A DNA stretch of 56,129 nt. Source: a virus. Lineage: Duplodnaviria; Caudoviricetes. Positions 1-56,129 of the stretch are shown here, piece by piece. How positions within the stretch are numbered: position 1 is the stretch's first letter; every line of letters starts with the position of its first letter. A program made the translations under genes and the position numbers. The stretch covers positions 1 to 56,129 of IMG/VR virus record IMGVR_UViG_3300047439_000002. The stretch is one strand, 5' to 3'. Under the pieces are notes generated by a model that was not told the origin of the DNA, ran no database searches, and saw nothing but the letters and a program-made list of their open reading frames with translations.

Positions 1-127
1 CACCCCATCGATGGCTTCGTGGGATCGAACAGGGAAGGCGTGAGCACCCGAGTAGCGTACTCATGCCCCCCGAAGAACGTCTTGCCCCAGCGCCGACCAC
101 ACCGCACGACCTTGAACCGCGTACGGT
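1..127. repeat. 127-nt terminal duplication (identical to 56003-56129); circular assembly overlap
   Basis: First 127 nt match the last 127 nt exactly. The duplication falls inside terL, whose frame continues across the join; 127 is a common assembler k-mer. Confidence 0.95.
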
Positions 128-212
128 TCTGATGCAGGTCGCGCTGCCCCCCGTGGGGATGATAGCCCCACACTTCCCGGAATAGCTTTGTCTTGCTTAG
201 CACCGGAGCCAT
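1..212 (-). CDS. terL: Terminase large subunit, 5' part (continues at the window end)
   Basis: ATG at 212 reads MAPVLSKTKLFREVWGYHPHGGQRDLHQNRTRFKVVRCGRRWGKT, in frame with 54838..56109; Walker A GRRWGKT. Confidence 0.92.
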   Translation of the reverse strand, partial: MAPVLSKTKLFREVWGYHPHGGQRDLHQNRTRFKVVRCGRRWGKTFFGGHEYATRVLTPSLFDPTKPSMG

Positions 213-224
213 GATGTCACTTAC

Positions 225-506
225 CTATCGCGTGTTGAAGTTGCCATCGAGCTCGGGAGGCAGCACCGACTCCGGCTCTGTTCCGTCGTCCGTGGGATCG
301 ATAGCGTAGATCATCCCCAGCCGTTCACTCGAAGTCGGCACATGCGGAGGCGGAGCAATCCGTCCCGCCACTCCCGAGAACTCACCCGCTGACAGGTCGT
401 CGTAAGGGATGTCCGACACGATGTCTCGGCTATCCGGCGGGATCCTCACCGGCGTGTGGTCGAAGCGAGGATTCAGCCCGTACTGCGGTCCTACCGGTTC
501 AGTCAT
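225..506 (-). CDS. Hypothetical protein
   Basis: MTEPVGPQ start with GGAGG RBS; ATGA overlap with the upstream gene. Confidence 0.7.
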   Translation of the reverse strand: MTEPVGPQYGLNPRFDHTPVRIPPDSRDIVSDIPYDDLSAGEFSGVAGRIAPPPHVPTSSERLGMIYAIDPTDDGTEPESVLPPELDGNFNTR

Positions 507-682
507 CGACTCTTCCTCCGTGTCCGGGCCGAGGCCTTGTGTGCGCCTCGCCAATCCGACTTGCTGGTTGTCGCTCCGTGTGCCCACTTCTTGGCGGCCG
601 TCGGAACTGTCGCCCACATGAAGCGGCGCTGCCGCTCACTCTTGAACTTGCCCCCGCCGTGCGCCCTCTGCCGACTCGCCAT
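503..682 (-). CDS. Small basic protein (59 aa), not in ORF track
   Basis: Manual translation MASRQRAHGGGKFKSERQRRFMWATVPTAAKKWAHG...RKSR; GGGAG RBS; stop overlaps the next ATG. Confidence 0.7.
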   Translation of the reverse strand: MASRQRAHGGGKFKSERQRRFMWATVPTAAKKWAHGATTSKSDWRGAHKASARTRRKSR

Positions 683-1022
683 GGTCGCTCCCTCGCATGG
701 TCTGCTGGTTGAACATCCCCGTGATAGCGATGATCTTCTCCTCGGCCCGCTTCAAATCGTCCGGCGTCAGGATCCCGCCATCGATCAGCGCTTGCCGGAG
801 CACCGGGTCCATGGGGAATGCCACCCGAGAAGGCGGCTGAAAGCCCCGCTGAGCCGTTTCCCCGGTTGATCCGTCCCCATCCTTGCCCCGCCGGGTCAAG
901 AACGCTGCCACTCCCGCCTGGCCGGTGTTGAACGGGTGCACCGGCTTGTGCTCTCGATGCCACTTGTACGTCTGCGAGCACGTGGAGCACTCGGCGTCCT
1001 CGGCAATGCTACTCTCCGGCAT
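636..1022 (-). CDS. Hypothetical protein with CxxC/His motif
   Basis: CSTC...H..H; packed in operon; GGAGG RBS before MPESS. Confidence 0.65.
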   Translation of the reverse strand: MPESSIAEDAECSTCSQTYKWHREHKPVHPFNTGQAGVAAFLTRRGKDGDGSTGETAQRGFQPPSRVAFPMDPVLRQALIDGGILTPDDLKRAEEKIIAITGMFNQQTMRGSDHGESAEGARRGQVQE

Positions 1023-1626
1023 CTTCTTCCTCCCACTCACCTTCAACTACCTCTCCACCCGAGCCGATAGCCAGATGACCCTGCGGCTTGCCATCATCGA
1101 GAACGATCGCGGCAGCAAGGGCTTTCTTAGCCCCGTCAGTTGTCGTCAGTTCGAAGATGGCCTTCGGCTTACCTGCAACGTGCTCGATGATGAACTGCGC
1201 GGCAGCCAACCGAGTACGAGCATCAACGATAGGCCTGCCCTTGTCATCCACTTCTGTGGAGGTGATGAGGTTAGCCACGCACTTGATAGCGATATCCACG
1301 TAGCCGTGCAGTTTACCCAAGGTCTGGTTGAGAAGCCTTTTCTTGGCTTCTTCCTGGACCGTAGGAGTGACCCAGGCCGGAGGCCGTCCTCCGAAGTGCC
1401 CTTTCTTATTGCGAGGCCGTCCCCGAGACAACTCCTCGACATCCCACTCGTCAATGGGCTTCTTCCAGACCTGGTCCAGGTACAGGTCCACGTCGTACTG
1501 CATCCGTGCATCCTGGTTAGCCTTAGCGCGACGCAAGCGCCGCCTGATCTGCGAAGGCTTACGAGACAGCTTGCTCTCGTCTTTCGGCCTTCCCCCGATA
1601 TACCCCGCCTTGCGATGAATAGCCAT
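1009..1626 (-). CDS. Probable terminase small subunit
   Basis: Basic N-terminus, helical core (RLAAAQFIIEHVAGKP), acidic tail; lies just upstream of terL. Mainly a positional inference. Confidence 0.6.
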   Translation of the reverse strand: MAIHRKAGYIGGRPKDESKLSRKPSQIRRRLRRAKANQDARMQYDVDLYLDQVWKKPIDEWDVEELSRGRPRNKKGHFGGRPPAWVTPTVQEEAKKRLLNQTLGKLHGYVDIAIKCVANLITSTEVDDKGRPIVDARTRLAAAQFIIEHVAGKPKAIFELTTTDGAKKALAAAIVLDDGKPQGHLAIGSGGEVVEGEWEEEDAGE

Positions 1627-1636
1627 GCCGACCATT

Positions 1637-1840
1637 CTATATCTTAGGGAGTCCGCCCAGCGTACGAGATGGACGCCAGGGGTCACGCACCTGCACGGGG
1701 TCTGGCACGTCTTCCTGAGAAGGGCCCAGTCGATCCGGACGCAACTCTTCCGACCGGTGCCACTCCACATCCATGACGTACGTCCCCGAGCCGCCTACGG
1801 GCTTCTGACGCCGCTTAAACAGATCTCTCAACCACGACAT
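1637..1840 (-). CDS. Hypothetical protein
   Basis: GAGGGGG RBS; same strand as the operon. Confidence 0.6.
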   Translation of the reverse strand: MSWLRDLFKRRQKPVGGSGTYVMDVEWHRSEELRPDRLGPSQEDVPDPVQVRDPWRPSRTLGGLPKI

Positions 1841-1851
1841 GTCCTACCCCC

Positions 1852-2091
1852 TCATCCCGCCAGGGTCCACCGTTCTCGGAGGGCCCGTTCCTGCCGAAGT
1901 GTCGCTACCAGCTCGGTGGACCAGAGGCAGTACTCCGTCCGGCCACCGTGAGCGCGTGCCCAGGGGTTGTTACGGATGCCCCTGCCCACACCCGCGTGAC
2001 GGACTCTGCGCACCCTCACCACGTACGTAGCCCCATACCGGCGTGTGGTCAGCCGCACCCAGCGCAGCCAGATATAAACCTGCATGATCAT
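1852..2091 (-). CDS. Hypothetical Arg-rich protein
   Basis: AAGGGAG RBS before the ATG; fills the gap. Confidence 0.5.
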   Translation of the reverse strand: MIMQVYIWLRWVRLTTRRYGATYVVRVRRVRHAGVGRGIRNNPWARAHGGRTEYCLWSTELVATLRQERALRERWTLAG

Positions 2092-2118
2092 GGTATTCTC
2101 TCCCTTATCCAGGTAGCC

Positions 2119-2186
2119 AAAAGGGGCGGAAGTCGTAAGGTGGCATTCCGCTTAACGGTGTTAGCCACGGTACGATCTTCCGCCCC
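2119..2186 (-). terminator. Long bulged hairpin followed by TTTT on the minus strand
   Basis: GGGGCGGAAG...CTTCCGCCCC with inner TCGTA/TACGA and GTGGC/GCCAC pairs. Confidence 0.5.
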
Positions 2187-2262
2187 GAGGGGTAGTGCGG
2201 ATCTGCCCGGAAGAACGGGGGGCAACCTGGCAGAATGGCACTACGGTATCAACGTACCACAC

Positions 2263-2766
2263 CTACGGGCGCGTTACGCTCACGTTCCATTGGAGTTCAT
2301 CCCCGTCACCTACCGGCATCGGCTCCACCTTGATGCCATGGTTCATCACGTCCCGCAGGTCCGACTCGTGCACGATGAAGGGCCCGCCCAGATCGCCCCT
2401 GCCGGACGAAGCGACCGTGTGCACCACGACAGCCCGCAGTACCGAGTACAGCTCACGGGATACGTGCACGATCTCCCCGTCACGCACAGCCCGCTCGTGG
2501 ACGTTCTTGTAGTTGATCCCCGCGATAGCCTCGTCCATGAACGAGGGATCGACGGTCGCGAGGTTGTTCACCCGCAGGCGTTGGATGGTGTCGATCTCGG
2601 CCGAGGTAAGTTCCAGATCGTCGCCGGAGAAGGTGAGCGCCAGCGATCCCCAGAAGTTGGCGAGGGCCGTCCACTCGTTGCCCATCTTGGCGTAGTGAAT
2701 GGCGTTCTCACGTGCTTCCAGCCGGTTGCGAGGGTGCTCGTACGGTAGTCCGTCCGCTGTGGTCAC
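2263..2766 (-). CDS. Hypothetical protein
   Basis: 167-aa ORF, GGAGAG RBS, GTGA overlap. Confidence 0.7.
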   Translation of the reverse strand: MTTADGLPYEHPRNRLEARENAIHYAKMGNEWTALANFWGSLALTFSGDDLELTSAEIDTIQRLRVNNLATVDPSFMDEAIAGINYKNVHERAVRDGEIVHVSRELYSVLRAVVVHTVASSGRGDLGGPFIVHESDLRDVMNHGIKVEPMPVGDGDELQWNVSVTRP

Positions 2767-2951
2767 TTGCTCTCCTTGGGAGTGAAGCCAGCCGCCACGA
2801 GCGCCGCCTCCGTGAGCGGGGCGAACCGGTGCCGCTGGCGCTTGGTGATCGGGGTAGGCCGGGGGACAGCCACCTTGACCGAGGGGTCGATCCCGGTGGC
2901 TGTCACCACAGCGTCGTAGATGGGTGTGGCCGAGGGCGTCGTCGTTGTCAT
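2763..2951 (-). CDS. Hypothetical protein, likely leaderless
   Basis: Starts ATGACAACGACG, 6 nt below a -10 box. Confidence 0.6.
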   Translation of the reverse strand: MTTTTPSATPIYDAVVTATGIDPSVKVAVPRPTPITKRQRHRFAPLTEAALVAAGFTPKESK

Positions 2952-2957
2952 GCAGCC

Positions 2958-2986
2958 ATCATGCGGGCCAGTTCGTAGCCCCACAA
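2958..2986 (-). promoter_or_regulatory. Housekeeping-sigma-type promoter
   Basis: TTGTGG-N17-CATGAT-N6-ATG. Confidence 0.5.
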
Positions 2987-2990
2987 CTCG

Positions 2991-3248
2991 CTACATGTAG
3001 AGCCGTTGAACCCAGGCCTGCCCGACATCATGAGCCATGTCGATATGGCCTTGTGCGGACTGCATATCCGCCAGACACCGCACGAGCATGGCCTTCATCA
3101 TGTTAGCCGACTCACCATCGCCCAGGGCACCCATGGAGTTCAGCGCCGTCTGGATGGACTCAATGGCGGTACCCAGGTGATTGCGCGCATCCGCTCCGGC
3201 CACCCCAACGGAGTTGATTGCGGCGGCGAGCTCATTCAGGGAAGCCAT
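2991..3248 (-). CDS. Small helical-hairpin protein (WXG100/ESAT-6-like size and pattern)
   Basis: 85 aa, Ala-rich amphipathic helices with a central GALGDG turn. Confidence 0.6.
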   Translation of the reverse strand: MASLNELAAAINSVGVAGADARNHLGTAIESIQTALNSMGALGDGESANMMKAMLVRCLADMQSAQGHIDMAHDVGQAWVQRLYM

Positions 3249-3251
3249 GGA

Positions 3252-3944
3252 TCAGGCCTGGATGTTCCGAGCGAAGGTCTCTCCGAGTTCCTTGCCCATC
3301 ATCAGCGAGTGCTGGATGGAGTCCACCGCGTCACGGGCAGTGTTTAGGTGGGCCATCCAGTCCTGCAACGTCCCGCTCTGGCTCTCGCCCATGAGCTCTG
3401 CGACTCCCGCCCGTGCTCGCTGAATCTCGACCTTCACCCCGTCCATTCCCGCCATGGACACCTCCGAGGCGTTGATTGCCGAAGCCACCTGCGCGAGGAT
3501 GTCACTCATCGATGCCATTGCTTGTTCTGCCCTTCCCAACGGTTGCCCCAGCACTCCGAGTGGAGGCCGGGTGTACTTGGTAGCGTCCGGGATGATATCC
3601 TCGTCCGCTCGTCCGCCAAGGTGCCACTCTGTCGAGTGGTTCCCTGGCGCATTCCTGTCGTGGTCCCCGTTCAAGGGCTGTGACTTACCTGCACCATCCC
3701 CGTTGCTGGGCTTGTTCTCCCGAGCTTTCTTCTCTTTGTGCCGAGCCAGCCTTAGCTCTCCCCAGATGTTCACCAGTCGTTGCTTGGCCTCATCCGATAG
3801 CGGATACACCATCAGTGATGCTGGGCAGGTCATGCTCGGTGCCCAGGACGGGCCCTTCAACGGATGCGTAGGGATGAGCATGTCGGGAAGCGAGGGAGTG
3901 ACCGAGTACTCCGCCTTACACAGGGAGAATACACACTTGATCAT
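3252..3944 (-). CDS. Protein with N-terminal Cys/His motif and C-terminal helical-hairpin domain (possible internal start at 3518)
   Basis: C..C..H..CPAS at the N-terminus; the last 88 aa (MASMSDILAQ...) resemble 2991..3248. Confidence 0.65.
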   Translation of the reverse strand: MIKCVFSLCKAEYSVTPSLPDMLIPTHPLKGPSWAPSMTCPASLMVYPLSDEAKQRLVNIWGELRLARHKEKKARENKPSNGDGAGKSQPLNGDHDRNAPGNHSTEWHLGGRADEDIIPDATKYTRPPLGVLGQPLGRAEQAMASMSDILAQVASAINASEVSMAGMDGVKVEIQRARAGVAELMGESQSGTLQDWMAHLNTARDAVDSIQHSLMMGKELGETFARNIQA

Positions 3945-4372
3945 GCGCCATACCCCGGCTCCCAGAACTTCCGTTCCAGATTGCTCCGCTTCACGATCAC
4001 GACCAGTTTGGCCCGAGTCTTGATGTTGGTTAGCTCCACAGTCATTCCCCCGGTGACCAGGTCAGTGCTCACACCCCTCACAAGGTAGGCCACTTTGTTG
4101 ACCTCAACCATCATTCTCGGCTGAAGCTCGAGCGTGGACAACCACCCGAAGTCTTTGCGTGGCGAAGGATCCGCCCAGACCGGCTTACCTTGGAAGTCTA
4201 GTCCGATCAGCCGATCCCCCCGCCTCTTACGCGCTTTGAACAACCGGTCTCCGCAGTCCAAGCACTTGCAGGATTGCCAGTCGTGATCGAAAGACATCAG
4301 GAATCGGACCACACCTGCGATCACTCCGACCATCGTTGCCACGATCCCCAGTACTGCTGCCCATACGGGCAT
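3941..4372 (-). CDS. Membrane-anchored hypothetical protein
   Basis: N-terminal hydrophobic helix, then H..CKCLDC. Confidence 0.7.
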   Translation of the reverse strand: MPVWAAVLGIVATMVGVIAGVVRFLMSFDHDWQSCKCLDCGDRLFKARKRRGDRLIGLDFQGKPVWADPSPRKDFGWLSTLELQPRMMVEVNKVAYLVRGVSTDLVTGGMTVELTNIKTRAKLVVIVKRSNLERKFWEPGYGA

Positions 4373-4538
4373 GTCCTTACCCCCTCCCGTTCAACCCTTT
4401 GACCCAACCACATGAGAACAAACAGGTCAAATTGATCACCACGGCGCGCGGTGTGGCCCGGTCACACACGCAACGATGCCCCGTCACAGCCCCTGAGATC
4501 GCCTCAGAGCGCCGTACGGGGCACGTTGGGGGTGGTGG

Positions 4539-5147
4539 TCACCAATTGGCGAGTGCGGACCTCTGAGCCGATGTCAGCGTAGAGGGCGTGGCCTTCCCTC
4601 CGCACGTCCGGTATCGGTTCATCGCCGTGCAGCTGGTCACGTGCCGGAGGTAGTAAGCATGTCCGATCTCGTGAACGAGCAAGTACCGCCGGTTGGCAGC
4701 CGACCACTTCCGACTCTTGGCCTTGCCTTCGTCGATAGTGATCGTCGCGCCCTTCCAGTTCCACGAAGACCAGCCGACCGGGTTGCCCTTCAGCTTGCCC
4801 GGCTTGATGACGATGCAGCGCCACGCGTCCGCCGGGCACTTCTTCACGATCGAGGCCTCGGAGGTGGAGTACCGGTCGATGTACTTCACAGCGTCCGAGA
4901 CGATCCACGCCGAAGACACGGTCTCCACCACGTAGACCTTCTTGTGCACCGGCAGGTGGTCCTGCAAGTCCGGGTCAGTGGCAGTGACCGCTACCAGGAT
5001 CTGACCACCCACCCCCTTGGGGCCGCTTGTCTTGATACTGGCGAGGATCGTCAGTGCCGCGATGAACATCGACAGCACCACCAGTGCTACCACCACAGGC
5101 ACCCACGACCTGCCCCGGCTGGCCTGCGGCTCCCAGTCCCCGCTCAT
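4539..5147 (-). CDS. Membrane-anchored metzincin (matrixin/M10-like) Zn metallopeptidase
   Basis: HEIGHAYYLRH (HExxHxxxxxH), Met-turn TAMN, N-terminal TM helix, GGAG RBS. Confidence 0.8.
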   Translation of the reverse strand: MSGDWEPQASRGRSWVPVVVALVVLSMFIAALTILASIKTSGPKGVGGQILVAVTATDPDLQDHLPVHKKVYVVETVSSAWIVSDAVKYIDRYSTSEASIVKKCPADAWRCIVIKPGKLKGNPVGWSSWNWKGATITIDEGKAKSRKWSAANRRYLLVHEIGHAYYLRHVTSCTAMNRYRTCGGKATPSTLTSAQRSALANW

Positions 5148-5196
5148 ATCCTTCTCCCTTACTGTTGAGGGCCGACCAGAACGGCCGACCCTCATA

Positions 5197-5225
5197 ACTA
5201 TGAATCTCTATCGCCTAGCCGTCAA
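5197..5225 (-). promoter_or_regulatory. Promoter upstream of the metallopeptidase
   Basis: TTGACG-N17-CATAGT; shares TTTGACGGCTAG with the promoter at 35447-35475. Confidence 0.5.
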
Positions 5226-5416
5226 ACAGCGTCCTCAGCGCCCAGGTACTCCGCATACAGCCGGTTGTACTCTGCCTGGTGCTGGGCCTCCAAGTCAGCC
5301 AAGGCCTTGCGGCGCGCATTAGCCCGCTGCTTCTGGATCCTCAACGCCCTCACCCCGGCCGGAGTCTTACGCCATTCCCGCATGTAGTCCGCTTGTCCGA
5401 TGATCACCACTACCAC
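5222..5416 (-). CDS. Hypothetical helical protein
   Basis: Packed in operon; YMREWR...ARRKALADL. Confidence 0.6.
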   Translation of the reverse strand: MVVVIIGQADYMREWRKTPAGVRALRIQKQRANARRKALADLEAQHQAEYNRLYAEYLGAEDAV

Positions 5417-5658
5417 CCGTTCCCGTGTGCATTTTGCTCATGCCGGTCACGAGACTCCACAGACAAGAACCGCTCGGTGCAATCCGCTACCCATCGACAT
5501 CCGTAGGTCCGGTGCACGGTGTCAGACAGCAACATGTGACACTTGTGCAGACGGAAGCCTTTACGATGCCAGGTCGTGGGGATCGTCCAGTCACACCTGC
5601 CAAACCTTCCCGGAATGAACAGGTGTTGCGGTAGTGAACGGGAGCTCATACCCAGCAC
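5410..5658 (-). CDS. Hypothetical His/Cys-rich protein
   Basis: Packed in operon; C..H..C..H..C. Confidence 0.5.
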   Translation of the reverse strand: MLGMSSRSLPQHLFIPGRFGRCDWTIPTTWHRKGFRLHKCHMLLSDTVHRTYGCRWVADCTERFLSVESRDRHEQNAHGNGW

Positions 5659-5669
5659 CGTAACACCGG

Positions 5670-5924
5670 CTATACGAGCCGAGCCCTACGCGGATTGATG
5701 TGGTCAGCGGAGGGAGCAATCAGCTCAACCTCTGGCCGAAGTGGACGGAACTCAACGCCTGCCCACTTATAGATCACCTTGCCGCGCACACCCTTGGGCC
5801 GATACGCCGCGCGGTGGTCACCACTGTGTGGCCCGTCAGAGATGACCAGATTGCACCGAGGGCGGGGTACCACACCACCGCACAGTGCGCCAGGGACAAC
5901 AACCTCACATCGCTTGATAGCCAT
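5670..5924 (-). CDS. Hypothetical Cys/His protein
   Basis: RC...C...RCNL..GPHSGDH pattern seen in small actinophage proteins. Confidence 0.55.
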   Translation of the reverse strand: MAIKRCEVVVPGALCGGVVPRPRCNLVISDGPHSGDHRAAYRPKGVRGKVIYKWAGVEFRPLRPEVELIAPSADHINPRRARLV

Positions 5925-5941
5925 TGGGCCATCGTGCCATG

Positions 5942-8026
5942 CTAAGACGTAGCCACGAACCAGGCCGTGCTGTCACCGGCGTATCCGCTGAGGTTAGCCG
6001 GGGCAGTAGTCGTCACACCCGCGTTAGCGGTGGCGTACTGCGCCTGGCCTGCCGTCTGGTTAGCATTCACGATCGCCGAGCCGTTGTTGCTCGCTCGCGA
6101 GAAGGTGGCACCAGTCGTGCCGTTGAACCACCAGGCGATGCGGTACCAGGCACCGGGCTGCACAGCCATCGGAGTGTTGAGAGGGTGGGTCTTAAAGCCT
6201 CCGTCACCCCATCCGTTAGCACCGGTTGCGTGCAGTGAGGCAGTGATAGCACCAGGCCCGAGAAGCGCCCCTGCGTCGTTGTACGCGGCAGCGAAGCACT
6301 GGCCAGATGTGAGAGCCGTACCGCCAGCCGTGAGGTGGAAGTGGATATTCGTGAGCACCGAGGTGGTCATCTTGACTCGCGCCACGCGCACCAGTCCAGC
6401 GGTGGCCTGCGCCAGGGTACCGAACACCGAGGCAGCCGGGTCGTAGGTCCACCCGTTCAGGTTGTGATCACTGGGCTGCGGTGTGGCCGATCCGAGAAGG
6501 GCGATCCACCCGCCCGGAGTACCGGCCACAGTGCACCGATAGGCACCGTCAGTAGCCACCACCACGTTGCCGACAGCCCAGGTCCCAGTGGTCGGCGCTC
6601 CGGGAGTATCCTTGTAGCCACAGAGGCCGATGTTAGTCAGGCCGTTCTTGGCTCCGAGGTAAGCAACCCCCTGGCCTGCGCGCTGGTCAATGGACTGCTC
6701 CGCAGCGAAGGCACCAGACCCGAACTCCGTCAGCCCCACCAGGGTATTGCCATCACCTCGTAGCCGCCGGAGGTTGGTCTGCACTCCGGTGTAGTCCTGG
6801 TTAGCCCATCGGGACTCGATAACGTCTCCGACAATCTCCCAGTCTAGTGCCCCGCCACTGGACCTCCACCGGGCAGAACCACCAGCAGTTCTCACCACAG
6901 TGAACGTGGAGTCAGTTACCACCGGAGCCACAGTCGGCAAGTAAGGACCGCCTACTGCCAGGGTGCCCGAGACATCGGGGAGGGTCCACGTCCGAGCCGC
7001 AGTGGGGTTGGCTTGCAGCGAAGACGAGAAGCCATTCTTCAACACTACCGACTTGATGCCGGTCTGGTTGTTGCCGATGGAGTACGAGTTCTGCGCCGTA
7101 CCGCTGTCGTCTCCATTCACGTCCGCTTGCTGCACAGCCAGAGCACCGAGAGTGGCGTGAGAACGCAGGACCACACCAACGACAGCGCGGTAGTTCGGGT
7201 GAGCTGGGAGCGTCGTGGTAAGCGCTCCGGCAGTGGTAGCCGAGAGGTACACCGGCACACCAGAGGCAAGCCCAGAGGTGTCCAGGTTGTCGATGCGGCC
7301 CTGCACCATGACTCGGCCGTAGGCGTTGTTCAACAACGTCTCAATCATCACACCGATGACAGGCAGTGTGGTCTTGCTGTCGGCCCTCGCCAGGCCAACC
7401 GTGGGGATCGTGCCAGATCCGGGGTGCACTCCGTTAGCGAACACCGCAGTGCCCTTGGTCAGCGTCCCGCCTGTGGCGTTCCGGACCACGAAGGACGTAT
7501 CCCTGATGGGGTCGATCTCGATGCCCTCCGGCAGCATCATGCGAGGCACCGTGTTGGTATCGATGTCCTTCGCATACATCTGGATGATGTCAGCCAGGGG
7601 TGCCGGAGTAGCCGTCTCAGAGAGCTGTAGAGGGCCGGAGATGGGTCCACTGTGGGTGTGGTTGATCGGGGCATAAGCCAGGCCCTGTGATCCCGTCAGA
7701 GCCGGGATAGGGAGCGGCATGGTGTGGCCAGGAACGTCATACGGCACAGCAGCGAAGTACTTGTACCGCCGCTGACCGTCGAAGATCACGACCTCATAAG
7801 TCCACCCGACAGGGGCCCAGGCCGGATCGTTGGTAGGCATGACCGGAATGCTGAACGTGCCATTGACTGCGACCGGCACAGGGCCATCAGAACCGGGCTC
7901 AATCACGGTTCCGTCAGCGTGCCGGACGAGCACCGGCCGGATGAACTCGATAGTGGCGGTAGGATCGGCAGTCCAAGGCTTCTCTCGCATCTCACCGTTG
8001 ATCGTGATGATGATCGGGTCAGCCAT
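5942..8026 (-). CDS. Virion fibre / minor structural protein
   Basis: Gly/Thr/Ala-rich modular beta protein. N-terminal GTFSIP..NDP..P.GWTYEV segment, internal DUF2190-like segment, GAPTTGTW..G..V repeat. Confidence 0.75.
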   Translation of the reverse strand: MADPIIITINGEMREKPWTADPTATIEFIRPVLVRHADGTVIEPGSDGPVPVAVNGTFSIPVMPTNDPAWAPVGWTYEVVIFDGQRRYKYFAAVPYDVPGHTMPLPIPALTGSQGLAYAPINHTHSGPISGPLQLSETATPAPLADIIQMYAKDIDTNTVPRMMLPEGIEIDPIRDTSFVVRNATGGTLTKGTAVFANGVHPGSGTIPTVGLARADSKTTLPVIGVMIETLLNNAYGRVMVQGRIDNLDTSGLASGVPVYLSATTAGALTTTLPAHPNYRAVVGVVLRSHATLGALAVQQADVNGDDSGTAQNSYSIGNNQTGIKSVVLKNGFSSSLQANPTAARTWTLPDVSGTLAVGGPYLPTVAPVVTDSTFTVVRTAGGSARWRSSGGALDWEIVGDVIESRWANQDYTGVQTNLRRLRGDGNTLVGLTEFGSGAFAAEQSIDQRAGQGVAYLGAKNGLTNIGLCGYKDTPGAPTTGTWAVGNVVVATDGAYRCTVAGTPGGWIALLGSATPQPSDHNLNGWTYDPAASVFGTLAQATAGLVRVARVKMTTSVLTNIHFHLTAGGTALTSGQCFAAAYNDAGALLGPGAITASLHATGANGWGDGGFKTHPLNTPMAVQPGAWYRIAWWFNGTTGATFSRASNNGSAIVNANQTAGQAQYATANAGVTTTAPANLSGYAGDSTAWFVATS

Positions 8027-8099
8027 CAGTCTGTCTCCATTGGATAGACGAAGGGACCGCAACCCATCCCCTTAGGTTGCGGCCCCTCCGATCGGCGAA

Positions 8100-8249
8100 C
8101 TACCGAAGGCCACCATCTCGGTAGAACACCCTCCCGGCCTGGGGAAAGTCGTTGTCGACTCCCGACAGTGCCGAGATGAAGTTGGTTGAGATCGTCATTG
8201 GAACCACTTCCTCTCCCGGTGCCGTCGGTTGGTCGATGGGGTCAATCAT
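8100..8249 (-). CDS. Small hypothetical protein (49 aa)
   Basis: Manual translation MIDPIDQPTAPGEEVVPM...RDGGLR; G-rich RBS. Confidence 0.4.
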   Translation of the reverse strand: MIDPIDQPTAPGEEVVPMTISTNFISALSGVDNDFPQAGRVFYRDGGLR

Positions 8250-8276
8250 GGCACACCCCCAAACTCCGGCACCAAA

Positions 8277-8756
8277 TCAGTCAGTAGCCTTCATCGCCTT
8301 AACTACTGCCTCGATGGTCGCAGTCGAGAAGTGCGCATCCATGTATCTCCGGACTCCCCGCTCGGCGAGTCGGAGCGCCCGGCTAGAACCAGCCGTGAAG
8401 CCCCGTTCATAGGTCTCTCGCTTCATGGCCTGGACACCGGCCAGCTTCGTCAAGCCACCCACCGGCGGCGAGTAGTCCGGGTCTTCGAACAGGCCACCGA
8501 GTAGCACCACGTCTCCGGCTTCGACCTTGATCGGCGGATCGACTGGGATCGTCTTCAAGCCGGGTACCACACCGCGACTCAATCCAGCGGTGTGCTGCAA
8601 CTCGAAGATGGCAGCGCACAACCCCTCGACTTCATGCTCTAGCTTGGAGATGCGCTGGTTGAGAGTGACCACCGCCTTGTCTGTTCCGGCGAGGTCTTCC
8701 TCCAATCCCCGGATCTTCTTCGGAGCCCAGTCCAGTTCCCTTGAATCGTCCTTCAT
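8277..8756 (-). CDS. Hypothetical coiled-coil protein
   Basis: LNQRISKLEHEVEGL heptads; AAAGGG RBS. Confidence 0.65.
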   Translation of the reverse strand: MKDDSRELDWAPKKIRGLEEDLAGTDKAVVTLNQRISKLEHEVEGLCAAIFELQHTAGLSRGVVPGLKTIPVDPPIKVEAGDVVLLGGLFEDPDYSPPVGGLTKLAGVQAMKRETYERGFTAGSSRALRLAERGVRRYMDAHFSTATIEAVVKAMKATD

Positions 8757-8799
8757 CTCACGACCCTTTCCCTCGGTTGTTGGGTCCATCAACTATCCC

Positions 8800-9235
8800 A
8801 CCCCTGGGCATAGCCTCGCAACCATGGCACCTTCAACTACCATTAGTCATTTTATAACTAACGCCTTTACCTACCGTTGCACAGGCAAGCCCAAAAGACC
8901 TCTCGAGAAAGCTTCCATCCCCCTCTCAGTCCCAGCAACCTTACGTACCATGCTGGGTTATCCATTCTCTCACGTCCATTAGCTCCATAAGACCTACCGT
9001 TAATAAACCAGCAAACCCCACATAAAGTGAGGGGTTTTTGCTTGGTTTAATTCCCGGTGCGGTCCGCAAACCCAGCGCTTAATAAAGCACACTGACTAAC
9101 GTTAATACAGCGATTAAACCAAGCATACTGCTTTGTTACATTCCGGACATGACCCCACGATAGGCCACCCCCACCCCGTCCACCACGTTCACACCCCCCG
9201 TCAGGCTGCTTTATTTACGCTGTTTTTTCAACCGA
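8800..9235. other. AT-enriched non-coding region with inverted repeat and TGCTGGGTT-like copies; candidate origin or packaging region
   Basis: No convincing ORF; hairpin at 9004-9049; lies directly after the primase-helicase. Confidence 0.5.
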
Positions 9236-11359
9236 TTACCGTCCGTTACTGCGTCGCCTATTTGCAGCCCGCATATCCACGTCCCTCGGTGTCGCACCCT
9301 CCTCGGGCTTGTCATACCCCGCCAGGTAATGCCGCTGGGAAGGCTTCCCCCGCCCACCGGATGCTAGCTTCACCTCAATGAACCCACCGGTTATCGCATC
9401 CTCAATGAACCCCCTAGCCAATCGCTGGCTACACTTGTCCTTGACCAACCGGAACAGCTCGGTCTGGGTGCATCCAGGGTTGTCCTTGACCAACCGGATA
9501 ATGGTCTGCACACCGCCATCGTTCTTGATTTCCTCACGACCCCCGAAGCCAGCAATAGATCGATTAGTCTCAGGATCGAACATGAGGGCAGTTTCATCCA
9601 ACGAGACACCACGGCCTTCCACGCGTAAAGTCCTTACCTGGTCCACCTTGACCATAATCCAGCGGGCATCCGCCCAGTCATCGATAGCGGTAGCACCGCG
9701 CGCTCGTTCCGACCCGGCCTCCATCTCGGCACGGCCGGTGTGAGTGATGAGGAACAACACCTCCACGTCGGCCTGGACCTTGATCTCATCGAGCGCCATC
9801 AGCAGCGACATCACCTCGTCATTGTCCTTCTCGGACACACCGGCCATACGTGCAAGGCGAGCGAATGAGTCGATGGTCCACACCTTGACCGCGCGTGTGG
9901 TAAGCCAATTGACAGCCCAGGCCTTGCCCAGCGGAGTCATGATGTTGAGGTTGTAGCCGCGCAGGTTAGCCACATGCAAGTTGTCCGTGTTCTCGATGCC
10001 CACGGGACGCATGTAGTCATCCATCATCTCGGCAGGGTCCATCTCGCAGTTCCAGTGGCCCACCACCTTCTGGCTGGTTACCTCGAACTTGTCGAGGAAA
10101 GGATTCCCGTCTGCTAGAGACGACGCAATAGACCCGATCGTGAATGCAGTCTTACCCGTCTTGTACTGTGCGGTAAGCACCACGTTGTGACGCGCGCCGA
10201 CCAGCCCCGCGATGAGGTGTGGTACAGGCTGGGGAGGGTTGCTGAGACCGTCTGTAAGCGACCAGGACACATCGTCGGGTGGTCCGACCCACCCCCGCTC
10301 GGCCTCGGCCACATCAGCGGCCCTACGGATGGACCTACGCAGGAGCTCTTTCTTGACACCTTCTTCGATAAGAGATTGTTCCATCTCTTCAAGGGTGACA
10401 TCTTCGAAGACATCCCCGGCGTCCTCTGAGACATCGTCGTCCTCGGCGAGGGCTTTGATATTAGCCCGGTCCCACATCAAGCGCTTGTCTACGTCCTTGT
10501 GGACGTTGTAGCCGTTGTGCTCCTCGGCGTTCTTCTCGACGGCGGCAGGGAACGCATCCATCAGGGTGTGGATCGCGTCATCGTCCAGGCCTCGCTTGTG
10601 GAGCTCACCCGTGATGGCCCACACCGCCTTATGCCGATTCCCGTACTTGGCCTCAGCCTCGGCGCTGGGCATCTGGGCCATGCGGAGGATGCGGGGAGAG
10701 TATGCCCCCACATCGACTACCTTCCAGTCAGTTTCCTCCACGGCATCGATGACCTTAACGTCCCTGAACTCGCGGTGTTTCAGCAACATTGCAACAGCGG
10801 AGGGCTTGCTGTTCCCGCCCTTAACCCGCACCGGAGAGCCAGCCTCAGACTTCCAGTTGGTGGTGCCAGGGAGACGCAGCAGCGAGTTGTCCGCGTGCTT
10901 AGCATCGGCGTAGAGATAGTCCCGCAGTCCACTGTTGAGGCGGTAGTGCTCGGCGACAGGCACAGCCTTGTCTAGTTGCACGTAGACGTGTGAGTTCTCG
11001 CCAGAGCCAGAGGCGACGACGTACGTACCGATCTCAGCGATCCGGCGCTGCACGGCGGCATACTTGTCCTCCGGCACCTTGTCCCAGTCGACATCAGCCC
11101 AGAGCCAGCGTGTGGGCAGGGCGTCGCCCTTGACGCGGTTCTTCCCCTGCCGGAGGGCCGGGCAGACGAAGACATTGGCATCTCGGTGAATGTCAGCCCA
11201 GGCGATGAGCTTGTCCCTATCACCCGGCCACGAGAACTGGGTCTCCTGCCAGGACTCGTCCTTGTCCTTATACGCAGCCGAGACGTGTCCCTCGGCCTTG
11301 CCGTAGAGCTTATTGAGGTACTGCCCGGCAGCCCGCTTATCCACGCTTGATGTCCTCAC
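9236..11359 (-). CDS. DNA primase-helicase (RepB/AEP-type primase plus RepA/AAA_25-type helicase)
   Basis: WADVD, SGSG..HVY and LRLPGTTNWK primase motifs; Walker A AQYKTGKT, Walker B WTIDS, ARGATAI. Confidence 0.88.
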   Translation of the reverse strand: MRTSSVDKRAAGQYLNKLYGKAEGHVSAAYKDKDESWQETQFSWPGDRDKLIAWADIHRDANVFVCPALRQGKNRVKGDALPTRWLWADVDWDKVPEDKYAAVQRRIAEIGTYVVASGSGENSHVYVQLDKAVPVAEHYRLNSGLRDYLYADAKHADNSLLRLPGTTNWKSEAGSPVRVKGGNSKPSAVAMLLKHREFRDVKVIDAVEETDWKVVDVGAYSPRILRMAQMPSAEAEAKYGNRHKAVWAITGELHKRGLDDDAIHTLMDAFPAAVEKNAEEHNGYNVHKDVDKRLMWDRANIKALAEDDDVSEDAGDVFEDVTLEEMEQSLIEEGVKKELLRRSIRRAADVAEAERGWVGPPDDVSWSLTDGLSNPPQPVPHLIAGLVGARHNVVLTAQYKTGKTAFTIGSIASSLADGNPFLDKFEVTSQKVVGHWNCEMDPAEMMDDYMRPVGIENTDNLHVANLRGYNLNIMTPLGKAWAVNWLTTRAVKVWTIDSFARLARMAGVSEKDNDEVMSLLMALDEIKVQADVEVLFLITHTGRAEMEAGSERARGATAIDDWADARWIMVKVDQVRTLRVEGRGVSLDETALMFDPETNRSIAGFGGREEIKNDGGVQTIIRLVKDNPGCTQTELFRLVKDKCSQRLARGFIEDAITGGFIEVKLASGGRGKPSQRHYLAGYDKPEEGATPRDVDMRAANRRRSNGR

Positions 11360-11513
11360 GCACTAGCTCTCTGATCCGAGCCGAGACATTGCCCCGCCCG
11401 TGCTTGTCTTGGAACTGCTCCCACTCGTCCCTGTATACCTGCACGAGCGCAGGCTTGATACGAGGCTCATCCGTATCGGGTATCGTCTCCGCCAAGGGAC
11501 CGCGTCTGCCCAT
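11337..11513 (-). CDS. Ribbon-helix-helix-like DNA-binding protein
   Basis: VQVYRDEWEQF...NVSARIRELVRE. Confidence 0.6.
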   Translation of the reverse strand: MGRRGPLAETIPDTDEPRIKPALVQVYRDEWEQFQDKHGRGNVSARIRELVREDIKRG

Positions 11514-11566
11514 GAGCCCTCCCAAACTCCCATATCAATGTGTGCCGGATCATCATCGCACGTCGT

Positions 11567-11596
11567 TTGCCCGGCTCATCGGAGCCGTGTCAGGAT
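11567..11596 (+). promoter_or_regulatory. Promoter for the replication operon
   Basis: TTGCCC-N18-CAGGAT followed by an ACAACGAC leader and GGAGG. Confidence 0.45.
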
Positions 11597-11626
11597 GCCT
11601 CGTCCAACAACGACATGGAGGAACAC

Positions 11627-11992
11627 ATGACCACACCGCGAGGCTCGAACGTGTTTGACCCGGCCTACCAGGCACTGGTGAAACTGGGCCGATCGGCTAC
11701 CGCTACGGAGGTGGGTGACCAGATCGGACGGTCGGCTACTACCGTGATGAACGCGTTCAGCGCCCACATCCGGAAGGCTCGGTCCGAGCGGGTCGCGCCT
11801 ATGGTGGTGAAGGTGCAGAACGGGGTCTTCGCAGTCAACACCGAGAAGGCACCGGCACCGGATGCCCCGCCGTCCAAGCCCAAAGCCGAGGACGAGATCT
11901 ACGAGCGGATCGCTATCACAGGCAAGGGTACGATCATCGTTCGAGGGTGCGACACTCGCACGATCTACCGCCTGACGGAGATGGATTTCTGA
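11627..11992 (+). CDS. Winged-HTH DNA-binding protein
   Basis: ATATEVGDQIGRSATTV...VVKVQNGVF; GGAGG RBS. Confidence 0.7.
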   Translation: MTTPRGSNVFDPAYQALVKLGRSATATEVGDQIGRSATTVMNAFSAHIRKARSERVAPMVVKVQNGVFAVNTEKAPAPDAPPSKPKAEDEIYERIAITGKGTIIVRGCDTRTIYRLTEMDF

Positions 11993-12555
11993 TGCCGACC
12001 ACACCGCCCCGTATGGCGTACCTCATGGAGGATCCCCTCTTCCGTGCGTACATGAAGCGGGTACCGCCAGCACACAACGCCAATCGGGAGGGCTCCGGCA
12101 ATCCCTGGCAGTTGTGGGTCCAGACCGCAGACCACCGGTGGCTGACCAAGTGCTACCCGTCATACCGGGCGGTGTGGCCCATCTTCGTCAAGCGCTTGCG
12201 ATCCACCGACGATCCCACCGTGACCAGCCGGAGGGTGTTCTATGCACCCCCAGGAGAGTGGTACGACCAGAAAGTCCGTAAGCCGCGCCGACCCACCCCG
12301 GATAATCCCAAGACCTCACAGATCGTTGTGGAGCGTCGATGGAGGCAGACCTTCCATTGGGATGGCTACGACCTGCACTGGTGCGGGCGCTGCCGCCGTC
12401 CGTCGTACTGGATGCCCCTCTTCTCCAATCACCACGCGCTCCGTCGTCAGCCGGTGATCGCCGAGGACGCTAACATGCGCTGCATCATCTGCGGCGTACG
12501 GTGGATCACCCAGCCCAGCATCGAACAGATGGAGAAGATGGAGGCCAAGGGATGA
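11992..12555 (+). CDS. Hypothetical Zn-finger protein
   Basis: CGRC...CIIC. Confidence 0.7.
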   Translation: MPTTPPRMAYLMEDPLFRAYMKRVPPAHNANREGSGNPWQLWVQTADHRWLTKCYPSYRAVWPIFVKRLRSTDDPTVTSRRVFYAPPGEWYDQKVRKPRRPTPDNPKTSQIVVERRWRQTFHWDGYDLHWCGRCRRPSYWMPLFSNHHALRRQPVIAEDANMRCIICGVRWITQPSIEQMEKMEAKG

Positions 12556-12800
12556 GGTTCGGAGACCTGAAGACCGGAGACGTGATGACGCTCGCCGGAG
12601 TGAAAGCGGTGGTGCTTGCCATCACCCATCCTCACCCGCTTAACCCGACATTCAGCCTCATCGTCTGGTGGATCCTCACTGATCACCGACTGTCCTTTGA
12701 CATGCTCTACCCGAATGTAGAGCTGATTCCGGGTAGTGAGGTCCACCAGGATGGGCTGGTGTCGTGGAAGCAAGCCATTGTGGAAGCGAGTCAAACGTGA
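12552..12800 (+). CDS. Hypothetical protein
   Basis: MRFGDLKTGD; ATGA overlap. Confidence 0.65.
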   Translation: MRFGDLKTGDVMTLAGVKAVVLAITHPHPLNPTFSLIVWWILTDHRLSFDMLYPNVELIPGSEVHQDGLVSWKQAIVEASQT

Positions 12801-13072
12801 ACTACATCATCTGGGACTGGCCCTCTGGGCCGAGCGGATACTCCGTTATCGGGGACGCTGCGCATAGTTACCACACCCACTTTCACGCGACCGATCCGCC
12901 TGCCAGCGATTCCCTCACCCGAGACATCCAGTGGGCGGAGGATGACCTATGGGGCGCGCAGTGGACGCCGGTCGGTCGAGATCGGCACCGGGCAGTTAAG
13001 GCGGCGAGGGATAACCTGCGGAGGTTGCGCAAGCTGGAGGTGAAGCGGATCGATGGTAAGCAAGCGATTTGA
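12797..13072 (+). CDS. Hypothetical protein
   Basis: GTGA overlap with the previous stop. Confidence 0.55.
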   Translation: MNYIIWDWPSGPSGYSVIGDAAHSYHTHFHATDPPASDSLTRDIQWAEDDLWGAQWTPVGRDRHRAVKAARDNLRRLRKLEVKRIDGKQAI

Positions 13073-13349
13073 CTGGGGTGATCACGCATGCTCCCGGTGG
13101 TGCAAGGTGCACTTCTGGTGGGACTTCGAACAAGACCAGCACGTCGCGTACCCGCAGCCGGTGTTCTGGCGACAAGAGGGATTGCCCACCTGGGCACGGT
13201 GTCTGGTGTTCATTGGCCCTCCCGCGTACTACCCCAAGAAGCCTAACCCGATTGAGCTCATGGGTATGCGCATGGCCTGCCCTCACGATCCCCCTCAACT
13301 GACATGCAACACGTGCCGGAGGCATCACTTCCATGCGCTACCGATTTAA
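13053..13349 (+). CDS. Hypothetical Cys/His-rich protein
   Basis: GGAGGTGA RBS region; HAC..C..H and CPH..C..C. Confidence 0.55.
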   Translation: MVSKRFDWGDHACSRWCKVHFWWDFEQDQHVAYPQPVFWRQEGLPTWARCLVFIGPPAYYPKKPNPIELMGMRMACPHDPPQLTCNTCRRHHFHALPI

Positions 13350-14865
13350 GACTCGGCCCTTCCGGCACCAGGTAGAAGGCATCCGCTTCGCGTTCCGTCA
13401 GTTCGGGCGGGGACTCGGGGCGGCCCTTCTCTTCGAACCTCGCACCGGGAAGACTAAGACATCGATCGATATCGCATCGATCCTCTACCACAAGTCCAAG
13501 GTCCGGAAGATCTTAGTCATTACTCCGAACCGCGTGCTTGGTACCTGGGTGCGCGAGTTCCACACGCACTGCCCGCTGGTGCATGAGATGGTGGTGTGGG
13601 ACGCCAAGGAACGGCGCAAGGGAGCCATCCGGCAACCGGCCGGACACGCAGACGTGCAGGTGGTGGTGACCAACTTCGAGACGTTCGGCACCCCGGGAAA
13701 GGTGTTGCCCAGCGGACGCCGGAGTAGATCCACGGGTCGCTTCAAGAACCGCGACTACATCATCAAGTGGATTGACGGCGATGAAGCCCTCATCATCGTG
13801 GACGAGAGCCACAAGCTGAAGAACCCATCAGGCAAGGCGTCCAACATGATCGTAGGAATGCGCCGGTTCTTCTCGCACCAACTGATCCTCACCGGTACGC
13901 CGATCACCAAGGCACGACGATCTGCTGACATCTACATGCAGTGGAGATTGATTGCACCGAATCGCTTCTCCGAGTGGGGTGCCACCTATGAAGACTTCCG
14001 ACTCCACACCGGCAAGTGGATCGAGCACAATGGCTTCCCGCAATGGGTTGGTCCTCGGGAGGCTGGTCTCCGTGACCTTCAACGGGGTATCCATCAAGAC
14101 GGGCTGGTTGTCAAGCGAGCCGACTGCTTCGATCTGCCCGACACACTGCCTGATCGCATCGTCGAGGTCAAGCTAACCACCTCGGGCAAGCACTACGATG
14201 AGATGGCCCGAGACATGCTGACCAAGCTGGAGAATGGTGAGATCGCCGAGGCGTCTATCCCCCTCGTCGTAGCCATGCGCCTCGCGCAGATCACCTCCGG
14301 TCACGTTGGTGTGGTCAAGCCTCACCCGACCAACCCGGACAAGACCATCAGCGTACCGATGAAGGTAGGCACGGAGAAGCTGACGGCCTTGAAAGAGCTA
14401 TTGCTCGACGAGGTGATCGAGAAGGAAGAGCCGGTCATCATCGTGGCTCGGTGGAAGCACGACCTGGACGCTATCCAGACGCTCTGTAAGACGTTGAAGA
14501 TACCGGCCTGGTCCATCCGGGGCGGCATGAGTCGCTCGGCCACTGACGACGCTCTGAGACTGTTCAGCCAGCACGCTGGGCAAGCGGCCGCGATGGTGGT
14601 TCAGCCGCAGGCGGGTGGGGTGGGGATCGACATGCGGGCAGCCGGTCACACCATCTGGTACTCTCTCACGGCATCCTACGTGGACTACACCCAGATGCGG
14701 GACCGGAACGCGCTGCACCACAACGCAGTTCAGCACACGTTCCTAATCGTGCCCAGCACGGTAGACCAGTTGTTGTATGAAACGCTTCTCAATGACGGGG
14801 ACGTAGCCAAGACCATTCTCAAACGCCCGGAAGCTATTTTGCGCGGCTCGGCTTCACGCCGATAA
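13333..14865 (+). CDS. SNF2-family (SF2) DNA helicase
   Basis: Q motif PFRHQ, EPRTGKT, DESH, LTGTP, GVGID, Q..DR. Confidence 0.92.
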   Translation: MRYRFKTRPFRHQVEGIRFAFRQFGRGLGAALLFEPRTGKTKTSIDIASILYHKSKVRKILVITPNRVLGTWVREFHTHCPLVHEMVVWDAKERRKGAIRQPAGHADVQVVVTNFETFGTPGKVLPSGRRSRSTGRFKNRDYIIKWIDGDEALIIVDESHKLKNPSGKASNMIVGMRRFFSHQLILTGTPITKARRSADIYMQWRLIAPNRFSEWGATYEDFRLHTGKWIEHNGFPQWVGPREAGLRDLQRGIHQDGLVVKRADCFDLPDTLPDRIVEVKLTTSGKHYDEMARDMLTKLENGEIAEASIPLVVAMRLAQITSGHVGVVKPHPTNPDKTISVPMKVGTEKLTALKELLLDEVIEKEEPVIIVARWKHDLDAIQTLCKTLKIPAWSIRGGMSRSATDDALRLFSQHAGQAAAMVVQPQAGGVGIDMRAAGHTIWYSLTASYVDYTQMRDRNALHHNAVQHTFLIVPSTVDQLLYETLLNDGDVAKTILKRPEAILRGSASRR

Positions 14866-14868
14866 CGT
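14839..14868 (+). promoter_or_regulatory. Promoter for the nucleotide-metabolism cassette
   Basis: TTGCGC-N18-TAACGT, then AACGACGAAAGG leader. Confidence 0.45.
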
Positions 14869-14893
14869 GACCACACCAACGACGAAAGGAAAC

Positions 14894-15109
14894 GTGGTGA
14901 AGCGAGCGACGGCCCTCTTCTTACTTCTCGTGCTATTCATCCTGGGCGGCATCTTCGCCTGGTGGATGGCAGTGGTTAACTGGTGGCACCACGACGATCA
15001 TGCAGCGCTGGGGTGGCTGATGCTGTTCATGGTGCTCAATGCATACCTGACTTCGCAGGGTCCCAAGTGGACCAAGGCCGGACACCGGGCACTGGACCAG
15101 GCCCGATGA
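14894..15109 (+). CDS. Two-TM membrane protein
   Basis: Two hydrophobic helices; AAAGGA RBS. Confidence 0.65.
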   Translation: MVKRATALFLLLVLFILGGIFAWWMAVVNWWHHDDHAALGWLMLFMVLNAYLTSQGPKWTKAGHRALDQAR

Positions 15110-15660
15110 TCACCCAGAGGCGACACGTGATCATCGAGGGCATGGACGGCTCGGGGAAGGATACGCTCATCGCGGACCTTCTCGAACTGATGCCGGAGTT
15201 CGTTGTGCATGAGAGGGCCAGCACGTCCCTCGGCGGACCGGTGTCCAACCTGGCGGAGTGGGTAGTCAAGGACACCCTCGCGATGGAGGATACCCTCCCG
15301 CCGTCCCTCTACAACCGGCACCCGATCATCAGCGAACCGATCTACGCACCCGTCCGTGAGGTGAACCCCGGTCTGCGGGGGGTGTGGGGTAGTCGACCGT
15401 GGGTCCAGACCTACAAGTCGGTCATCGGGCTGCACGCGGTCCTGGTGGTGTGCTCGCCTCCATTCTCTACCATCCAGTCCAATCTGCTCCGGACGAGGGA
15501 CGGGCACATGCCCGGAGTCATCGAGAACATGACGTACCTGCACACCCAGTACTCCACGGTCATGTGGCCTGGCGTGTTGATCCGATATAACTACCGCAAC
15601 GATCGACCCCGTAACCTTGCGCGCACCTTGCGCATGAACCTGAAAGCGAGCCAGGTCTAA
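15106..15660 (+). CDS. Deoxynucleoside monophosphate kinase (thymidylate-kinase-like)
   Basis: IIEGMDGSGKDT P-loop; NRHPIISEPIY matches the DR..S..Y motif. Confidence 0.85.
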   Translation: MITQRRHVIIEGMDGSGKDTLIADLLELMPEFVVHERASTSLGGPVSNLAEWVVKDTLAMEDTLPPSLYNRHPIISEPIYAPVREVNPGLRGVWGSRPWVQTYKSVIGLHAVLVVCSPPFSTIQSNLLRTRDGHMPGVIENMTYLHTQYSTVMWPGVLIRYNYRNDRPRNLARTLRMNLKASQV

Positions 15661-16160
15661 TGCCGATCCCGGTAACCGTGCAGATCACGGTGGACCCCCG
15701 ACTTACCCACATGCTCAAGATGCAGCGTGAGCTTCAGCTCATGTATAACGACGGTAAGTCCATCGAGGACTTCACTGACGAGGAGCGGATGGCAGCCATC
15801 CGAGACAACGTCCTCGCGTGCACCGACGAACTGCACGAGGCATTGGCCGAGTCAGGGTGGAAGCCCTGGGCATCCAGCAACCACCTGAACACGGATGCAT
15901 TCCGCGCGGAACTGGTGGACGCCTGGCACTTCTTCATGAACCTGATGCTGCACAGCGGGATGACCGCTGACGATCTGTACCAGGGCTACGTGACCAAGAA
16001 CCGTAAGAACATCCTCCGCCAGGCCGAAGGCTACGACGGAGTCTCCACGAAGTGCCCCGGCTGCAAGCGTGCCTTCGATGATGACGCCGTCGACTGTATG
16101 CCGGAGACGTTCATGCAGGCCGCTTTCTGCGCCGCACAGATCAACGAGGCCAACGCATGA
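15660..16160 (+). CDS. All-alpha dimeric dUTPase/dCTPase
   Basis: ELHEAL..GWKPW, ELVDAWHF, KN..N..RQ..GY. Confidence 0.88.
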   Translation: MPIPVTVQITVDPRLTHMLKMQRELQLMYNDGKSIEDFTDEERMAAIRDNVLACTDELHEALAESGWKPWASSNHLNTDAFRAELVDAWHFFMNLMLHSGMTADDLYQGYVTKNRKNILRQAEGYDGVSTKCPGCKRAFDDDAVDCMPETFMQAAFCAAQINEANA

Positions 16161-17161
16161 TCAACGCCTACAGCTTCGACAACCCCGTTGAGGCGCACGA
16201 TGCAATGTGCGAGCAGCTCATCTGGGGCAACAACGCGGATGCCTTGTCAGGCAAGCCGGACTACGACTGGTCCCACGGCACGGAGGTGGGACTCCACAAC
16301 GTCAGCATTCACTGCGACACGATCGACTTCGACTACAATCTGAAGAAGCTGTGGGTTCCGGCTTCCCGGTGGACCATGATGGTGCGTCAGTACATCGACC
16401 CAGTTGCCTTGGAGGACAACCTCGCCAAGGTCGAGGAGCGGATGTCCGGGCCGAAGTACGGCGGCAGCCAGGGCCGGGGGATCGCTGTGCTGCGTACGCG
16501 ATTGGTCCAGGGAAAGGGCACCGGTCGCGGTGTGCGCCGTCGCTGGGGCTCGTGCATGCTCAACCTGTCCTTCCGTCGATTGCCCGTCCCCACGGTGACT
16601 CTGAACAGCCGCACTACGTACTTCGGATACCTCGCGCTGGTGGATCTCACAGTCGTGCGTGCGTACGCCGCAGAGTGTGCCCGGATCACCGGCATCCCTC
16701 TACGGCGCATCCAGTTCGTGTGGCACCTGGACCTGGCCCAGTTCCACGGCTTCCGGTCTCTCGCCTGGATGCTGACCGATGACGAGGTCAGGGCCGAGAT
16801 GGATGAGGCATTGCCTCGCCGCCTGGACTACCCTTCCCGGCGCGCACCGGGCAACCAGGTGGGATGGCGCAAGGCCTTGGACGGGTACGCGCGTATCAAG
16901 AAGTCGGACGATGCCGGTACGCTCTACGGGGACGAGTCGTTCTCATCCTTCGCACGCGTCCGGCGGCGCTTCCACACCGAGGTATTCGGCGAGGACTACG
17001 CGGCCCAGTTCGTCGGAGGCACGCGCAATCGGGGCGGTAAGCGGGGGTTCAGTGCGCTGCCCGATCTGATGTCTTCCACGCTGGATCTGTCCCCGCTGCG
17101 CAACACGAGAGGGGATGCTTCCCTGTTCGATGAGGAAGACTTCGACGATGACGAGGACTAA
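16157..17161 (+). CDS. Highly divergent thymidylate-synthase-fold protein
   Basis: SCMLNLSF...NSRTTYFGYLALVD...ECARITG...FVWHLDLAQFH aligns by eye with the TS core (PC..QF..QRSCD.......N...FVWTGGDTHLY). Confidence 0.6.
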   Translation: MINAYSFDNPVEAHDAMCEQLIWGNNADALSGKPDYDWSHGTEVGLHNVSIHCDTIDFDYNLKKLWVPASRWTMMVRQYIDPVALEDNLAKVEERMSGPKYGGSQGRGIAVLRTRLVQGKGTGRGVRRRWGSCMLNLSFRRLPVPTVTLNSRTTYFGYLALVDLTVVRAYAAECARITGIPLRRIQFVWHLDLAQFHGFRSLAWMLTDDEVRAEMDEALPRRLDYPSRRAPGNQVGWRKALDGYARIKKSDDAGTLYGDESFSSFARVRRRFHTEVFGEDYAAQFVGGTRNRGGKRGFSALPDLMSSTLDLSPLRNTRGDASLFDEEDFDDDED

Positions 17162-17363
17162 GAATCACTTCGCCATGATGGGTGGCTTCGACAAGTTCAT
17201 GGCTCGCATGGCGAGGCGATACAGTGAGGTCCGCGATTGCCTGGAAGCTGAGCGATACGAGGAAGCACAACTGCTGCTATCGGATATCGCCATGAGCCAC
17301 GCCCGGACCTCGCTATCACTGCGTAACCTGTTGGTCCGGCAAGGAAGGATTACCGTCAAGTGA
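17148..17363 (+). CDS. Small helical hypothetical protein between the two TS-like genes
   Basis: Overlaps both neighbours. Confidence 0.6.
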   Translation: MTRTKNHFAMMGGFDKFMARMARRYSEVRDCLEAERYEEAQLLLSDIAMSHARTSLSLRNLLVRQGRITVK

Positions 17364-18196
17364 AGGTGTATCTGTTTCCCGAGGGAAAGGCACCGGGTGT
17401 GTACGCTCACCTGATCAGTGACCTTCTCGAATCGCCCACTGTCCACACCGGCGAGTGGCAGGCCATGGACACCCGGAAGTCGCCTGTGCACGTCACTCAC
17501 GAACTCGAAGACGTATCGCTGGTGTGGGAACGGCTGCCGCAGACGGCGGGGGGCATCTACGACATGTTCCCGGCTATCGATGGCGAGTGGGTCGCCGAGC
17601 ACTTCGAAGAGCGGGTGAGCGGCACCCCTCTGAACCCTGCCCCCAGCCACGTCAGATGGCCGTACGCGGTACGCAGCAACGCGGACCACACCAACGGGGA
17701 GCAGTTCGATCACACGTACCCTGAGCGGTTCTGGCCCAAGTACGCCGGGCTGGGCAACGCACCGTGCCCTCCGGTGTTCGAGGGCAACCATCACAAGGGC
17801 ATCCGGTTCTCGTACGGAGACCTGTCCGATGTGGTGGATCTGCTGGTGCGCAGCCCGCTGACGCGTCAGGCGTACCTGCCGGTGTGGTTCCCCGAGGACA
17901 CCGGGGCTGTGGACGGGCAGCGCGTCCCGTGCACGCTGGGCTACCACTTCATGCAGCGGGGTGGTCGACTGTCCTGCCGGTACTACATCCGGTCCTGCGA
18001 TGCGTACCGCCACCTCTCGAACGATGTGTTCCTCGCTGCCGCCCTCACCACCTGGGTGGCTAACCAGGTCACTGCCCGTAGCGATGGGGCTATCCACTTC
18101 AGAGTCGGTGGCCTGGCTATGCATATCTCTTCACTCCACTCGTTCGTAGGGGACACTGCGAAGCTCAACGCTCGCGTAGAGGAAGCAACCCGATGA
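17360..18196 (+). CDS. Thymidylate synthase family protein, probable dCMP-specific (hydroxy)methylase
   Basis: TRQA, RVPCTLGYHF, RSCDAYRHLSND (Asp at the E. coli Asn177 position), SLHSF. Confidence 0.85.
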   Translation: MKVYLFPEGKAPGVYAHLISDLLESPTVHTGEWQAMDTRKSPVHVTHELEDVSLVWERLPQTAGGIYDMFPAIDGEWVAEHFEERVSGTPLNPAPSHVRWPYAVRSNADHTNGEQFDHTYPERFWPKYAGLGNAPCPPVFEGNHHKGIRFSYGDLSDVVDLLVRSPLTRQAYLPVWFPEDTGAVDGQRVPCTLGYHFMQRGGRLSCRYYIRSCDAYRHLSNDVFLAAALTTWVANQVTARSDGAIHFRVGGLAMHISSLHSFVGDTAKLNARVEEATR

Positions 18197-18669
18197 CTAG
18201 ACCAACTGTCGATCTAGTACTGATGGCTGCCGCTGAACTGTGGGAGGAGCGATCCACCTGCGATCGGAACCACGTAGGTGCCGTGATTGCCATGCAGGGG
18301 CGGCAGATCGGCTCTGGCTACAACGGTGCCCCGGCAGGAATGCCGCACTGCAACCACCCAGTACCAACTCGAACCGATGGAAGTGTCATCGTCCACCGAG
18401 TATCCCCCGTGATCCCCTTGCCAGAAACTCCCCTCGATCGCGGCTGCAAAGAAGCCATCCACGCGGAAGCCAATGCCCTCGCCTACGCAGCCCGCAACGG
18501 CACTGCGGTGGCCGGTGGCACCCTCTACACCACCCTCTCACCGTGCTATCCGTGTGCGCAGCTGATCATCGCAGCCGGGCTCATCCGAGTCGTGTACGGT
18601 CGCTCGTACCGTGATCCGGCGGGTATCGATCTTCTCCGGCGTGCCGGAGTCCAAGTCGACAAGGTCTGA
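18193..18669 (+). CDS. dCMP deaminase (ComEB-like)
   Basis: RSTC.R..VGA, GYNG, HAEANA, PCYPC. Confidence 0.93.
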   Translation: MTRPTVDLVLMAAAELWEERSTCDRNHVGAVIAMQGRQIGSGYNGAPAGMPHCNHPVPTRTDGSVIVHRVSPVIPLPETPLDRGCKEAIHAEANALAYAARNGTAVAGGTLYTTLSPCYPCAQLIIAAGLIRVVYGRSYRDPAGIDLLRRAGVQVDKV

Positions 18670-18672
18670 TGT

Positions 18673-21282
18673 ATGAAGCGAGCGCCAGCGCTCGAGCTTG
18701 CTGTTAGGAATGCAGCCTGTACCGCGTGCAAGCTGCATTCCGACACAGAGCCCGAGGACGTTTGCATTACCGGGCAGGGACCATCCACTGCCCGGGTTGC
18801 TGTCGTTACCAAGTTCCCTCTCGCAACCGGCAGCCGGACGCATAAGGAGTTGGTGCAATACCTGGACGAGGCAGGCATTGACCACACCTCCGTCATGTGG
18901 CTCTCGGCGTTGAAGTGCCGGACCTACAACCTCGATCCCACCAAGACGGATCAGAAGGCGTGCTCGCTGTTCCTGCGTGCGGAGTTCGCACACATGAACT
19001 TCGATTACGTCCTGACCCTCGGCGCAGAGGCATGGTTCGCCGCATCCGGCTGGGCGGATATCACGAAGAACCGGGGGAAGCTATTCAACATCCAGGAAGG
19101 TGACGGAATCATCTTCCCCACGATCAGCCCCAGTGCCGTCAGCCGGAATCCCGGCATGAGGGGTGGTCTAGTCGCGGACCTGCAATACTTCGGCCGGTTG
19201 GTGCGGGGAGAGGGGGAGCAACCCGAACACCACACCAACGCGGGTCACGTCACCGTGGTACGTACGCGCGACGACCTGAGAGCCATGCTAAGCGCCGTAC
19301 GCGACGCTTGGGCGGTGTCATACGACATCGAAACGCCAATCGCTGCTGAGAGCGATCCAGGAGCATCTATCATCTCGATCAGCGTCACGGTCACCGGTGG
19401 ACCGGACATGAGCGACGCACACACCTGGAACGTCCCGCTAGACCACCCCGGATCTTGGTTTCGTACTTCGTGGGTAAGGGTCATAGTAGCCATCGTCAAG
19501 GCGATGCTCCGGTGCCCTCGGCGTGTGGCCCACAATGCCAAGTTCGACACCAAGTGGTTGCAGCACTTCACCAAGCTCGACCAGTTCACCCCCACCTTCG
19601 ACACGATCGTAGCGGCGGCCCTTCTCGACGAGAACCGGCCGAAGGGGTTGAAGCCCTTGGCGTCCGTGCTTCTCGGGGCTGATGCCTGGGGGATCGACAC
19701 CAAGGACTTGATGTCCGACCCCATCGAGGAAGTGCTTGAATACAATGGACTAGACACCTGGCACACGCTCCGGTTGTACTTCGTCTTCCGAGAACAACTG
19801 GCGGATCAGCCACGACTGGCTAACCTGTTCCGTCAGTTGATGATGCCGCTGGTTCGTGAGTTGTGCTACGTCGAGCGCCGGGGGGTGTACGCAGACCAGG
19901 ATCAGCTGATGACGAACTGGAACATCGTCAAGGCGAAGCTGAACGATCTGCACGACGAGCTCGATCAATACGTGCCGGAGGATCACCCCTTCATCGTCCG
20001 CAACAAGCGTACAGGCGATATCCGGTCTACCGGCGTAAATTGGAATGCATCCAACTTTGCACGGTGGCTTCTGTTCGATCACCTCGCCCTTCCGGTGGTC
20101 AAGCGCGGTAAGACCAAGGACGACGGGTCGCCGGGAATGCCCTCGATGGACGAGAGCACGCTTGCGTACCTCGCGGACATGACGGAGATTCAGCCGGGGG
20201 CAACCGTAGCCAAGCTGATCGGGGACCGGGTAACCTGGAACAAGTACGACACTGCCTTCTTCGCCCCGTGGTCCACCATCATCGATGAGAACAGCCGGAT
20301 GCACTCGGTCTTCAAGCCCTGGGGCACCGTGACCGGCCGGATGTCATCGGGTAAGGAAGACTCAGAGAAGGTCACATCCCGTAAGCAATTCAAGGGCGTG
20401 AACCTTCAACAGGTGCCTCGGGGTGACCTGACACGCGGGATCTTCGGAGCTCCACCTGGATCGTTCTTTGTGGAGTTCGACTACTCCCAGATCGAGCTAC
20501 GGGTCGCGGCCTTCATCGCTAACGAGCACGTGATGAAGTTCTTGTACTCGACTAATCAGGATGTCCACATGGCTATGGCTATGCGGATGACCGGTAAGCC
20601 TGCCGACCAGGTCACCAAGGAAGAGCGCAAGAAGGCCAAGGCCGTTAACTTCGGCTTCCTGTACGGAATGGGATGGCGCAAGTTCATCCAGACCGCTTGG
20701 GAGAACTACGGGGTGCGGGTTACCGAGCACGAGGCTGTGGCATTCCGGAAGGCATTCTTCGACCAGTTCCCCGGGCTGGTGCCATGGCACGCCAAGCAGC
20801 GACGGCTGGCCCACACCTACGGCCGTGTCGAGACACCGATGGGAAGGGTTCGCCATCTACCCGACATCTATTCACCCGACCGGGGTGTCATGGCTGAGGC
20901 CGAGCGCCAGGCCATCAACTCGCCGGTGCAGGGGTTCGCTTCGGACATGTGCGCTCTGTCATTGGTCATCCTGGCGCGTAAGTTCCGGTCGCAGGGTGTC
21001 CGGGCGTATCCGATTGGCTCGGTTCACGACGCCGTGAACTGGGAGATCCACGGGGATGACTTGGAGATCGCCCTCCCGCAGATCAAGTACACAATGGAGA
21101 ACTTGCCCCTGGAAGAGAAGTTCGGCGTAGTGATGGATGTTCCTATCGTGGCTGACTGCAAGGTGGGTACACGATGGGGTGCAGCCAAGGAAGTACCGCC
21201 CGAGTTGTTGGGCTTGCGCGCAGCCGATAACGTACGCCTTGCGGAATGGCTCCGCGATGAAGTAAGGATGGTAGCGGCGTGA
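18673..21282 (+). CDS. Family A DNA polymerase with N-terminal UDG-like and 3'-5' exonuclease domains
   Basis: YDIET, HNAKFD, YNGLD exonuclease motifs; DYSQIELR, KAVNFGFLYG, VHD; N-terminal CTACKL..LKCR..AC..LGAEA. Confidence 0.95.
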   Translation: MKRAPALELAVRNAACTACKLHSDTEPEDVCITGQGPSTARVAVVTKFPLATGSRTHKELVQYLDEAGIDHTSVMWLSALKCRTYNLDPTKTDQKACSLFLRAEFAHMNFDYVLTLGAEAWFAASGWADITKNRGKLFNIQEGDGIIFPTISPSAVSRNPGMRGGLVADLQYFGRLVRGEGEQPEHHTNAGHVTVVRTRDDLRAMLSAVRDAWAVSYDIETPIAAESDPGASIISISVTVTGGPDMSDAHTWNVPLDHPGSWFRTSWVRVIVAIVKAMLRCPRRVAHNAKFDTKWLQHFTKLDQFTPTFDTIVAAALLDENRPKGLKPLASVLLGADAWGIDTKDLMSDPIEEVLEYNGLDTWHTLRLYFVFREQLADQPRLANLFRQLMMPLVRELCYVERRGVYADQDQLMTNWNIVKAKLNDLHDELDQYVPEDHPFIVRNKRTGDIRSTGVNWNASNFARWLLFDHLALPVVKRGKTKDDGSPGMPSMDESTLAYLADMTEIQPGATVAKLIGDRVTWNKYDTAFFAPWSTIIDENSRMHSVFKPWGTVTGRMSSGKEDSEKVTSRKQFKGVNLQQVPRGDLTRGIFGAPPGSFFVEFDYSQIELRVAAFIANEHVMKFLYSTNQDVHMAMAMRMTGKPADQVTKEERKKAKAVNFGFLYGMGWRKFIQTAWENYGVRVTEHEAVAFRKAFFDQFPGLVPWHAKQRRLAHTYGRVETPMGRVRHLPDIYSPDRGVMAEAERQAINSPVQGFASDMCALSLVILARKFRSQGVRAYPIGSVHDAVNWEIHGDDLEIALPQIKYTMENLPLEEKFGVVMDVPIVADCKVGTRWGAAKEVPPELLGLRAADNVRLAEWLRDEVRMVAA

Positions 21283-22394
21283 CCACCGTGAAGATTGGCC
21301 CGCTGGGGATGCCTGCGCTATACGAGGACGGAGGTAAACGGATCACGACTCACAGCATGATCAAGGCTTACCTCCGGTGCCCCAAGCAAGCGCAGTACAA
21401 GTACGCGGAGCGATTGAAGAAGCGCATCCTTACCCAGCGGGACCAGCCTTTGCGACGTGGTACCTGGGTGCACGAACTGCTCGAAGTCCATTACCAGGGC
21501 GGCGACTGGAAGAATCGTCACGCCGAGCTGACCAAGAAGTTCAATCAGCTCTTCGATGAAGAGAAGGACGCGCTGGGCGATCTGCCGACCGAGTGCGCGA
21601 GGCTAATGCGTTCCTACCTGTGGCACTACGGAGCGGACGCCTCAGACCCGATGCACGGCTGGAAGATCCTAGGTACGGAGGTGACGTTCGAGGCGGTGTG
21701 GCCCGATAGCGAAGACGGACTAGACATCTATCGCTGCCGCCTCGACTTGCTGGTAGAGGACCAGTACGGCTTGCTGATCGTGGATCACAAGACGCACAAG
21801 TCGTTGCCGGATGGTACCTTCCGCATCCTGGATGCAGCGTCCCCGCTCTACATCTGGGCAGCCCGTGAGAATGGCTATGATGTCCGGGGATTCCAGTGGA
21901 ACTACCTGCGCACCAAGCCACCCACCAGCCCCAAGATGGTGTACGTAGGCACGTCCAGGGAGCGGTTGTCCACTGCGGCTATCGACACGGACTGGCCCAC
22001 CTACGCGCGTGCCATCAAGGCTAACGGGATTGACCACACCGCCGAGCCGTATCGATCCAAGCTGCGATCTCTGAAGTCCCAGCGGTGGCAGCCCGGCGCA
22101 GTGCAGACCTCGCCATTCTTCCGACGGGACACGTTGGAGAAAGACGACGACATGATCGCTCGCGTCGTTGGTACAGCAATGAAGACACGAGACCGGATGC
22201 ACGCGGACTTCGCGGATTACGAGGTAGTGGAACGTGCATCTGACCGATCCTGTTCGTGGTGTGACTTCCGGGCTCTGTGTGAAACTGAGCTGGTCGGAGG
22301 GCACGCTGACATCATCCGGCGCAAGTCATTCCGTGCCGGTGACCCGCTGGACTACTACCAGGACACCAAGGACTCAACGGGAGAGACAGCATGA
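21279..22394 (+). CDS. PD-(D/E)XK Cas4/RecB-like exonuclease
   Basis: THSMI..YLRCP, GT.VHELLE, LDLL..IVDHKT, CSWC....LC. Confidence 0.88.
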   Translation: MTTVKIGPLGMPALYEDGGKRITTHSMIKAYLRCPKQAQYKYAERLKKRILTQRDQPLRRGTWVHELLEVHYQGGDWKNRHAELTKKFNQLFDEEKDALGDLPTECARLMRSYLWHYGADASDPMHGWKILGTEVTFEAVWPDSEDGLDIYRCRLDLLVEDQYGLLIVDHKTHKSLPDGTFRILDAASPLYIWAARENGYDVRGFQWNYLRTKPPTSPKMVYVGTSRERLSTAAIDTDWPTYARAIKANGIDHTAEPYRSKLRSLKSQRWQPGAVQTSPFFRRDTLEKDDDMIARVVGTAMKTRDRMHADFADYEVVERASDRSCSWCDFRALCETELVGGHADIIRRKSFRAGDPLDYYQDTKDSTGETA

Positions 22395-22480
22395 CGTGGA
22401 CGCTATGGGGTCAGATCTGCATCCTGATGTTGCTGGGTACGCTGTGCGCAATCGCTTTCAAGAGCACGCCTCGCGGGTAG
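22391..22480 (+). CDS. 29-aa single-TM peptide
   Basis: MTWTLWGQICILMLLGTLCAIAFKSTPRG; GGAG RBS; ATGA overlap. Confidence 0.55.
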   Translation: MTWTLWGQICILMLLGTLCAIAFKSTPRG

Positions 22481-22536
22481 ATGGTTTGACCTCCCGGTCT
22501 CCCCTGGCATGATTAACCGGCGCAACGATTGGAGGA

Positions 22537-22731
22537 ATGATGGAAAAGGTCGAAGCCAACAACGTGATCTCGTACCAAGGACTGACGGAAAGCCAGGTCG
22601 AGGCGGGTCACGCGGAGGCGGCAGATCGGTCCATGGGTCACGGCTTCGGGGACAACCACCTGGATCTGTTCCCGGAGAATCGGACCGAGGAGAACGTCGC
22701 TGCGGTGGAGGCGGCGCTCAATGGCGGGTAA
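22537..22731 (+). CDS. Hypothetical acidic protein
   Basis: GGAGG RBS. Confidence 0.6.
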   Translation: MMEKVEANNVISYQGLTESQVEAGHAEAADRSMGHGFGDNHLDLFPENRTEENVAAVEAALNGG

Positions 22732-23563
22732 GGATTACGCCGCTATCGCTCGGGCTAAGATCGCTCGTCCGGGCACCGGTCGTAAGCCTCGGTTCCTGAT
22801 CTACGGACGGAACAAGAAGGGGAAGACTCGATTCTGCGCCACCGCTCCCGGCGTGCTGATCGCAGATCCCGAGGATGGCACCACCGCTGAGACTAAGCTC
22901 GACCCTGATGTCTGGCCGGTCACCAAGTGGGACGACCTGGACGAGATCTACAACGCAGTCAAGAGCGGCATCAAGTCGCCCAAGACTAACCAGCCCTATG
23001 AGTGGATCGCCCTGGACGGCATGACTCGCATGCTGTCAATGGCTATCGACTTCGTGTCCCGCCAGCAAGCCGAGAAAGACATCACTCGACAGCCGACTCA
23101 GACTGACCAGCGCACTTACGGTCAGGCTAACCGCATGATCGAGTCGATGTTGCACAACTTCCATTCGCTGCGTAATGTCGGCCTCATATTCACCGCCCAG
23201 GAACGGGTAGTGGAAATCGAGAACATGGAGGACCTCGGCGACGACGAGGACGCGTCGCCTGCATCATTCATGTACGTACCTGACCTGACCAAGGGCGCTC
23301 GCGCACCCCTGAACCAGGTAGTCGATGTCATCGGCCGGATCTACGTGGTCCGAGGTGAGTTCACGACCACACGCCGAGTCAAAGTGGGCGGTGTGGTCCA
23401 GAACAAGGAAGTGGAGACCAAGGTGCAGCGCCGCCTGTTCATCGGTCCCCACGAGATGTATGACACCGGGGTACGTACGGGGTTCAACCTCCCGGACTTC
23501 CTGAAAGAACCGACAGTCGCGTCGCTCACGAGGGCGATGCGCGAGGGAAAGGTAACGACCTAA
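22721..23563 (+). CDS. AAA_24 / Sak4-like recombination ATPase
   Basis: LIYGRNKKGKT, DPEDG, IALDG, FTAQE; lies between the exonuclease and SSB genes. Confidence 0.85.
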   Translation: MAGKDYAAIARAKIARPGTGRKPRFLIYGRNKKGKTRFCATAPGVLIADPEDGTTAETKLDPDVWPVTKWDDLDEIYNAVKSGIKSPKTNQPYEWIALDGMTRMLSMAIDFVSRQQAEKDITRQPTQTDQRTYGQANRMIESMLHNFHSLRNVGLIFTAQERVVEIENMEDLGDDEDASPASFMYVPDLTKGARAPLNQVVDVIGRIYVVRGEFTTTRRVKVGGVVQNKEVETKVQRRLFIGPHEMYDTGVRTGFNLPDFLKEPTVASLTRAMREGKVTT

Positions 23564-23564
23564 A

Positions 23565-24335
23565 TTGGCAGCCACCGTACGCGCAGTGGACCTCTCCAAC
23601 GTCAAGGACGGGGGCAACTTCCGCCCTCGCCGCAAGCCGGAGGGTGACTACCGGGCCAAGATCGTCAAGGCGGACGATCACCTCAAAGAGGGCAAGGAGC
23701 CGGGCTGGGTTCTGACCGTCCAAGTCGAGGGGGACGGGCGCTCCACCTACCCGTACTACCTCTCGTCCGAGGAGAAGCAGTTGTGGAAGGTGCGCGGCAT
23801 CTGCCTCGCCGCCGGTATCCCGGTGGGTAGCAAGCGCATCCGCTTCGACCCCAACAAGCTGGTCAACAAGTCCATCGGCATCGCTCTCGAAGACGATGAG
23901 TACAACGGCCGTGAGAAGTCGGCAATCGCTGACGTATTCACGGTGGCCGAAGTCGGAGCCAATGCCGACGAGGACGTGCCGGACGGCGACGAGCCCGAGG
24001 ACGACGAGATCGAGCTGGACGAGGACCCGGAGGAAGAGCCCGCTCCCGCCCCGAAGCGCCGCCGCAAGGTGGAGCCGGAGCCCGAGCCGGAGGAAGACGA
24101 AGAGGAAGAAGAGGAAGAGCCCGAGCCGACTCCTCCGCCCCGTCGTCGTCGCAAGCCCGCTCCTGCCCCGGAGCCCGAGGAGGACGAGGAAGAGGACGAG
24201 GAGCCGCCCGCTCCCCCAGTGCGTCGTCGTCGTGCGGCGGCTCCGCCCGCCAAGACGGCTCGTCGGGCTGCCCCGGCTCCGGCCGAGGATGACGACGAGG
24301 ACGACCTGGACGATCTGGACACAGACGACCTGTAA
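23565..24335 (+). CDS. Single-stranded DNA-binding protein (DUF669-like) with long acidic/Arg-Pro tail
   Basis: PEGDYRAKIV...LWKVR..DEYNGR; Sak4-SSB gene order. Confidence 0.75.
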   Translation: MAATVRAVDLSNVKDGGNFRPRRKPEGDYRAKIVKADDHLKEGKEPGWVLTVQVEGDGRSTYPYYLSSEEKQLWKVRGICLAAGIPVGSKRIRFDPNKLVNKSIGIALEDDEYNGREKSAIADVFTVAEVGANADEDVPDGDEPEDDEIELDEDPEEEPAPAPKRRRKVEPEPEPEEDEEEEEEEPEPTPPPRRRRKPAPAPEPEEDEEEDEEPPAPPVRRRRAAAPPAKTARRAAPAPAEDDDEDDLDDLDTDDL

Positions 24336-24417
24336 TCCACGCAGTTGACCTAGCCGGGTCAATCGGGGAACATGGTTGTTGAGGCATTGGTGGCCGGAAT
24401 CCTCCGATGTGCTACGC

Positions 24418-24469
24418 AAGGGGCACGATTGAACGACCTTCCCTCGGGGGTCCTTGATCGTGCCCCTTC
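24418..24469 (+). terminator. Long hairpin after the SSB gene
   Basis: AAGGGGCACGAT...ATCGTGCCCCTT. Confidence 0.45.
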
Positions 24470-24491
24470 CTCGTATAAACGGGAGAAGACA

Positions 24492-24746
24492 ATGTTCCAG
24501 GCAAGATACGACAGTAAATGCCCTGCGTGTGATGAGGACATCTTCAGAGGCAGCGACGTCTCAATGGTGGACTCCGATAGGGGCAGGGTCACCATTCACA
24601 CCTCATGCGAACAGGATGCCGTGCTCGTGAATGCCCGGGAGCGGACGGACCACACCACCGTCATGCCGCGCGGCAAGAAGGCCGCAGATCGCTGCCCGGT
24701 GTGCTTCCAAGTACCGGCGTCCAATGACACCTGCGGGTGCTTCTGA
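24492..24746 (+). CDS. Small Zn-binding protein
   Basis: ARYDSKCPAC..I..G..H..C and CPVC...CGC. Confidence 0.7.
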   Translation: MFQARYDSKCPACDEDIFRGSDVSMVDSDRGRVTIHTSCEQDAVLVNARERTDHTTVMPRGKKAADRCPVCFQVPASNDTCGCF

Positions 24747-24866
24747 TGACCTGCCGATGTGGGCGGCCTACTGATAAGCGCGGTAAAACGTGCTGCGCCA
24801 TGTGTCACATCGGGTACGGCACCCACAGCCGCCTGTGCCGACGACGGACTACCGGAGGTACCTAGG

Positions 24867-25235
24867 ATGGGAGCTCAACCCGAATCCAAGCTGAGCCGCG
24901 CCATCATGGCGGCCCTCCGCAATCGCGGGGTCTGGTGCTTCAAGGTGCACGGTGGTCCGTTCACCCAGGCCGGTACCCCGGATATCATCGCCTGCGTGCC
25001 GGTGATGGTTGGCGAAGAAGGGTACGAGACAGAACAGGTCGTCGGCATCTTCGTGGGATTCGAGACTAAGACACCTTCTGGCGGCGATCCATCCCCGGTC
25101 CAAGGTAGGCAGCACGACCTGATCCGCGCGGCGTGTGGTCACGTGTTCGTGCCTCGAACCGTTCAGGACGCCGTAGACGCCATCGAATCGTTGGGATACA
25201 CACCGGCACCCGAATACCGGGTTGAACCCGGCTGA
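24867..25235 (+). CDS. VRR-NUC nuclease / Holliday junction resolvase
   Basis: ESKL, KVHGG, GTPDI, FETK, SPVQ. Confidence 0.88.
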   Translation: MGAQPESKLSRAIMAALRNRGVWCFKVHGGPFTQAGTPDIIACVPVMVGEEGYETEQVVGIFVGFETKTPSGGDPSPVQGRQHDLIRAACGHVFVPRTVQDAVDAIESLGYTPAPEYRVEPG

Positions 25236-25317
25236 GACGATCTGAGGGCCCTCCATGGCCCGGACATGACGATGCCCCGGACATCCCATCGGACGCCGGG
25301 GCATTGTCGTAGGTGGA

Positions 25318-25611
25318 TCAGGCGCACACCGTGACCGTGGTCGATCCACAGCAATAGGTGGTGCGGTCCGCGTTGAGGTGCGGGTTGACCATCCGGCACG
25401 CGCAGTAAACGAGGGTGTTCTTCGATCCCGTAGCGACGCGCCACGCCTTGTCGGCATCCTTGAACATTTGACCGTGACCGGCAGCAATGGCCGAGTTCTG
25501 AGACATGTCCGGGTTGGCCCGGAAGTAGGCCTGAACAACCATCTTCAGCCGGTCCGCCTCAACCATCGCGTCCGTGATCGTGAGGACCGTTCCCTTGGGG
25601 TGCTTCGCCAT
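25318..25611 (-). CDS. Early hypothetical protein
   Basis: Own promoter and RBS; YCAC..H..YCCG. Confidence 0.7.
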   Translation of the reverse strand: MAKHPKGTVLTITDAMVEADRLKMVVQAYFRANPDMSQNSAIAAGHGQMFKDADKAWRVATGSKNTLVYCACRMVNPHLNADRTTYCCGSTTVTVCA

Positions 25612-25647
25612 GATGTCCACCTTCGTCGTTGTCGTCGTTACCTGCGT

Positions 25648-25677
25648 AACCTAACACGACAGCCCGGCACCCCGCAA
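25648..25677 (-). promoter_or_regulatory. Early promoter
   Basis: TTGCGG-N18-TAGGTT, then AACGACGACAACGACGAAGG. Confidence 0.6.
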
Positions 25678-25704
25678 GGGACCGGGCCGATGTCGCGCCG
25701 CGAA

Positions 25705-26226
25705 TCACGCGGGCAGGTCGTTCCAGGGCCAGTCGTCGTCACCGGCGGCGAAGGCCATGGCTGCCTGCACGGAGTCACACCGGTGGGACACGGACGACGA
25801 CAGGTGCCGAATGAACACCCCAGAGTCCCCGTCAGCGTTCCAAACCAGCGACACCTGGCCCACGGTACCCCCGATCAGGATGCGGCTCTCAGCGTCGTTC
25901 AGGGCGTATCCCCGGACCACCCCGTAGCCACGGTCCCAGGCGGTGGTGATCGCGTACATCATCGAGGCCGGGAAGTTGACGGGCACATCTCCGGGGGTTT
26001 TCACCATGTCACCGGCGGCAGTTTTCATTGCCCGGATGGTGGGGGCCAGACCCAGGTTTGCCGCCTGCGCCGCGAGGCGATCGGCCGTTGCCTTGGACCG
26101 CTTGGAAGGGACCACGGTCCATTTAGCCGGGGTGGGCGCAGGTGTGGCCGATGCCAATTGCTTACGGCACGCGGCACGGGCAGCCGGGGTGTTTGCGTGA
26201 TCGTGGTCAGCGTGTGAGATAGCCAT
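25705..26226 (-). CDS. Early protein with N-terminal His/Cys tag (copy 1)
   Basis: MAISHADHDHANTPAARAACRK; GGAGGTG RBS. Confidence 0.8.
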   Translation of the reverse strand: MAISHADHDHANTPAARAACRKQLASATPAPTPAKWTVVPSKRSKATADRLAAQAANLGLAPTIRAMKTAAGDMVKTPGDVPVNFPASMMYAITTAWDRGYGVVRGYALNDAESRILIGGTVGQVSLVWNADGDSGVFIRHLSSSVSHRCDSVQAAMAFAAGDDDWPWNDLPA

Positions 26227-26360
26227 CAGAACACCTCCGGAACAAGGACAAGCACAACAAACAGGACAAGGTTAATGATCGCAGCAGCGAGGATGATCAG
26301 GGCCACCGGGTTAGCCGCGCGCACCCGATCGATCAGGTTGCGCCATCCGTCGTTAGTCAT
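26226..26360 (-). CDS. 44-aa membrane peptide
   Basis: MTNDGWRNLIDRVRAANPVALIILAAAIINLVLFVVLVLVPEVF; overlaps both neighbours. Confidence 0.6.
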   Translation of the reverse strand: MTNDGWRNLIDRVRAANPVALIILAAAIINLVLFVVLVLVPEVF

Positions 26361-26623
26361 CGGGCCACGCGCCACACCGAGGCACCCAGGGTGTACGTCG
26401 CGCGGTCAGCACCGGTGCCGAACTCCACGATCCCGGTACGGGGCGAGGTAACCGACGGGACCGAGAAGATCCGGTTATCCGCCAGGCGCGCGAGCTGACG
26501 AGCGGTCGGAGCGATCGTCACGTCCTTGCCGGTGGGGGTGAAGCTCACCAGCGTGTCGCCCACGATGATGTCAGCAGCCGTGACGAGTTCCAGGTCCGAG
26601 GGGGTGTAGCGCGTCGTTGTCAT
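26357..26623 (-). CDS. Early hypothetical protein, leaderless
   Basis: ATG 6 nt after the -10 box. Confidence 0.75.
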   Translation of the reverse strand: MTTTRYTPSDLELVTAADIIVGDTLVSFTPTGKDVTIAPTARQLARLADNRIFSVPSVTSPRTGIVEFGTGADRATYTLGASVWRVAR

Positions 26624-26629
26624 GTACCT

Positions 26630-26658
26630 AACCTACCATCCGTCCGAAGGGATCACAA
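26630..26658 (-). promoter_or_regulatory. Early leaderless promoter
   Basis: TTGTGA-N17-TAGGTT-N6-ATG. Confidence 0.7.
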
Positions 26659-26668
26659 CACCGGGGGT

Positions 26669-26956
26669 TCAGACGTTGCGGGGGTCACGCTCGATGGTCG
26701 CGGTGGCGAAGAAATCCGCCTGCATGAACCCCTGCGAGGTCCATCCGGTCGCCAGGGTCCAGAACGAGAACCGCGCCTCAACCGGCGAACCGAAACCGGT
26801 CGAGATGTATTCGATCGAGTACGCCACGCCATCAACCCGGAGAACGTCGAATCGCGCCAGTCCCCGCAGCTTAGCGTCCCCCGCGCGGCACAGCTTCCGG
26901 GCGGCAGCGGTGGAGGCGTGATCGCAGATCGTGTGGTTGAGGCGCGTCGTTGTCAT
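26669..26956 (-). CDS. Early protein with His/Cys tag (copy 2), leaderless
   Basis: LNHTICDHASTAAARKLCR. Confidence 0.78.
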   Translation of the reverse strand: MTTTRLNHTICDHASTAAARKLCRAGDAKLRGLARFDVLRVDGVAYSIEYISTGFGSPVEARFSFWTLATGWTSQGFMQADFFATATIERDPRNV

Positions 26957-26962
26957 GAGATG

Positions 26963-26991
26963 AATCTACGATGGGCGGTAGATCGTGTCAA
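26963..26991 (-). promoter_or_regulatory. Early leaderless promoter
   Basis: TTGACA-N17-TAGATT-N6-ATG. Confidence 0.8.
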
Positions 26992-27034
26992 TAGGCGGGA
27001 GCGTGCCAATCTCTCCCAATCTCCCCGAGACGGC

Positions 27035-27082
27035 GTACCTAGGTACGGTCAGGGCTACCCCAAAGCCGTAGGCTCCCGCTGA
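27035..27082. repeat. Tripartite intergenic repeat, copy A
   Basis: GTACCTAGG-N11-CTACCCC-N11-CTCCCGCTGA. Confidence 0.8.
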
Positions 27083-27103
27083 ACGGGAGCCCCGGAGGAT
27101 AAA

Positions 27104-27532
27104 TCAGGCGGCCCGGTAGACCGTCCAGAAACGGTCGCGAGCGATCCGCTCCTCGTAGTCACCGTGCCGGACCACGACAGCCGCGCCGAAACGCTCCGTC
27201 GAGAATCCCGTGACAACCCCCAAGAACGGGTAGTCGTCGTCGCACGCGTCACGGTCCGGGTTGTCCGAGCGAACAACCGAGAGTCCGACGTAGATGTCCA
27301 TGAGATCCTCCGAGGGGAGAGAAGGGGTGGTGAAGGGCCGTGAGATAAATCTACGCTCCCCGGTAGCCCGTGTCAATAGATCCGGGCGTGCCAACTTCAT
27401 ACCCCCATTGGTCATGCTCATGATCTCGATGCAGTCCAGGCACGTCACATCACGTGCGCGCACCGTGAGATGGTTGATGATCCGGGTATTGCACAACGCT
27501 ACGGTACCCGCGCGCCGGTGCATGGTCCGCAT
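27104..27532 (-). CDS. Early hypothetical protein
   Basis: MH..G..ALC...VTCLDC Zn motif; GGAGG RBS. Confidence 0.7.
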   Translation of the reverse strand: MRTMHRRAGTVALCNTRIINHLTVRARDVTCLDCIEIMSMTNGGMKLARPDLLTRATGERRFISRPFTTPSLPSEDLMDIYVGLSVVRSDNPDRDACDDDYPFLGVVTGFSTERFGAAVVVRHGDYEERIARDRFWTVYRAA

Positions 27533-27534
27533 GA

Positions 27535-27822
27535 TCAGGCCTCCCACCCGCAGGCGCACATCCCGGAACCCCGGTGGAGCTCGGCCTGGACGCACGTCTC
27601 GGGGGTGCGGATGACCAGGGTCGGCTTCGGCGCGCGGGTCACGGGCGCACGCAGGTTATCCGCAGCCACCGCCTGACGCGCGATGCGCCGCGCCACCGGG
27701 CCAGTCATCCGGATGGGTGCGGGGGTCACCACGGGAGCGGGAGCGCTGACCACACCGCCACGACAGGCGCGCCGTCCGGCCGGTGTGCGGGGGTGGGTGC
27801 AGGTTGCGTGAGACATTGCCAT
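27535..27822 (-). CDS. Early protein with His/Cys tag (copy 3)
   Basis: MAMSHATCTHPRTPAGRRACR. Confidence 0.75.
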   Translation of the reverse strand: MAMSHATCTHPRTPAGRRACRGGVVSAPAPVVTPAPIRMTGPVARRIARQAVAADNLRAPVTRAPKPTLVIRTPETCVQAELHRGSGMCACGWEA

Positions 27823-27837
27823 GATGGTCAGCCCCGT

Positions 27838-28161
27838 TCAGTTCGCGTGGTGGTTGCGGCAGTCGGTGCGCGAGTACGACAGCAATTCGTTGCAGCACGC
27901 GGTGTAACCCTCGTGGTGCCCCGGGTCGAGCTGTCCGCAGTTTTCGCAGTGCAGCTGATCGATCGTGCAACCCGTAGCCCGACGATCGATGCGTGCCTTC
28001 ATCGCCGCGTTAGCGACCGTCTTGCGGATGTGGTTAGCGACGTAGCCGTCAGCCTCGATCCGCTGACGCGTCGGAGATCCACCGGAGGCGGCGAGCTTGC
28101 GACACGCGGCCCGAGCGGCGGGGGTTGCCGGGTGATTGTGGCCCGTGTGTGAGATCGCCAT
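27838..28161 (-). CDS. Early protein with His/Cys tag (copy 4)
   Basis: MAISHTGHNHPATPAARAACRK; Cys-rich C-terminus; GGAGG RBS. Confidence 0.78.
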   Translation of the reverse strand: MAISHTGHNHPATPAARAACRKLAASGGSPTRQRIEADGYVANHIRKTVANAAMKARIDRRATGCTIDQLHCENCGQLDPGHHEGYTACCNELLSYSRTDCRNHHAN

Positions 28162-28201
28162 GATGTCCGCCTCCGTTGTCGTCGTTGTCATTTACCCATT
28201 A

Positions 28202-28231
28202 AACCTACCGTGCGGGGTGGAGGTATCGCAA
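28202..28231 (-). promoter_or_regulatory. Early promoter
   Basis: TTGCGA-N18-TAGGTT. Confidence 0.6.
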
Positions 28232-28253
28232 CCCCCACCCCGGTAGATGTGGT

Positions 28254-28469
28254 TTAGATCACATCCCACATCGGCAGGTCCAGGTCACAGGTGGGGATAT
28301 CGAAGGTCATCCCCACACCACCGAGGTTGATGTCGGTGTGTGGCCAGAGGATCACCCGAACCACCGCCGGGTAGGTGATGGCCCGGAGGAACGGCCGTCC
28401 CGCACCTTCGTAATCGATGATGGGAGCGTCCGTGCGGTTCATGAGTTCCCGCGTGGTGAGACGGGTCAT
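28254..28469 (-). CDS. Early hypothetical protein
   Basis: GGAGGT RBS and own promoter. Confidence 0.7.
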   Translation of the reverse strand: MTRLTTRELMNRTDAPIIDYEGAGRPFLRAITYPAVVRVILWPHTDINLGGVGMTFDIPTCDLDLPMWDVI

Positions 28470-28506
28470 GATGACCTCCGGTGTGTCGTTGTTGTGTTGT
28501 CTACGT

Positions 28507-28536
28507 ACTCTACCGCCCGGACGGGAGCTGACACAA
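28507..28536 (-). promoter_or_regulatory. Early promoter
   Basis: TTGTGT-N18-TAGAGT. Confidence 0.55.
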
Positions 28537-28559
28537 CCCCCATCCGGGCAGAACTTTGG

Positions 28560-28793
28560 TTACGGTCGGCTACACTTCATGCCGTTGAAGTGGTCCCCCT
28601 TCCGGCACTTGTTGTAGACCGCTTCGGAGACATTGGTAGTCCCCTTTCCTTTGATCGTCAGTTCATAGTGCGTGGAGGTGTAGGCACCATTGGGCACCAC
28701 CACCACCTTCTTACCGGATACCGTGCCGGACGGAGCGGGATCGCATCCGGCCAGCATGGCGAGGGCCAGAACTGCGGGGATGATTCTCTTCAT
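28560..28793 (-). CDS. Small lipoprotein
   Basis: MKRIIPAVLALAMLAGC lipobox. Confidence 0.85.
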   Translation of the reverse strand: MKRIIPAVLALAMLAGCDPAPSGTVSGKKVVVVPNGAYTSTHYELTIKGKGTTNVSEAVYNKCRKGDHFNGMKCSRP

Positions 28794-28796
28794 GGC

Positions 28797-29828
28797 TCAG
28801 TTACCCTTCTCGATGGCGATACCCGAGGCGTCCAGCCGGGAGGCGGTGGTGTGGCCCCGGGAGACATTCACGGCCTCCGCAGCCGTCTTACCGGATGCCC
28901 GACCAGCACGGGCAGAGGTGGAGTATTCACGTCGCTGAGCGGCAATCTCGTCCCGCTGGGTCCAGGCACGGGGACGCATGTACGAGTGCTCATTGCACGT
29001 GGTCTTGACCTTGGCGCACTTGGCGCATTCCTGGGTGGGATCGACCCATGGCTTAACGTCCGTCACAGGTGCCGGAGGAAACATCTCGGTGTATGCCTCG
29101 CGTACGCGGTCCACGCGTCCGGCCAGGGCGGGGAGGGCACCCACGGAGTTAGCCGCGTCACGTGCCTCACGGAGACGCCGAATGAGGGTGGTGACGAAGC
29201 TTTCAGCGTACGCCTCGCGGTACGTCTTGGTGTCGAAGCCCAGCCCGGTGGCCCGAGCTTCCTCGCCGCGCGTGGCAGCCTCGCGCAGATAGATCCGCTG
29301 GACCTTGGAACGGTTCTTCGCCTCCGCACCCGCTCCCTTTCCCCAGGCCTTCTCAGCAATCTCGCGGCGCTCGATACCCGCATTCCGGAGGAAGAAGATG
29401 TTGTCCGACTCGGACCGCTCGTCAGACCAGGTGGGGGTGATCCGCGTAGCGAACATCAGGTGTGAGGCCGTGATCAGAAACTCGGCGTGCCGAAGGTCCA
29501 GGTCGTAACCGACCAGGGTGAACCGGTACCCGGCATTGAGCGAAGCGATGTTGACCATGACGCCGGTGTGGTTCGCCACCTGACGGACGATCGTGCACAG
29601 GTGGTGCGACAGCGCCCAGTCATGGGAGTGAATGTCCATCACGAGGTGAGTCGGCACGGCTGCCGTTGCATCCTGCGCAATGGCCTCTTCCTGAGCGACG
29701 TTGTAATCGGCCATCAGGCGCATTGCCTTCGCGGTGTAAGCGTCAGCCGCAACATCGTTACCAAGCTCACGCTCGGACTCGGCCTTCGCAAGCAAGCCGC
29801 GCACCTTGGATGCGTAGTCAAAAGCCAT
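28797..29828 (-). CDS. DUF2786-like domain protein
   Basis: KVRGLLAKAES.....A.AYTAKA.RLM..Y N-terminus; RASGKTAAEAVNV tail. Confidence 0.75.
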   Translation of the reverse strand: MAFDYASKVRGLLAKAESERELGNDVAADAYTAKAMRLMADYNVAQEEAIAQDATAAVPTHLVMDIHSHDWALSHHLCTIVRQVANHTGVMVNIASLNAGYRFTLVGYDLDLRHAEFLITASHLMFATRITPTWSDERSESDNIFFLRNAGIERREIAEKAWGKGAGAEAKNRSKVQRIYLREAATRGEEARATGLGFDTKTYREAYAESFVTTLIRRLREARDAANSVGALPALAGRVDRVREAYTEMFPPAPVTDVKPWVDPTQECAKCAKVKTTCNEHSYMRPRAWTQRDEIAAQRREYSTSARAGRASGKTAAEAVNVSRGHTTASRLDASGIAIEKGN

Positions 29829-29906
29829 GACGATCTCCCCTCGGGTACCACACCGCCGGTCGGTGCGTCGAACAGGTGTTACGCTACCACGTGCTTACAT
29901 CTCGCG

Positions 29907-30371
29907 TCATGCCGGAGTGTTCACCAGTTGTGAAACCGGTGACAGTTGGTCCTGCGGCTGCTCCGGTTCCTCCGGCTGGTCCGGCCCTGGCTCCTCGCCG
30001 CCTGGCTCGGGCATGGCTTCTCCGACCCACCAGATCGCCGTAGAGACGTCGTCACGCGGCACCGTGATGGTGGTCGGTACCGGGGTGCCAGGCCGTTGTA
30101 GCGTCACTGAGATGGCTCCACCGGCCACGCGGCGCGGCACGCGGACCACGGTCCACCGGGAGCCATCGTCCATGAGCACGGAGAGGTTGAGGGCCATCTG
30201 ATCGGTTGGCCGGATCAGGTCCAGGTGGTCAGCGTCCGGCTGCCTGGGCATCGTGTCGTAGGGCCCCGTGACGGAGACGGAGACCTCACCCATACCTAGG
30301 ATAACCCCGGGAGTTGGGACCGGCAGCATGGCGTACGTCCTTCCAAACGCGGAGATTGGATCGGTCACCAT
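29907..30371 (-). CDS. Hypothetical protein
   Basis: Packed in operon; acidic Pro-rich tail. Confidence 0.6.
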   Translation of the reverse strand: MVTDPISAFGRTYAMLPVPTPGVILGMGEVSVSVTGPYDTMPRQPDADHLDLIRPTDQMALNLSVLMDDGSRWTVVRVPRRVAGGAISVTLQRPGTPVPTTITVPRDDVSTAIWWVGEAMPEPGGEEPGPDQPEEPEQPQDQLSPVSQLVNTPA

Positions 30372-30399
30372 GGTAACCGACCCCCACCCGCAGGATGAA

Positions 30400-30786
30400 T
30401 CAGACAAACTCCCCGTATTCCTGGTCAGCCGGGTCACACCCGCAGAATACCGCGTCATAGCCCTCGTTCAGCTCGTCGCCAGGCGCACCCTCCGCTACCG
30501 GGAACACATCGTCACAGACCGGGCAGTTGGCTTTGACCGAGAATCCCGAGTCGGACCACACCAAGTTGTATTCGGTGTCTCCCGGGCAGTCCAGGCTGAT
30601 CAGCGCGTCCACCAGGCCGATGACGTTGGAGTTGAAGCTGTCCGTGAGGTACGGCACGGTGGACGCCTCGAAATCCTCCACGGGGATCATGACCGGTTCG
30701 AAGTCGGGTGAGTCCCGCCATTCCCCGCCGTACACGCGAACCTGGACCTTGGCCTCGGCTTCGGGGGTGTTGGTGTTGTGCGTCAT
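30400..30786 (-). CDS. Hypothetical acidic Zn-binding protein
   Basis: CPVC...CGC; AACAACGACGGAGG leader. Confidence 0.72.
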   Translation of the reverse strand: MTHNTNTPEAEAKVQVRVYGGEWRDSPDFEPVMIPVEDFEASTVPYLTDSFNSNVIGLVDALISLDCPGDTEYNLVWSDSGFSVKANCPVCDDVFPVAEGAPGDELNEGYDAVFCGCDPADQEYGEFV

Positions 30787-30869
30787 CGGGAACCTCCGTC
30801 GTTGTTTGGTACGCCTACCGTACCACCCGGACGGAGATCAACCTAACCCCCGTCCGGGTGGATTTCCCG

Positions 30870-31085
30870 TCAGAGAATCGTGAGGTCCGTGTTGTCGCGG
30901 AGGGTGTCACGGATCATCGCGCCGACCCCGGAGAGGGTGCGGTCCGCCACGTACGCCGCAGCCATGATCGCGGCAGCCGCGTCGTCGTCGAGGTCGTCAG
31001 CGAAGTGGATGATCGTCGCGCACGCGCGGTCAATCTCGTTGTCGTCGATGTCGCCGAGGATGTCGTCGAGATCCGAGTCCGTCAT
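30870..31085 (-). CDS. Hypothetical acidic protein
   Basis: AACGACGAAGGGG leader. Confidence 0.65.
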   Translation of the reverse strand: MTDSDLDDILGDIDDNEIDRACATIIHFADDLDDDAAAAIMAAAYVADRTLSGVGAMIRDTLRDNTDLTIL

Positions 31086-31199
31086 GGTGTCCCCTTCGTC
31101 GTTCGATCGGTACCCCCTAATCCTACCCCGCGTGAGGCCCAAACCTGACACTTCCGCAAGTCTTTTTCCGGCAATCTCAGCTGCCCGTGAGCCGAAGAC

Positions 31200-31246
31200 G
31201 TACCTAGGTACCGTGAGACCTACCCCACCCCGGAAACTCCCGCTGA
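31200..31246. repeat. Tripartite intergenic repeat, copy B
   Basis: GTACCTAGG-N11-CTACCCC-N10-CTCCCGCTGA. Confidence 0.8.
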
Positions 31247-31256
31247 GCGGGCTACG

Positions 31257-31283
31257 AAAAAGACCACCCCCGGAGGGGTGGCC
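31257..31283 (-). terminator. Intrinsic terminator
   Basis: GGCCACCCC-TCC-GGGGTGGTC-TTTTT on the minus strand. Confidence 0.7.
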
Positions 31284-31295
31284 CGTTCCGTTGGA

Positions 31296-31736
31296 TCAGT
31301 TGGCCGGAGCCGTGACCAGGTCACGGACCAGGCGGTATTCCGTCGCGGTCAGCGAGTACTTCCGGCCCTTGCCAACCCCCAGGCCCAGCGCCCGGAGGTG
31401 CACCCGGAGCTCCTTGGGGGTGAGGTCCGTCTTGAGCGCGTCCGACAGGTGCGCCGCGAGCTCAGCCGTCGTCATGTCCTCGCCGAGCTCGGCGTAGATG
31501 TCCTCGTCCGTCATCTCGTCCGAGTCATCGTCGTCGTCGTCGCCCAGGTTGTCGAGGTCCATGCCGTCGATCTTCGAGAGGGCGATCGAGCGGGTCTTGC
31601 CGTCCACCTTGATGTTGACACCCTTCGAGTTGACCGAGAACGCCTCGCCGAAGGCCGTCATTCCATCGGTCAGGCGAACGATGATCTCCTCGCCCTTGTT
31701 GTCGTTGATGAAGTCGGTAGCGTCGATGACGTTCAT
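31296..31736 (-). CDS. Sm/SH3-like N-domain plus HTH DNA-binding domain
   Basis: TTAELAAHL...TPKELRVHLR..G.GKGRKYSL. Confidence 0.75.
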   Translation of the reverse strand: MNVIDATDFINDNKGEEIIVRLTDGMTAFGEAFSVNSKGVNIKVDGKTRSIALSKIDGMDLDNLGDDDDDDSDEMTDEDIYAELGEDMTTAELAAHLSDALKTDLTPKELRVHLRALGLGVGKGRKYSLTATEYRLVRDLVTAPAN

Positions 31737-31799
31737 GGTGAGTCCCCTCGGTGTGTGCGGTCCGGCCGGTCCGGCGCCGCGTTGTTTTGTTATGTGAGT

Positions 31800-31828
31800 A
31801 ATCTAACCTACCGTCCGGGCCAACGCAA
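31800..31828 (-). promoter_or_regulatory. Early promoter
   Basis: TTGCGT-N17-TAGATT. Confidence 0.65.
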
Positions 31829-31924
31829 CAGGCAAACCGGACATCTTCCAAGATCTTTTGGGGATTCTCTGAAACGTTTCAAAGTCGCTTCAACGGGAGG
31901 CTACGCCCGGTGGACGCAGCCGGT

Positions 31925-31971
31925 GTACCTAGGATTCTCGAGACCTACCCCGAAGCTCACGCTTCCGCTGA
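31925..31971. repeat. Tripartite intergenic repeat, copy C
   Basis: GTACCTAGG-N11-CTACCCC-N10-CTTCCGCTGA. Confidence 0.8.
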
Positions 31972-32026
31972 GCCTGTTACTGCACGTCAGAGGGCCGGAC
32001 CACACCGCCTGCCCGGCCCTCGCGTG

Positions 32027-32176
32027 CTACCACCGCTCGTAGTCTTCGTCATACTCTTCATCGTCCGGGTAGCCGTCGTCGTCATCCCGGTGCGGCGTGA
32101 GCCGATCGAGGATCGCTCCCGCCCAGACCGCCAGGACAGCCAGGGTCCCTACCCCGACCAGGATCCACCACCACAT
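32027..32176 (-). CDS. Small membrane protein with acidic tail
   Basis: MWWWILVGVG...; GGAGGT RBS. Confidence 0.65.
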   Translation of the reverse strand: MWWWILVGVGTLAVLAVWAGAILDRLTPHRDDDDGYPDDEEYDEDYERW

Positions 32177-32523
32177 TAGCGCGTGACCTCCCAGATCAGG
32201 CGGGACACCGGGGAGTTCAGCATCCATCCGAACGCCATCAGAACGCTCCCAGCGAACACACAGGCCACCGACCATACCGGCACCCGTGGAACGCGTGACG
32301 GACGCTCAGCGGGCATCTCAGCACCCTTGTCGAGGGCCCGCATGATGCCGGTCACGGACACCCCCGCATCGGGTGAATGGCTGTTGACCTTGTGCCACCG
32401 CTGGGTGTGCGCCTGAACTACGGCGGGGGGTGGGATCTCGCCGGTGAAGACGTACGCGTCCTCGAGCTTGAAGCCGGGCACCACGGGAACGGAGTTCCGA
32501 GATTGGTACGTGCGGGATCTCAT
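32176..32523 (-). CDS. Hypothetical protein with C-terminal TM helix
   Basis: ATGA overlap; hydrophobic tail. Confidence 0.65.
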   Translation of the reverse strand: MRSRTYQSRNSVPVVPGFKLEDAYVFTGEIPPPAVVQAHTQRWHKVNSHSPDAGVSVTGIMRALDKGAEMPAERPSRVPRVPVWSVACVFAGSVLMAFGWMLNSPVSRLIWEVTR

Positions 32524-32942
32524 GCCGCTGACACCAGGTCGTTGCCCCGCTGCGTGATGTGCAACCCCTTCGCCATGAGAAGCACCATCAGCCGAGCCTC
32601 AGCTGCCTGTGCGTCCCGCTTGACCCGTGCACGCACGCGAGGGTTACGGATGTCTTCCAGCGACACCGGGCCCTCTTCCGCCCATTCCGCCTCGTCCCGC
32701 TTACGGATCTCCGCAGCCTTCGCTTGCTGCACGACAGGCACGGGGGTGGGTGTCTTGGGCTTCGGCTTGCCCGCACCCTGCCAGAGAGAGAATCGCTTGA
32801 CCAGTGTGGGGATGTCAGCTTCGGTAAACTCGTACCGGGCACCGGAGCCAACGGCAACGAAGGTCGAGTCACCCGAGCGGAGGAATTGCCGGAGAACGCG
32901 GGGTGTGGTCCCGATTGCTTCGGCCACAGTCTTGGTGTCCAT
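32520..32942 (-). CDS. HTH DNA-binding protein
   Basis: TKTVAEAIGTTPRVLRQFLR....VGSGARYEF. Confidence 0.8.
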   Translation of the reverse strand: MDTKTVAEAIGTTPRVLRQFLRSGDSTFVAVGSGARYEFTEADIPTLVKRFSLWQGAGKPKPKTPTPVPVVQQAKAAEIRKRDEAEWAEEGPVSLEDIRNPRVRARVKRDAQAAEARLMVLLMAKGLHITQRGNDLVSAA

Positions 32943-32985
32943 GTCGTTGTCTCCCTCGGTAATGCCCCCCGGACGGGGCGGATAG

Positions 32986-33207
32986 TTAGTTGTTGGATTC
33001 AAGTTGGCGTGCTGCATCATTGGTCATCCAGAACCGCTCGTCATCTTCGTCCTCGGGCAGCATGTGCGCCACCAGGGACCAGAAGTCGTCGTGCCTTCGT
33101 TGGGCCACACCGCGAGGGGAGGGGGACCACTCGGCCAGCGGGCCGAGGGCCTCCGTGTGCATACCCAGTCGTTCGAGCAGCACAGCCGCACGTTCAGCGC
33201 TTGTCAC
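32986..33207 (-). CDS. Hypothetical protein
   Basis: GTGA overlap, GGAG RBS. Confidence 0.55.
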   Translation of the reverse strand: MTSAERAAVLLERLGMHTEALGPLAEWSPSPRGVAQRRHDDFWSLVAHMLPEDEDDERFWMTNDAARQLESNN

Positions 33208-34031
33208 ATCTTGCTCCGGCAGTCAGGGCCGATCCCGTAAGCGCGGGATGTGGCGTCAGTGAGCGTCCGGTTGCACCGGCCGCAGGAACCGATCTTCGAG
33301 CCGTACAGCCGGGTCGAGATCTCCCAGCCCATCTCCCGGATACCATCCAGAACCGCCTTCCGGGTGGCCCAGTTGCGCACCGGGTGCCGCTCGTCGGAGG
33401 CGTACACATCGACGTACAGCCGACCGTTCTTGTGGTGGTTCACCCGGTAGAACTTGATGTCGTCGTCCTCACCCAGCGCGTAGTTGCCGGTAGGGATGTC
33501 GTCGTAGGCGTCAAAGGTGGTAGCCGCCCGCTCCGTGACTCGAACAACCTTGGCCGATTCCTTGGCCTCCGCGTGCTTCGCCTTGATCCGGTCGATGAGC
33601 TGCGAGGCGGAGCCACCCTTGCCCCCCGCCAGCGTGCCCCAGCCACCCCGGTCGAGCCAGTCGGTCATCGCTGCCGCCGCGTCAGCATCGTGCTCGGCGA
33701 GCCAGGTCAGGCGGAGGCGGATCAGGTTCACCTGGGCGGGAGAGGCACCGGTAACCGGCATGTTGGGGTCAGGGCAGCACCGGGGGTTGTCGCACGTCTC
33801 ACGGTTGTGACCGGTGTCAGCCAGGTCCTCCGTGGTCGGCAGGGTGATCATGCCGGGGTTCTGGTTGCGAGGGCCGGTGTAGGCCAGGTCGTCCGCACCT
33901 TCCACGATCCGGATCATCCCCGTGTTCTTCGGCGCAGCCACATGGTACTTGGGCGCGTCATCGAAGTCGGTGCGTACCCCCGCCAGCGATTCCCTGGTCA
34001 TGGCCCGCATACGGGTGAGGATGTCGGTCAT
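33204..34031 (-). CDS. Protein with C-terminal DUF6011-like Zn ribbon
   Basis: CGRCNRTLTDATSRAYGIGPDC; ASPAQ..I..L...ASQLIDRIK module. Confidence 0.82.
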   Translation of the reverse strand: MTDILTRMRAMTRESLAGVRTDFDDAPKYHVAAPKNTGMIRIVEGADDLAYTGPRNQNPGMITLPTTEDLADTGHNRETCDNPRCCPDPNMPVTGASPAQVNLIRLRLTWLAEHDADAAAAMTDWLDRGGWGTLAGGKGGSASQLIDRIKAKHAEAKESAKVVRVTERAATTFDAYDDIPTGNYALGEDDDIKFYRVNHHKNGRLYVDVYASDERHPVRNWATRKAVLDGIREMGWEISTRLYGSKIGSCGRCNRTLTDATSRAYGIGPDCRSKM

Positions 34032-34064
34032 TGGAGGTTCCCTTCGTGGTGGCCGGATGAGCAC

Positions 34065-34093
34065 ACCGTACGCGTCTCCGCCACGCGCCGCAA
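34065..34093 (-). promoter_or_regulatory. Early promoter
   Basis: TTGCGG-N17-TACGGT. Confidence 0.55.
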
Positions 34094-34437
34094 CCCCGGA
34101 CATGAAACGGGGGGCAAGGTGGGGGCAACAACGACGAAAACCCCACCCCACCCCCCACCGGCCTAACCACCCACCGGCACGCGCGGCCTAAGGTAACCAC
34201 TTCAGAGGAAATCGGACTTACTGCCAGGTGTCCCTGGTCCTGCCGCCTCCGTACCGCGCTTCCCCTCGTTTCCAGCCCGACCACCACTTGCGAACGTCTT
34301 CGCTGCCTTAACCACCCGATCACTCCCGGTAGGTGGCACGGCGTAAACGCAGTGGCCGAACCGTTTACAGGGACCACACCGCCAGTCAGCGTCCATACGT
34401 CCCGTGAATGGCACGAACTACGCCGTGTGGTCCCTTG

Positions 34438-34518
34438 CCCCTCGCCCTGGACTTGAACCAGGATCTCCCCGAGCGGAGGCGATCCGCCCAGTCGTGCTAC
34501 CAATTGCACCACCGAGGG
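34438..34518 (-). tRNA. tRNA-like element with non-canonical anticodon arm
   Basis: Acceptor CCCTCG/CGAGGG, D arm GTGC-AATTGGTA-GCAC, T arm CCTGG-TTCAAGT-CCAGG; anticodon arm is a 9-bp stem with a 5-nt loop; no encoded CCA. Confidence 0.6.
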
Positions 34519-34622
34519 TTAATGGCGTCCTCACCCCCTTCGCCAAAAGAGAATGATTCAGCCACCGCAGATTGGCGTCCGCTTGTCAGCAACTGGGCAT
34601 TATGAGTACCCAGCCCTAACCG

Positions 34623-34687
34623 TGCTCCCAGCCCGACTCGAACGGGCAGTAATCCTACGAACCGCGTAGCGGACGGTTAGCGGGAGC
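34623..34687 (-). tRNA. D-armless tRNA-like element
   Basis: Acceptor GCTCCCG/TGGGAGC plus A73; T arm GCCCG-TTCGAGT-CGGGC; no D arm and no 7-nt anticodon loop. Confidence 0.5.
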
Positions 34688-34720
34688 GTGTGCCTGGATT
34701 TCCCGCCAGGCCGGGGTGAA

Positions 34721-35389
34721 TCACTTCGCCGCAGTGGCGGTCTTCCGACGAGCGGTAGCCGGGGTGGCCTTGGCGGGAGCGGTCGACTTCGCGGCAGCCG
34801 GACGGCGACGAGTCGGCTTGGGAGCCTCCTCGACGTCCTCGTCATCCTCGTCGTCCTCCATCTCCTCGGCCTCGGCAGCCGCCGCCTTCGCAGCCGCAGC
34901 CGCCGCCTTCTTCGCAGCCGCCTGGTCCTTCACGGCTTGCAGCCCGGCCTGCTTGAGCTCCTTCGCCGCGCCGCTCTTGACCATCTCGACGACGAGCTTG
35001 ACCGTGGTGTCCTGCGGACCGGTGAACTGGTACCGCTCCCGGGTCTCGCCCACCTCACGGTCGAGCTTGCCGTCCTTGGCGAGCTTGCGGAGCAGCATCC
35101 GGATGGCCCGAGCGTCGTAGGTGTCGCCGGTCACCTCGGTCACGTGAGCCGCGAGCCACGGGCTGCCGAACTCGATAGCCGGAGCACGCTTGGCCTTCGG
35201 GCTCTCCTCGCCGTCGGCCTTCGGAGCCGCCGCCTTGCGAGCCTTGGTCTTCGGGGCGGGAGCCTCGGGCTCCTCCTCGAGCTCTTCCAGGTCGTCGTCC
35301 TCGACGTCCTCGAACTCGTCCTCGTCGTCCTCCACGATCTCCGGCTCGACCGGCTTCGTGGCGGTACGTCCTCGCGGTGCAGGTGCCAT
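34721..35389 (-). CDS. Nucleoid-associated-like DNA-binding protein (HTH core, acidic and AK-rich tails)
   Basis: WLAAHV...DARAIRMLLR....GETRERYQF; GGAGG RBS. Confidence 0.8.
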   Translation of the reverse strand: MAPAPRGRTATKPVEPEIVEDDEDEFEDVEDDDLEELEEEPEAPAPKTKARKAAAPKADGEESPKAKRAPAIEFGSPWLAAHVTEVTGDTYDARAIRMLLRKLAKDGKLDREVGETRERYQFTGPQDTTVKLVVEMVKSGAAKELKQAGLQAVKDQAAAKKAAAAAAKAAAAEAEEMEDDEDDEDVEEAPKPTRRRPAAAKSTAPAKATPATARRKTATAAK

Positions 35390-35446
35390 GATCGATGTCC
35401 TCCCGGACGGTGGTGTTAGCGATGATCGCTGTTGGTGACAGCTCGA

Positions 35447-35475
35447 ACATTACGGCGCTTCCGGCTAGCCGTCAA
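35447..35475 (-). promoter_or_regulatory. Strong promoter; may also drive the ncRNA locus
   Basis: TTGACG-N17-TAATGT. Confidence 0.7.
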
Positions 35476-35569
35476 AGCACACCCCGCATTGCCCCGGAGC
35501 CGGGCGCACAATGGCTCGACCACCCACGGACACCCGACCGGGGTCCACAATGTCTTAGGAGCGAACTCA

Positions 35570-35929
35570 ATGGCCTTCATAGCCCTGGTACACATCCCGG
35601 ACCACACCGCCGAACACGTCATCGAGCGGATGGGAGTGGTCGAGCGGTTCAATGAGCTTCCCGAGGGTTCCCGGTGGGTGGGTCTCTACGAGTTCCCTGA
35701 TCGTGTCGAGCTTCGGAAGGGTTGCACCGGATGCACGGCCGGTCGGAAGACAACGGCGTGGACCCGTCACAAGAAGGGGCACATGATGTGCGCTAACTGC
35801 GGAGGGCGTAACCCGAACGTCCGTCGCTGGTTCGTCGGAGGACTGTTCGATTGGTTCGGGGCTAACCTCTACCCATTAGCTCCGGCTTTGTTCCGTTCTC
35901 CCGAAGGCTACGGCGATTCCCCGCGTTGA
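35570..35929 (+). CDS. Zn-ribbon hypothetical protein
   Basis: CTGC...CANC; AGGAG RBS. Confidence 0.72.
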   Translation: MAFIALVHIPDHTAEHVIERMGVVERFNELPEGSRWVGLYEFPDRVELRKGCTGCTAGRKTTAWTRHKKGHMMCANCGGRNPNVRRWFVGGLFDWFGANLYPLAPALFRSPEGYGDSPR

Positions 35930-35940
35930 ACAGCCTCCAT

Positions 35941-36090
35941 TAAAACCCAGCAACGGGGAACAAGCGTAGCTTGTTATACCCCATCCGCTGGGTTTAATTC
36001 CGGAGTTCCTAGTTCACCCTCAACAATGCCCCCGGATAACATAGCACTACCGGGGGCATTGCTGGGTTATTGCTGGGTTATTGCTGGGTT
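35941..36090. repeat. Two hairpins plus 3x ATTGCTGGGTT tandem repeat at a convergence point
   Basis: Hairpins at about 35941-35996 and 36024-36061; tandem at 36058-36090. Confidence 0.8.
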
Positions 36091-36095
36091 TGACG

Positions 36096-36488
36096 TTAGG
36101 CCAGTACGTTGTTGGTTCCCGGCCGCTCACCATCCGCCGGAACCGTGCGCCCGTTGATCACGGTGGTAATCGGCTGGGGAGTGAACGCCACACCAACGGC
36201 GGCGAGGAAGAGAACGATCATGTTGATGATCTCCGCCGTCGATACGCCACCGACGATGTAGGTGTAGAGAGCGCCCACTACGACGATCGCCGCAGCGACC
36301 CAGGTCTTCATCTTGGTGTACTGCGGCAGGTTGGCAGTCGCCCAGACGTTGAACGCCATGAGCGCGCCGAGGATCACCTGCACCCACTCCTGAGCCGTGA
36401 TGGAGTTATCCGCCGAGGCTTCCTGGATCACCGTGAGAACAGCCATCACGATAGTGCCGAGTACCGGCCACCAGACCTTCTTGGTCAT
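36096..36488 (-). CDS. Holin (4 TM helices)
   Basis: Internally duplicated IT..EW/I.. TM pairs; end of the lysis cassette. Confidence 0.78.
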   Translation of the reverse strand: MTKKVWWPVLGTIVMAVLTVIQEASADNSITAQEWVQVILGALMAFNVWATANLPQYTKMKTWVAAAIVVVGALYTYIVGGVSTAEIINMIVLFLAAVGVAFTPQPITTVINGRTVPADGERPGTNNVLA

Positions 36489-36814
36489 CAGTTACCCGCT
36501 TTCCTCGGTGGCTCGCACCGACTCAATGTGTAGAACTCCAAGTACGTTTCCTGTACCTTCTTACCCGTTGCCGTAGTGGGGGGCTCTTCACCGTATGCAT
36601 CGAGCAACGCAGTGAATAGATCACAGGTGCGTAGCCTTGCATCTTCTCTTACTGCCGCAGCAGCCGCGATAGCCTTCGCCTCGTCCCTAGCTCGGTTAGC
36701 ATCCGCTCGCTTAACGGCAGCGAATACTGACAGGAAGGGCGAGACCAGTACGCAGACCAGGCCAATCACTAGCCAATAGATCGGGACTGTGACCCCTCGG
36801 CGCGGTGTGGTCAA
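36488..36814 (-). CDS. Lysis-cassette membrane protein
   Basis: One TM helix, coiled coil, two Cys. Confidence 0.7.
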   Translation of the reverse strand: MTTPRRGVTVPIYWLVIGLVCVLVSPFLSVFAAVKRADANRARDEAKAIAAAAAVREDARLRTCDLFTALLDAYGEEPPTTATGKKVQETYLEFYTLSRCEPPRKAGN

Positions 36815-36842
36815 CCCCCCACCCCCTTAGCCACGGCGATTA

Positions 36843-37118
36843 CTACCGTTGCGACGCCGGAGATTCCACTGGCTGTGAGGACGACTGTTCGGTACCACTT
36901 CGGCGTCCTGAGATCGCGTCCACTAACGACGCTGCGCCGATTGCTGCGCCGGGCACCACTACGAGTGATCCGGCCAGAGCCAGCACTGATTCTCGGACTT
37001 CCGGGCGCTGCACTTCGAAGAAAATCAGAGCCCACCCGCCCAGGAAAGACAGCACGTCCCGCACCAGCGTCCAAGTACCAGGGAGTCGAGGTTGCGGTGG
37101 TGTTGCTCGTTCGCTCAC
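36843..37118 (-). CDS. Lysis-cassette two-TM protein
   Basis: RDVLSFLGGWALI...LALAGSLVVVPG. Confidence 0.7.
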   Translation of the reverse strand: MSERATPPQPRLPGTWTLVRDVLSFLGGWALIFFEVQRPEVRESVLALAGSLVVVPGAAIGAASLVDAISGRRSGTEQSSSQPVESPASQR

Positions 37119-37167
37119 TCATGTTCCGCCATATCCGGTAATCTGGGGCCTCAGACCCGAGCTTGGC

Positions 37168-38049
37168 TTATCTCCGCGTGGTTCCGGTGTCCGTGGCTTC
37201 CAGCGTACCGCTGGTCACGTTCAGAGTGCCGGTGAAGACACCATCCTTCCCGTCTGCGCCGTCCTTACCCGGCGCTCCATCCTTGCCTGGCGCTCCGTCC
37301 TTGCCGTTGGTCCCGTTGGTACCATTCTTACCCGCCGGGCCAGGCTTCCCGAACTTCACGCCGAGTTCCTTGGTCATGGTCGCGCCAGACCAGCCCGTGA
37401 TGAAGTTCGCGTGGTTCTGACCGTGGTCATCACGCCACTTGTCGTAGGCCTTCTGCGTACCGTCGCCGTAGTCGCCGTCAGCGTCACAGGCGTAGCCCAG
37501 CCAGGTCAGGATGTTCTGCCAGTACTTGACGTGCTCGCCGCTCTCGCCCTTTGCGGGCAGGAATGCGCCCATGTCTCCCCACTTCTCGGCGATCCCCCAG
37601 GGACGCCTGTCATTCTCGAGCTTGCCGGTGTCTGCCTTCGCACCGAAGTGCGCGTGCTGGTCGTGCGGGTTGGAGCCGGTGTAGTCCTTCCACACCCACC
37701 CACTGGACGCGTAAGCGCATCGCCGGTTGTAGATAACCTCAACCAGCCGGTTCTCTACTCCGGACTTGCACCGATCCACGATGAACTTGGTGAAGGCGTC
37801 CATAGAGCCGCCATTCTCCCAAGGTCCCGAGTCATCAACGTCGATTGCCCGGAGGTCTTGCTCGGAGTCCGAGTCAGACTGCGGTGTGGAGCTACCGGAC
37901 TTGTCATCCAGGTTGTGATTGGACGATCGGCTCTGGTGCGCCGCATCTCCAATCGAGCCGTCTGACGCAGTGTCACGACTGGGGCCGACCAGATCAAATT
38001 CCTCGGCCAGTTCCACCAGGCACGGCACAGTTGCAGAGTGCATCTCCAT
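37168..38049 (-). CDS. Endolysin: Zn peptidase, peptidoglycan-binding domain, collagen-like tail
   Basis: DGSIGDAAH..S.HN, AID, H..HAH; DGDYGDGT; (GXY)n. Confidence 0.85.
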   Translation of the reverse strand: MEMHSATVPCLVELAEEFDLVGPSRDTASDGSIGDAAHQSRSSNHNLDDKSGSSTPQSDSDSEQDLRAIDVDDSGPWENGGSMDAFTKFIVDRCKSGVENRLVEVIYNRRCAYASSGWVWKDYTGSNPHDQHAHFGAKADTGKLENDRRPWGIAEKWGDMGAFLPAKGESGEHVKYWQNILTWLGYACDADGDYGDGTQKAYDKWRDDHGQNHANFITGWSGATMTKELGVKFGKPGPAGKNGTNGTNGKDGAPGKDGAPGKDGADGKDGVFTGTLNVTSGTLEATDTGTTRR

Positions 38050-38170
38050 TCCCCCTCTCTTTGTTTCATCATCGCATGTACCCGGATCGAGATGGCTGCA
38101 AAGAGGGCCACCAGATGTCCATAGAGCGGACCACACCGCCCACCGGTACATCGGGTGACCCCCGAGTGGT

Positions 38171-38755
38171 TCAGAACATCCTGATGCACGTCACAGACGA
38201 TCCTTGTCGCAGACCGCCGGACGTTGCAGAGCTGACGTTTGGTGCCCAGTTGATAGCCATCGACCCGGGCACGGTGACCACGATCTGCTTGGTGAATTCT
38301 CGCCAGTTCATGTAGTTGCCGGAGGAGTTCAGGCCGTAGACCGAGTCAGCGTTGGTCTGCGCCGCGCTTCGCTTCATCGACACCGGGCCAGAAAGCGCGT
38401 CTCCGGTGTTCGTTGCTGACGGTCCCTCGATGAACCGGAGGGGGTTGTTCCAGGTGCCGGTGAATGCCCACTGCGTCTTGACAGCGATAGCACCAGCACC
38501 ACCCACGGCCGCGAGAAGCACCGAGATCTCCCAGGTGCCGATGCCCAGGGGAATGTCCTTCAGCTCGTTATCGAGCGCGAGGGTGGTGGTCGAGACGCGG
38601 GTCTCGTTGGCTGCCTTGATCTTCTCCTGCCGACCAGCCACCAGCGCCGCCACCCGGGCGTCTAGGTCATCGATAGCCGCCTTGACCGGATCTCCGTACT
38701 GCGACTTGCTGACCGGCTGCCCCGGTACAGGACTGATGATATTCGGATATGTCAT
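38171..38755 (-). CDS. Minor tail protein
   Basis: Short coiled coil, K.A.E...STT....D.EL, INWAPNVS; follows the tail hub gene. Confidence 0.75.
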   Translation of the reverse strand: MTYPNIISPVPGQPVSKSQYGDPVKAAIDDLDARVAALVAGRQEKIKAANETRVSTTTLALDNELKDIPLGIGTWEISVLLAAVGGAGAIAVKTQWAFTGTWNNPLRFIEGPSATNTGDALSGPVSMKRSAAQTNADSVYGLNSSGNYMNWREFTKQIVVTVPGSMAINWAPNVSSATSGGLRQGSSVTCIRMF

Positions 38756-38758
38756 TGC

Positions 38759-41700
38759 CTACTCTCCCCAAACTCCAACGTCCCAGCCAGTATCAGGATC
38801 ATCCCACAATGCAATCGGGCCCTGGGAAGTCATAGATAGCAATTGCGTGTACTGCGCATTGTCGCCGGTGTGGTCCACTGCCAGGATGCGCCAGGTACCT
38901 TCCGCTTGGGTTCCCTCGGCATCCATCAACTGGACCAACTGTCCTGGTCGCCTACGGGGATCGCCCATCACTACGACCTTGACCTCGGACCGAGGGCGGG
39001 CCAGAGAAGACACCAGAGCGCTTGCCCGAGCGGAGGCAGTGAATCGGTCCTGCACCCAGGGCATCTCGGTATCCATTGCACGCTCACGGCGCACCGAGAT
39101 AGATCCAGCATCGCGCTGGGTCACGTAGCCATCATTGATCTTGATCCCATATCCGAGGATACGAAGGTGTGGTAGTTGATCCACATTGTTAGCCAGGTAG
39201 ATGGTCCCTGATCCCGGTGTACCGGCCGAGTCAGTGAAGATGTTCTTGAACCTCACCGTAACCGTGGAGGCGGTGTAACTGACAATGCGAGCACTGATGC
39301 CCAGTCCGATGTAGGGGGGTCCCCAGCCGGTTCCTTCCGCATTGCTGTTAGGGGTCATGTAGTGGATGTTCGTGGGAATCGTAGCCGGGTTAGCCAACTC
39401 GCTTGCAAGGAGAGGGCGGATCACCAGGTTAGATCCCACAAGCGGCGGAGGGGTAGCCGCGCCATGAATCTCAGCTGCCTCAATGTCAAGCACAAAGGTC
39501 ATGTCGTACTCACCATGCACAAGTTTCACAGCCGAGCTAACGCTCAACACCGGTGCAGGGTTGATATCCACGTTAGTCTCAGGGAACTGGACCGTCACGA
39601 CGTTCCGCGACTTACTCGCATCAACAGCCACCGCGATTTCCGACGCATTCAACTCCGTGTCTGCGATGAAGGCCGGAGTCATCTGCGAGATCTCGCCGAA
39701 GTATCCCTGGGGCAAGAACTCGAAGTTGTCGTCCTCGTTCACTCGATACGCTGACGTAGTGGCCTGCGCCAGGCTTGCAATTACCTCCCACGACCGGACT
39801 GGGGCTGGCTCTGCAATGGCCTTCAACGGCTGATTGGTAGCGCGCATCAGGGCATTGGAGCCGTTGGGAATCGGGTAGTGACGCGTCCACCCATCCAGGT
39901 AGTGGGTAGCGAATCCCGACTCAATCTGGAAGTCGGCAATGGGCAGGTGAGACCGGCAGTAATTGGACACGAAGTCGCCGATGCTACGACCGACTGCATC
40001 AGTCTCGGGAACATCGAACGTGTAGTTAAAGCCGTTGGTAGCCCAGTACGTTGAGAAGCTGGTCATTCCGTCTCGGTTGACCCTTACCTCACCCGCACTG
40101 TAATCCCACGAGATGCCGTAGAAGTGCCAGTTACCGTCCGTCTCAAGCGGCGTGAGGAATGTGCTGAACGTGACCGATCCCGCTCCGCCATCATCACTAC
40201 CCATCTGCACCCAGAGATGCCGGGATGCCGACAACACCTTGACCATCACGTAGCCCAAGTATTTGCCCGTGGAGTCTTGCAGATACAGGTTGTAGCGGAA
40301 CAGGAAGTCATCCGCAGTGTCCAGGTAAGCCGGAGCACTGGCGGCCGGATCACCTCGGAGCCAGAACACCACACGCCCTTGCGAACAGGCCTGGCTGAAC
40401 TGGTCGTAGATCGGCACTTCTTCCGGGGTGCCCAGGAAGGGCAGGATCTCCGTCTGCGTGTACAGACTGTGAGCGTATAGCCTAACCTCATCTGTCTGGG
40501 TGGCAGTTTGCTGAGCGAACATCCCGGTAAGGAATGGCCCCTCCACCGTCGCGGGATCCTTGATCCCATAGAAAGACCCAACGGGAAGACTCGCGTTGAA
40601 TCCCACTACCGAGTTGTACCCCAGCAAAGGCGTTAGATGCGCGTGTACCGATCCGTACAGGGGTGCCCAGTATCGAGCGTAAGGGCTCGGCTGCGGACCG
40701 GCGAACTGTCCACCACGGGACATCAGCCAAGTGACCAGCCAGTCGACTGTGCACCCTTCCCGGTATCCGTGCACCACCGGAAGGACGAGTGAGCGATCCA
40801 TGTCGATCCGGGTCTTGCTGACCGCTGACATCTCAACGGCCTTACCAGCCAAGCCGATATCCTCCATCATTCCCTTGAAGATCCGAGTGCCGATGATCCC
40901 CGACTCCGTAAGCACGTTGATCTTGTGCTCAACAGCAGCCGTGTCTCGATCGAATCCATAGATGGGACTCAGCTTGTTGAAGGGAGAGAAGTACGAGTCC
41001 GGCGGCATATCCGGCAGGTCTCCGATGATGACCGGAATAACCTGCATGGTGGCAATGGTAGTAGCAAACCCGGTGTTCACGGCCTCGGTATACACCCCGG
41101 ACTGACGAAGCGGAGAGATGCCCATCATCATCCGGGGAGCCGTTCCAGCACCGCCCAACTCGGCAAGCTCGGTAACCCCCGTAGCGATAGCCCAGGACCC
41201 AGCAGCGGGCACAGTGGACCACACGCTGAGAAGGTATCCTCGTGACGGGAGTGTGGCCGGAGGAGCCGTGTGCAGGTTCAGGTTAGCCGACTCCGCAATG
41301 GCTGCCGGAGTACCGATGCGGAAGGGCACCCGCATGTTGTTCGCGGTCCTTGCGTACGCTGCCGCGCAGATCCACGTGTAGGACGTATTGACGAACTGGG
41401 GTTCCAGGTAGATAACCTCACCGGTACCGCCACCCGTCCAGTGCTTGCGGGTGTAGAGGTCCGTGCGGATACCGCCCGAGTCTACCGTGGTATTGACTAC
41501 CTCCCACAAGGGATCGTGCAGGAAAGGCTCCGGCGCACCCCAGGCGAATCCCGTCTCCCACGAGATGGCGAAGAAGAGCTGATCCCCGTCCTGCGCATCG
41601 GTAGGCATGGTGAAGGGAATCTGGATAGCGGAGACACCAGATCCACTCCGGACACTGGTCCTCCACCCTACCACGTCAGCGATCAGCGATTGCCGACCGA

Positions 41701-41941
41701 CCATACCTGCCTTCATCGCCCCAGACGCGTCGTTGCCGTTAGTCATGGTGACTGCGTCCGGCATCCCGTCATCCAGCGAGTGAGTAACCTCGTACTGGCC
41801 AGACATCTGCGGCGTAAGGACGTGGATTGGTAGCGGGTCAGTAGTGGTCAGGTTGGGCGGTAGTTCTTCCCAGATCGCAGTCAGATCCGGCTGATGGAAC
41901 ACCACCGAAGACGACTCAAGCGCATCATCCAAAGCGGTCAC
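38759..41941 (-). CDS. Large minor tail / tail-tip hub protein
   Basis: 1060 aa; LamG-like DGNWHF; GDPRRRPGQLV; WD..W C-terminus. Confidence 0.8.
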   Translation of the reverse strand: MTALDDALESSSVVFHQPDLTAIWEELPPNLTTTDPLPIHVLTPQMSGQYEVTHSLDDGMPDAVTMTNGNDASGAMKAGMVGRQSLIADVVGWRTSVRSGSGVSAIQIPFTMPTDAQDGDQLFFAISWETGFAWGAPEPFLHDPLWEVVNTTVDSGGIRTDLYTRKHWTGGGTGEVIYLEPQFVNTSYTWICAAAYARTANNMRVPFRIGTPAAIAESANLNLHTAPPATLPSRGYLLSVWSTVPAAGSWAIATGVTELAELGGAGTAPRMMMGISPLRQSGVYTEAVNTGFATTIATMQVIPVIIGDLPDMPPDSYFSPFNKLSPIYGFDRDTAAVEHKINVLTESGIIGTRIFKGMMEDIGLAGKAVEMSAVSKTRIDMDRSLVLPVVHGYREGCTVDWLVTWLMSRGGQFAGPQPSPYARYWAPLYGSVHAHLTPLLGYNSVVGFNASLPVGSFYGIKDPATVEGPFLTGMFAQQTATQTDEVRLYAHSLYTQTEILPFLGTPEEVPIYDQFSQACSQGRVVFWLRGDPAASAPAYLDTADDFLFRYNLYLQDSTGKYLGYVMVKVLSASRHLWVQMGSDDGGAGSVTFSTFLTPLETDGNWHFYGISWDYSAGEVRVNRDGMTSFSTYWATNGFNYTFDVPETDAVGRSIGDFVSNYCRSHLPIADFQIESGFATHYLDGWTRHYPIPNGSNALMRATNQPLKAIAEPAPVRSWEVIASLAQATTSAYRVNEDDNFEFLPQGYFGEISQMTPAFIADTELNASEIAVAVDASKSRNVVTVQFPETNVDINPAPVLSVSSAVKLVHGEYDMTFVLDIEAAEIHGAATPPPLVGSNLVIRPLLASELANPATIPTNIHYMTPNSNAEGTGWGPPYIGLGISARIVSYTASTVTVRFKNIFTDSAGTPGSGTIYLANNVDQLPHLRILGYGIKINDGYVTQRDAGSISVRRERAMDTEMPWVQDRFTASARASALVSSLARPRSEVKVVVMGDPRRRPGQLVQLMDAEGTQAEGTWRILAVDHTGDNAQYTQLLSMTSQGPIALWDDPDTGWDVGVWGE

Positions 41942-42879
41942 GGAGCCAACTCCCTAATCACCAGTTCAACCCCCTTACGGAACCTTCCCGCAAAGGGAGT
42001 GAAGTCAGTCAAGGACAGGATTTCAACAGGACGAAGGCCAGTGCCCGGTGCCCAGTCGTTAACCACTGTATCTTGTTCTAGGAGCGGCTCATCGATGTAG
42101 ATAGAACCACCCACCGTGATAGTCGATCCGGTGGCTACGAAGATCGGCTGGCAGTACACCGCTCCCGGGGGTGCCACACCAACGACGGAGTGCCGCACGT
42201 AACCGGCTGACATAACCACGTCTCCGCCGGAGATCTCGCTCACCAGAGTTCCGGTGGCATCGACCCAGGTCAGCTTGATAGCCATCGTGATCGAGCTATC
42301 AATGACGGAGTCCGGACGTGCCCAGGCCGACCACGCGTAGGACAGTCCGGGGACTACCGGGAATCCCCACCAGTTGCGGTAGGGATAGTCCATCTTCAAC
42401 ACCGGGAAAGCGTTAGCAGCAACGGGAAAGCGCCAGCGAAGGCTACGCCGCGCTCCGGTCCGGTGGATCAGCGATCCCAGCGTGGCGTTGCTGGTCAGCT
42501 CTCCCATGTCTGCCGCACCAGTGCTGGTCATCCACTGCCGGGCATCGTTGTAGACACCCGTCGCTGCCGCCTGGTTCTGCAAGAGCATGTTGCTCTGGGA
42601 AGGGTCGATGAATGCCCAGGGCCCAGTGCCCATCATCCCAGTCCAGAACTGCTCGAGCTTGGAATAGGTGACCTGGTGCAGCGCGGTCCAGTTGATGGTA
42701 TAGGGCCGAGATCCGCCCGTCAGCGACGACACCAGGTGGAACCCTGACCCGGTAGCGAAGTCGAATGTCGGACGCTCGTACGGCTTATCAATCTCACCCT
42801 TCGGCCAGGGAAGCCTGATCAGCCCTCCCGGCCTGCCGAAGTACACATCCGGGTTGTTCCTATCCAGCCGGTTAGCCAT
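41938..42879 (-). CDS. Distal tail protein with carbohydrate-binding insert
   Basis: Follows the TMP; PVVPGLSYAWSAW, VAPPGA motifs. Confidence 0.75.
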   Translation of the reverse strand: MANRLDRNNPDVYFGRPGGLIRLPWPKGEIDKPYERPTFDFATGSGFHLVSSLTGGSRPYTINWTALHQVTYSKLEQFWTGMMGTGPWAFIDPSQSNMLLQNQAAATGVYNDARQWMTSTGAADMGELTSNATLGSLIHRTGARRSLRWRFPVAANAFPVLKMDYPYRNWWGFPVVPGLSYAWSAWARPDSVIDSSITMAIKLTWVDATGTLVSEISGGDVVMSAGYVRHSVVGVAPPGAVYCQPIFVATGSTITVGGSIYIDEPLLEQDTVVNDWAPGTGLRPVEILSLTDFTPFAGRFRKGVELVIRELAP

Positions 42880-42883
42880 TGCC

Positions 42884-45565
42884 TTACCTCCCTGATCCAG
42901 CCCAAGCGATCCTGCGGTTTCCTTCGGTGGTTGCCTTCGCAACTGCCTTGGGCTGACCCGTGAGTGCGTCCACGACCAAGTGAGCCAAGGTCTTGTCACC
43001 CACCTGGATCATGTAAGTGCGTGTGGCACCCGGTGCCACCGTTGCCGCTGCCAGCGCGGAGGGCCCTGAGAGCGTCCGAGACGTCTTGGGAACCGTTGCG
43101 CGTGCCGTGGGGGTAACCGCACCCAGCATCGCGGTACGCGGCTCCTGAGACTTGTTTGTGATGCCCTGCGCAAAGTCGGTCATCATCCGCTGACCACGGA
43201 GCAGCACGTATCCCCTACCGGACAGTGGTCCTTCCTTGGCCGGAGAGCCGGGGAGGAAGTTGGTCACTGCGGACACGACCGACTTGGCCTTCGCCTTGAC
43301 CGCACCAATCATCGAGCCGATGCCATTGATGAAGCCTCGGATGATTGCCTGGCCCTTGGAGTATAGAAGCGACCCCAGGTTGCCCAGCGCTCCGGTCACT
43401 CGACCGGGCACTGCCCGAACCGCACTGATCAAGCCCTTCAACGCGTTAGACGCGGCAGTCTTGGCGTTGTTGAAGGCATTACGGATGGTAGCGATTACCA
43501 CCTTAATGCCGTTGATCACGTTCTTAACGGTGTTGATCGAGGTCCGGACTACCGCAACAATGGCGTTCCAGACCGTCCGGAATACTGCCTTCGTGGCGTT
43601 AAGCCAAGCGGTCCAGACAGCCTTAATGACCCGGGTCACCGTAGTGATGATCGTCCGCACCAAGTTGATGTAGGTACGGATGTAGGTAACGATGCCGGAC
43701 CAGACAGCCTTGACTACTGCGAAGATGATTCGCAGTTCCGTCTGGATGACCGTCTTAATGAAGTTCCAGTAGACCTTGATTGCGGACCAGAGCACTTTCA
43801 CTCCGGCGACAATGCCCTTCCAGACCGCTTGGAGAACGGGCCAGACGTAGGTCATGATCCAGTTCACGGTGGCAGCGATAGCCGTCTTGATAGCGGCCCA
43901 CACCGCCTGCACGATGTTGCGGAACGTCTCGCTGTTCCGGTAAGCGTAGATGATGCCCGCAACCAGCGCGGCGATAGCAAGCACCACCAGGCCGATCGGG
44001 TTGGCCGAGAGAGCCACGTTCAGCAACCACTGCACGGCAGTCCAGGCAATCACTGCGCCTCGGACGATAGCCATTGCAGCAACACCGGCGACCATAGCCA
44101 CGCGGTTAGCCACGATAGCGGCAGTGTTGGCGATCCAGGCAGCCACAGCGGCACCACCAGTAACCGCAGCGTTAGCCACAGTCGCAGCGGTAGAACCGAT
44201 GATGGCAATCTTCTGGGCCACCCAGACCGCAGCCGCACCGACCATCTTGGATTGCAGGATGGCCTGCGCCGCAGCGACCGCAGTAGTAGCCGCCGCATAG
44301 ACCTTGTACGCGCCAGCCAGGGTCACGACCACACCCGCCAGCGGGCCGATCCATCCCATGTTCTCCGAGAGGAACCCAGCGACCGCCTGCAATGCCGGGG
44401 CAAGCGTGTTGATCGCAGGCACCAGCACTCCGGCAATCTGACCGGCCAGCTGTCCGACCCCGGGAGCCAGGGCGACGATCGCGGGAGCAAGCGCTTGGAG
44501 AAGTGCCAGGAAAATCTGACCGGCAGCACCAGTGATTGCCTGCATGGCCTGGCCGAGAGCTTGCAGTGCGGACTGTCCTTCGGCCGACTGCAAGAATGCC
44601 GCAAGCTGAGCGGCGAGGGTGCCGAGCATTCCAGCCGCGTTAGCCCCGTCCACGTTGAACACGGAGAAGAGCGACGTAGCGATGGACATCAAGCTAGTGA
44701 ACAGTCCGGAGAGGGCCGTGATGATCGGCATAGCCTTCTCGAACAGGGCAGCCAAGTCGATGCGGGACAGCCAACTCGCCAGGGTCGCCAGGGCGTTAGC
44801 GACCTTGCCCCCGAGCGTGCCTCCGAACACCCCGGCCTGGGCGGCGAGCTTCAAGAAGCCATCGACCACCGGACCGATAGACACCCGGATCTTGGCGAGG
44901 AAAGCCTGCACCCCCTGCAATACCGCGCGCAGGCGTTCCACGTTCTTGCCACTGGTCGCCACCTTGACGACGTTCGCTACCAGCTTGCCCATCTCGCCGG
45001 ACACCCCGGAGGCGTCCTTTTGCAAGGACTTGATGGCACCAGCCATGTTGGTGACCAGGCCTGCGTTACCGGCGAAGAAGGCATCCTGAATGGACTTCTT
45101 GACCCCATCCAGTACCGGGATCACCTTCTGATAGGCCTTGACGAATTGCTGCGCATTAGGCGACAACTTCTTCATGGCCTTATCGAACTTGGCCCCGCCC
45201 TCCGCAGCGGAAGACATTGCATCGCCCACCCCCGCAACAGCCACCTTAGCGATGACCATTGCGGAGGCGTAGGCGAGGATGAATCCCGGGGCAGCCGCGA
45301 AGGCAGCCGCCGCGAGGGGTCCGACAGTGGCAAGGACACCGGCCACTACGCCGACTGCTTGGCTGACCGTGCCCAGTGCGCCAGACACCAGGAGCGCGCC
45401 CTTGGCGAACTTGCCGAACGATGACAAGACCTTAGTGGACATCCCGTCCAGCTTGTCACCGGACTTCTTGACGTTGTCTGCGTCCTTGATAGCCCGGACC
45501 ACACCAGCGCCATTGTAGTCGATCTCAATGGTTCCCCTGATGGTGCCGAGCGAATGACCAGCCAT
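42884..45565 (-). CDS. Tape measure protein
   Basis: 893 aa Ala-rich; ANPIG, SETFRNIV, W-periodic repeats, PGSPAKEGPL. Confidence 0.95.
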   Translation of the reverse strand: MAGHSLGTIRGTIEIDYNGAGVVRAIKDADNVKKSGDKLDGMSTKVLSSFGKFAKGALLVSGALGTVSQAVGVVAGVLATVGPLAAAAFAAAPGFILAYASAMVIAKVAVAGVGDAMSSAAEGGAKFDKAMKKLSPNAQQFVKAYQKVIPVLDGVKKSIQDAFFAGNAGLVTNMAGAIKSLQKDASGVSGEMGKLVANVVKVATSGKNVERLRAVLQGVQAFLAKIRVSIGPVVDGFLKLAAQAGVFGGTLGGKVANALATLASWLSRIDLAALFEKAMPIITALSGLFTSLMSIATSLFSVFNVDGANAAGMLGTLAAQLAAFLQSAEGQSALQALGQAMQAITGAAGQIFLALLQALAPAIVALAPGVGQLAGQIAGVLVPAINTLAPALQAVAGFLSENMGWIGPLAGVVVTLAGAYKVYAAATTAVAAAQAILQSKMVGAAAVWVAQKIAIIGSTAATVANAAVTGGAAVAAWIANTAAIVANRVAMVAGVAAMAIVRGAVIAWTAVQWLLNVALSANPIGLVVLAIAALVAGIIYAYRNSETFRNIVQAVWAAIKTAIAATVNWIMTYVWPVLQAVWKGIVAGVKVLWSAIKVYWNFIKTVIQTELRIIFAVVKAVWSGIVTYIRTYINLVRTIITTVTRVIKAVWTAWLNATKAVFRTVWNAIVAVVRTSINTVKNVINGIKVVIATIRNAFNNAKTAASNALKGLISAVRAVPGRVTGALGNLGSLLYSKGQAIIRGFINGIGSMIGAVKAKAKSVVSAVTNFLPGSPAKEGPLSGRGYVLLRGQRMMTDFAQGITNKSQEPRTAMLGAVTPTARATVPKTSRTLSGPSALAAATVAPGATRTYMIQVGDKTLAHLVVDALTGQPKAVAKATTEGNRRIAWAGSGR

Positions 45566-45579
45566 GTCGGACCTCCCCT

Positions 45580-45867
45580 CTATCTTCCGGGTGACTTGAA
45601 CCGAGCCGGTTCATTCACCAACTCTATGCCGAGGTATTTGTCGAGGACCCGTTGTCTAGCGCGCGTGTGGGCCGCGTCCTTCGCGTTGTCGGGTAGCCGG
45701 TTAGTGGCGTGAGTCTGTTCGTCCTCAATGGCAGAGGCGAAGATCCACAGTGACCGGTCTACGCACAGGGCAACGAAAGGATCAGCGATTCCGAGGACGT
45801 CGCTTGGCCGGGCCCTTACCGCCTTCGCGAGGCACCAGATCTCCCACATCGCTCGGGGTGTCTGCAC
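45580..45867 (-). CDS. Tail assembly chaperone, frameshifted extension
   Basis: Overlaps the chaperone gene in the +1 frame at TCC TTT CGT; directly precedes the TMP. Confidence 0.75.
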   Translation of the reverse strand: MQTPRAMWEIWCLAKAVRARPSDVLGIADPFVALCVDRSLWIFASAIEDEQTHATNRLPDNAKDAAHTRARQRVLDKYLGIELVNEPARFKSPGR

Positions 45868-46372
45868 GAAAGGAAGAGAACGCCTTCAAGCCACCGACCC
45901 CCCACTCGAAGAGGTGCATCTTGTCTTCCAGGTCGATCTGGTCCGTGAAGACCAGCCCCGGCTGGACTAGACGCATGGCGTTGCGCTCCGACTCCGGGAT
46001 CTTCTTGGTGACCTTGGTCCGGCCAACTACGGTCTCCGTGAAGTGAAGCGATACCGGAGGGCTGACCACGATGGACGGGAGGGCCCGGTCAGCCATCATG
46101 ATCATCGCCGAGATGGCCGAGGAATCCCGCAGAATGGACTGGTCCAGGACCGGCGTACCGTCTGCGACCTTGCCACCCTTGATCTTCCGGGTGTGCTGGT
46201 CCACCATGGCGGTAAGCGAGTCAGCCTCGTTCATGATCCCGGCCTCAATGAGGCTGGTGATCGTCACCTTGCGAGCGCGGCAGGTCTGTCCGGAAGGGAG
46301 GGTGAGTTCCTCCTCGGAACCTTCCGAAGGGTTGCTTCCCCAGACGTTATTGGGGGTGAAGTCGGAGGGCAT
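45782..46372 (-). CDS. Tail assembly chaperone
   Basis: LTLPSGQ; IDLEDKMHLFEW; between the major tail and TMP genes. Confidence 0.82.
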   Translation of the reverse strand: MPSDFTPNNVWGSNPSEGSEEELTLPSGQTCRARKVTITSLIEAGIMNEADSLTAMVDQHTRKIKGGKVADGTPVLDQSILRDSSAISAMIMMADRALPSIVVSPPVSLHFTETVVGRTKVTKKIPESERNAMRLVQPGLVFTDQIDLEDKMHLFEWGVGGLKAFSSFRADTPSDVGDLVPREGGKGPAKRRPRNR

Positions 46373-46406
46373 CGTGTGCTCCAAATATCCGTGTGGTAGG
46401 GATGGA

Positions 46407-47255
46407 TCAGACGTACGTGTAGAGCGAGAAAGCACCGGTTGCCGAGGCACCGGAGGGGTTGGTGATGACGACCTGACCAGCGCCCGCAGCGTGAGCCGGA
46501 GTGATCAGCGTGATCTGGTACGGAGAGTCCGCCTGCCAGTCGGTAGCCGGAGTGCCGCCCACGGTCACCGTGGTCACACCGGTGAAGCCGTAGCCGGACA
46601 CGATCACGATCTCGCCACCAGCGATAGGACCGGTCACGTCCGACAGCGAGTACACCACCGGAGCCGCCGGAGTGTCCAGGGCGGGAGCCCCGATGTTGGC
46701 GATCGTCTCGGACTGCACGAAGTCGTAGACCGAGTCGTTGATCTCCATACCGGCCACCATGCCGGTGACCTTGCACGGGAAGCCAGTACCGGAGATCGAG
46801 GGGATCAGGAACTCGGTATCGGCGAGCTCACCCTCCACATCCCCAGTGGACCGGCAGCGCCAGACGTACGCCTTGAAGTCGCCGCCCGAGTCAGAGATCG
46901 CCTGACCGACAGCCACGAAGAACGGCCGCTGGTCCAGCGACTTCTTGCGGAATCGCTTCACCTGGTTCGGAGTGATGCCCGACTCCACGACCACACCACC
47001 CGCGAGGATGGCGTGAGCGGCGAAGGAAATACCGCCGGACTCGATCTCGAACTCGACCGACGATCCCTGACCGTGCGAGGTCTGGAGAGCGTCATCCCCA
47101 CGGAGTTCGGTGTACTCCTCCGTGTCGTTGAAGCTGAACGTCCGAGCGATCGGCAGGTCCGTGAGGACCGATCCGAAAGTCAGCGCGTCCAGGGTGGGGT
47201 ACTGGATCAACTTGACGTCCCGCAAACCATACGGGAGGCTAGTTCCCAGAGCCAT
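46407..47255 (-). CDS. Major tail protein with C-terminal IPT/Ig-like domain
   Basis: LPYGLRDVK, ELRGDD; GPIAGG..V.VSGYGF...VTVGG. Confidence 0.88.
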   Translation of the reverse strand: MALGTSLPYGLRDVKLIQYPTLDALTFGSVLTDLPIARTFSFNDTEEYTELRGDDALQTSHGQGSSVEFEIESGGISFAAHAILAGGVVVESGITPNQVKRFRKKSLDQRPFFVAVGQAISDSGGDFKAYVWRCRSTGDVEGELADTEFLIPSISGTGFPCKVTGMVAGMEINDSVYDFVQSETIANIGAPALDTPAAPVVYSLSDVTGPIAGGEIVIVSGYGFTGVTTVTVGGTPATDWQADSPYQITLITPAHAAGAGQVVITNPSGASATGAFSLYTYV

Positions 47256-47452
47256 TAGTTGTCCCTCCCTTGGGGAGATTGGAATCGCCGAGTGTCCAGC
47301 AATTCGCCAGTCTTCGTGCTGAATACGTGCAGCACGGTCACGCCAGGCCGCTTACCACACCACCGTGACGGGCAGGACACCTCGAACTGTCCCGCATTCA
47401 GCGAGGCAACGGTGACCCGTCCGAACAGGCGGTGTGGGCAGCGGAGGTCCAT
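47255..47452 (-). CDS. Small Zn-binding protein
   Basis: LRCP....EVSC...C......H. Confidence 0.65.
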   Translation of the reverse strand: MDLRCPHRLFGRVTVASLNAGQFEVSCPSRWCGKRPGVTVLHVFSTKTGELLDTRRFQSPQGRDN

Positions 47453-47455
47453 GGG

Positions 47456-47860
47456 TTACCGGCGTCCCTTGCTCGGCGCAGGCGCCGGACCACCACCGGA
47501 CGTGTTGGCCGGTGTGGACCGGTCCGCCCCGTCGTCCGGCAAGGCCTCTGAGTCGTCCACAGAGGGAGTGGCAGGGTCCTCGTCCACCGGTACCGCCGGA
47601 CCGTCCGCCTGGGCGGCCTGAGCGGCCTCAGCGGGCACCATGTCGCGCGGCTGCGGAGTGGGGGTGTCGTCCGTGATGATGAAGTTGGCATCCGGCTCGA
47701 TGGCCTTGCGGATCTGGTCCTCGGAGAACCGGTCCAGCGGGACAGAGAACCCGTTCTGCGCGTTCCACACCGCAGTCTCACCGTTCACGCCGACGGTCCG
47801 CCAGTCACCCGGCGTGATCATCCGCTGGTGAGCAAGACCAATGTACTTGACGTAGCGCAT
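47456..47860 (-). CDS. Hypothetical structural-region protein
   Basis: VKYIG..H.R.I...DW; AAAGG RBS. Confidence 0.7.
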   Translation of the reverse strand: MRYVKYIGLAHQRMITPGDWRTVGVNGETAVWNAQNGFSVPLDRFSEDQIRKAIEPDANFIITDDTPTPQPRDMVPAEAAQAAQADGPAVPVDEDPATPSVDDSEALPDDGADRSTPANTSGGGPAPAPSKGRR

Positions 47861-47878
47861 ACCTTTCCTTTCCTTTCC

Positions 47879-48274
47879 CTATTGGCCGGAGCCGACCAGC
47901 GAGAAGCTGACGTTCCGGGTGATCGTCTTGTGACCGTCATCGGCCAGGTCTTCGCTATCGCCATTCCACTCGGCCCCCATTACGTAGCCAGTACCAGTGG
48001 CCTGACCTTCCAGAGACGGAATGAGAAAGCGCAAGCGATAGATGATCGGATCGATGTGCAGTGTGTAGTCACCCGGCTGATCGTGAACCCATACTACGAG
48101 ATTGCGCCGCGTAGCCACGTCTAGTCCGAGGTCTGTTCTGCCCCAACGAAGCTGTAGGAAAGGACGCTCTTGCGGGGTGTCCACGTCCACAGCAAAGCAG
48201 TTCGGACCGGTGATCCCCAGCGCATTGATGGTCGGATCGCTGATGATGGCCTGCCGCACGAGAGAACGCATCAT
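47879..48274 (-). CDS. Tail terminator
   Basis: Position; PFLQLRW, VWVHD, S.DL.DD. Confidence 0.7.
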   Translation of the reverse strand: MMRSLVRQAIISDPTINALGITGPNCFAVDVDTPQERPFLQLRWGRTDLGLDVATRRNLVVWVHDQPGDYTLHIDPIIYRLRFLIPSLEGQATGTGYVMGAEWNGDSEDLADDGHKTITRNVSFSLVGSGQ

Positions 48275-48636
48275 GCCCCCTTGATTGCACGAGATACGGC
48301 TGCCGCGAGGGCTGACGACATGTCGGGAGCGATGTTGAACATCGTAGGGCCGATGATGGCGTACTTACCGGACCACCGGACTTCCAGCCAGAACGTATAA
48401 GGCATCGTGCCGTAGATCGTCAGCGAGTGCTTGACCATCGGCTCTGCATCGTGCTGGGCGAACAGGCCACCGCGAGCGTTGCCGGTGTTGTCGTTCCAGG
48501 GTGCGTTAGTACGCGCGTAGGACTCGGCGATCGACTCGTAGGTATCGAACACCAGGTCTACCGCAGCGTCCACCTTGGGCAGCAACGCCTTCAAGTTCGG
48601 CGTGAGCGTGTCGTAGTTGAACGTCCCGCGCGCCAT
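48271..48636 (-). CDS. Neck protein (HK97 gp10-like)
   Basis: APWNDNTGNAR, Y..WLE, YAIIGP. Confidence 0.78.
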   Translation of the reverse strand: MARGTFNYDTLTPNLKALLPKVDAAVDLVFDTYESIAESYARTNAPWNDNTGNARGGLFAQHDAEPMVKHSLTIYGTMPYTFWLEVRWSGKYAIIGPTMFNIAPDMSSALAAAVSRAIKGA

Positions 48637-49025
48637 CAGGGCCTCGCCGATCGGGGAACGTGACGAGAGGCAAACGCCTTGGTCTCGTAGTCCCAGCCTT
48701 CGGAGAATCCCACTACGTCCCAGCGAGTACCGGCCTCGTCCACCCAGTAATCGCCTACTGCGATCACGGCGTCAGGAAGCGCGAGGATGTGGTAGTCAAT
48801 CACTCGCTCGACACCAGCCAGGGTCAGAGTGGGCCGCTGGTCGTAAGCCAAGAGAATCAGCTTGAACACCTGCGGATCACGGGAGACGCCCACCTCTTCG
48901 GTGTAGCCGCCAGCCGGTGTGGTCACCCTCGTGGTAGGAACCAGGATGACAGTTGTCGGATCCTGGTCGATGAAAGCCGCAGTCATTCGGATCTGCGACT
49001 CAAGTCCACGAAGGCTGGCACTCAT
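48636..49025 (-). CDS. Head-to-tail stopper
   Basis: Position; T..GG, IAVGDYW. Confidence 0.7.
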   Translation of the reverse strand: MSASLRGLESQIRMTAAFIDQDPTTVILVPTTRVTTPAGGYTEEVGVSRDPQVFKLILLAYDQRPTLTLAGVERVIDYHILALPDAVIAVGDYWVDEAGTRWDVVGFSEGWDYETKAFASRHVPRSARP

Positions 49026-49327
49026 ACCCGCTCAACCTCCACAGTGTACGAAGCGGCAGCACTTCCCGCATCGGCTCCGGGATTAGCAGCGTCCGCCATG
49101 GCGAGGTACTGCTTGTGCAGGTCGCTCAGTTTGCGCGAGGAGCCCGATTCCGTGGTGTCCACCAGTCCGGCGGCACTCGCAGCCTTCTCGGTCCACACCG
49201 CCGCTACGGCGGCATTGAAGCCGAGGTCCTCGATCATCCCGTCGATAACCGCGTCTGTGTAGACTTCGTCGGTATCTGACAGGTCAGTCATTCGACGGAA
49301 TCTATCGATGGTTGCTTCGTCAGCCAT
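49022..49327 (-). CDS. Head-to-tail adaptor
   Basis: W..KA....LVD.TESGSSRKLSDL. Confidence 0.75.
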   Translation of the reverse strand: MADEATIDRFRRMTDLSDTDEVYTDAVIDGMIEDLGFNAAVAAVWTEKAASAAGLVDTTESGSSRKLSDLHKQYLAMADAANPGADAGSAAASYTVEVERV

Positions 49328-49392
49328 AGGAATCACCCCCAACTCTGAGATGTCCCCATCATATCGTACGGGATTCCAATACCAGTTCTAGA

Positions 49393-49426
49393 GAAAAGCC
49401 CGGCAGCCGTAGCCACCGGGCCTTTC
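49393..49426 (-). terminator. Intrinsic terminator after the capsid genes
   Basis: GGCCCGGT-N-GCCGGGC-TTTT. Confidence 0.75.
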
Positions 49427-49437
49427 CCTATCCGCCC

Positions 49438-49857
49438 CTACGAGAGAGCAGTCGGGTTTTCCTGATCCCAGAGCCGAAGCCCTTTCACCAGGTCAGCCTT
49501 CAGAACCGCGCCGTCCTTGCCAGTGCCGGTGACTTCCACGTCCGAGGTGTCCGCAAGGTCGTTGCGGGCAGTGACCTCCGTTTCGAGGTCCGCCTTACTC
49601 CACGTGTCGTAATCGTCCTCGACCGGCTCGTCCTCGGGAGCCCCGGCGTCCACCGGAACGATCGGCTCACCAGTTCGCGCAGTGGGATCGAGAGCCGACT
49701 TCGTCAGCGTGTCCTCGGGGACTTCGGGCGCGTATTCCTCCGCACCGAAGCGGGCCTGGTTGGAGCGGATACGGTCCTCCATGCCGGGGATACCGGCCTG
49801 CACGAGAAACCGCACGTCCTCTTCGGACAAGGGCTTCTCCCAGTCGATCTTCCGCAT
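49438..49857 (-). CDS. Hypothetical protein with C-terminal SAP/HeH-like module
   Basis: YDTWSKADL..E...R....G.K.DLV..L. Confidence 0.7.
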   Translation of the reverse strand: MRKIDWEKPLSEEDVRFLVQAGIPGMEDRIRSNQARFGAEEYAPEVPEDTLTKSALDPTARTGEPIVPVDAGAPEDEPVEDDYDTWSKADLETEVTARNDLADTSDVEVTGTGKDGAVLKADLVKGLRLWDQENPTALS

Positions 49858-49869
49858 GGCTCCCCCGTC

Positions 49870-51138
49870 CTAAGCGTAGATCGCCGGAGGCGCGTACGCC
49901 GCAGCCGTGAGGGCCATGACGATGCCGCCTCCACGCTGCCGGACACCGGTACCGAAGCCAGCCGCCCAGAACGAGTCGATCAGCGGGTAGTCCGCGTTCC
50001 GACCCTTGACCAGACGCAGACCACGCAGGGACGCATTCGCGTGCTCGCGCAGGCCGATCGGGTTGTTCAGGTTGTCCTTGCCCCCGGTAGCGAAGGCGAA
50101 GAGGTGAGTCGTGGGCAGCCAGTCGTCCTGCACCACGGTCAGGGGACCGTAGGAGCCGATGACGTTCAGGCCGTCCAGCGAGTTCGCCACCGGAGACGCA
50201 CCGATGACCTGGGTGGTTGCCGGGATGATCTGACCCGGCTGGCCCTGCGCAGGAATGAAGTCGTAGCGACCGTAGTTGCCCGCGACCGGCTGCGCAGTGT
50301 TGACCGCAGACCGGAAGTTCCGGATCTGGTTGCCCACCACCGTGTTGACCATGACCACCAGACGGTAGCCGCCGAGCTGGTCGTAGCCGTGCGACGCGAA
50401 GTCATCGATGACCATCGTGTCGAGGTCCTGCGCTTCCAGCACGTTATCCGCGCCGGAGTTCTTGTAGTGCGTGTGGCTCCCCGTGAACGTGTTGTTCTTG
50501 TACGTCGGAGGAACCGTGCCGTCCGCGTTGTAGAACTTGTAGACGTTGTACGAGTTGCCTCGGATAGACGCCGTCAGGTTCGTCGGGTTGAAGACCGTCT
50601 TCAGAACCTCCGTGAGGAGCTTCCGGTAGTACGCCTCCACCGCCGCGTTAGCGACAGAGTTGACCATCGCGTCCGTAGCGTCCGCGAGGTACTGCCAGGT
50701 GTACCGGGCAGCGAGGTCGTACCACTTGAAGGTGTAACCCAGGTTGAAGTACGCCGGAGCGATCCGAGATCCGACCGGCTCTCCGAACTCGGAGGCCTCC
50801 TCGAAGTCGACGCCCTGACCCGGCTGAGTAACCAGCTCGGTCGGAGTACCGACGCCGAAGGTCAGGAAGTTGATCAGCGCCTGACGCTGATCGTTGACCA
50901 CGTTGAGGAGCGACATGAAGTCGGACCACACCGAGTTCAGGTCCGTGCCGTCCGCCGTCTGCGTGACGACATCAGCCGCGACGTGAGTACCCTGCCGGTT
51001 GGCCGCACCGACACCCGCCGGGAGGATACCGAGGGACCGGAGGTCCACCAGTTCCATGCCCCGCTTGGGGGTGGTGGCGAGGTGAGCGGGGATGACCATG
51101 TCCGGCGTCCAGAAGCGACGCATGGTTGAAGTACTCAT
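49870..51138 (-). CDS. Major capsid protein
   Basis: 422 aa following the scaffold and decoration genes; FEEASEFGEP; FGTGVRQRG. Confidence 0.9.
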   Translation of the reverse strand: MSTSTMRRFWTPDMVIPAHLATTPKRGMELVDLRSLGILPAGVGAANRQGTHVAADVVTQTADGTDLNSVWSDFMSLLNVVNDQRQALINFLTFGVGTPTELVTQPGQGVDFEEASEFGEPVGSRIAPAYFNLGYTFKWYDLAARYTWQYLADATDAMVNSVANAAVEAYYRKLLTEVLKTVFNPTNLTASIRGNSYNVYKFYNADGTVPPTYKNNTFTGSHTHYKNSGADNVLEAQDLDTMVIDDFASHGYDQLGGYRLVVMVNTVVGNQIRNFRSAVNTAQPVAGNYGRYDFIPAQGQPGQIIPATTQVIGASPVANSLDGLNVIGSYGPLTVVQDDWLPTTHLFAFATGGKDNLNNPIGLREHANASLRGLRLVKGRNADYPLIDSFWAAGFGTGVRQRGGGIVMALTAAAYAPPAIYA

Positions 51139-51572
51139 GCCTGCACGCTTCCCGTCCGGACGACGAGTCGTCCCGCTTCCACAGTGGTACCGACGTAGAA
51201 GCCGTTAGTACCGGCCGGAGTCGGAGCAGTGGAGGTCAGTCGGCCCTGGGTCACGTCCAGGTAGTACTTGGTCCCCGCCGTGACAGCGACGGCGCCCTGG
51301 GTGTCCGTGGTGCTCAGCTCGACGATCTCACCATCGGTCATCACGTCCACGACCTCGCCCGCAGCCATCGCTCGGGTCAGGACGACGACTCCGACAGCCG
51401 CAGCAGCCGAGGTGGCCTTCACGACACGACCGGAACCGTTGAGCGACACGACCAGGATTCGGTCGAGGTCAGACACGCCCGAGGGCCCGGAGGTGGCATT
51501 CCATGCCGCATTCAGCGGCGCACGAAATCCACCGTCTCGCGGGTCATACTTGTCATACCGGCTCACGTTCAC
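51135..51572 (-). CDS. Capsid decoration/cement protein (DUF2190-like)
   Basis: RYDKY.P..G.FRA.L; AGEVVDVMTDGEIV; between scaffold and MCP. Confidence 0.75.
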   Translation of the reverse strand: MNVSRYDKYDPRDGGFRAPLNAAWNATSGPSGVSDLDRILVVSLNGSGRVVKATSAAAAVGVVVLTRAMAAGEVVDVMTDGEIVELSTTDTQGAVAVTAGTKYYLDVTQGRLTSTAPTPAGTNGFYVGTTVEAGRLVVRTGSVQA

Positions 51573-51643
51573 TCCCTTCGTTGTATGGGAACGTAGCCAT
51601 TGTGGTGCGTTGATCCGTAGGCCACAGACCTTCGGGGAGTGAA

Positions 51644-52453
51644 TTACAGCCGACCGAGAACCGGGAACCGCTTCGCGAGATCTTCCCGAGAAGGGGTCTT
51701 TCCAGCGCCCTTACGCCGACCATTCATGCGGGGGGCAGACGATCCCTGATCGTCGTCCGAATCGTCGTCCTCCGCCCTGGGCTTCGGCTTGACGAGGTGA
51801 GGCTTGCGCTTCGCCAAGTCACGCAGTGCTGAGCGAAGTGCTTTGGTGTCAACCGTACCATCATCGTCAACCTCGACATCATCGAGATCCACGAGCCGGA
51901 GAGCGTCAGCCGGGTCCACCCAGTTGACATCGTTCGCCTTGAAGAAGGCGTTCTCGATGGTGAGCGATCGGTTCTTCTCGGCGAGGGCCGCAGCCTTCCG
52001 CTCCGCCTCGGACTTGTCCCGCTCAGCGATCTCGTCGGGCGCCTTGTCCTTGTCCTCGATCGCTTTCAGCCGCTGCGCCAGCGCCGCCTCCCGCTTCTCC
52101 GCCTCGCGAAGCTGTACGCGGTATCGCGCTGCCTGACGCTCCGGACGAGTGGGACGCTTGTCCTCTTCCTCTTCGTCCTCGTCATCGTCGTCCTTGGAGT
52201 GCTTTCCCTTGCCGGACGTGGATCGCTTGGACTTATCGTCCTCGTCTTCCTCGTCGTCTTCTTCGTCGTCGTCAGACCCGCCCTCACCGGTGAAGTCGGG
52301 ATCGTCCTCGTCGTCTGACGCCGCACCGATGACGGGCCACACCGCCTTGCCGTTCACGTATCCGATCGGCTGCAGTTCTTCCTTGGTCTTCGGGTGCAGC
52401 TTACCGGCCAGGTTCGCAGAACCGATGCCCGGCTTGATGAGTCCCAGACTCAT
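51644..52453 (-). CDS. Capsid scaffolding protein
   Basis: Acidic stretch, coiled coil, W.DP.DA, KPHLV, L.KRFP. Confidence 0.85.
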   Translation of the reverse strand: MSLGLIKPGIGSANLAGKLHPKTKEELQPIGYVNGKAVWPVIGAASDDEDDPDFTGEGGSDDDEEDDEEDEDDKSKRSTSGKGKHSKDDDDEDEEEEDKRPTRPERQAARYRVQLREAEKREAALAQRLKAIEDKDKAPDEIAERDKSEAERKAAALAEKNRSLTIENAFFKANDVNWVDPADALRLVDLDDVEVDDDGTVDTKALRSALRDLAKRKPHLVKPKPRAEDDDSDDDQGSSAPRMNGRRKGAGKTPSREDLAKRFPVLGRL

Positions 52454-52497
52454 TGTCTTCTCCCTCGTAGAACTGGATATGACGACGATCTTATCAG

Positions 52498-53376
52498 TTA
52501 TGAAACTCGACCAAGCCGAGCCATGTTCGCCCTGGTGCGCCGAGCAATCTCGTCGTCAAACTTACCGGCCTCCAAGGCTTCCTTGAACTTCTGACGCGGC
52601 ATCGTCACGTAGGTCAGGTAACAGAAGCAGTTCGGATGTGGCTTATCCGGGATGTCGTCAGGCGGATACGGGCTCTCGGCAGCGTACTGGTTGCACTCGT
52701 CAGGCACCTTGTGAGAGCCCGACAGGTTCCACTCCACTCCCATAACGCCAGGGCGTGTGGCACCCGCAACCTGCCGCTCATGAAAGGCATTGTTGATCTC
52801 GGTCCGAGCCAGCCGCATAGCGGAGTAGGACTGCCCTCCCGGCGCTGTCGGACTGACGTGCTTATACACCTCGTCTGCCAGCTCTCGAGCGGAGAGGTTA
52901 GCGACCAGCCCTGACCGGATGATGTCCTCTATCTTGCCCATCGAAAGGGATTCCTGCCGGTACACCCGCGCTGACAGCTCTCGCTTACGCCGGGCAGCGT
53001 CCGACTTGATACCCGATGCAGCGGACAGCCTCAGAGACCGCACAAGCTCATCAGCGGCCTGTTCCGACAGGGATGCGTACGCAACCCGTGTTAACGCCTC
53101 TACGGCGCTCTCACCGGCCTTCTGGGCATCCTCGATGCGCTGGATGATGAGTGGGCCGATCGCGCCCCGCCACAGTTCACGCTCTAGCTTGCGAATCGCT
53201 GCCAGGGTCAGGCTAAGCTGAGAAGCACGAACCTCGCCGCCCACTCCGGCAGCCATGCGAGCAATGCGCCGCTTGATTAGCCGAGCCGTGATCTCCAAGA
53301 TGCGGCCCAGGTCACGCTCAGCCTGGCCCTGCACCCGTCGATACGGCTGGAACTCACTCGGACTCGGCTGAGCCAT
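52498..53376 (-). CDS. MuF-like minor capsid / head morphogenesis protein
   Basis: RLARTEINNA, W.LS..H, D.C, PHPNCFC. Confidence 0.88.
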   Translation of the reverse strand: MAQPSPSEFQPYRRVQGQAERDLGRILEITARLIKRRIARMAAGVGGEVRASQLSLTLAAIRKLERELWRGAIGPLIIQRIEDAQKAGESAVEALTRVAYASLSEQAADELVRSLRLSAASGIKSDAARRKRELSARVYRQESLSMGKIEDIIRSGLVANLSARELADEVYKHVSPTAPGGQSYSAMRLARTEINNAFHERQVAGATRPGVMGVEWNLSGSHKVPDECNQYAAESPYPPDDIPDKPHPNCFCYLTYVTMPRQKFKEALEAGKFDDEIARRTRANMARLGRVS

Positions 53377-54829
53377 CGTCGGTCTCTTCGTTCAGTCGCG
53401 CACCGAAGTCGGAAGCGTTACGTGCCCGGTACTCCGCCTCGGCTCGTACGCCGATCCCCTCCGGGAACACGTACCCCAACTTCTTGACCTCGGTCCGGTA
53501 GTACTCCGTGTCGATCACGCCTCGATCGAACATGTCGTTCAGCTCGGCGAACCGCTCCTCACGGTTGATCGGAACGCCTGCCGATACGAAGCAATCCACC
53601 GTGACCTGATCGAACGTCGTCTCCTCGTAAGCGGGCATCCACATGGTGAGGATGTCGTAGAACAACTGGTTGTGAGTGTCCAGCAACAGGTCGTTCTTCT
53701 CACCCGCCTTCGCGAGCATCGGAGACATCTGCAACGCCAGGGCGATACCCGAGGACGCGACCTGTACGTCTACCGATCCGATAGCCACATCCGGAGTGGA
53801 CGATGACTGACGCAGCGCCTCCCACAGTCGACGGTAGTGCTCGCCATAGGACTCGGCCAGGTTACCCACCCCGGCTACCTTGTCGAACTTGCTACCATCG
53901 TGGTGGACCACACGCCCAGGGCCCATCTTCCAGGGCACCGGCTGTCGGGTAACGGGGTCGATCGGGTGAGACGCATCGGTAGCGTACATACCGATTCCCA
54001 TCATCGCGAGCGCCAGGGATTCATCGCTCACGGCCTGGTTCATCGCACCCATGATCCGCTCGAGTCCTCGGACCTCGGAACTGCCGAAGGGATTACCCGG
54101 CTCCTCCGTGTTCTTGGTGTGGTACACCGGGATAGAGTGGATGTCGTCAGGCATAGCGGTTACCGGCCGGATTACCGTCTCCGGCTTAGCATCCGGCCCT
54201 CCCCACTTGTCGGTCTTGAAGATGCCTTCCTCGACAGTGATCTGGGTCTCACCAGTGGCCGAAGGAACCTTGCGATATGTCAGCCGCCGGATGCGAGGAC
54301 CGTCCGTAGTGGAGATCGTCTCCACCAGGTGAACACCCACGATCCGGTCTACGTCGTCGTCGTCCGTGATCGGGAAGTACATAGCCGGGTCCAGCGCAGT
54401 GATGCGCAAGCGCTTACCGACCGGCTTCGTCTCGTCCGCCGTCAGGTGCCAGATCGCGTCGCCCTGGATCAGCCCGTATCGCTTGTACCCGTTGAACTTT
54501 GAGCGGAACTTCTCCCGCTTCATGAAGTCCGCCAGGGCCAGCTGAGCACCCGCCACAGTAGCCGCAGCGGTTCCACTCACGACGGGGCGGAAGTCCGAGC
54601 CGTAGTACCGGTTCGTGGTGTCCACGATGGTCCGGGTAGCCGGGATGTAGATGGGCAGGGTGTTGGTTCCCCGGAGCGAGACCTTGAACGTGTCAGGGAC
54701 GTTCCAGTACATCTCTTCGTATGCCTGGTAGGACTGGATACGCAGAACGTCCAGCGGGTCAGGAATCCAACTGGGCTTCTGCCCGAAGAACTCCGCACCC
54801 GTGGTGTACGGCGTGAACTCGCCTGCCAT
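53354..54829 (-). CDS. Portal protein
   Basis: 491 aa after terL; FGSSE, SGIALAL. Confidence 0.88.
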   Translation of the reverse strand: MAGEFTPYTTGAEFFGQKPSWIPDPLDVLRIQSYQAYEEMYWNVPDTFKVSLRGTNTLPIYIPATRTIVDTTNRYYGSDFRPVVSGTAAATVAGAQLALADFMKREKFRSKFNGYKRYGLIQGDAIWHLTADETKPVGKRLRITALDPAMYFPITDDDDVDRIVGVHLVETISTTDGPRIRRLTYRKVPSATGETQITVEEGIFKTDKWGGPDAKPETVIRPVTAMPDDIHSIPVYHTKNTEEPGNPFGSSEVRGLERIMGAMNQAVSDESLALAMMGIGMYATDASHPIDPVTRQPVPWKMGPGRVVHHDGSKFDKVAGVGNLAESYGEHYRRLWEALRQSSSTPDVAIGSVDVQVASSGIALALQMSPMLAKAGEKNDLLLDTHNQLFYDILTMWMPAYEETTFDQVTVDCFVSAGVPINREERFAELNDMFDRGVIDTEYYRTEVKKLGYVFPEGIGVRAEAEYRARNASDFGARLNEETDDGSAESE

Positions 54830-54837
54830 CGCTCACC

Positions 54838-56129
54838 TCAACCGTTCATGTTCGCAGTGGAGACGAAAGAACCCCCACCGGTAGCGGACTTACCGAAGTA
54901 ACCACGGAAGAACCGTCCCAATGCCTCGACTCCGTGATTGTCTTTGTCGAGGGGATTCTCAGAATCGGACCTTTGCTCAGACTTGTGCTCGGGCCAGCGA
55001 TATGCTTCTCGCATCTCCCAGGCCAAAGTGGTGCAATGAGTTCGATCAATCATAAGGGTCGGTCGGCGCTCGGGATCGCCCTCGGGCAAGTGGGTGTTCT
55101 TGACCTTCAATGATCGCCGTATGTGCGATAGGCGAACCTTGATCTCACCACCGGTGTTCTTGTTCGCCGGAACCCTGAGCTCTCGGACCATCGTGCGCGT
55201 GTCGTCCGGCTCGGCAGGATCCGGGTACAGCATAGACGTGACGCGCACCAGACCAGGGTATTCCTGTTTGAGATCGGCACAGACCTCGATGGTGTCTAGT
55301 TCTTGACGCCGGAACTCCCGGAGCACTCGGATATCTCCGAAGGGCGAGACCTGGATGAACAGCACCACGAAGGGGTTAGTAAATCCATAGTCGACAGCCA
55401 TGTAGGTAGCCCAGGACGGGTCGTAGTCGAAGTCACCGAGGTGGATATCGTCGTCGTATTCCTTCATGACGACGCCAGTCTTATCAGTGAACTCCGCCCC
55501 GTACTGCCTATCGAACTCGTCCTTGGTCAGGTCCTCCTCGGCTTCAAGGATTTCCGGATCCTGCCGCCCAGTCGGGAAGACAATGTCGTTAGTCCACGAA
55601 GGGCGCTTCCACGATCCCCACGAGGCGAACCGAGACGACTGCCCGCGCTCGTACAGGGCGTACAGCAACGAGTTCTCGGACTTGCCCTCTGGCACCCCAG
55701 AGAACACCGCCTCGCCTCGCCTATCCGATAGCGCAGGCCGGATGTACTGCCCCCAGGTTTGTCGCTTGTGGCGTCCAGCCTCCACCATCAGCACCCAGTC
55801 AAGGCCTTCACCAACCAGCCGATCCGGATGCTGGGCAGACTTACCAACGACCTCGGCACCCCAAGACGTGATGATGTGCAGCGCTCCGCTATCGCTGTTC
55901 TTCTGAAACTTGATAGCGTCCTTGTCTACCCCGATCTTGCGCAAATCATCGTAGATGATCCGGAACTCTTTCTCCGCATCGGTGTAGTTAGGTCCGACCA
56001 CCCACCCCATCGATGGCTTCGTGGGATCGAACAGGGAAGGCGTGAGCACCCGAGTAGCGTACTCATGCCCCCCGAAGAACGTCTTGCCCCAGCGCCGACC
56101 ACACCGCACGACCTTGAACCGCGTACGGT
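54838..56129 (-). CDS. terL: Terminase large subunit, 3' part (full gene about 458 aa across the origin)
   Basis: GRRWGKT, GEGLD..VEA, VDYGF, DKDNHGVEA. Confidence 0.95.
   Translation of the reverse strand, partial: RTRFKVVRCGRRWGKTFFGGHEYATRVLTPSLFDPTKPSMGWVVGPNYTDAEKEFRIIYDDLRKIGVDKDAIKFQKNSDSGALHIITSWGAEVVGKSAQHPDRLVGEGLDWVLMVEAGRHKRQTWGQYIRPALSDRRGEAVFSGVPEGKSENSLLYALYERGQSSRFASWGSWKRPSWTNDIVFPTGRQDPEILEAEEDLTKDEFDRQYGAEFTDKTGVVMKEYDDDIHLGDFDYDPSWATYMAVDYGFTNPFVVLFIQVSPFGDIRVLREFRRQELDTIEVCADLKQEYPGLVRVTSMLYPDPAEPDDTRTMVRELRVPANKNTGGEIKVRLSHIRRSLKVKNTHLPEGDPERRPTLMIDRTHCTTLAWEMREAYRWPEHKSEQRSDSENPLDKDNHGVEALGRFFRGYFGKSATGGGSFVSTANMNG

Follow-up and report, generated by a model that had tools for sequence, protein, structure and literature searches.

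An intergenic hairpin of a soil virus carries a loop that is complementary to a short element at the starts of about ten of the virus's genes. The question is whether this hairpin only ends a transcript, or whether its loop also pairs with other messages of the phage. The window, meaning the whole stretch of DNA analysed, is a complete viral contig of 56,129 bp with 61.6% G+C, and its first 127 nt recur at its end. The sequencing run that contains it is a soil-metagenome DNA run. The capsid and terminase were 40–53% identical to proteins of Microbacterium, Curtobacterium, Gordonia, and Mycobacterium phages, and nucleotide searches against the phage collection gave no match. Together these results point to an uncultured actinophage-like virus, probably with an actinobacterial host. 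We called 73 genes with a self-trained codon-usage caller instead of a standard program, so the start codons may be a few codons off. Domain scans covered 59 of the 73 proteins against Pfam and 18 against PHROGs. Three gene blocks were distinguished:

11344 to 225, and in circular reading on into the structural genes 56049 to 36096: leftward block, including an AAA_25 helicase/primase-like protein
11627 to 25235: rightward replication block with SNF2 helicase, dUTPase, thymidylate synthase, dCMP deaminase, family A polymerase, PD-(D/E)XK nuclease, and AAA_24
35389 to 25318: leftward small-gene block, mostly unknowns, with MerR-type HTH, DUF6011, and DUF2786 proteins

The hairpin lies in the last of these blocks. 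Its sequence at 34109–34156 was exactly as an earlier note on this DNA had described it, and it consists of the following parts:

34109..34156, minus strand: whole hairpin, with a 16-bp G/C-rich stem, three wobble pairs, and a 16-nt loop
34141..34156, minus strand: 5' arm, GGGGGGTGGGGTGGGG
34125..34140, minus strand: G/U-rich apical loop, TTTTCGTCGTTGTTGC / UUUUCGUCGUUGUUGC, predicted to be open and complementary to a C/A-rich 5' element
34109..34124, minus strand: 3' arm, CCCCACCTTGCCCCCC, followed by GTTTCATGT, without a real U-tract

On the minus strand the stem contained one U-G and two G-U pairs, and the remaining 13 of 16 bp were G-C or A-U. The minus-strand RNA folded at −35.4 kcal/mol (z = −2.89, 4 of 200 shuffles equally good), compared with −29.0 kcal/mol and two internal loops for the plus-strand RNA (z = −1.99, 9 of 200 shuffles equally good). 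The claim that three G-U pairs favour the minus strand was thus borne out. In the hairpin scan of the window this was the strongest minus-strand intergenic hairpin. Its loop was unpaired except for a weak 2-bp inner helix, at a computed opening cost of about 1.7 kcal/mol. The Rfam 15 covariance models, C4 and tRNA included, gave no match at gathering score anywhere in the window; below threshold only look-alikes of microRNA hairpins appeared (E 0.35–2.5).

As the plus strand also folds and then holds the motif in a 16-nt loop, the hairpin could in principle be a plus-strand RNA that displays the sense motif as a decoy for a motif-binding factor. On that strand, however, the three wobble pairs turn into C-A mismatches, the surrounding genes all read from the minus strand, as do both conserved promoters, and inspection by eye found no convincing plus-strand promoter. 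We regard the decoy as the least probable of the explanations considered here.

The features around the hairpin, in the order of minus-strand transcription, are:

35447..35475, minus strand: consensus-like promoter TTGACG-N17-TAATGT, start of the hairpin-ending unit, conserved in G000–G004
34721..35389, minus strand: sole protein gene of the hairpin-ending unit, encoding 222 aa, acidic at the N-terminus and rich in Lys and Ala in the middle
34437..34518, minus strand: degenerate tRNA-like element, called by ARAGORN as tRNA-Ala(cgc), 82 nt, with G.G in the acceptor stem
34157..34178, minus strand: small stem-loop GCCGGU / GGUUAG-containing loop / GCCGGU, directly 5' of the big hairpin
34065..34093, minus strand: promoter-like TTGCGG-N17-TACGGT, beginning 15 nt past the hairpin stem
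33204..34031, minus strand: next gene past the hairpin, encoding a 275-aa protein that has a DUF6011 domain at its C-terminus; it served as the synteny anchor

The TTGACG-N17-TAATGT promoter is near the host consensus and recurred almost letter for letter in all five genomes compared (G000–G004). It is the leftward promoter of a divergent control region between 35390 and 35570. Domain scans placed the 222-aa protein in no known family. Its gene is followed by an untranslated tail of about 560 nt with degenerate tRNA-like pieces, and the element at 34437–34518 had no tRNA match in Rfam. The hairpin is not the end of the late operon: the structural operon stops at about 36020–36066, where the hairpin scan showed a bidirectional hairpin (36019–36066), and the focal hairpin closes the short unit that starts at promoter 35447–35475. 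Since this unit is driven by a conserved host-type promoter and not by the late operon, the layout gives no late-made shut-off RNA, and the proposed timing as an early shut-off is doubtful.

Related genomes were used to judge the position of the hairpin. A capsid search gave 47 related IMG/VR contigs, of which five complete ones (G001–G005) were compared whole, together with the partial contig G011 that covers the locus. The relatives compared at the locus are distant, with 41–56% identity of the neighbouring protein. The closest capsid relatives, G006 and G007 (84–89% identity), are fragments ending short of the hairpin locus, and L001, a contig matched via the other neighbour protein, ends before the hairpin. 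Searches with the neighbouring protein on its own yielded no usable locus in viral, genome, or metagenome contigs. A strong hairpin was found 50–165 nt upstream of the homologue of the DUF6011 gene in 6/6 relatives (G001–G005 and G011), with energies of −28 to −48 kcal/mol in 64-nt windows and with the same promoter and leader directly after it. The 34065–34093 promoter aligned with the relatives' TTGCrT...GTGTAnnGT and their CAACGGACC..CGACGAAGGrGG leader. Conservation of this kind, in position and stability, is characteristic of terminators and 3'-end structures.

Compared with a canonical (L-shaped) intrinsic terminator, the focal hairpin agrees in its G/C-rich, strand-asymmetric stem, whose 16 bp lie within the usual 5–20 bp, and in its location, where one transcription unit ends and the next promoter (34065–34093) follows directly. 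It differs in the loop, which at 16 nt is twice the usual size (3–8 nt), and in the sequence past the stem, where only GUUUCAUGU is found; the relatives likewise have no clean U-tract. A terminator scan with a loop limit of 3–8 nt did not report it. Intrinsic terminators that lack a U-tract ('I-shaped') are known from actinobacteria. As two of the canonical features are absent, we class the hairpin as working like a U-tract-less terminator and not as a canonical member. On account of its structure, its strand bias, and the same position in all six relatives, its basic role is very probably that of such a terminator or of a 3'-end hairpin, where transcription would stop.

We now consider the loop. 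It is the Watson–Crick complement of a C/A-rich element, about CAACAACGACGAA, being the reverse complement of GCAACAACGACGAAAA, and ACAACGACGAA is matched exactly, as reverse complement, by the loop segment UUCGUCGUUGU. This 11-mer, ACAACGACGAA, has two exact copies in the genome, one in the loop (plus strand, 34128–34138) and one at a gene start (minus strand, 25622–25632). When up to one mismatch was allowed, it matched 8 times where 0.93 were expected, and none of 100 shuffles came to 8. The recurring part of the motif is a 9–11-nt core. In the region −30 to +12 of the 73 gene calls, ACAACGA, CAACGAC, and AACGACG were the top three enriched 7-mers, occurring in 9, 10, and 8 genes respectively (Poisson P 5e-10 to 3e-8), and their enrichment outranked that of Shine–Dalgarno (SD) words. 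Of 19 genomic copies of AACGACG, 10 were at most 22 nt from a same-strand start codon. The claim that the loop complements a motif beside the starts of many genes therefore stands for the core, which is found at about ten gene starts; the exact 11-mer lies beside one start only.

A contiguous loop complement of at least 9 nt was present in 10/73 gene 5' regions, compared with 3/817 gene-internal sense windows and 0/73 antisense 5' regions. Among 2000 composition-preserving shuffles of the loop the mean was 0.10 and the maximum 7, and none reached 10/73. The apexes of eleven other intergenic hairpins of the genome matched 0–3 of the 73 gene starts. The complementarity between loop and gene starts is beyond chance.

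A pure coincidence of a G/U-rich loop with generally C/A-rich leaders was weighed against these counts. Leaders are indeed C/A-rich throughout this phage group (e.g., CACCAACAGCGA, CAACGGACC), and the loop match was picked post hoc from 56 kb. Energy-based scores were also barely above the shuffles: the best duplex energy was −21.0 kcal/mol, which 3.7% of 300 shuffles reached, and 14/73 5' regions had −14 kcal/mol or lower (shuffle mean 6.3, maximum 19). Duplex energy by itself discriminates far less well, since wobble pairs favour any G/U-rich loop. The contiguous matches, which none of the 2000 shuffles equalled, and the low scores of the eleven other apexes make coincidence very improbable. 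A complementarity this specific needs a cause, and the simplest functional cause is RNA pairing.

Interactions were therefore scored as duplex energy plus opening energies; cofolding was set aside because pairing of a loop with a linear segment forms a pseudoknot. The ranking of targets, suggested earlier as a check, came out in favour of gene starts: among 1494 sense windows, 11 of the 30 best sites lay within −30 to +5 of a start codon, including ranks 1, 2, 5, 8, and 9. Total energies after correction for accessibility were −15 to −11 kcal/mol. Coding sites with GAC repeats (Asp runs) were also among the top-ranked, through G-U pairs. The computed pairing with the leader of gene 25318–25611 extended up to 13 bp, into the SD. 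The contiguous match with the loop was 11 nt for genes 25318–25611 and 14894–15109, and 10 nt for genes 11627–11992, 28254–28469, and 30400–30786. The candidate targets are:

25622..25632, minus strand: exact ACAACGACGAA abutting the SD (..GAAGGTGG) of gene 25318–25611, rank 1
30797..30806, minus strand: AACAACGACG fused to GGAGG, in the leader of gene 30400–30786
31095..31103, minus strand: AACGACGAA before GGGG, in the leader of gene 30870–31085
28179..28188, minus strand: ACAACGACGA in the leader of gene 27838–28161, or its codons 2–4 if ATG 28191 is used
28485..28494, minus strand: CAACAACGAC in the leader of gene 28254–28469
26945..26953, minus strand: ACAACGACG as codons 2–4 of the apparently leaderless gene 26669–26956 (TTGACA-N17-TAGATT, 6 nt, ATG)
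26612..26620, minus strand: ACAACGACG as codons 2–4 of the apparently leaderless gene 26357–26623 (GGTAGGTT, 6 nt, ATG)
2939..2948, minus strand: ACAACGACGA as codons 2–5 of gene 2763–2951, rank 2
11605..11614, plus strand: CAACAACGAC in the leader of gene 11627–11992, the first of the rightward replication block
14877..14887, plus strand: CAACGACGAAA before GGAAAC GTG, in the leader of gene 14894–15109

Seven of these lie in the small-gene block at 25.3–31.1 kb, two belong to the replication block, and the tenth is at 2.9 kb. The targets had been called early genes; this description fits the seven, while 3/10 are outside the presumed early block. A paralogy check of the 73 proteins found one pair matching at E ≤ 1e-3, with the motif in just one member. 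The ten motif-bearing genes are mutually unrelated, so the element has been maintained independently.

The motif was in register with −10-like boxes, starting 6–16 nt after them, and not with start codons (−24 to +3). The boxes that precede it read G[GT]TAGGTT, TAGAGT, TAGGAT, TAGATT, or TAACGT. In seven cases the motif stood between the −10 box and the SD, e.g., ACAACGACGAAGGTGG and AACAACGACGGAGG. In the other three the box was followed by 6 nt and then by ATGACAACGACG, so that the motif formed codons 2–4 (Met-Thr-Thr-Thr) of apparently leaderless messages. Because this register is kept in both leadered and leaderless cases, the motif is most simply a 5'-terminal element of primary transcripts.

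Most motif genes had a hairpin abutting the −10 box upstream of them, which gives about 8 repeated hairpin–promoter–leader cassettes at 25.6–31.8 kb; the promoter and terminator roles of all of them are predicted. The focal locus is built likewise, with its hairpin and TTGCGG-N17-TACGGT. A comparable arrangement is that of the PeSL cassettes of T4-type phages, where a terminator stem-loop and a promoter flank small non-essential early genes in repeated fashion, and which are described as modules of recombination and shuffling in the portion of PMC2839356 consulted here. The tentative likeness lies in the units of a hairpin and a G[GT]TAGGTT-type −10 box. Phage type and host differ, the cassettes have no homology to the T4-type PeSLs, and complementarity of loop and leader is not stated for PeSLs in that portion of the source.

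Register with the −10 box is also what a protein-read site might show. The motif might serve as an asymmetric DNA site at +1 to +15 of a promoter family, like an operator or stoperator, or as an RNA site for a translational repressor or the ribosome (RegA-like or ACA-enhancer-like). On that view the reversed copy in the hairpin would count as a further DNA site about 40–55 bp upstream of the 34065–34093 promoter. HTH proteins are encoded nearby, e.g., by the MerR-like gene 32520–33020. There is also a precedent in the start-associated sequences (SAS) of Cluster K phages. As presented in the relevant sections of PMC3203893, SAS are short, asymmetric, uniformly oriented motifs next to the start codons of non-structural genes that belong to unrelated families; a single copy points the other way without explanation, and the authors did not decide between RNA and protein as the ligand. 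They are of the GGGATAGGAGCCC type, 13 bp long, contain the SD, and lie 3–7 bp before the start codon (same sections). The focal motif resembles them by analogy only, in being one-oriented and start-proximal with a lone reverse copy. It is not of their type: CAACAACGACGAA is rich in C and A, stands either 5' of the SD or past the ATG, and is registered with the promoter, and, unlike the copy described in those sections, its reverse copy is inside a hairpin loop.

Several results count against a protein reader. The ten gene-proximal copies were all in sense orientation (0/73 antisense), in keeping with a role that is played at the RNA level or is strictly directional. The reverse copy lies exactly in the single-stranded apex, and the G-U pairs of the hairpin argue for a function as RNA. 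Among the proteins scanned (59 of the 73 against Pfam, 18 against PHROGs), no repressor or integrase was identified. We consider a protein-read motif improbable, though less so than coincidence.

The apex of the hairpin gave a different picture in the relatives. Loops such as AGGUUCA, CAAGCAC, and AACCUGCGACAC were found, of 7 nt and 12 nt, and also branched forms. CGUUGU or any other anti-motif was present in 0/6 syntenic hairpins, and none was found in the other strong intergenic hairpins of the relatives examined. When each apex was compared with the gene starts of its own genome, complementarity was enriched in 0/5 relatives tested; one marginal value occurred in G001 at matches of at least 6 nt (12 observed; the shuffles averaged 5.4, and 4.3% of them got this far). 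The check on conservation and co-variation of the loop, which the earlier note had named, thus went against it, with the hairpin kept in 6/6 distant relatives and the loop in none. Because these relatives are distant, absence of the loop is weak evidence; support from covariation is nevertheless removed. Wider searches agreed. The exact 16-mer of the loop had 32 chance matches in IMG/VR, none of them in a G/C hairpin. A metagenome profile search gave 80 loci, none from a close relative (full-length matches at most 44% identical), and among the strongest upstream hairpins listed (57 of the 80 loci entered, 53 scored) the anti-motif was absent. By this comparison the loop is a lineage-specific feature and not a family trait.

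The leader element itself was present but weaker in the relatives: G004 had ACAACGACG in 4 copies and CAACGGA at 5 gene starts, and G002 had ACAACGA at 4 gene starts. Since G004 carries the element without an anti-loop, the element works without the loop. The leader of the homologue of gene 30400–30786 reads AAACAACGGAGG in G004 and AAACAACGACGGAGG in the focal phage. This single case is a hint that the focal-phage leaders fit the loop better than those of the relatives do.

These comparisons suit an explanation by which the hairpin is a terminator or 3'-end hairpin only, with a freely varying apex that picked up the C/A-rich leader element in inverted form, e.g., by a small inverted duplication or by recombination among the hairpin–promoter–leader cassettes, and without any role in trans. 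All six relatives keep the hairpin in place but not its sequence or apex, which vary freely, every relative examined lacks the anti-motif, and the 4 ACAACGACG copies of G004 stand without an anti-loop. The roughly 8 cassettes at 25.6–31.8 kb are substrates for such rearrangement. Other observations fit it poorly. No flanking homology past the motif marks a duplication, and the loop matches the consensus of the leader variants, not any single leader. An unstructured 16-nt loop costs stability, so that shrinkage would be expected if it were neutral, and a chance origin of the match is very unlikely. A terminator without further role is possible, and nearly as likely as the reading that we prefer.

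We tentatively prefer a dual role, to which we give a probability of about 0.4: the hairpin would be both a terminator and an anti-leader RNA in the manner of GcvB or RNAIII. Minus-strand transcription would start at 35447–35475 and run through the 222-aa gene and the tail of about 560 nt to the hairpin. As the 3' end of a short unit of early type, the hairpin would shield the promoter at 34065–34093 from read-through. If the RNA is made and accumulates, the open 16-nt loop of this stable 3'-terminal hairpin may pair in the cell with the 5' elements of at least ten phage messages. Pairing of 9–13 bp would reach the SD or the start codon, and in leaderless messages it would cover codons 2–4. 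Initiation would then be blocked and translation of the paired messages lowered, on the assumption that pairing represses rather than activates. Against the dual role speak the lack of conservation of the loop, the modest energy-only statistics, the high rank of GAC-repeat coding sites, the large loop and absent U-tract of the hairpin, and the early type of the promoter, which has no built-in delay or obvious temporal switch. A stronger version, by which the loop of an abundant early transcript acts as a master anti-leader RNA and sets the level or timing of translation of a regulon of about ten messages, free of Hfq and in an actinobacterial host, is rather unlikely.

The nearest functional parallel is GcvB of enterobacteria, also mentioned in PMC2837412. 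C/A-rich ACA motifs are known to enhance translation from positions upstream of the SD, and GcvB pairs with and silences such enhancers just upstream of the SD (PMC3879156). In both systems a G/U-rich single-stranded segment complements a C/A-rich element upstream of many SDs, an element that probably favours translation; by this analogy an intrinsic enhancer role for the element of the focal phage is plausible. GcvB is an Hfq-dependent sRNA encoded by a gene of its own, and its seed is linear. The focal segment instead forms the loop of a terminator-type hairpin, its phage probably infects an actinobacterium, and the segment has neither homology to GcvB nor an Rfam match.

Loops that act as seeds are known from RNAIII of S. 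aureus, whose C-rich loops pair with ribosome-binding sites (PMC2837412), and from the actinobacterial 6C sRNA of M. tuberculosis, whose loops bind several mRNAs without a chaperone (PMC6486639). The focal hairpin is predicted to share with them the use of a loop against unpaired ribosome-binding regions of several mRNAs. The RNAIII and 6C loops are C-rich and aimed at the G-rich SD, whereas the focal loop is G/U-rich and faces a C/A-rich element beside the SD or start codon. There is no homology in sequence or structure.

Among phages, the c4 antisense RNA of P1 and P7 acts on one operon, for immunity. It is a structured phage RNA whose exposed short segments pair with a phage ribosome-binding region (PMC12197685). 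The focal hairpin differs from c4 in matching no Rfam model, C4 included, and in having many dispersed candidate targets.

Most of what is known about how phages control the translation of their early genes concerns proteins, such as RegA of T4, and a few single-target antisense RNAs. If real, an anti-leader loop would be a variation on known riboregulation by loop seeds. A multi-target anti-leader seed inside a terminator loop would tune a regulon cheaply and could evolve fast, and it would provide a worked case of chaperone-independent loop pairing in high-GC hosts. Apart from the RNA model, the locus defines a promoter-proximal C/A-rich element shared by unrelated genes, leadered and leaderless, and a conserved terminator–promoter junction in sparsely studied soil viruses of actinophage-like type. 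The small stem-loop directly 5' of the big hairpin is also shared: its GGTTAGGCCG is common to G000, G004, and G002, and in G004 the stem reads GUCGGU/GCCGAU, which is a compensatory change.

The leftward, presumed early region runs from the divergent control region down to the large hairpin at 34109-34156 (-), whose loop is complementary to a C/A-rich leader element. The features of this region, together with two further hairpins, were as follows.

35447-35475 (-) and 35570-35929 (+): divergent control region, with a leftward promoter opposite a small rightward gene
34721-35389 (-): first early gene, coding for a 222-aa protein
34437-34518 (-) and 34622-34687 (-): tRNA-like elements, both degenerate, within the untranslated tail that separates this gene from the large hairpin
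34157-34178 (-): small stem-loop of two GCCGGU arms around a GGUUAG loop, adjoining the large hairpin on its 5' side
25266-25310 and 36019-36066: two bidirectional hairpins, at convergent and terminal junctions

The promoter TTGACG-N17-TAATGT was near consensus, and nearly every letter of it was kept across the present phage and four related complete contigs (G000-G004). The divergent region probably serves this phage group as its main immediate-early switch. The 222-aa protein was conserved in relatives and had no Pfam family; its N-terminal segment was strongly acidic (EDDEDEFEDVEDDDLEELEEEPE) and was followed by a Lys/Ala/Pro-rich region. It may be a host-takeover protein that mimics DNA or is directed to the nucleoid.

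Inside the tail, ARAGORN called the first tRNA-like element as an 82-nt tRNA-Ala(cgc) with a mismatched acceptor stem, and Rfam gave no tRNA match for it. The second, a T-arm with an acceptor-like piece, surfaced as a sub-threshold plus-strand match to an unrelated Rfam family. Odd tRNA calls were also observed at the corresponding position in two relatives (L052 and L071). The small stem-loop shared GGTTAGGCCG among the present phage and the related contigs G002 and G004, the G004 version carrying a compensatory pair change, and it may be a conserved RNA element.

About eight repeated cassettes were spread over 25600-31850 (-), each ahead of small unrelated genes. In each, a G-rich hairpin adjoined a -10 box of the G[GT]TAGGTT type that lacked a clear -35, and a C/A-rich leader followed; the hairpin loops had a GGGGUU start in common. 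This organisation resembles the promoter-early stem-loop (PeSL) cassette of T4-type phages (PMC2839356). The two bidirectional hairpins had nearly identical arms (AATGCCCC / GGGGCATTG).

The leader at 26227-26275 (-) of gene 25705-26226 was G/U-rich (CCTTGTCCTGTTTGTTGTGCTTGTCCTTGTT), the reverse in composition of the C/A-rich leaders, and its UUGUUGUG is an 8-nt complement to the leader of gene 28254-28469 (-). Syntenic hairpins upstream of DUF6011-gene homologues at five metagenomic loci of distant relatives (L078, L081, L086, L092 and L096) showed pyrimidine-rich loops (CUCCCCCCC, ACCCUUUCAAA, UCUCUCAAUUC, ACCUCUCA and CUCUCC). These anti-SD-like sequences might represent a different form of loop-to-RBS complementarity.

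In the polymerase region, the codon-usage caller probably truncated genes 18409-18669 and 18853-21282 (+); the ORF listing gives longer frames (18193-18669 and 18673-21282). The polymerase has a UDG-like segment at its N-terminus, a 3'-5' exonuclease domain and a family A polymerase domain. Positions 1-127 were identical to 56003-56129, and this 127-nt identity of both contig ends points either to an assembly that is circular or to terminal redundancy; a terminase-like ORF enters the repeat.
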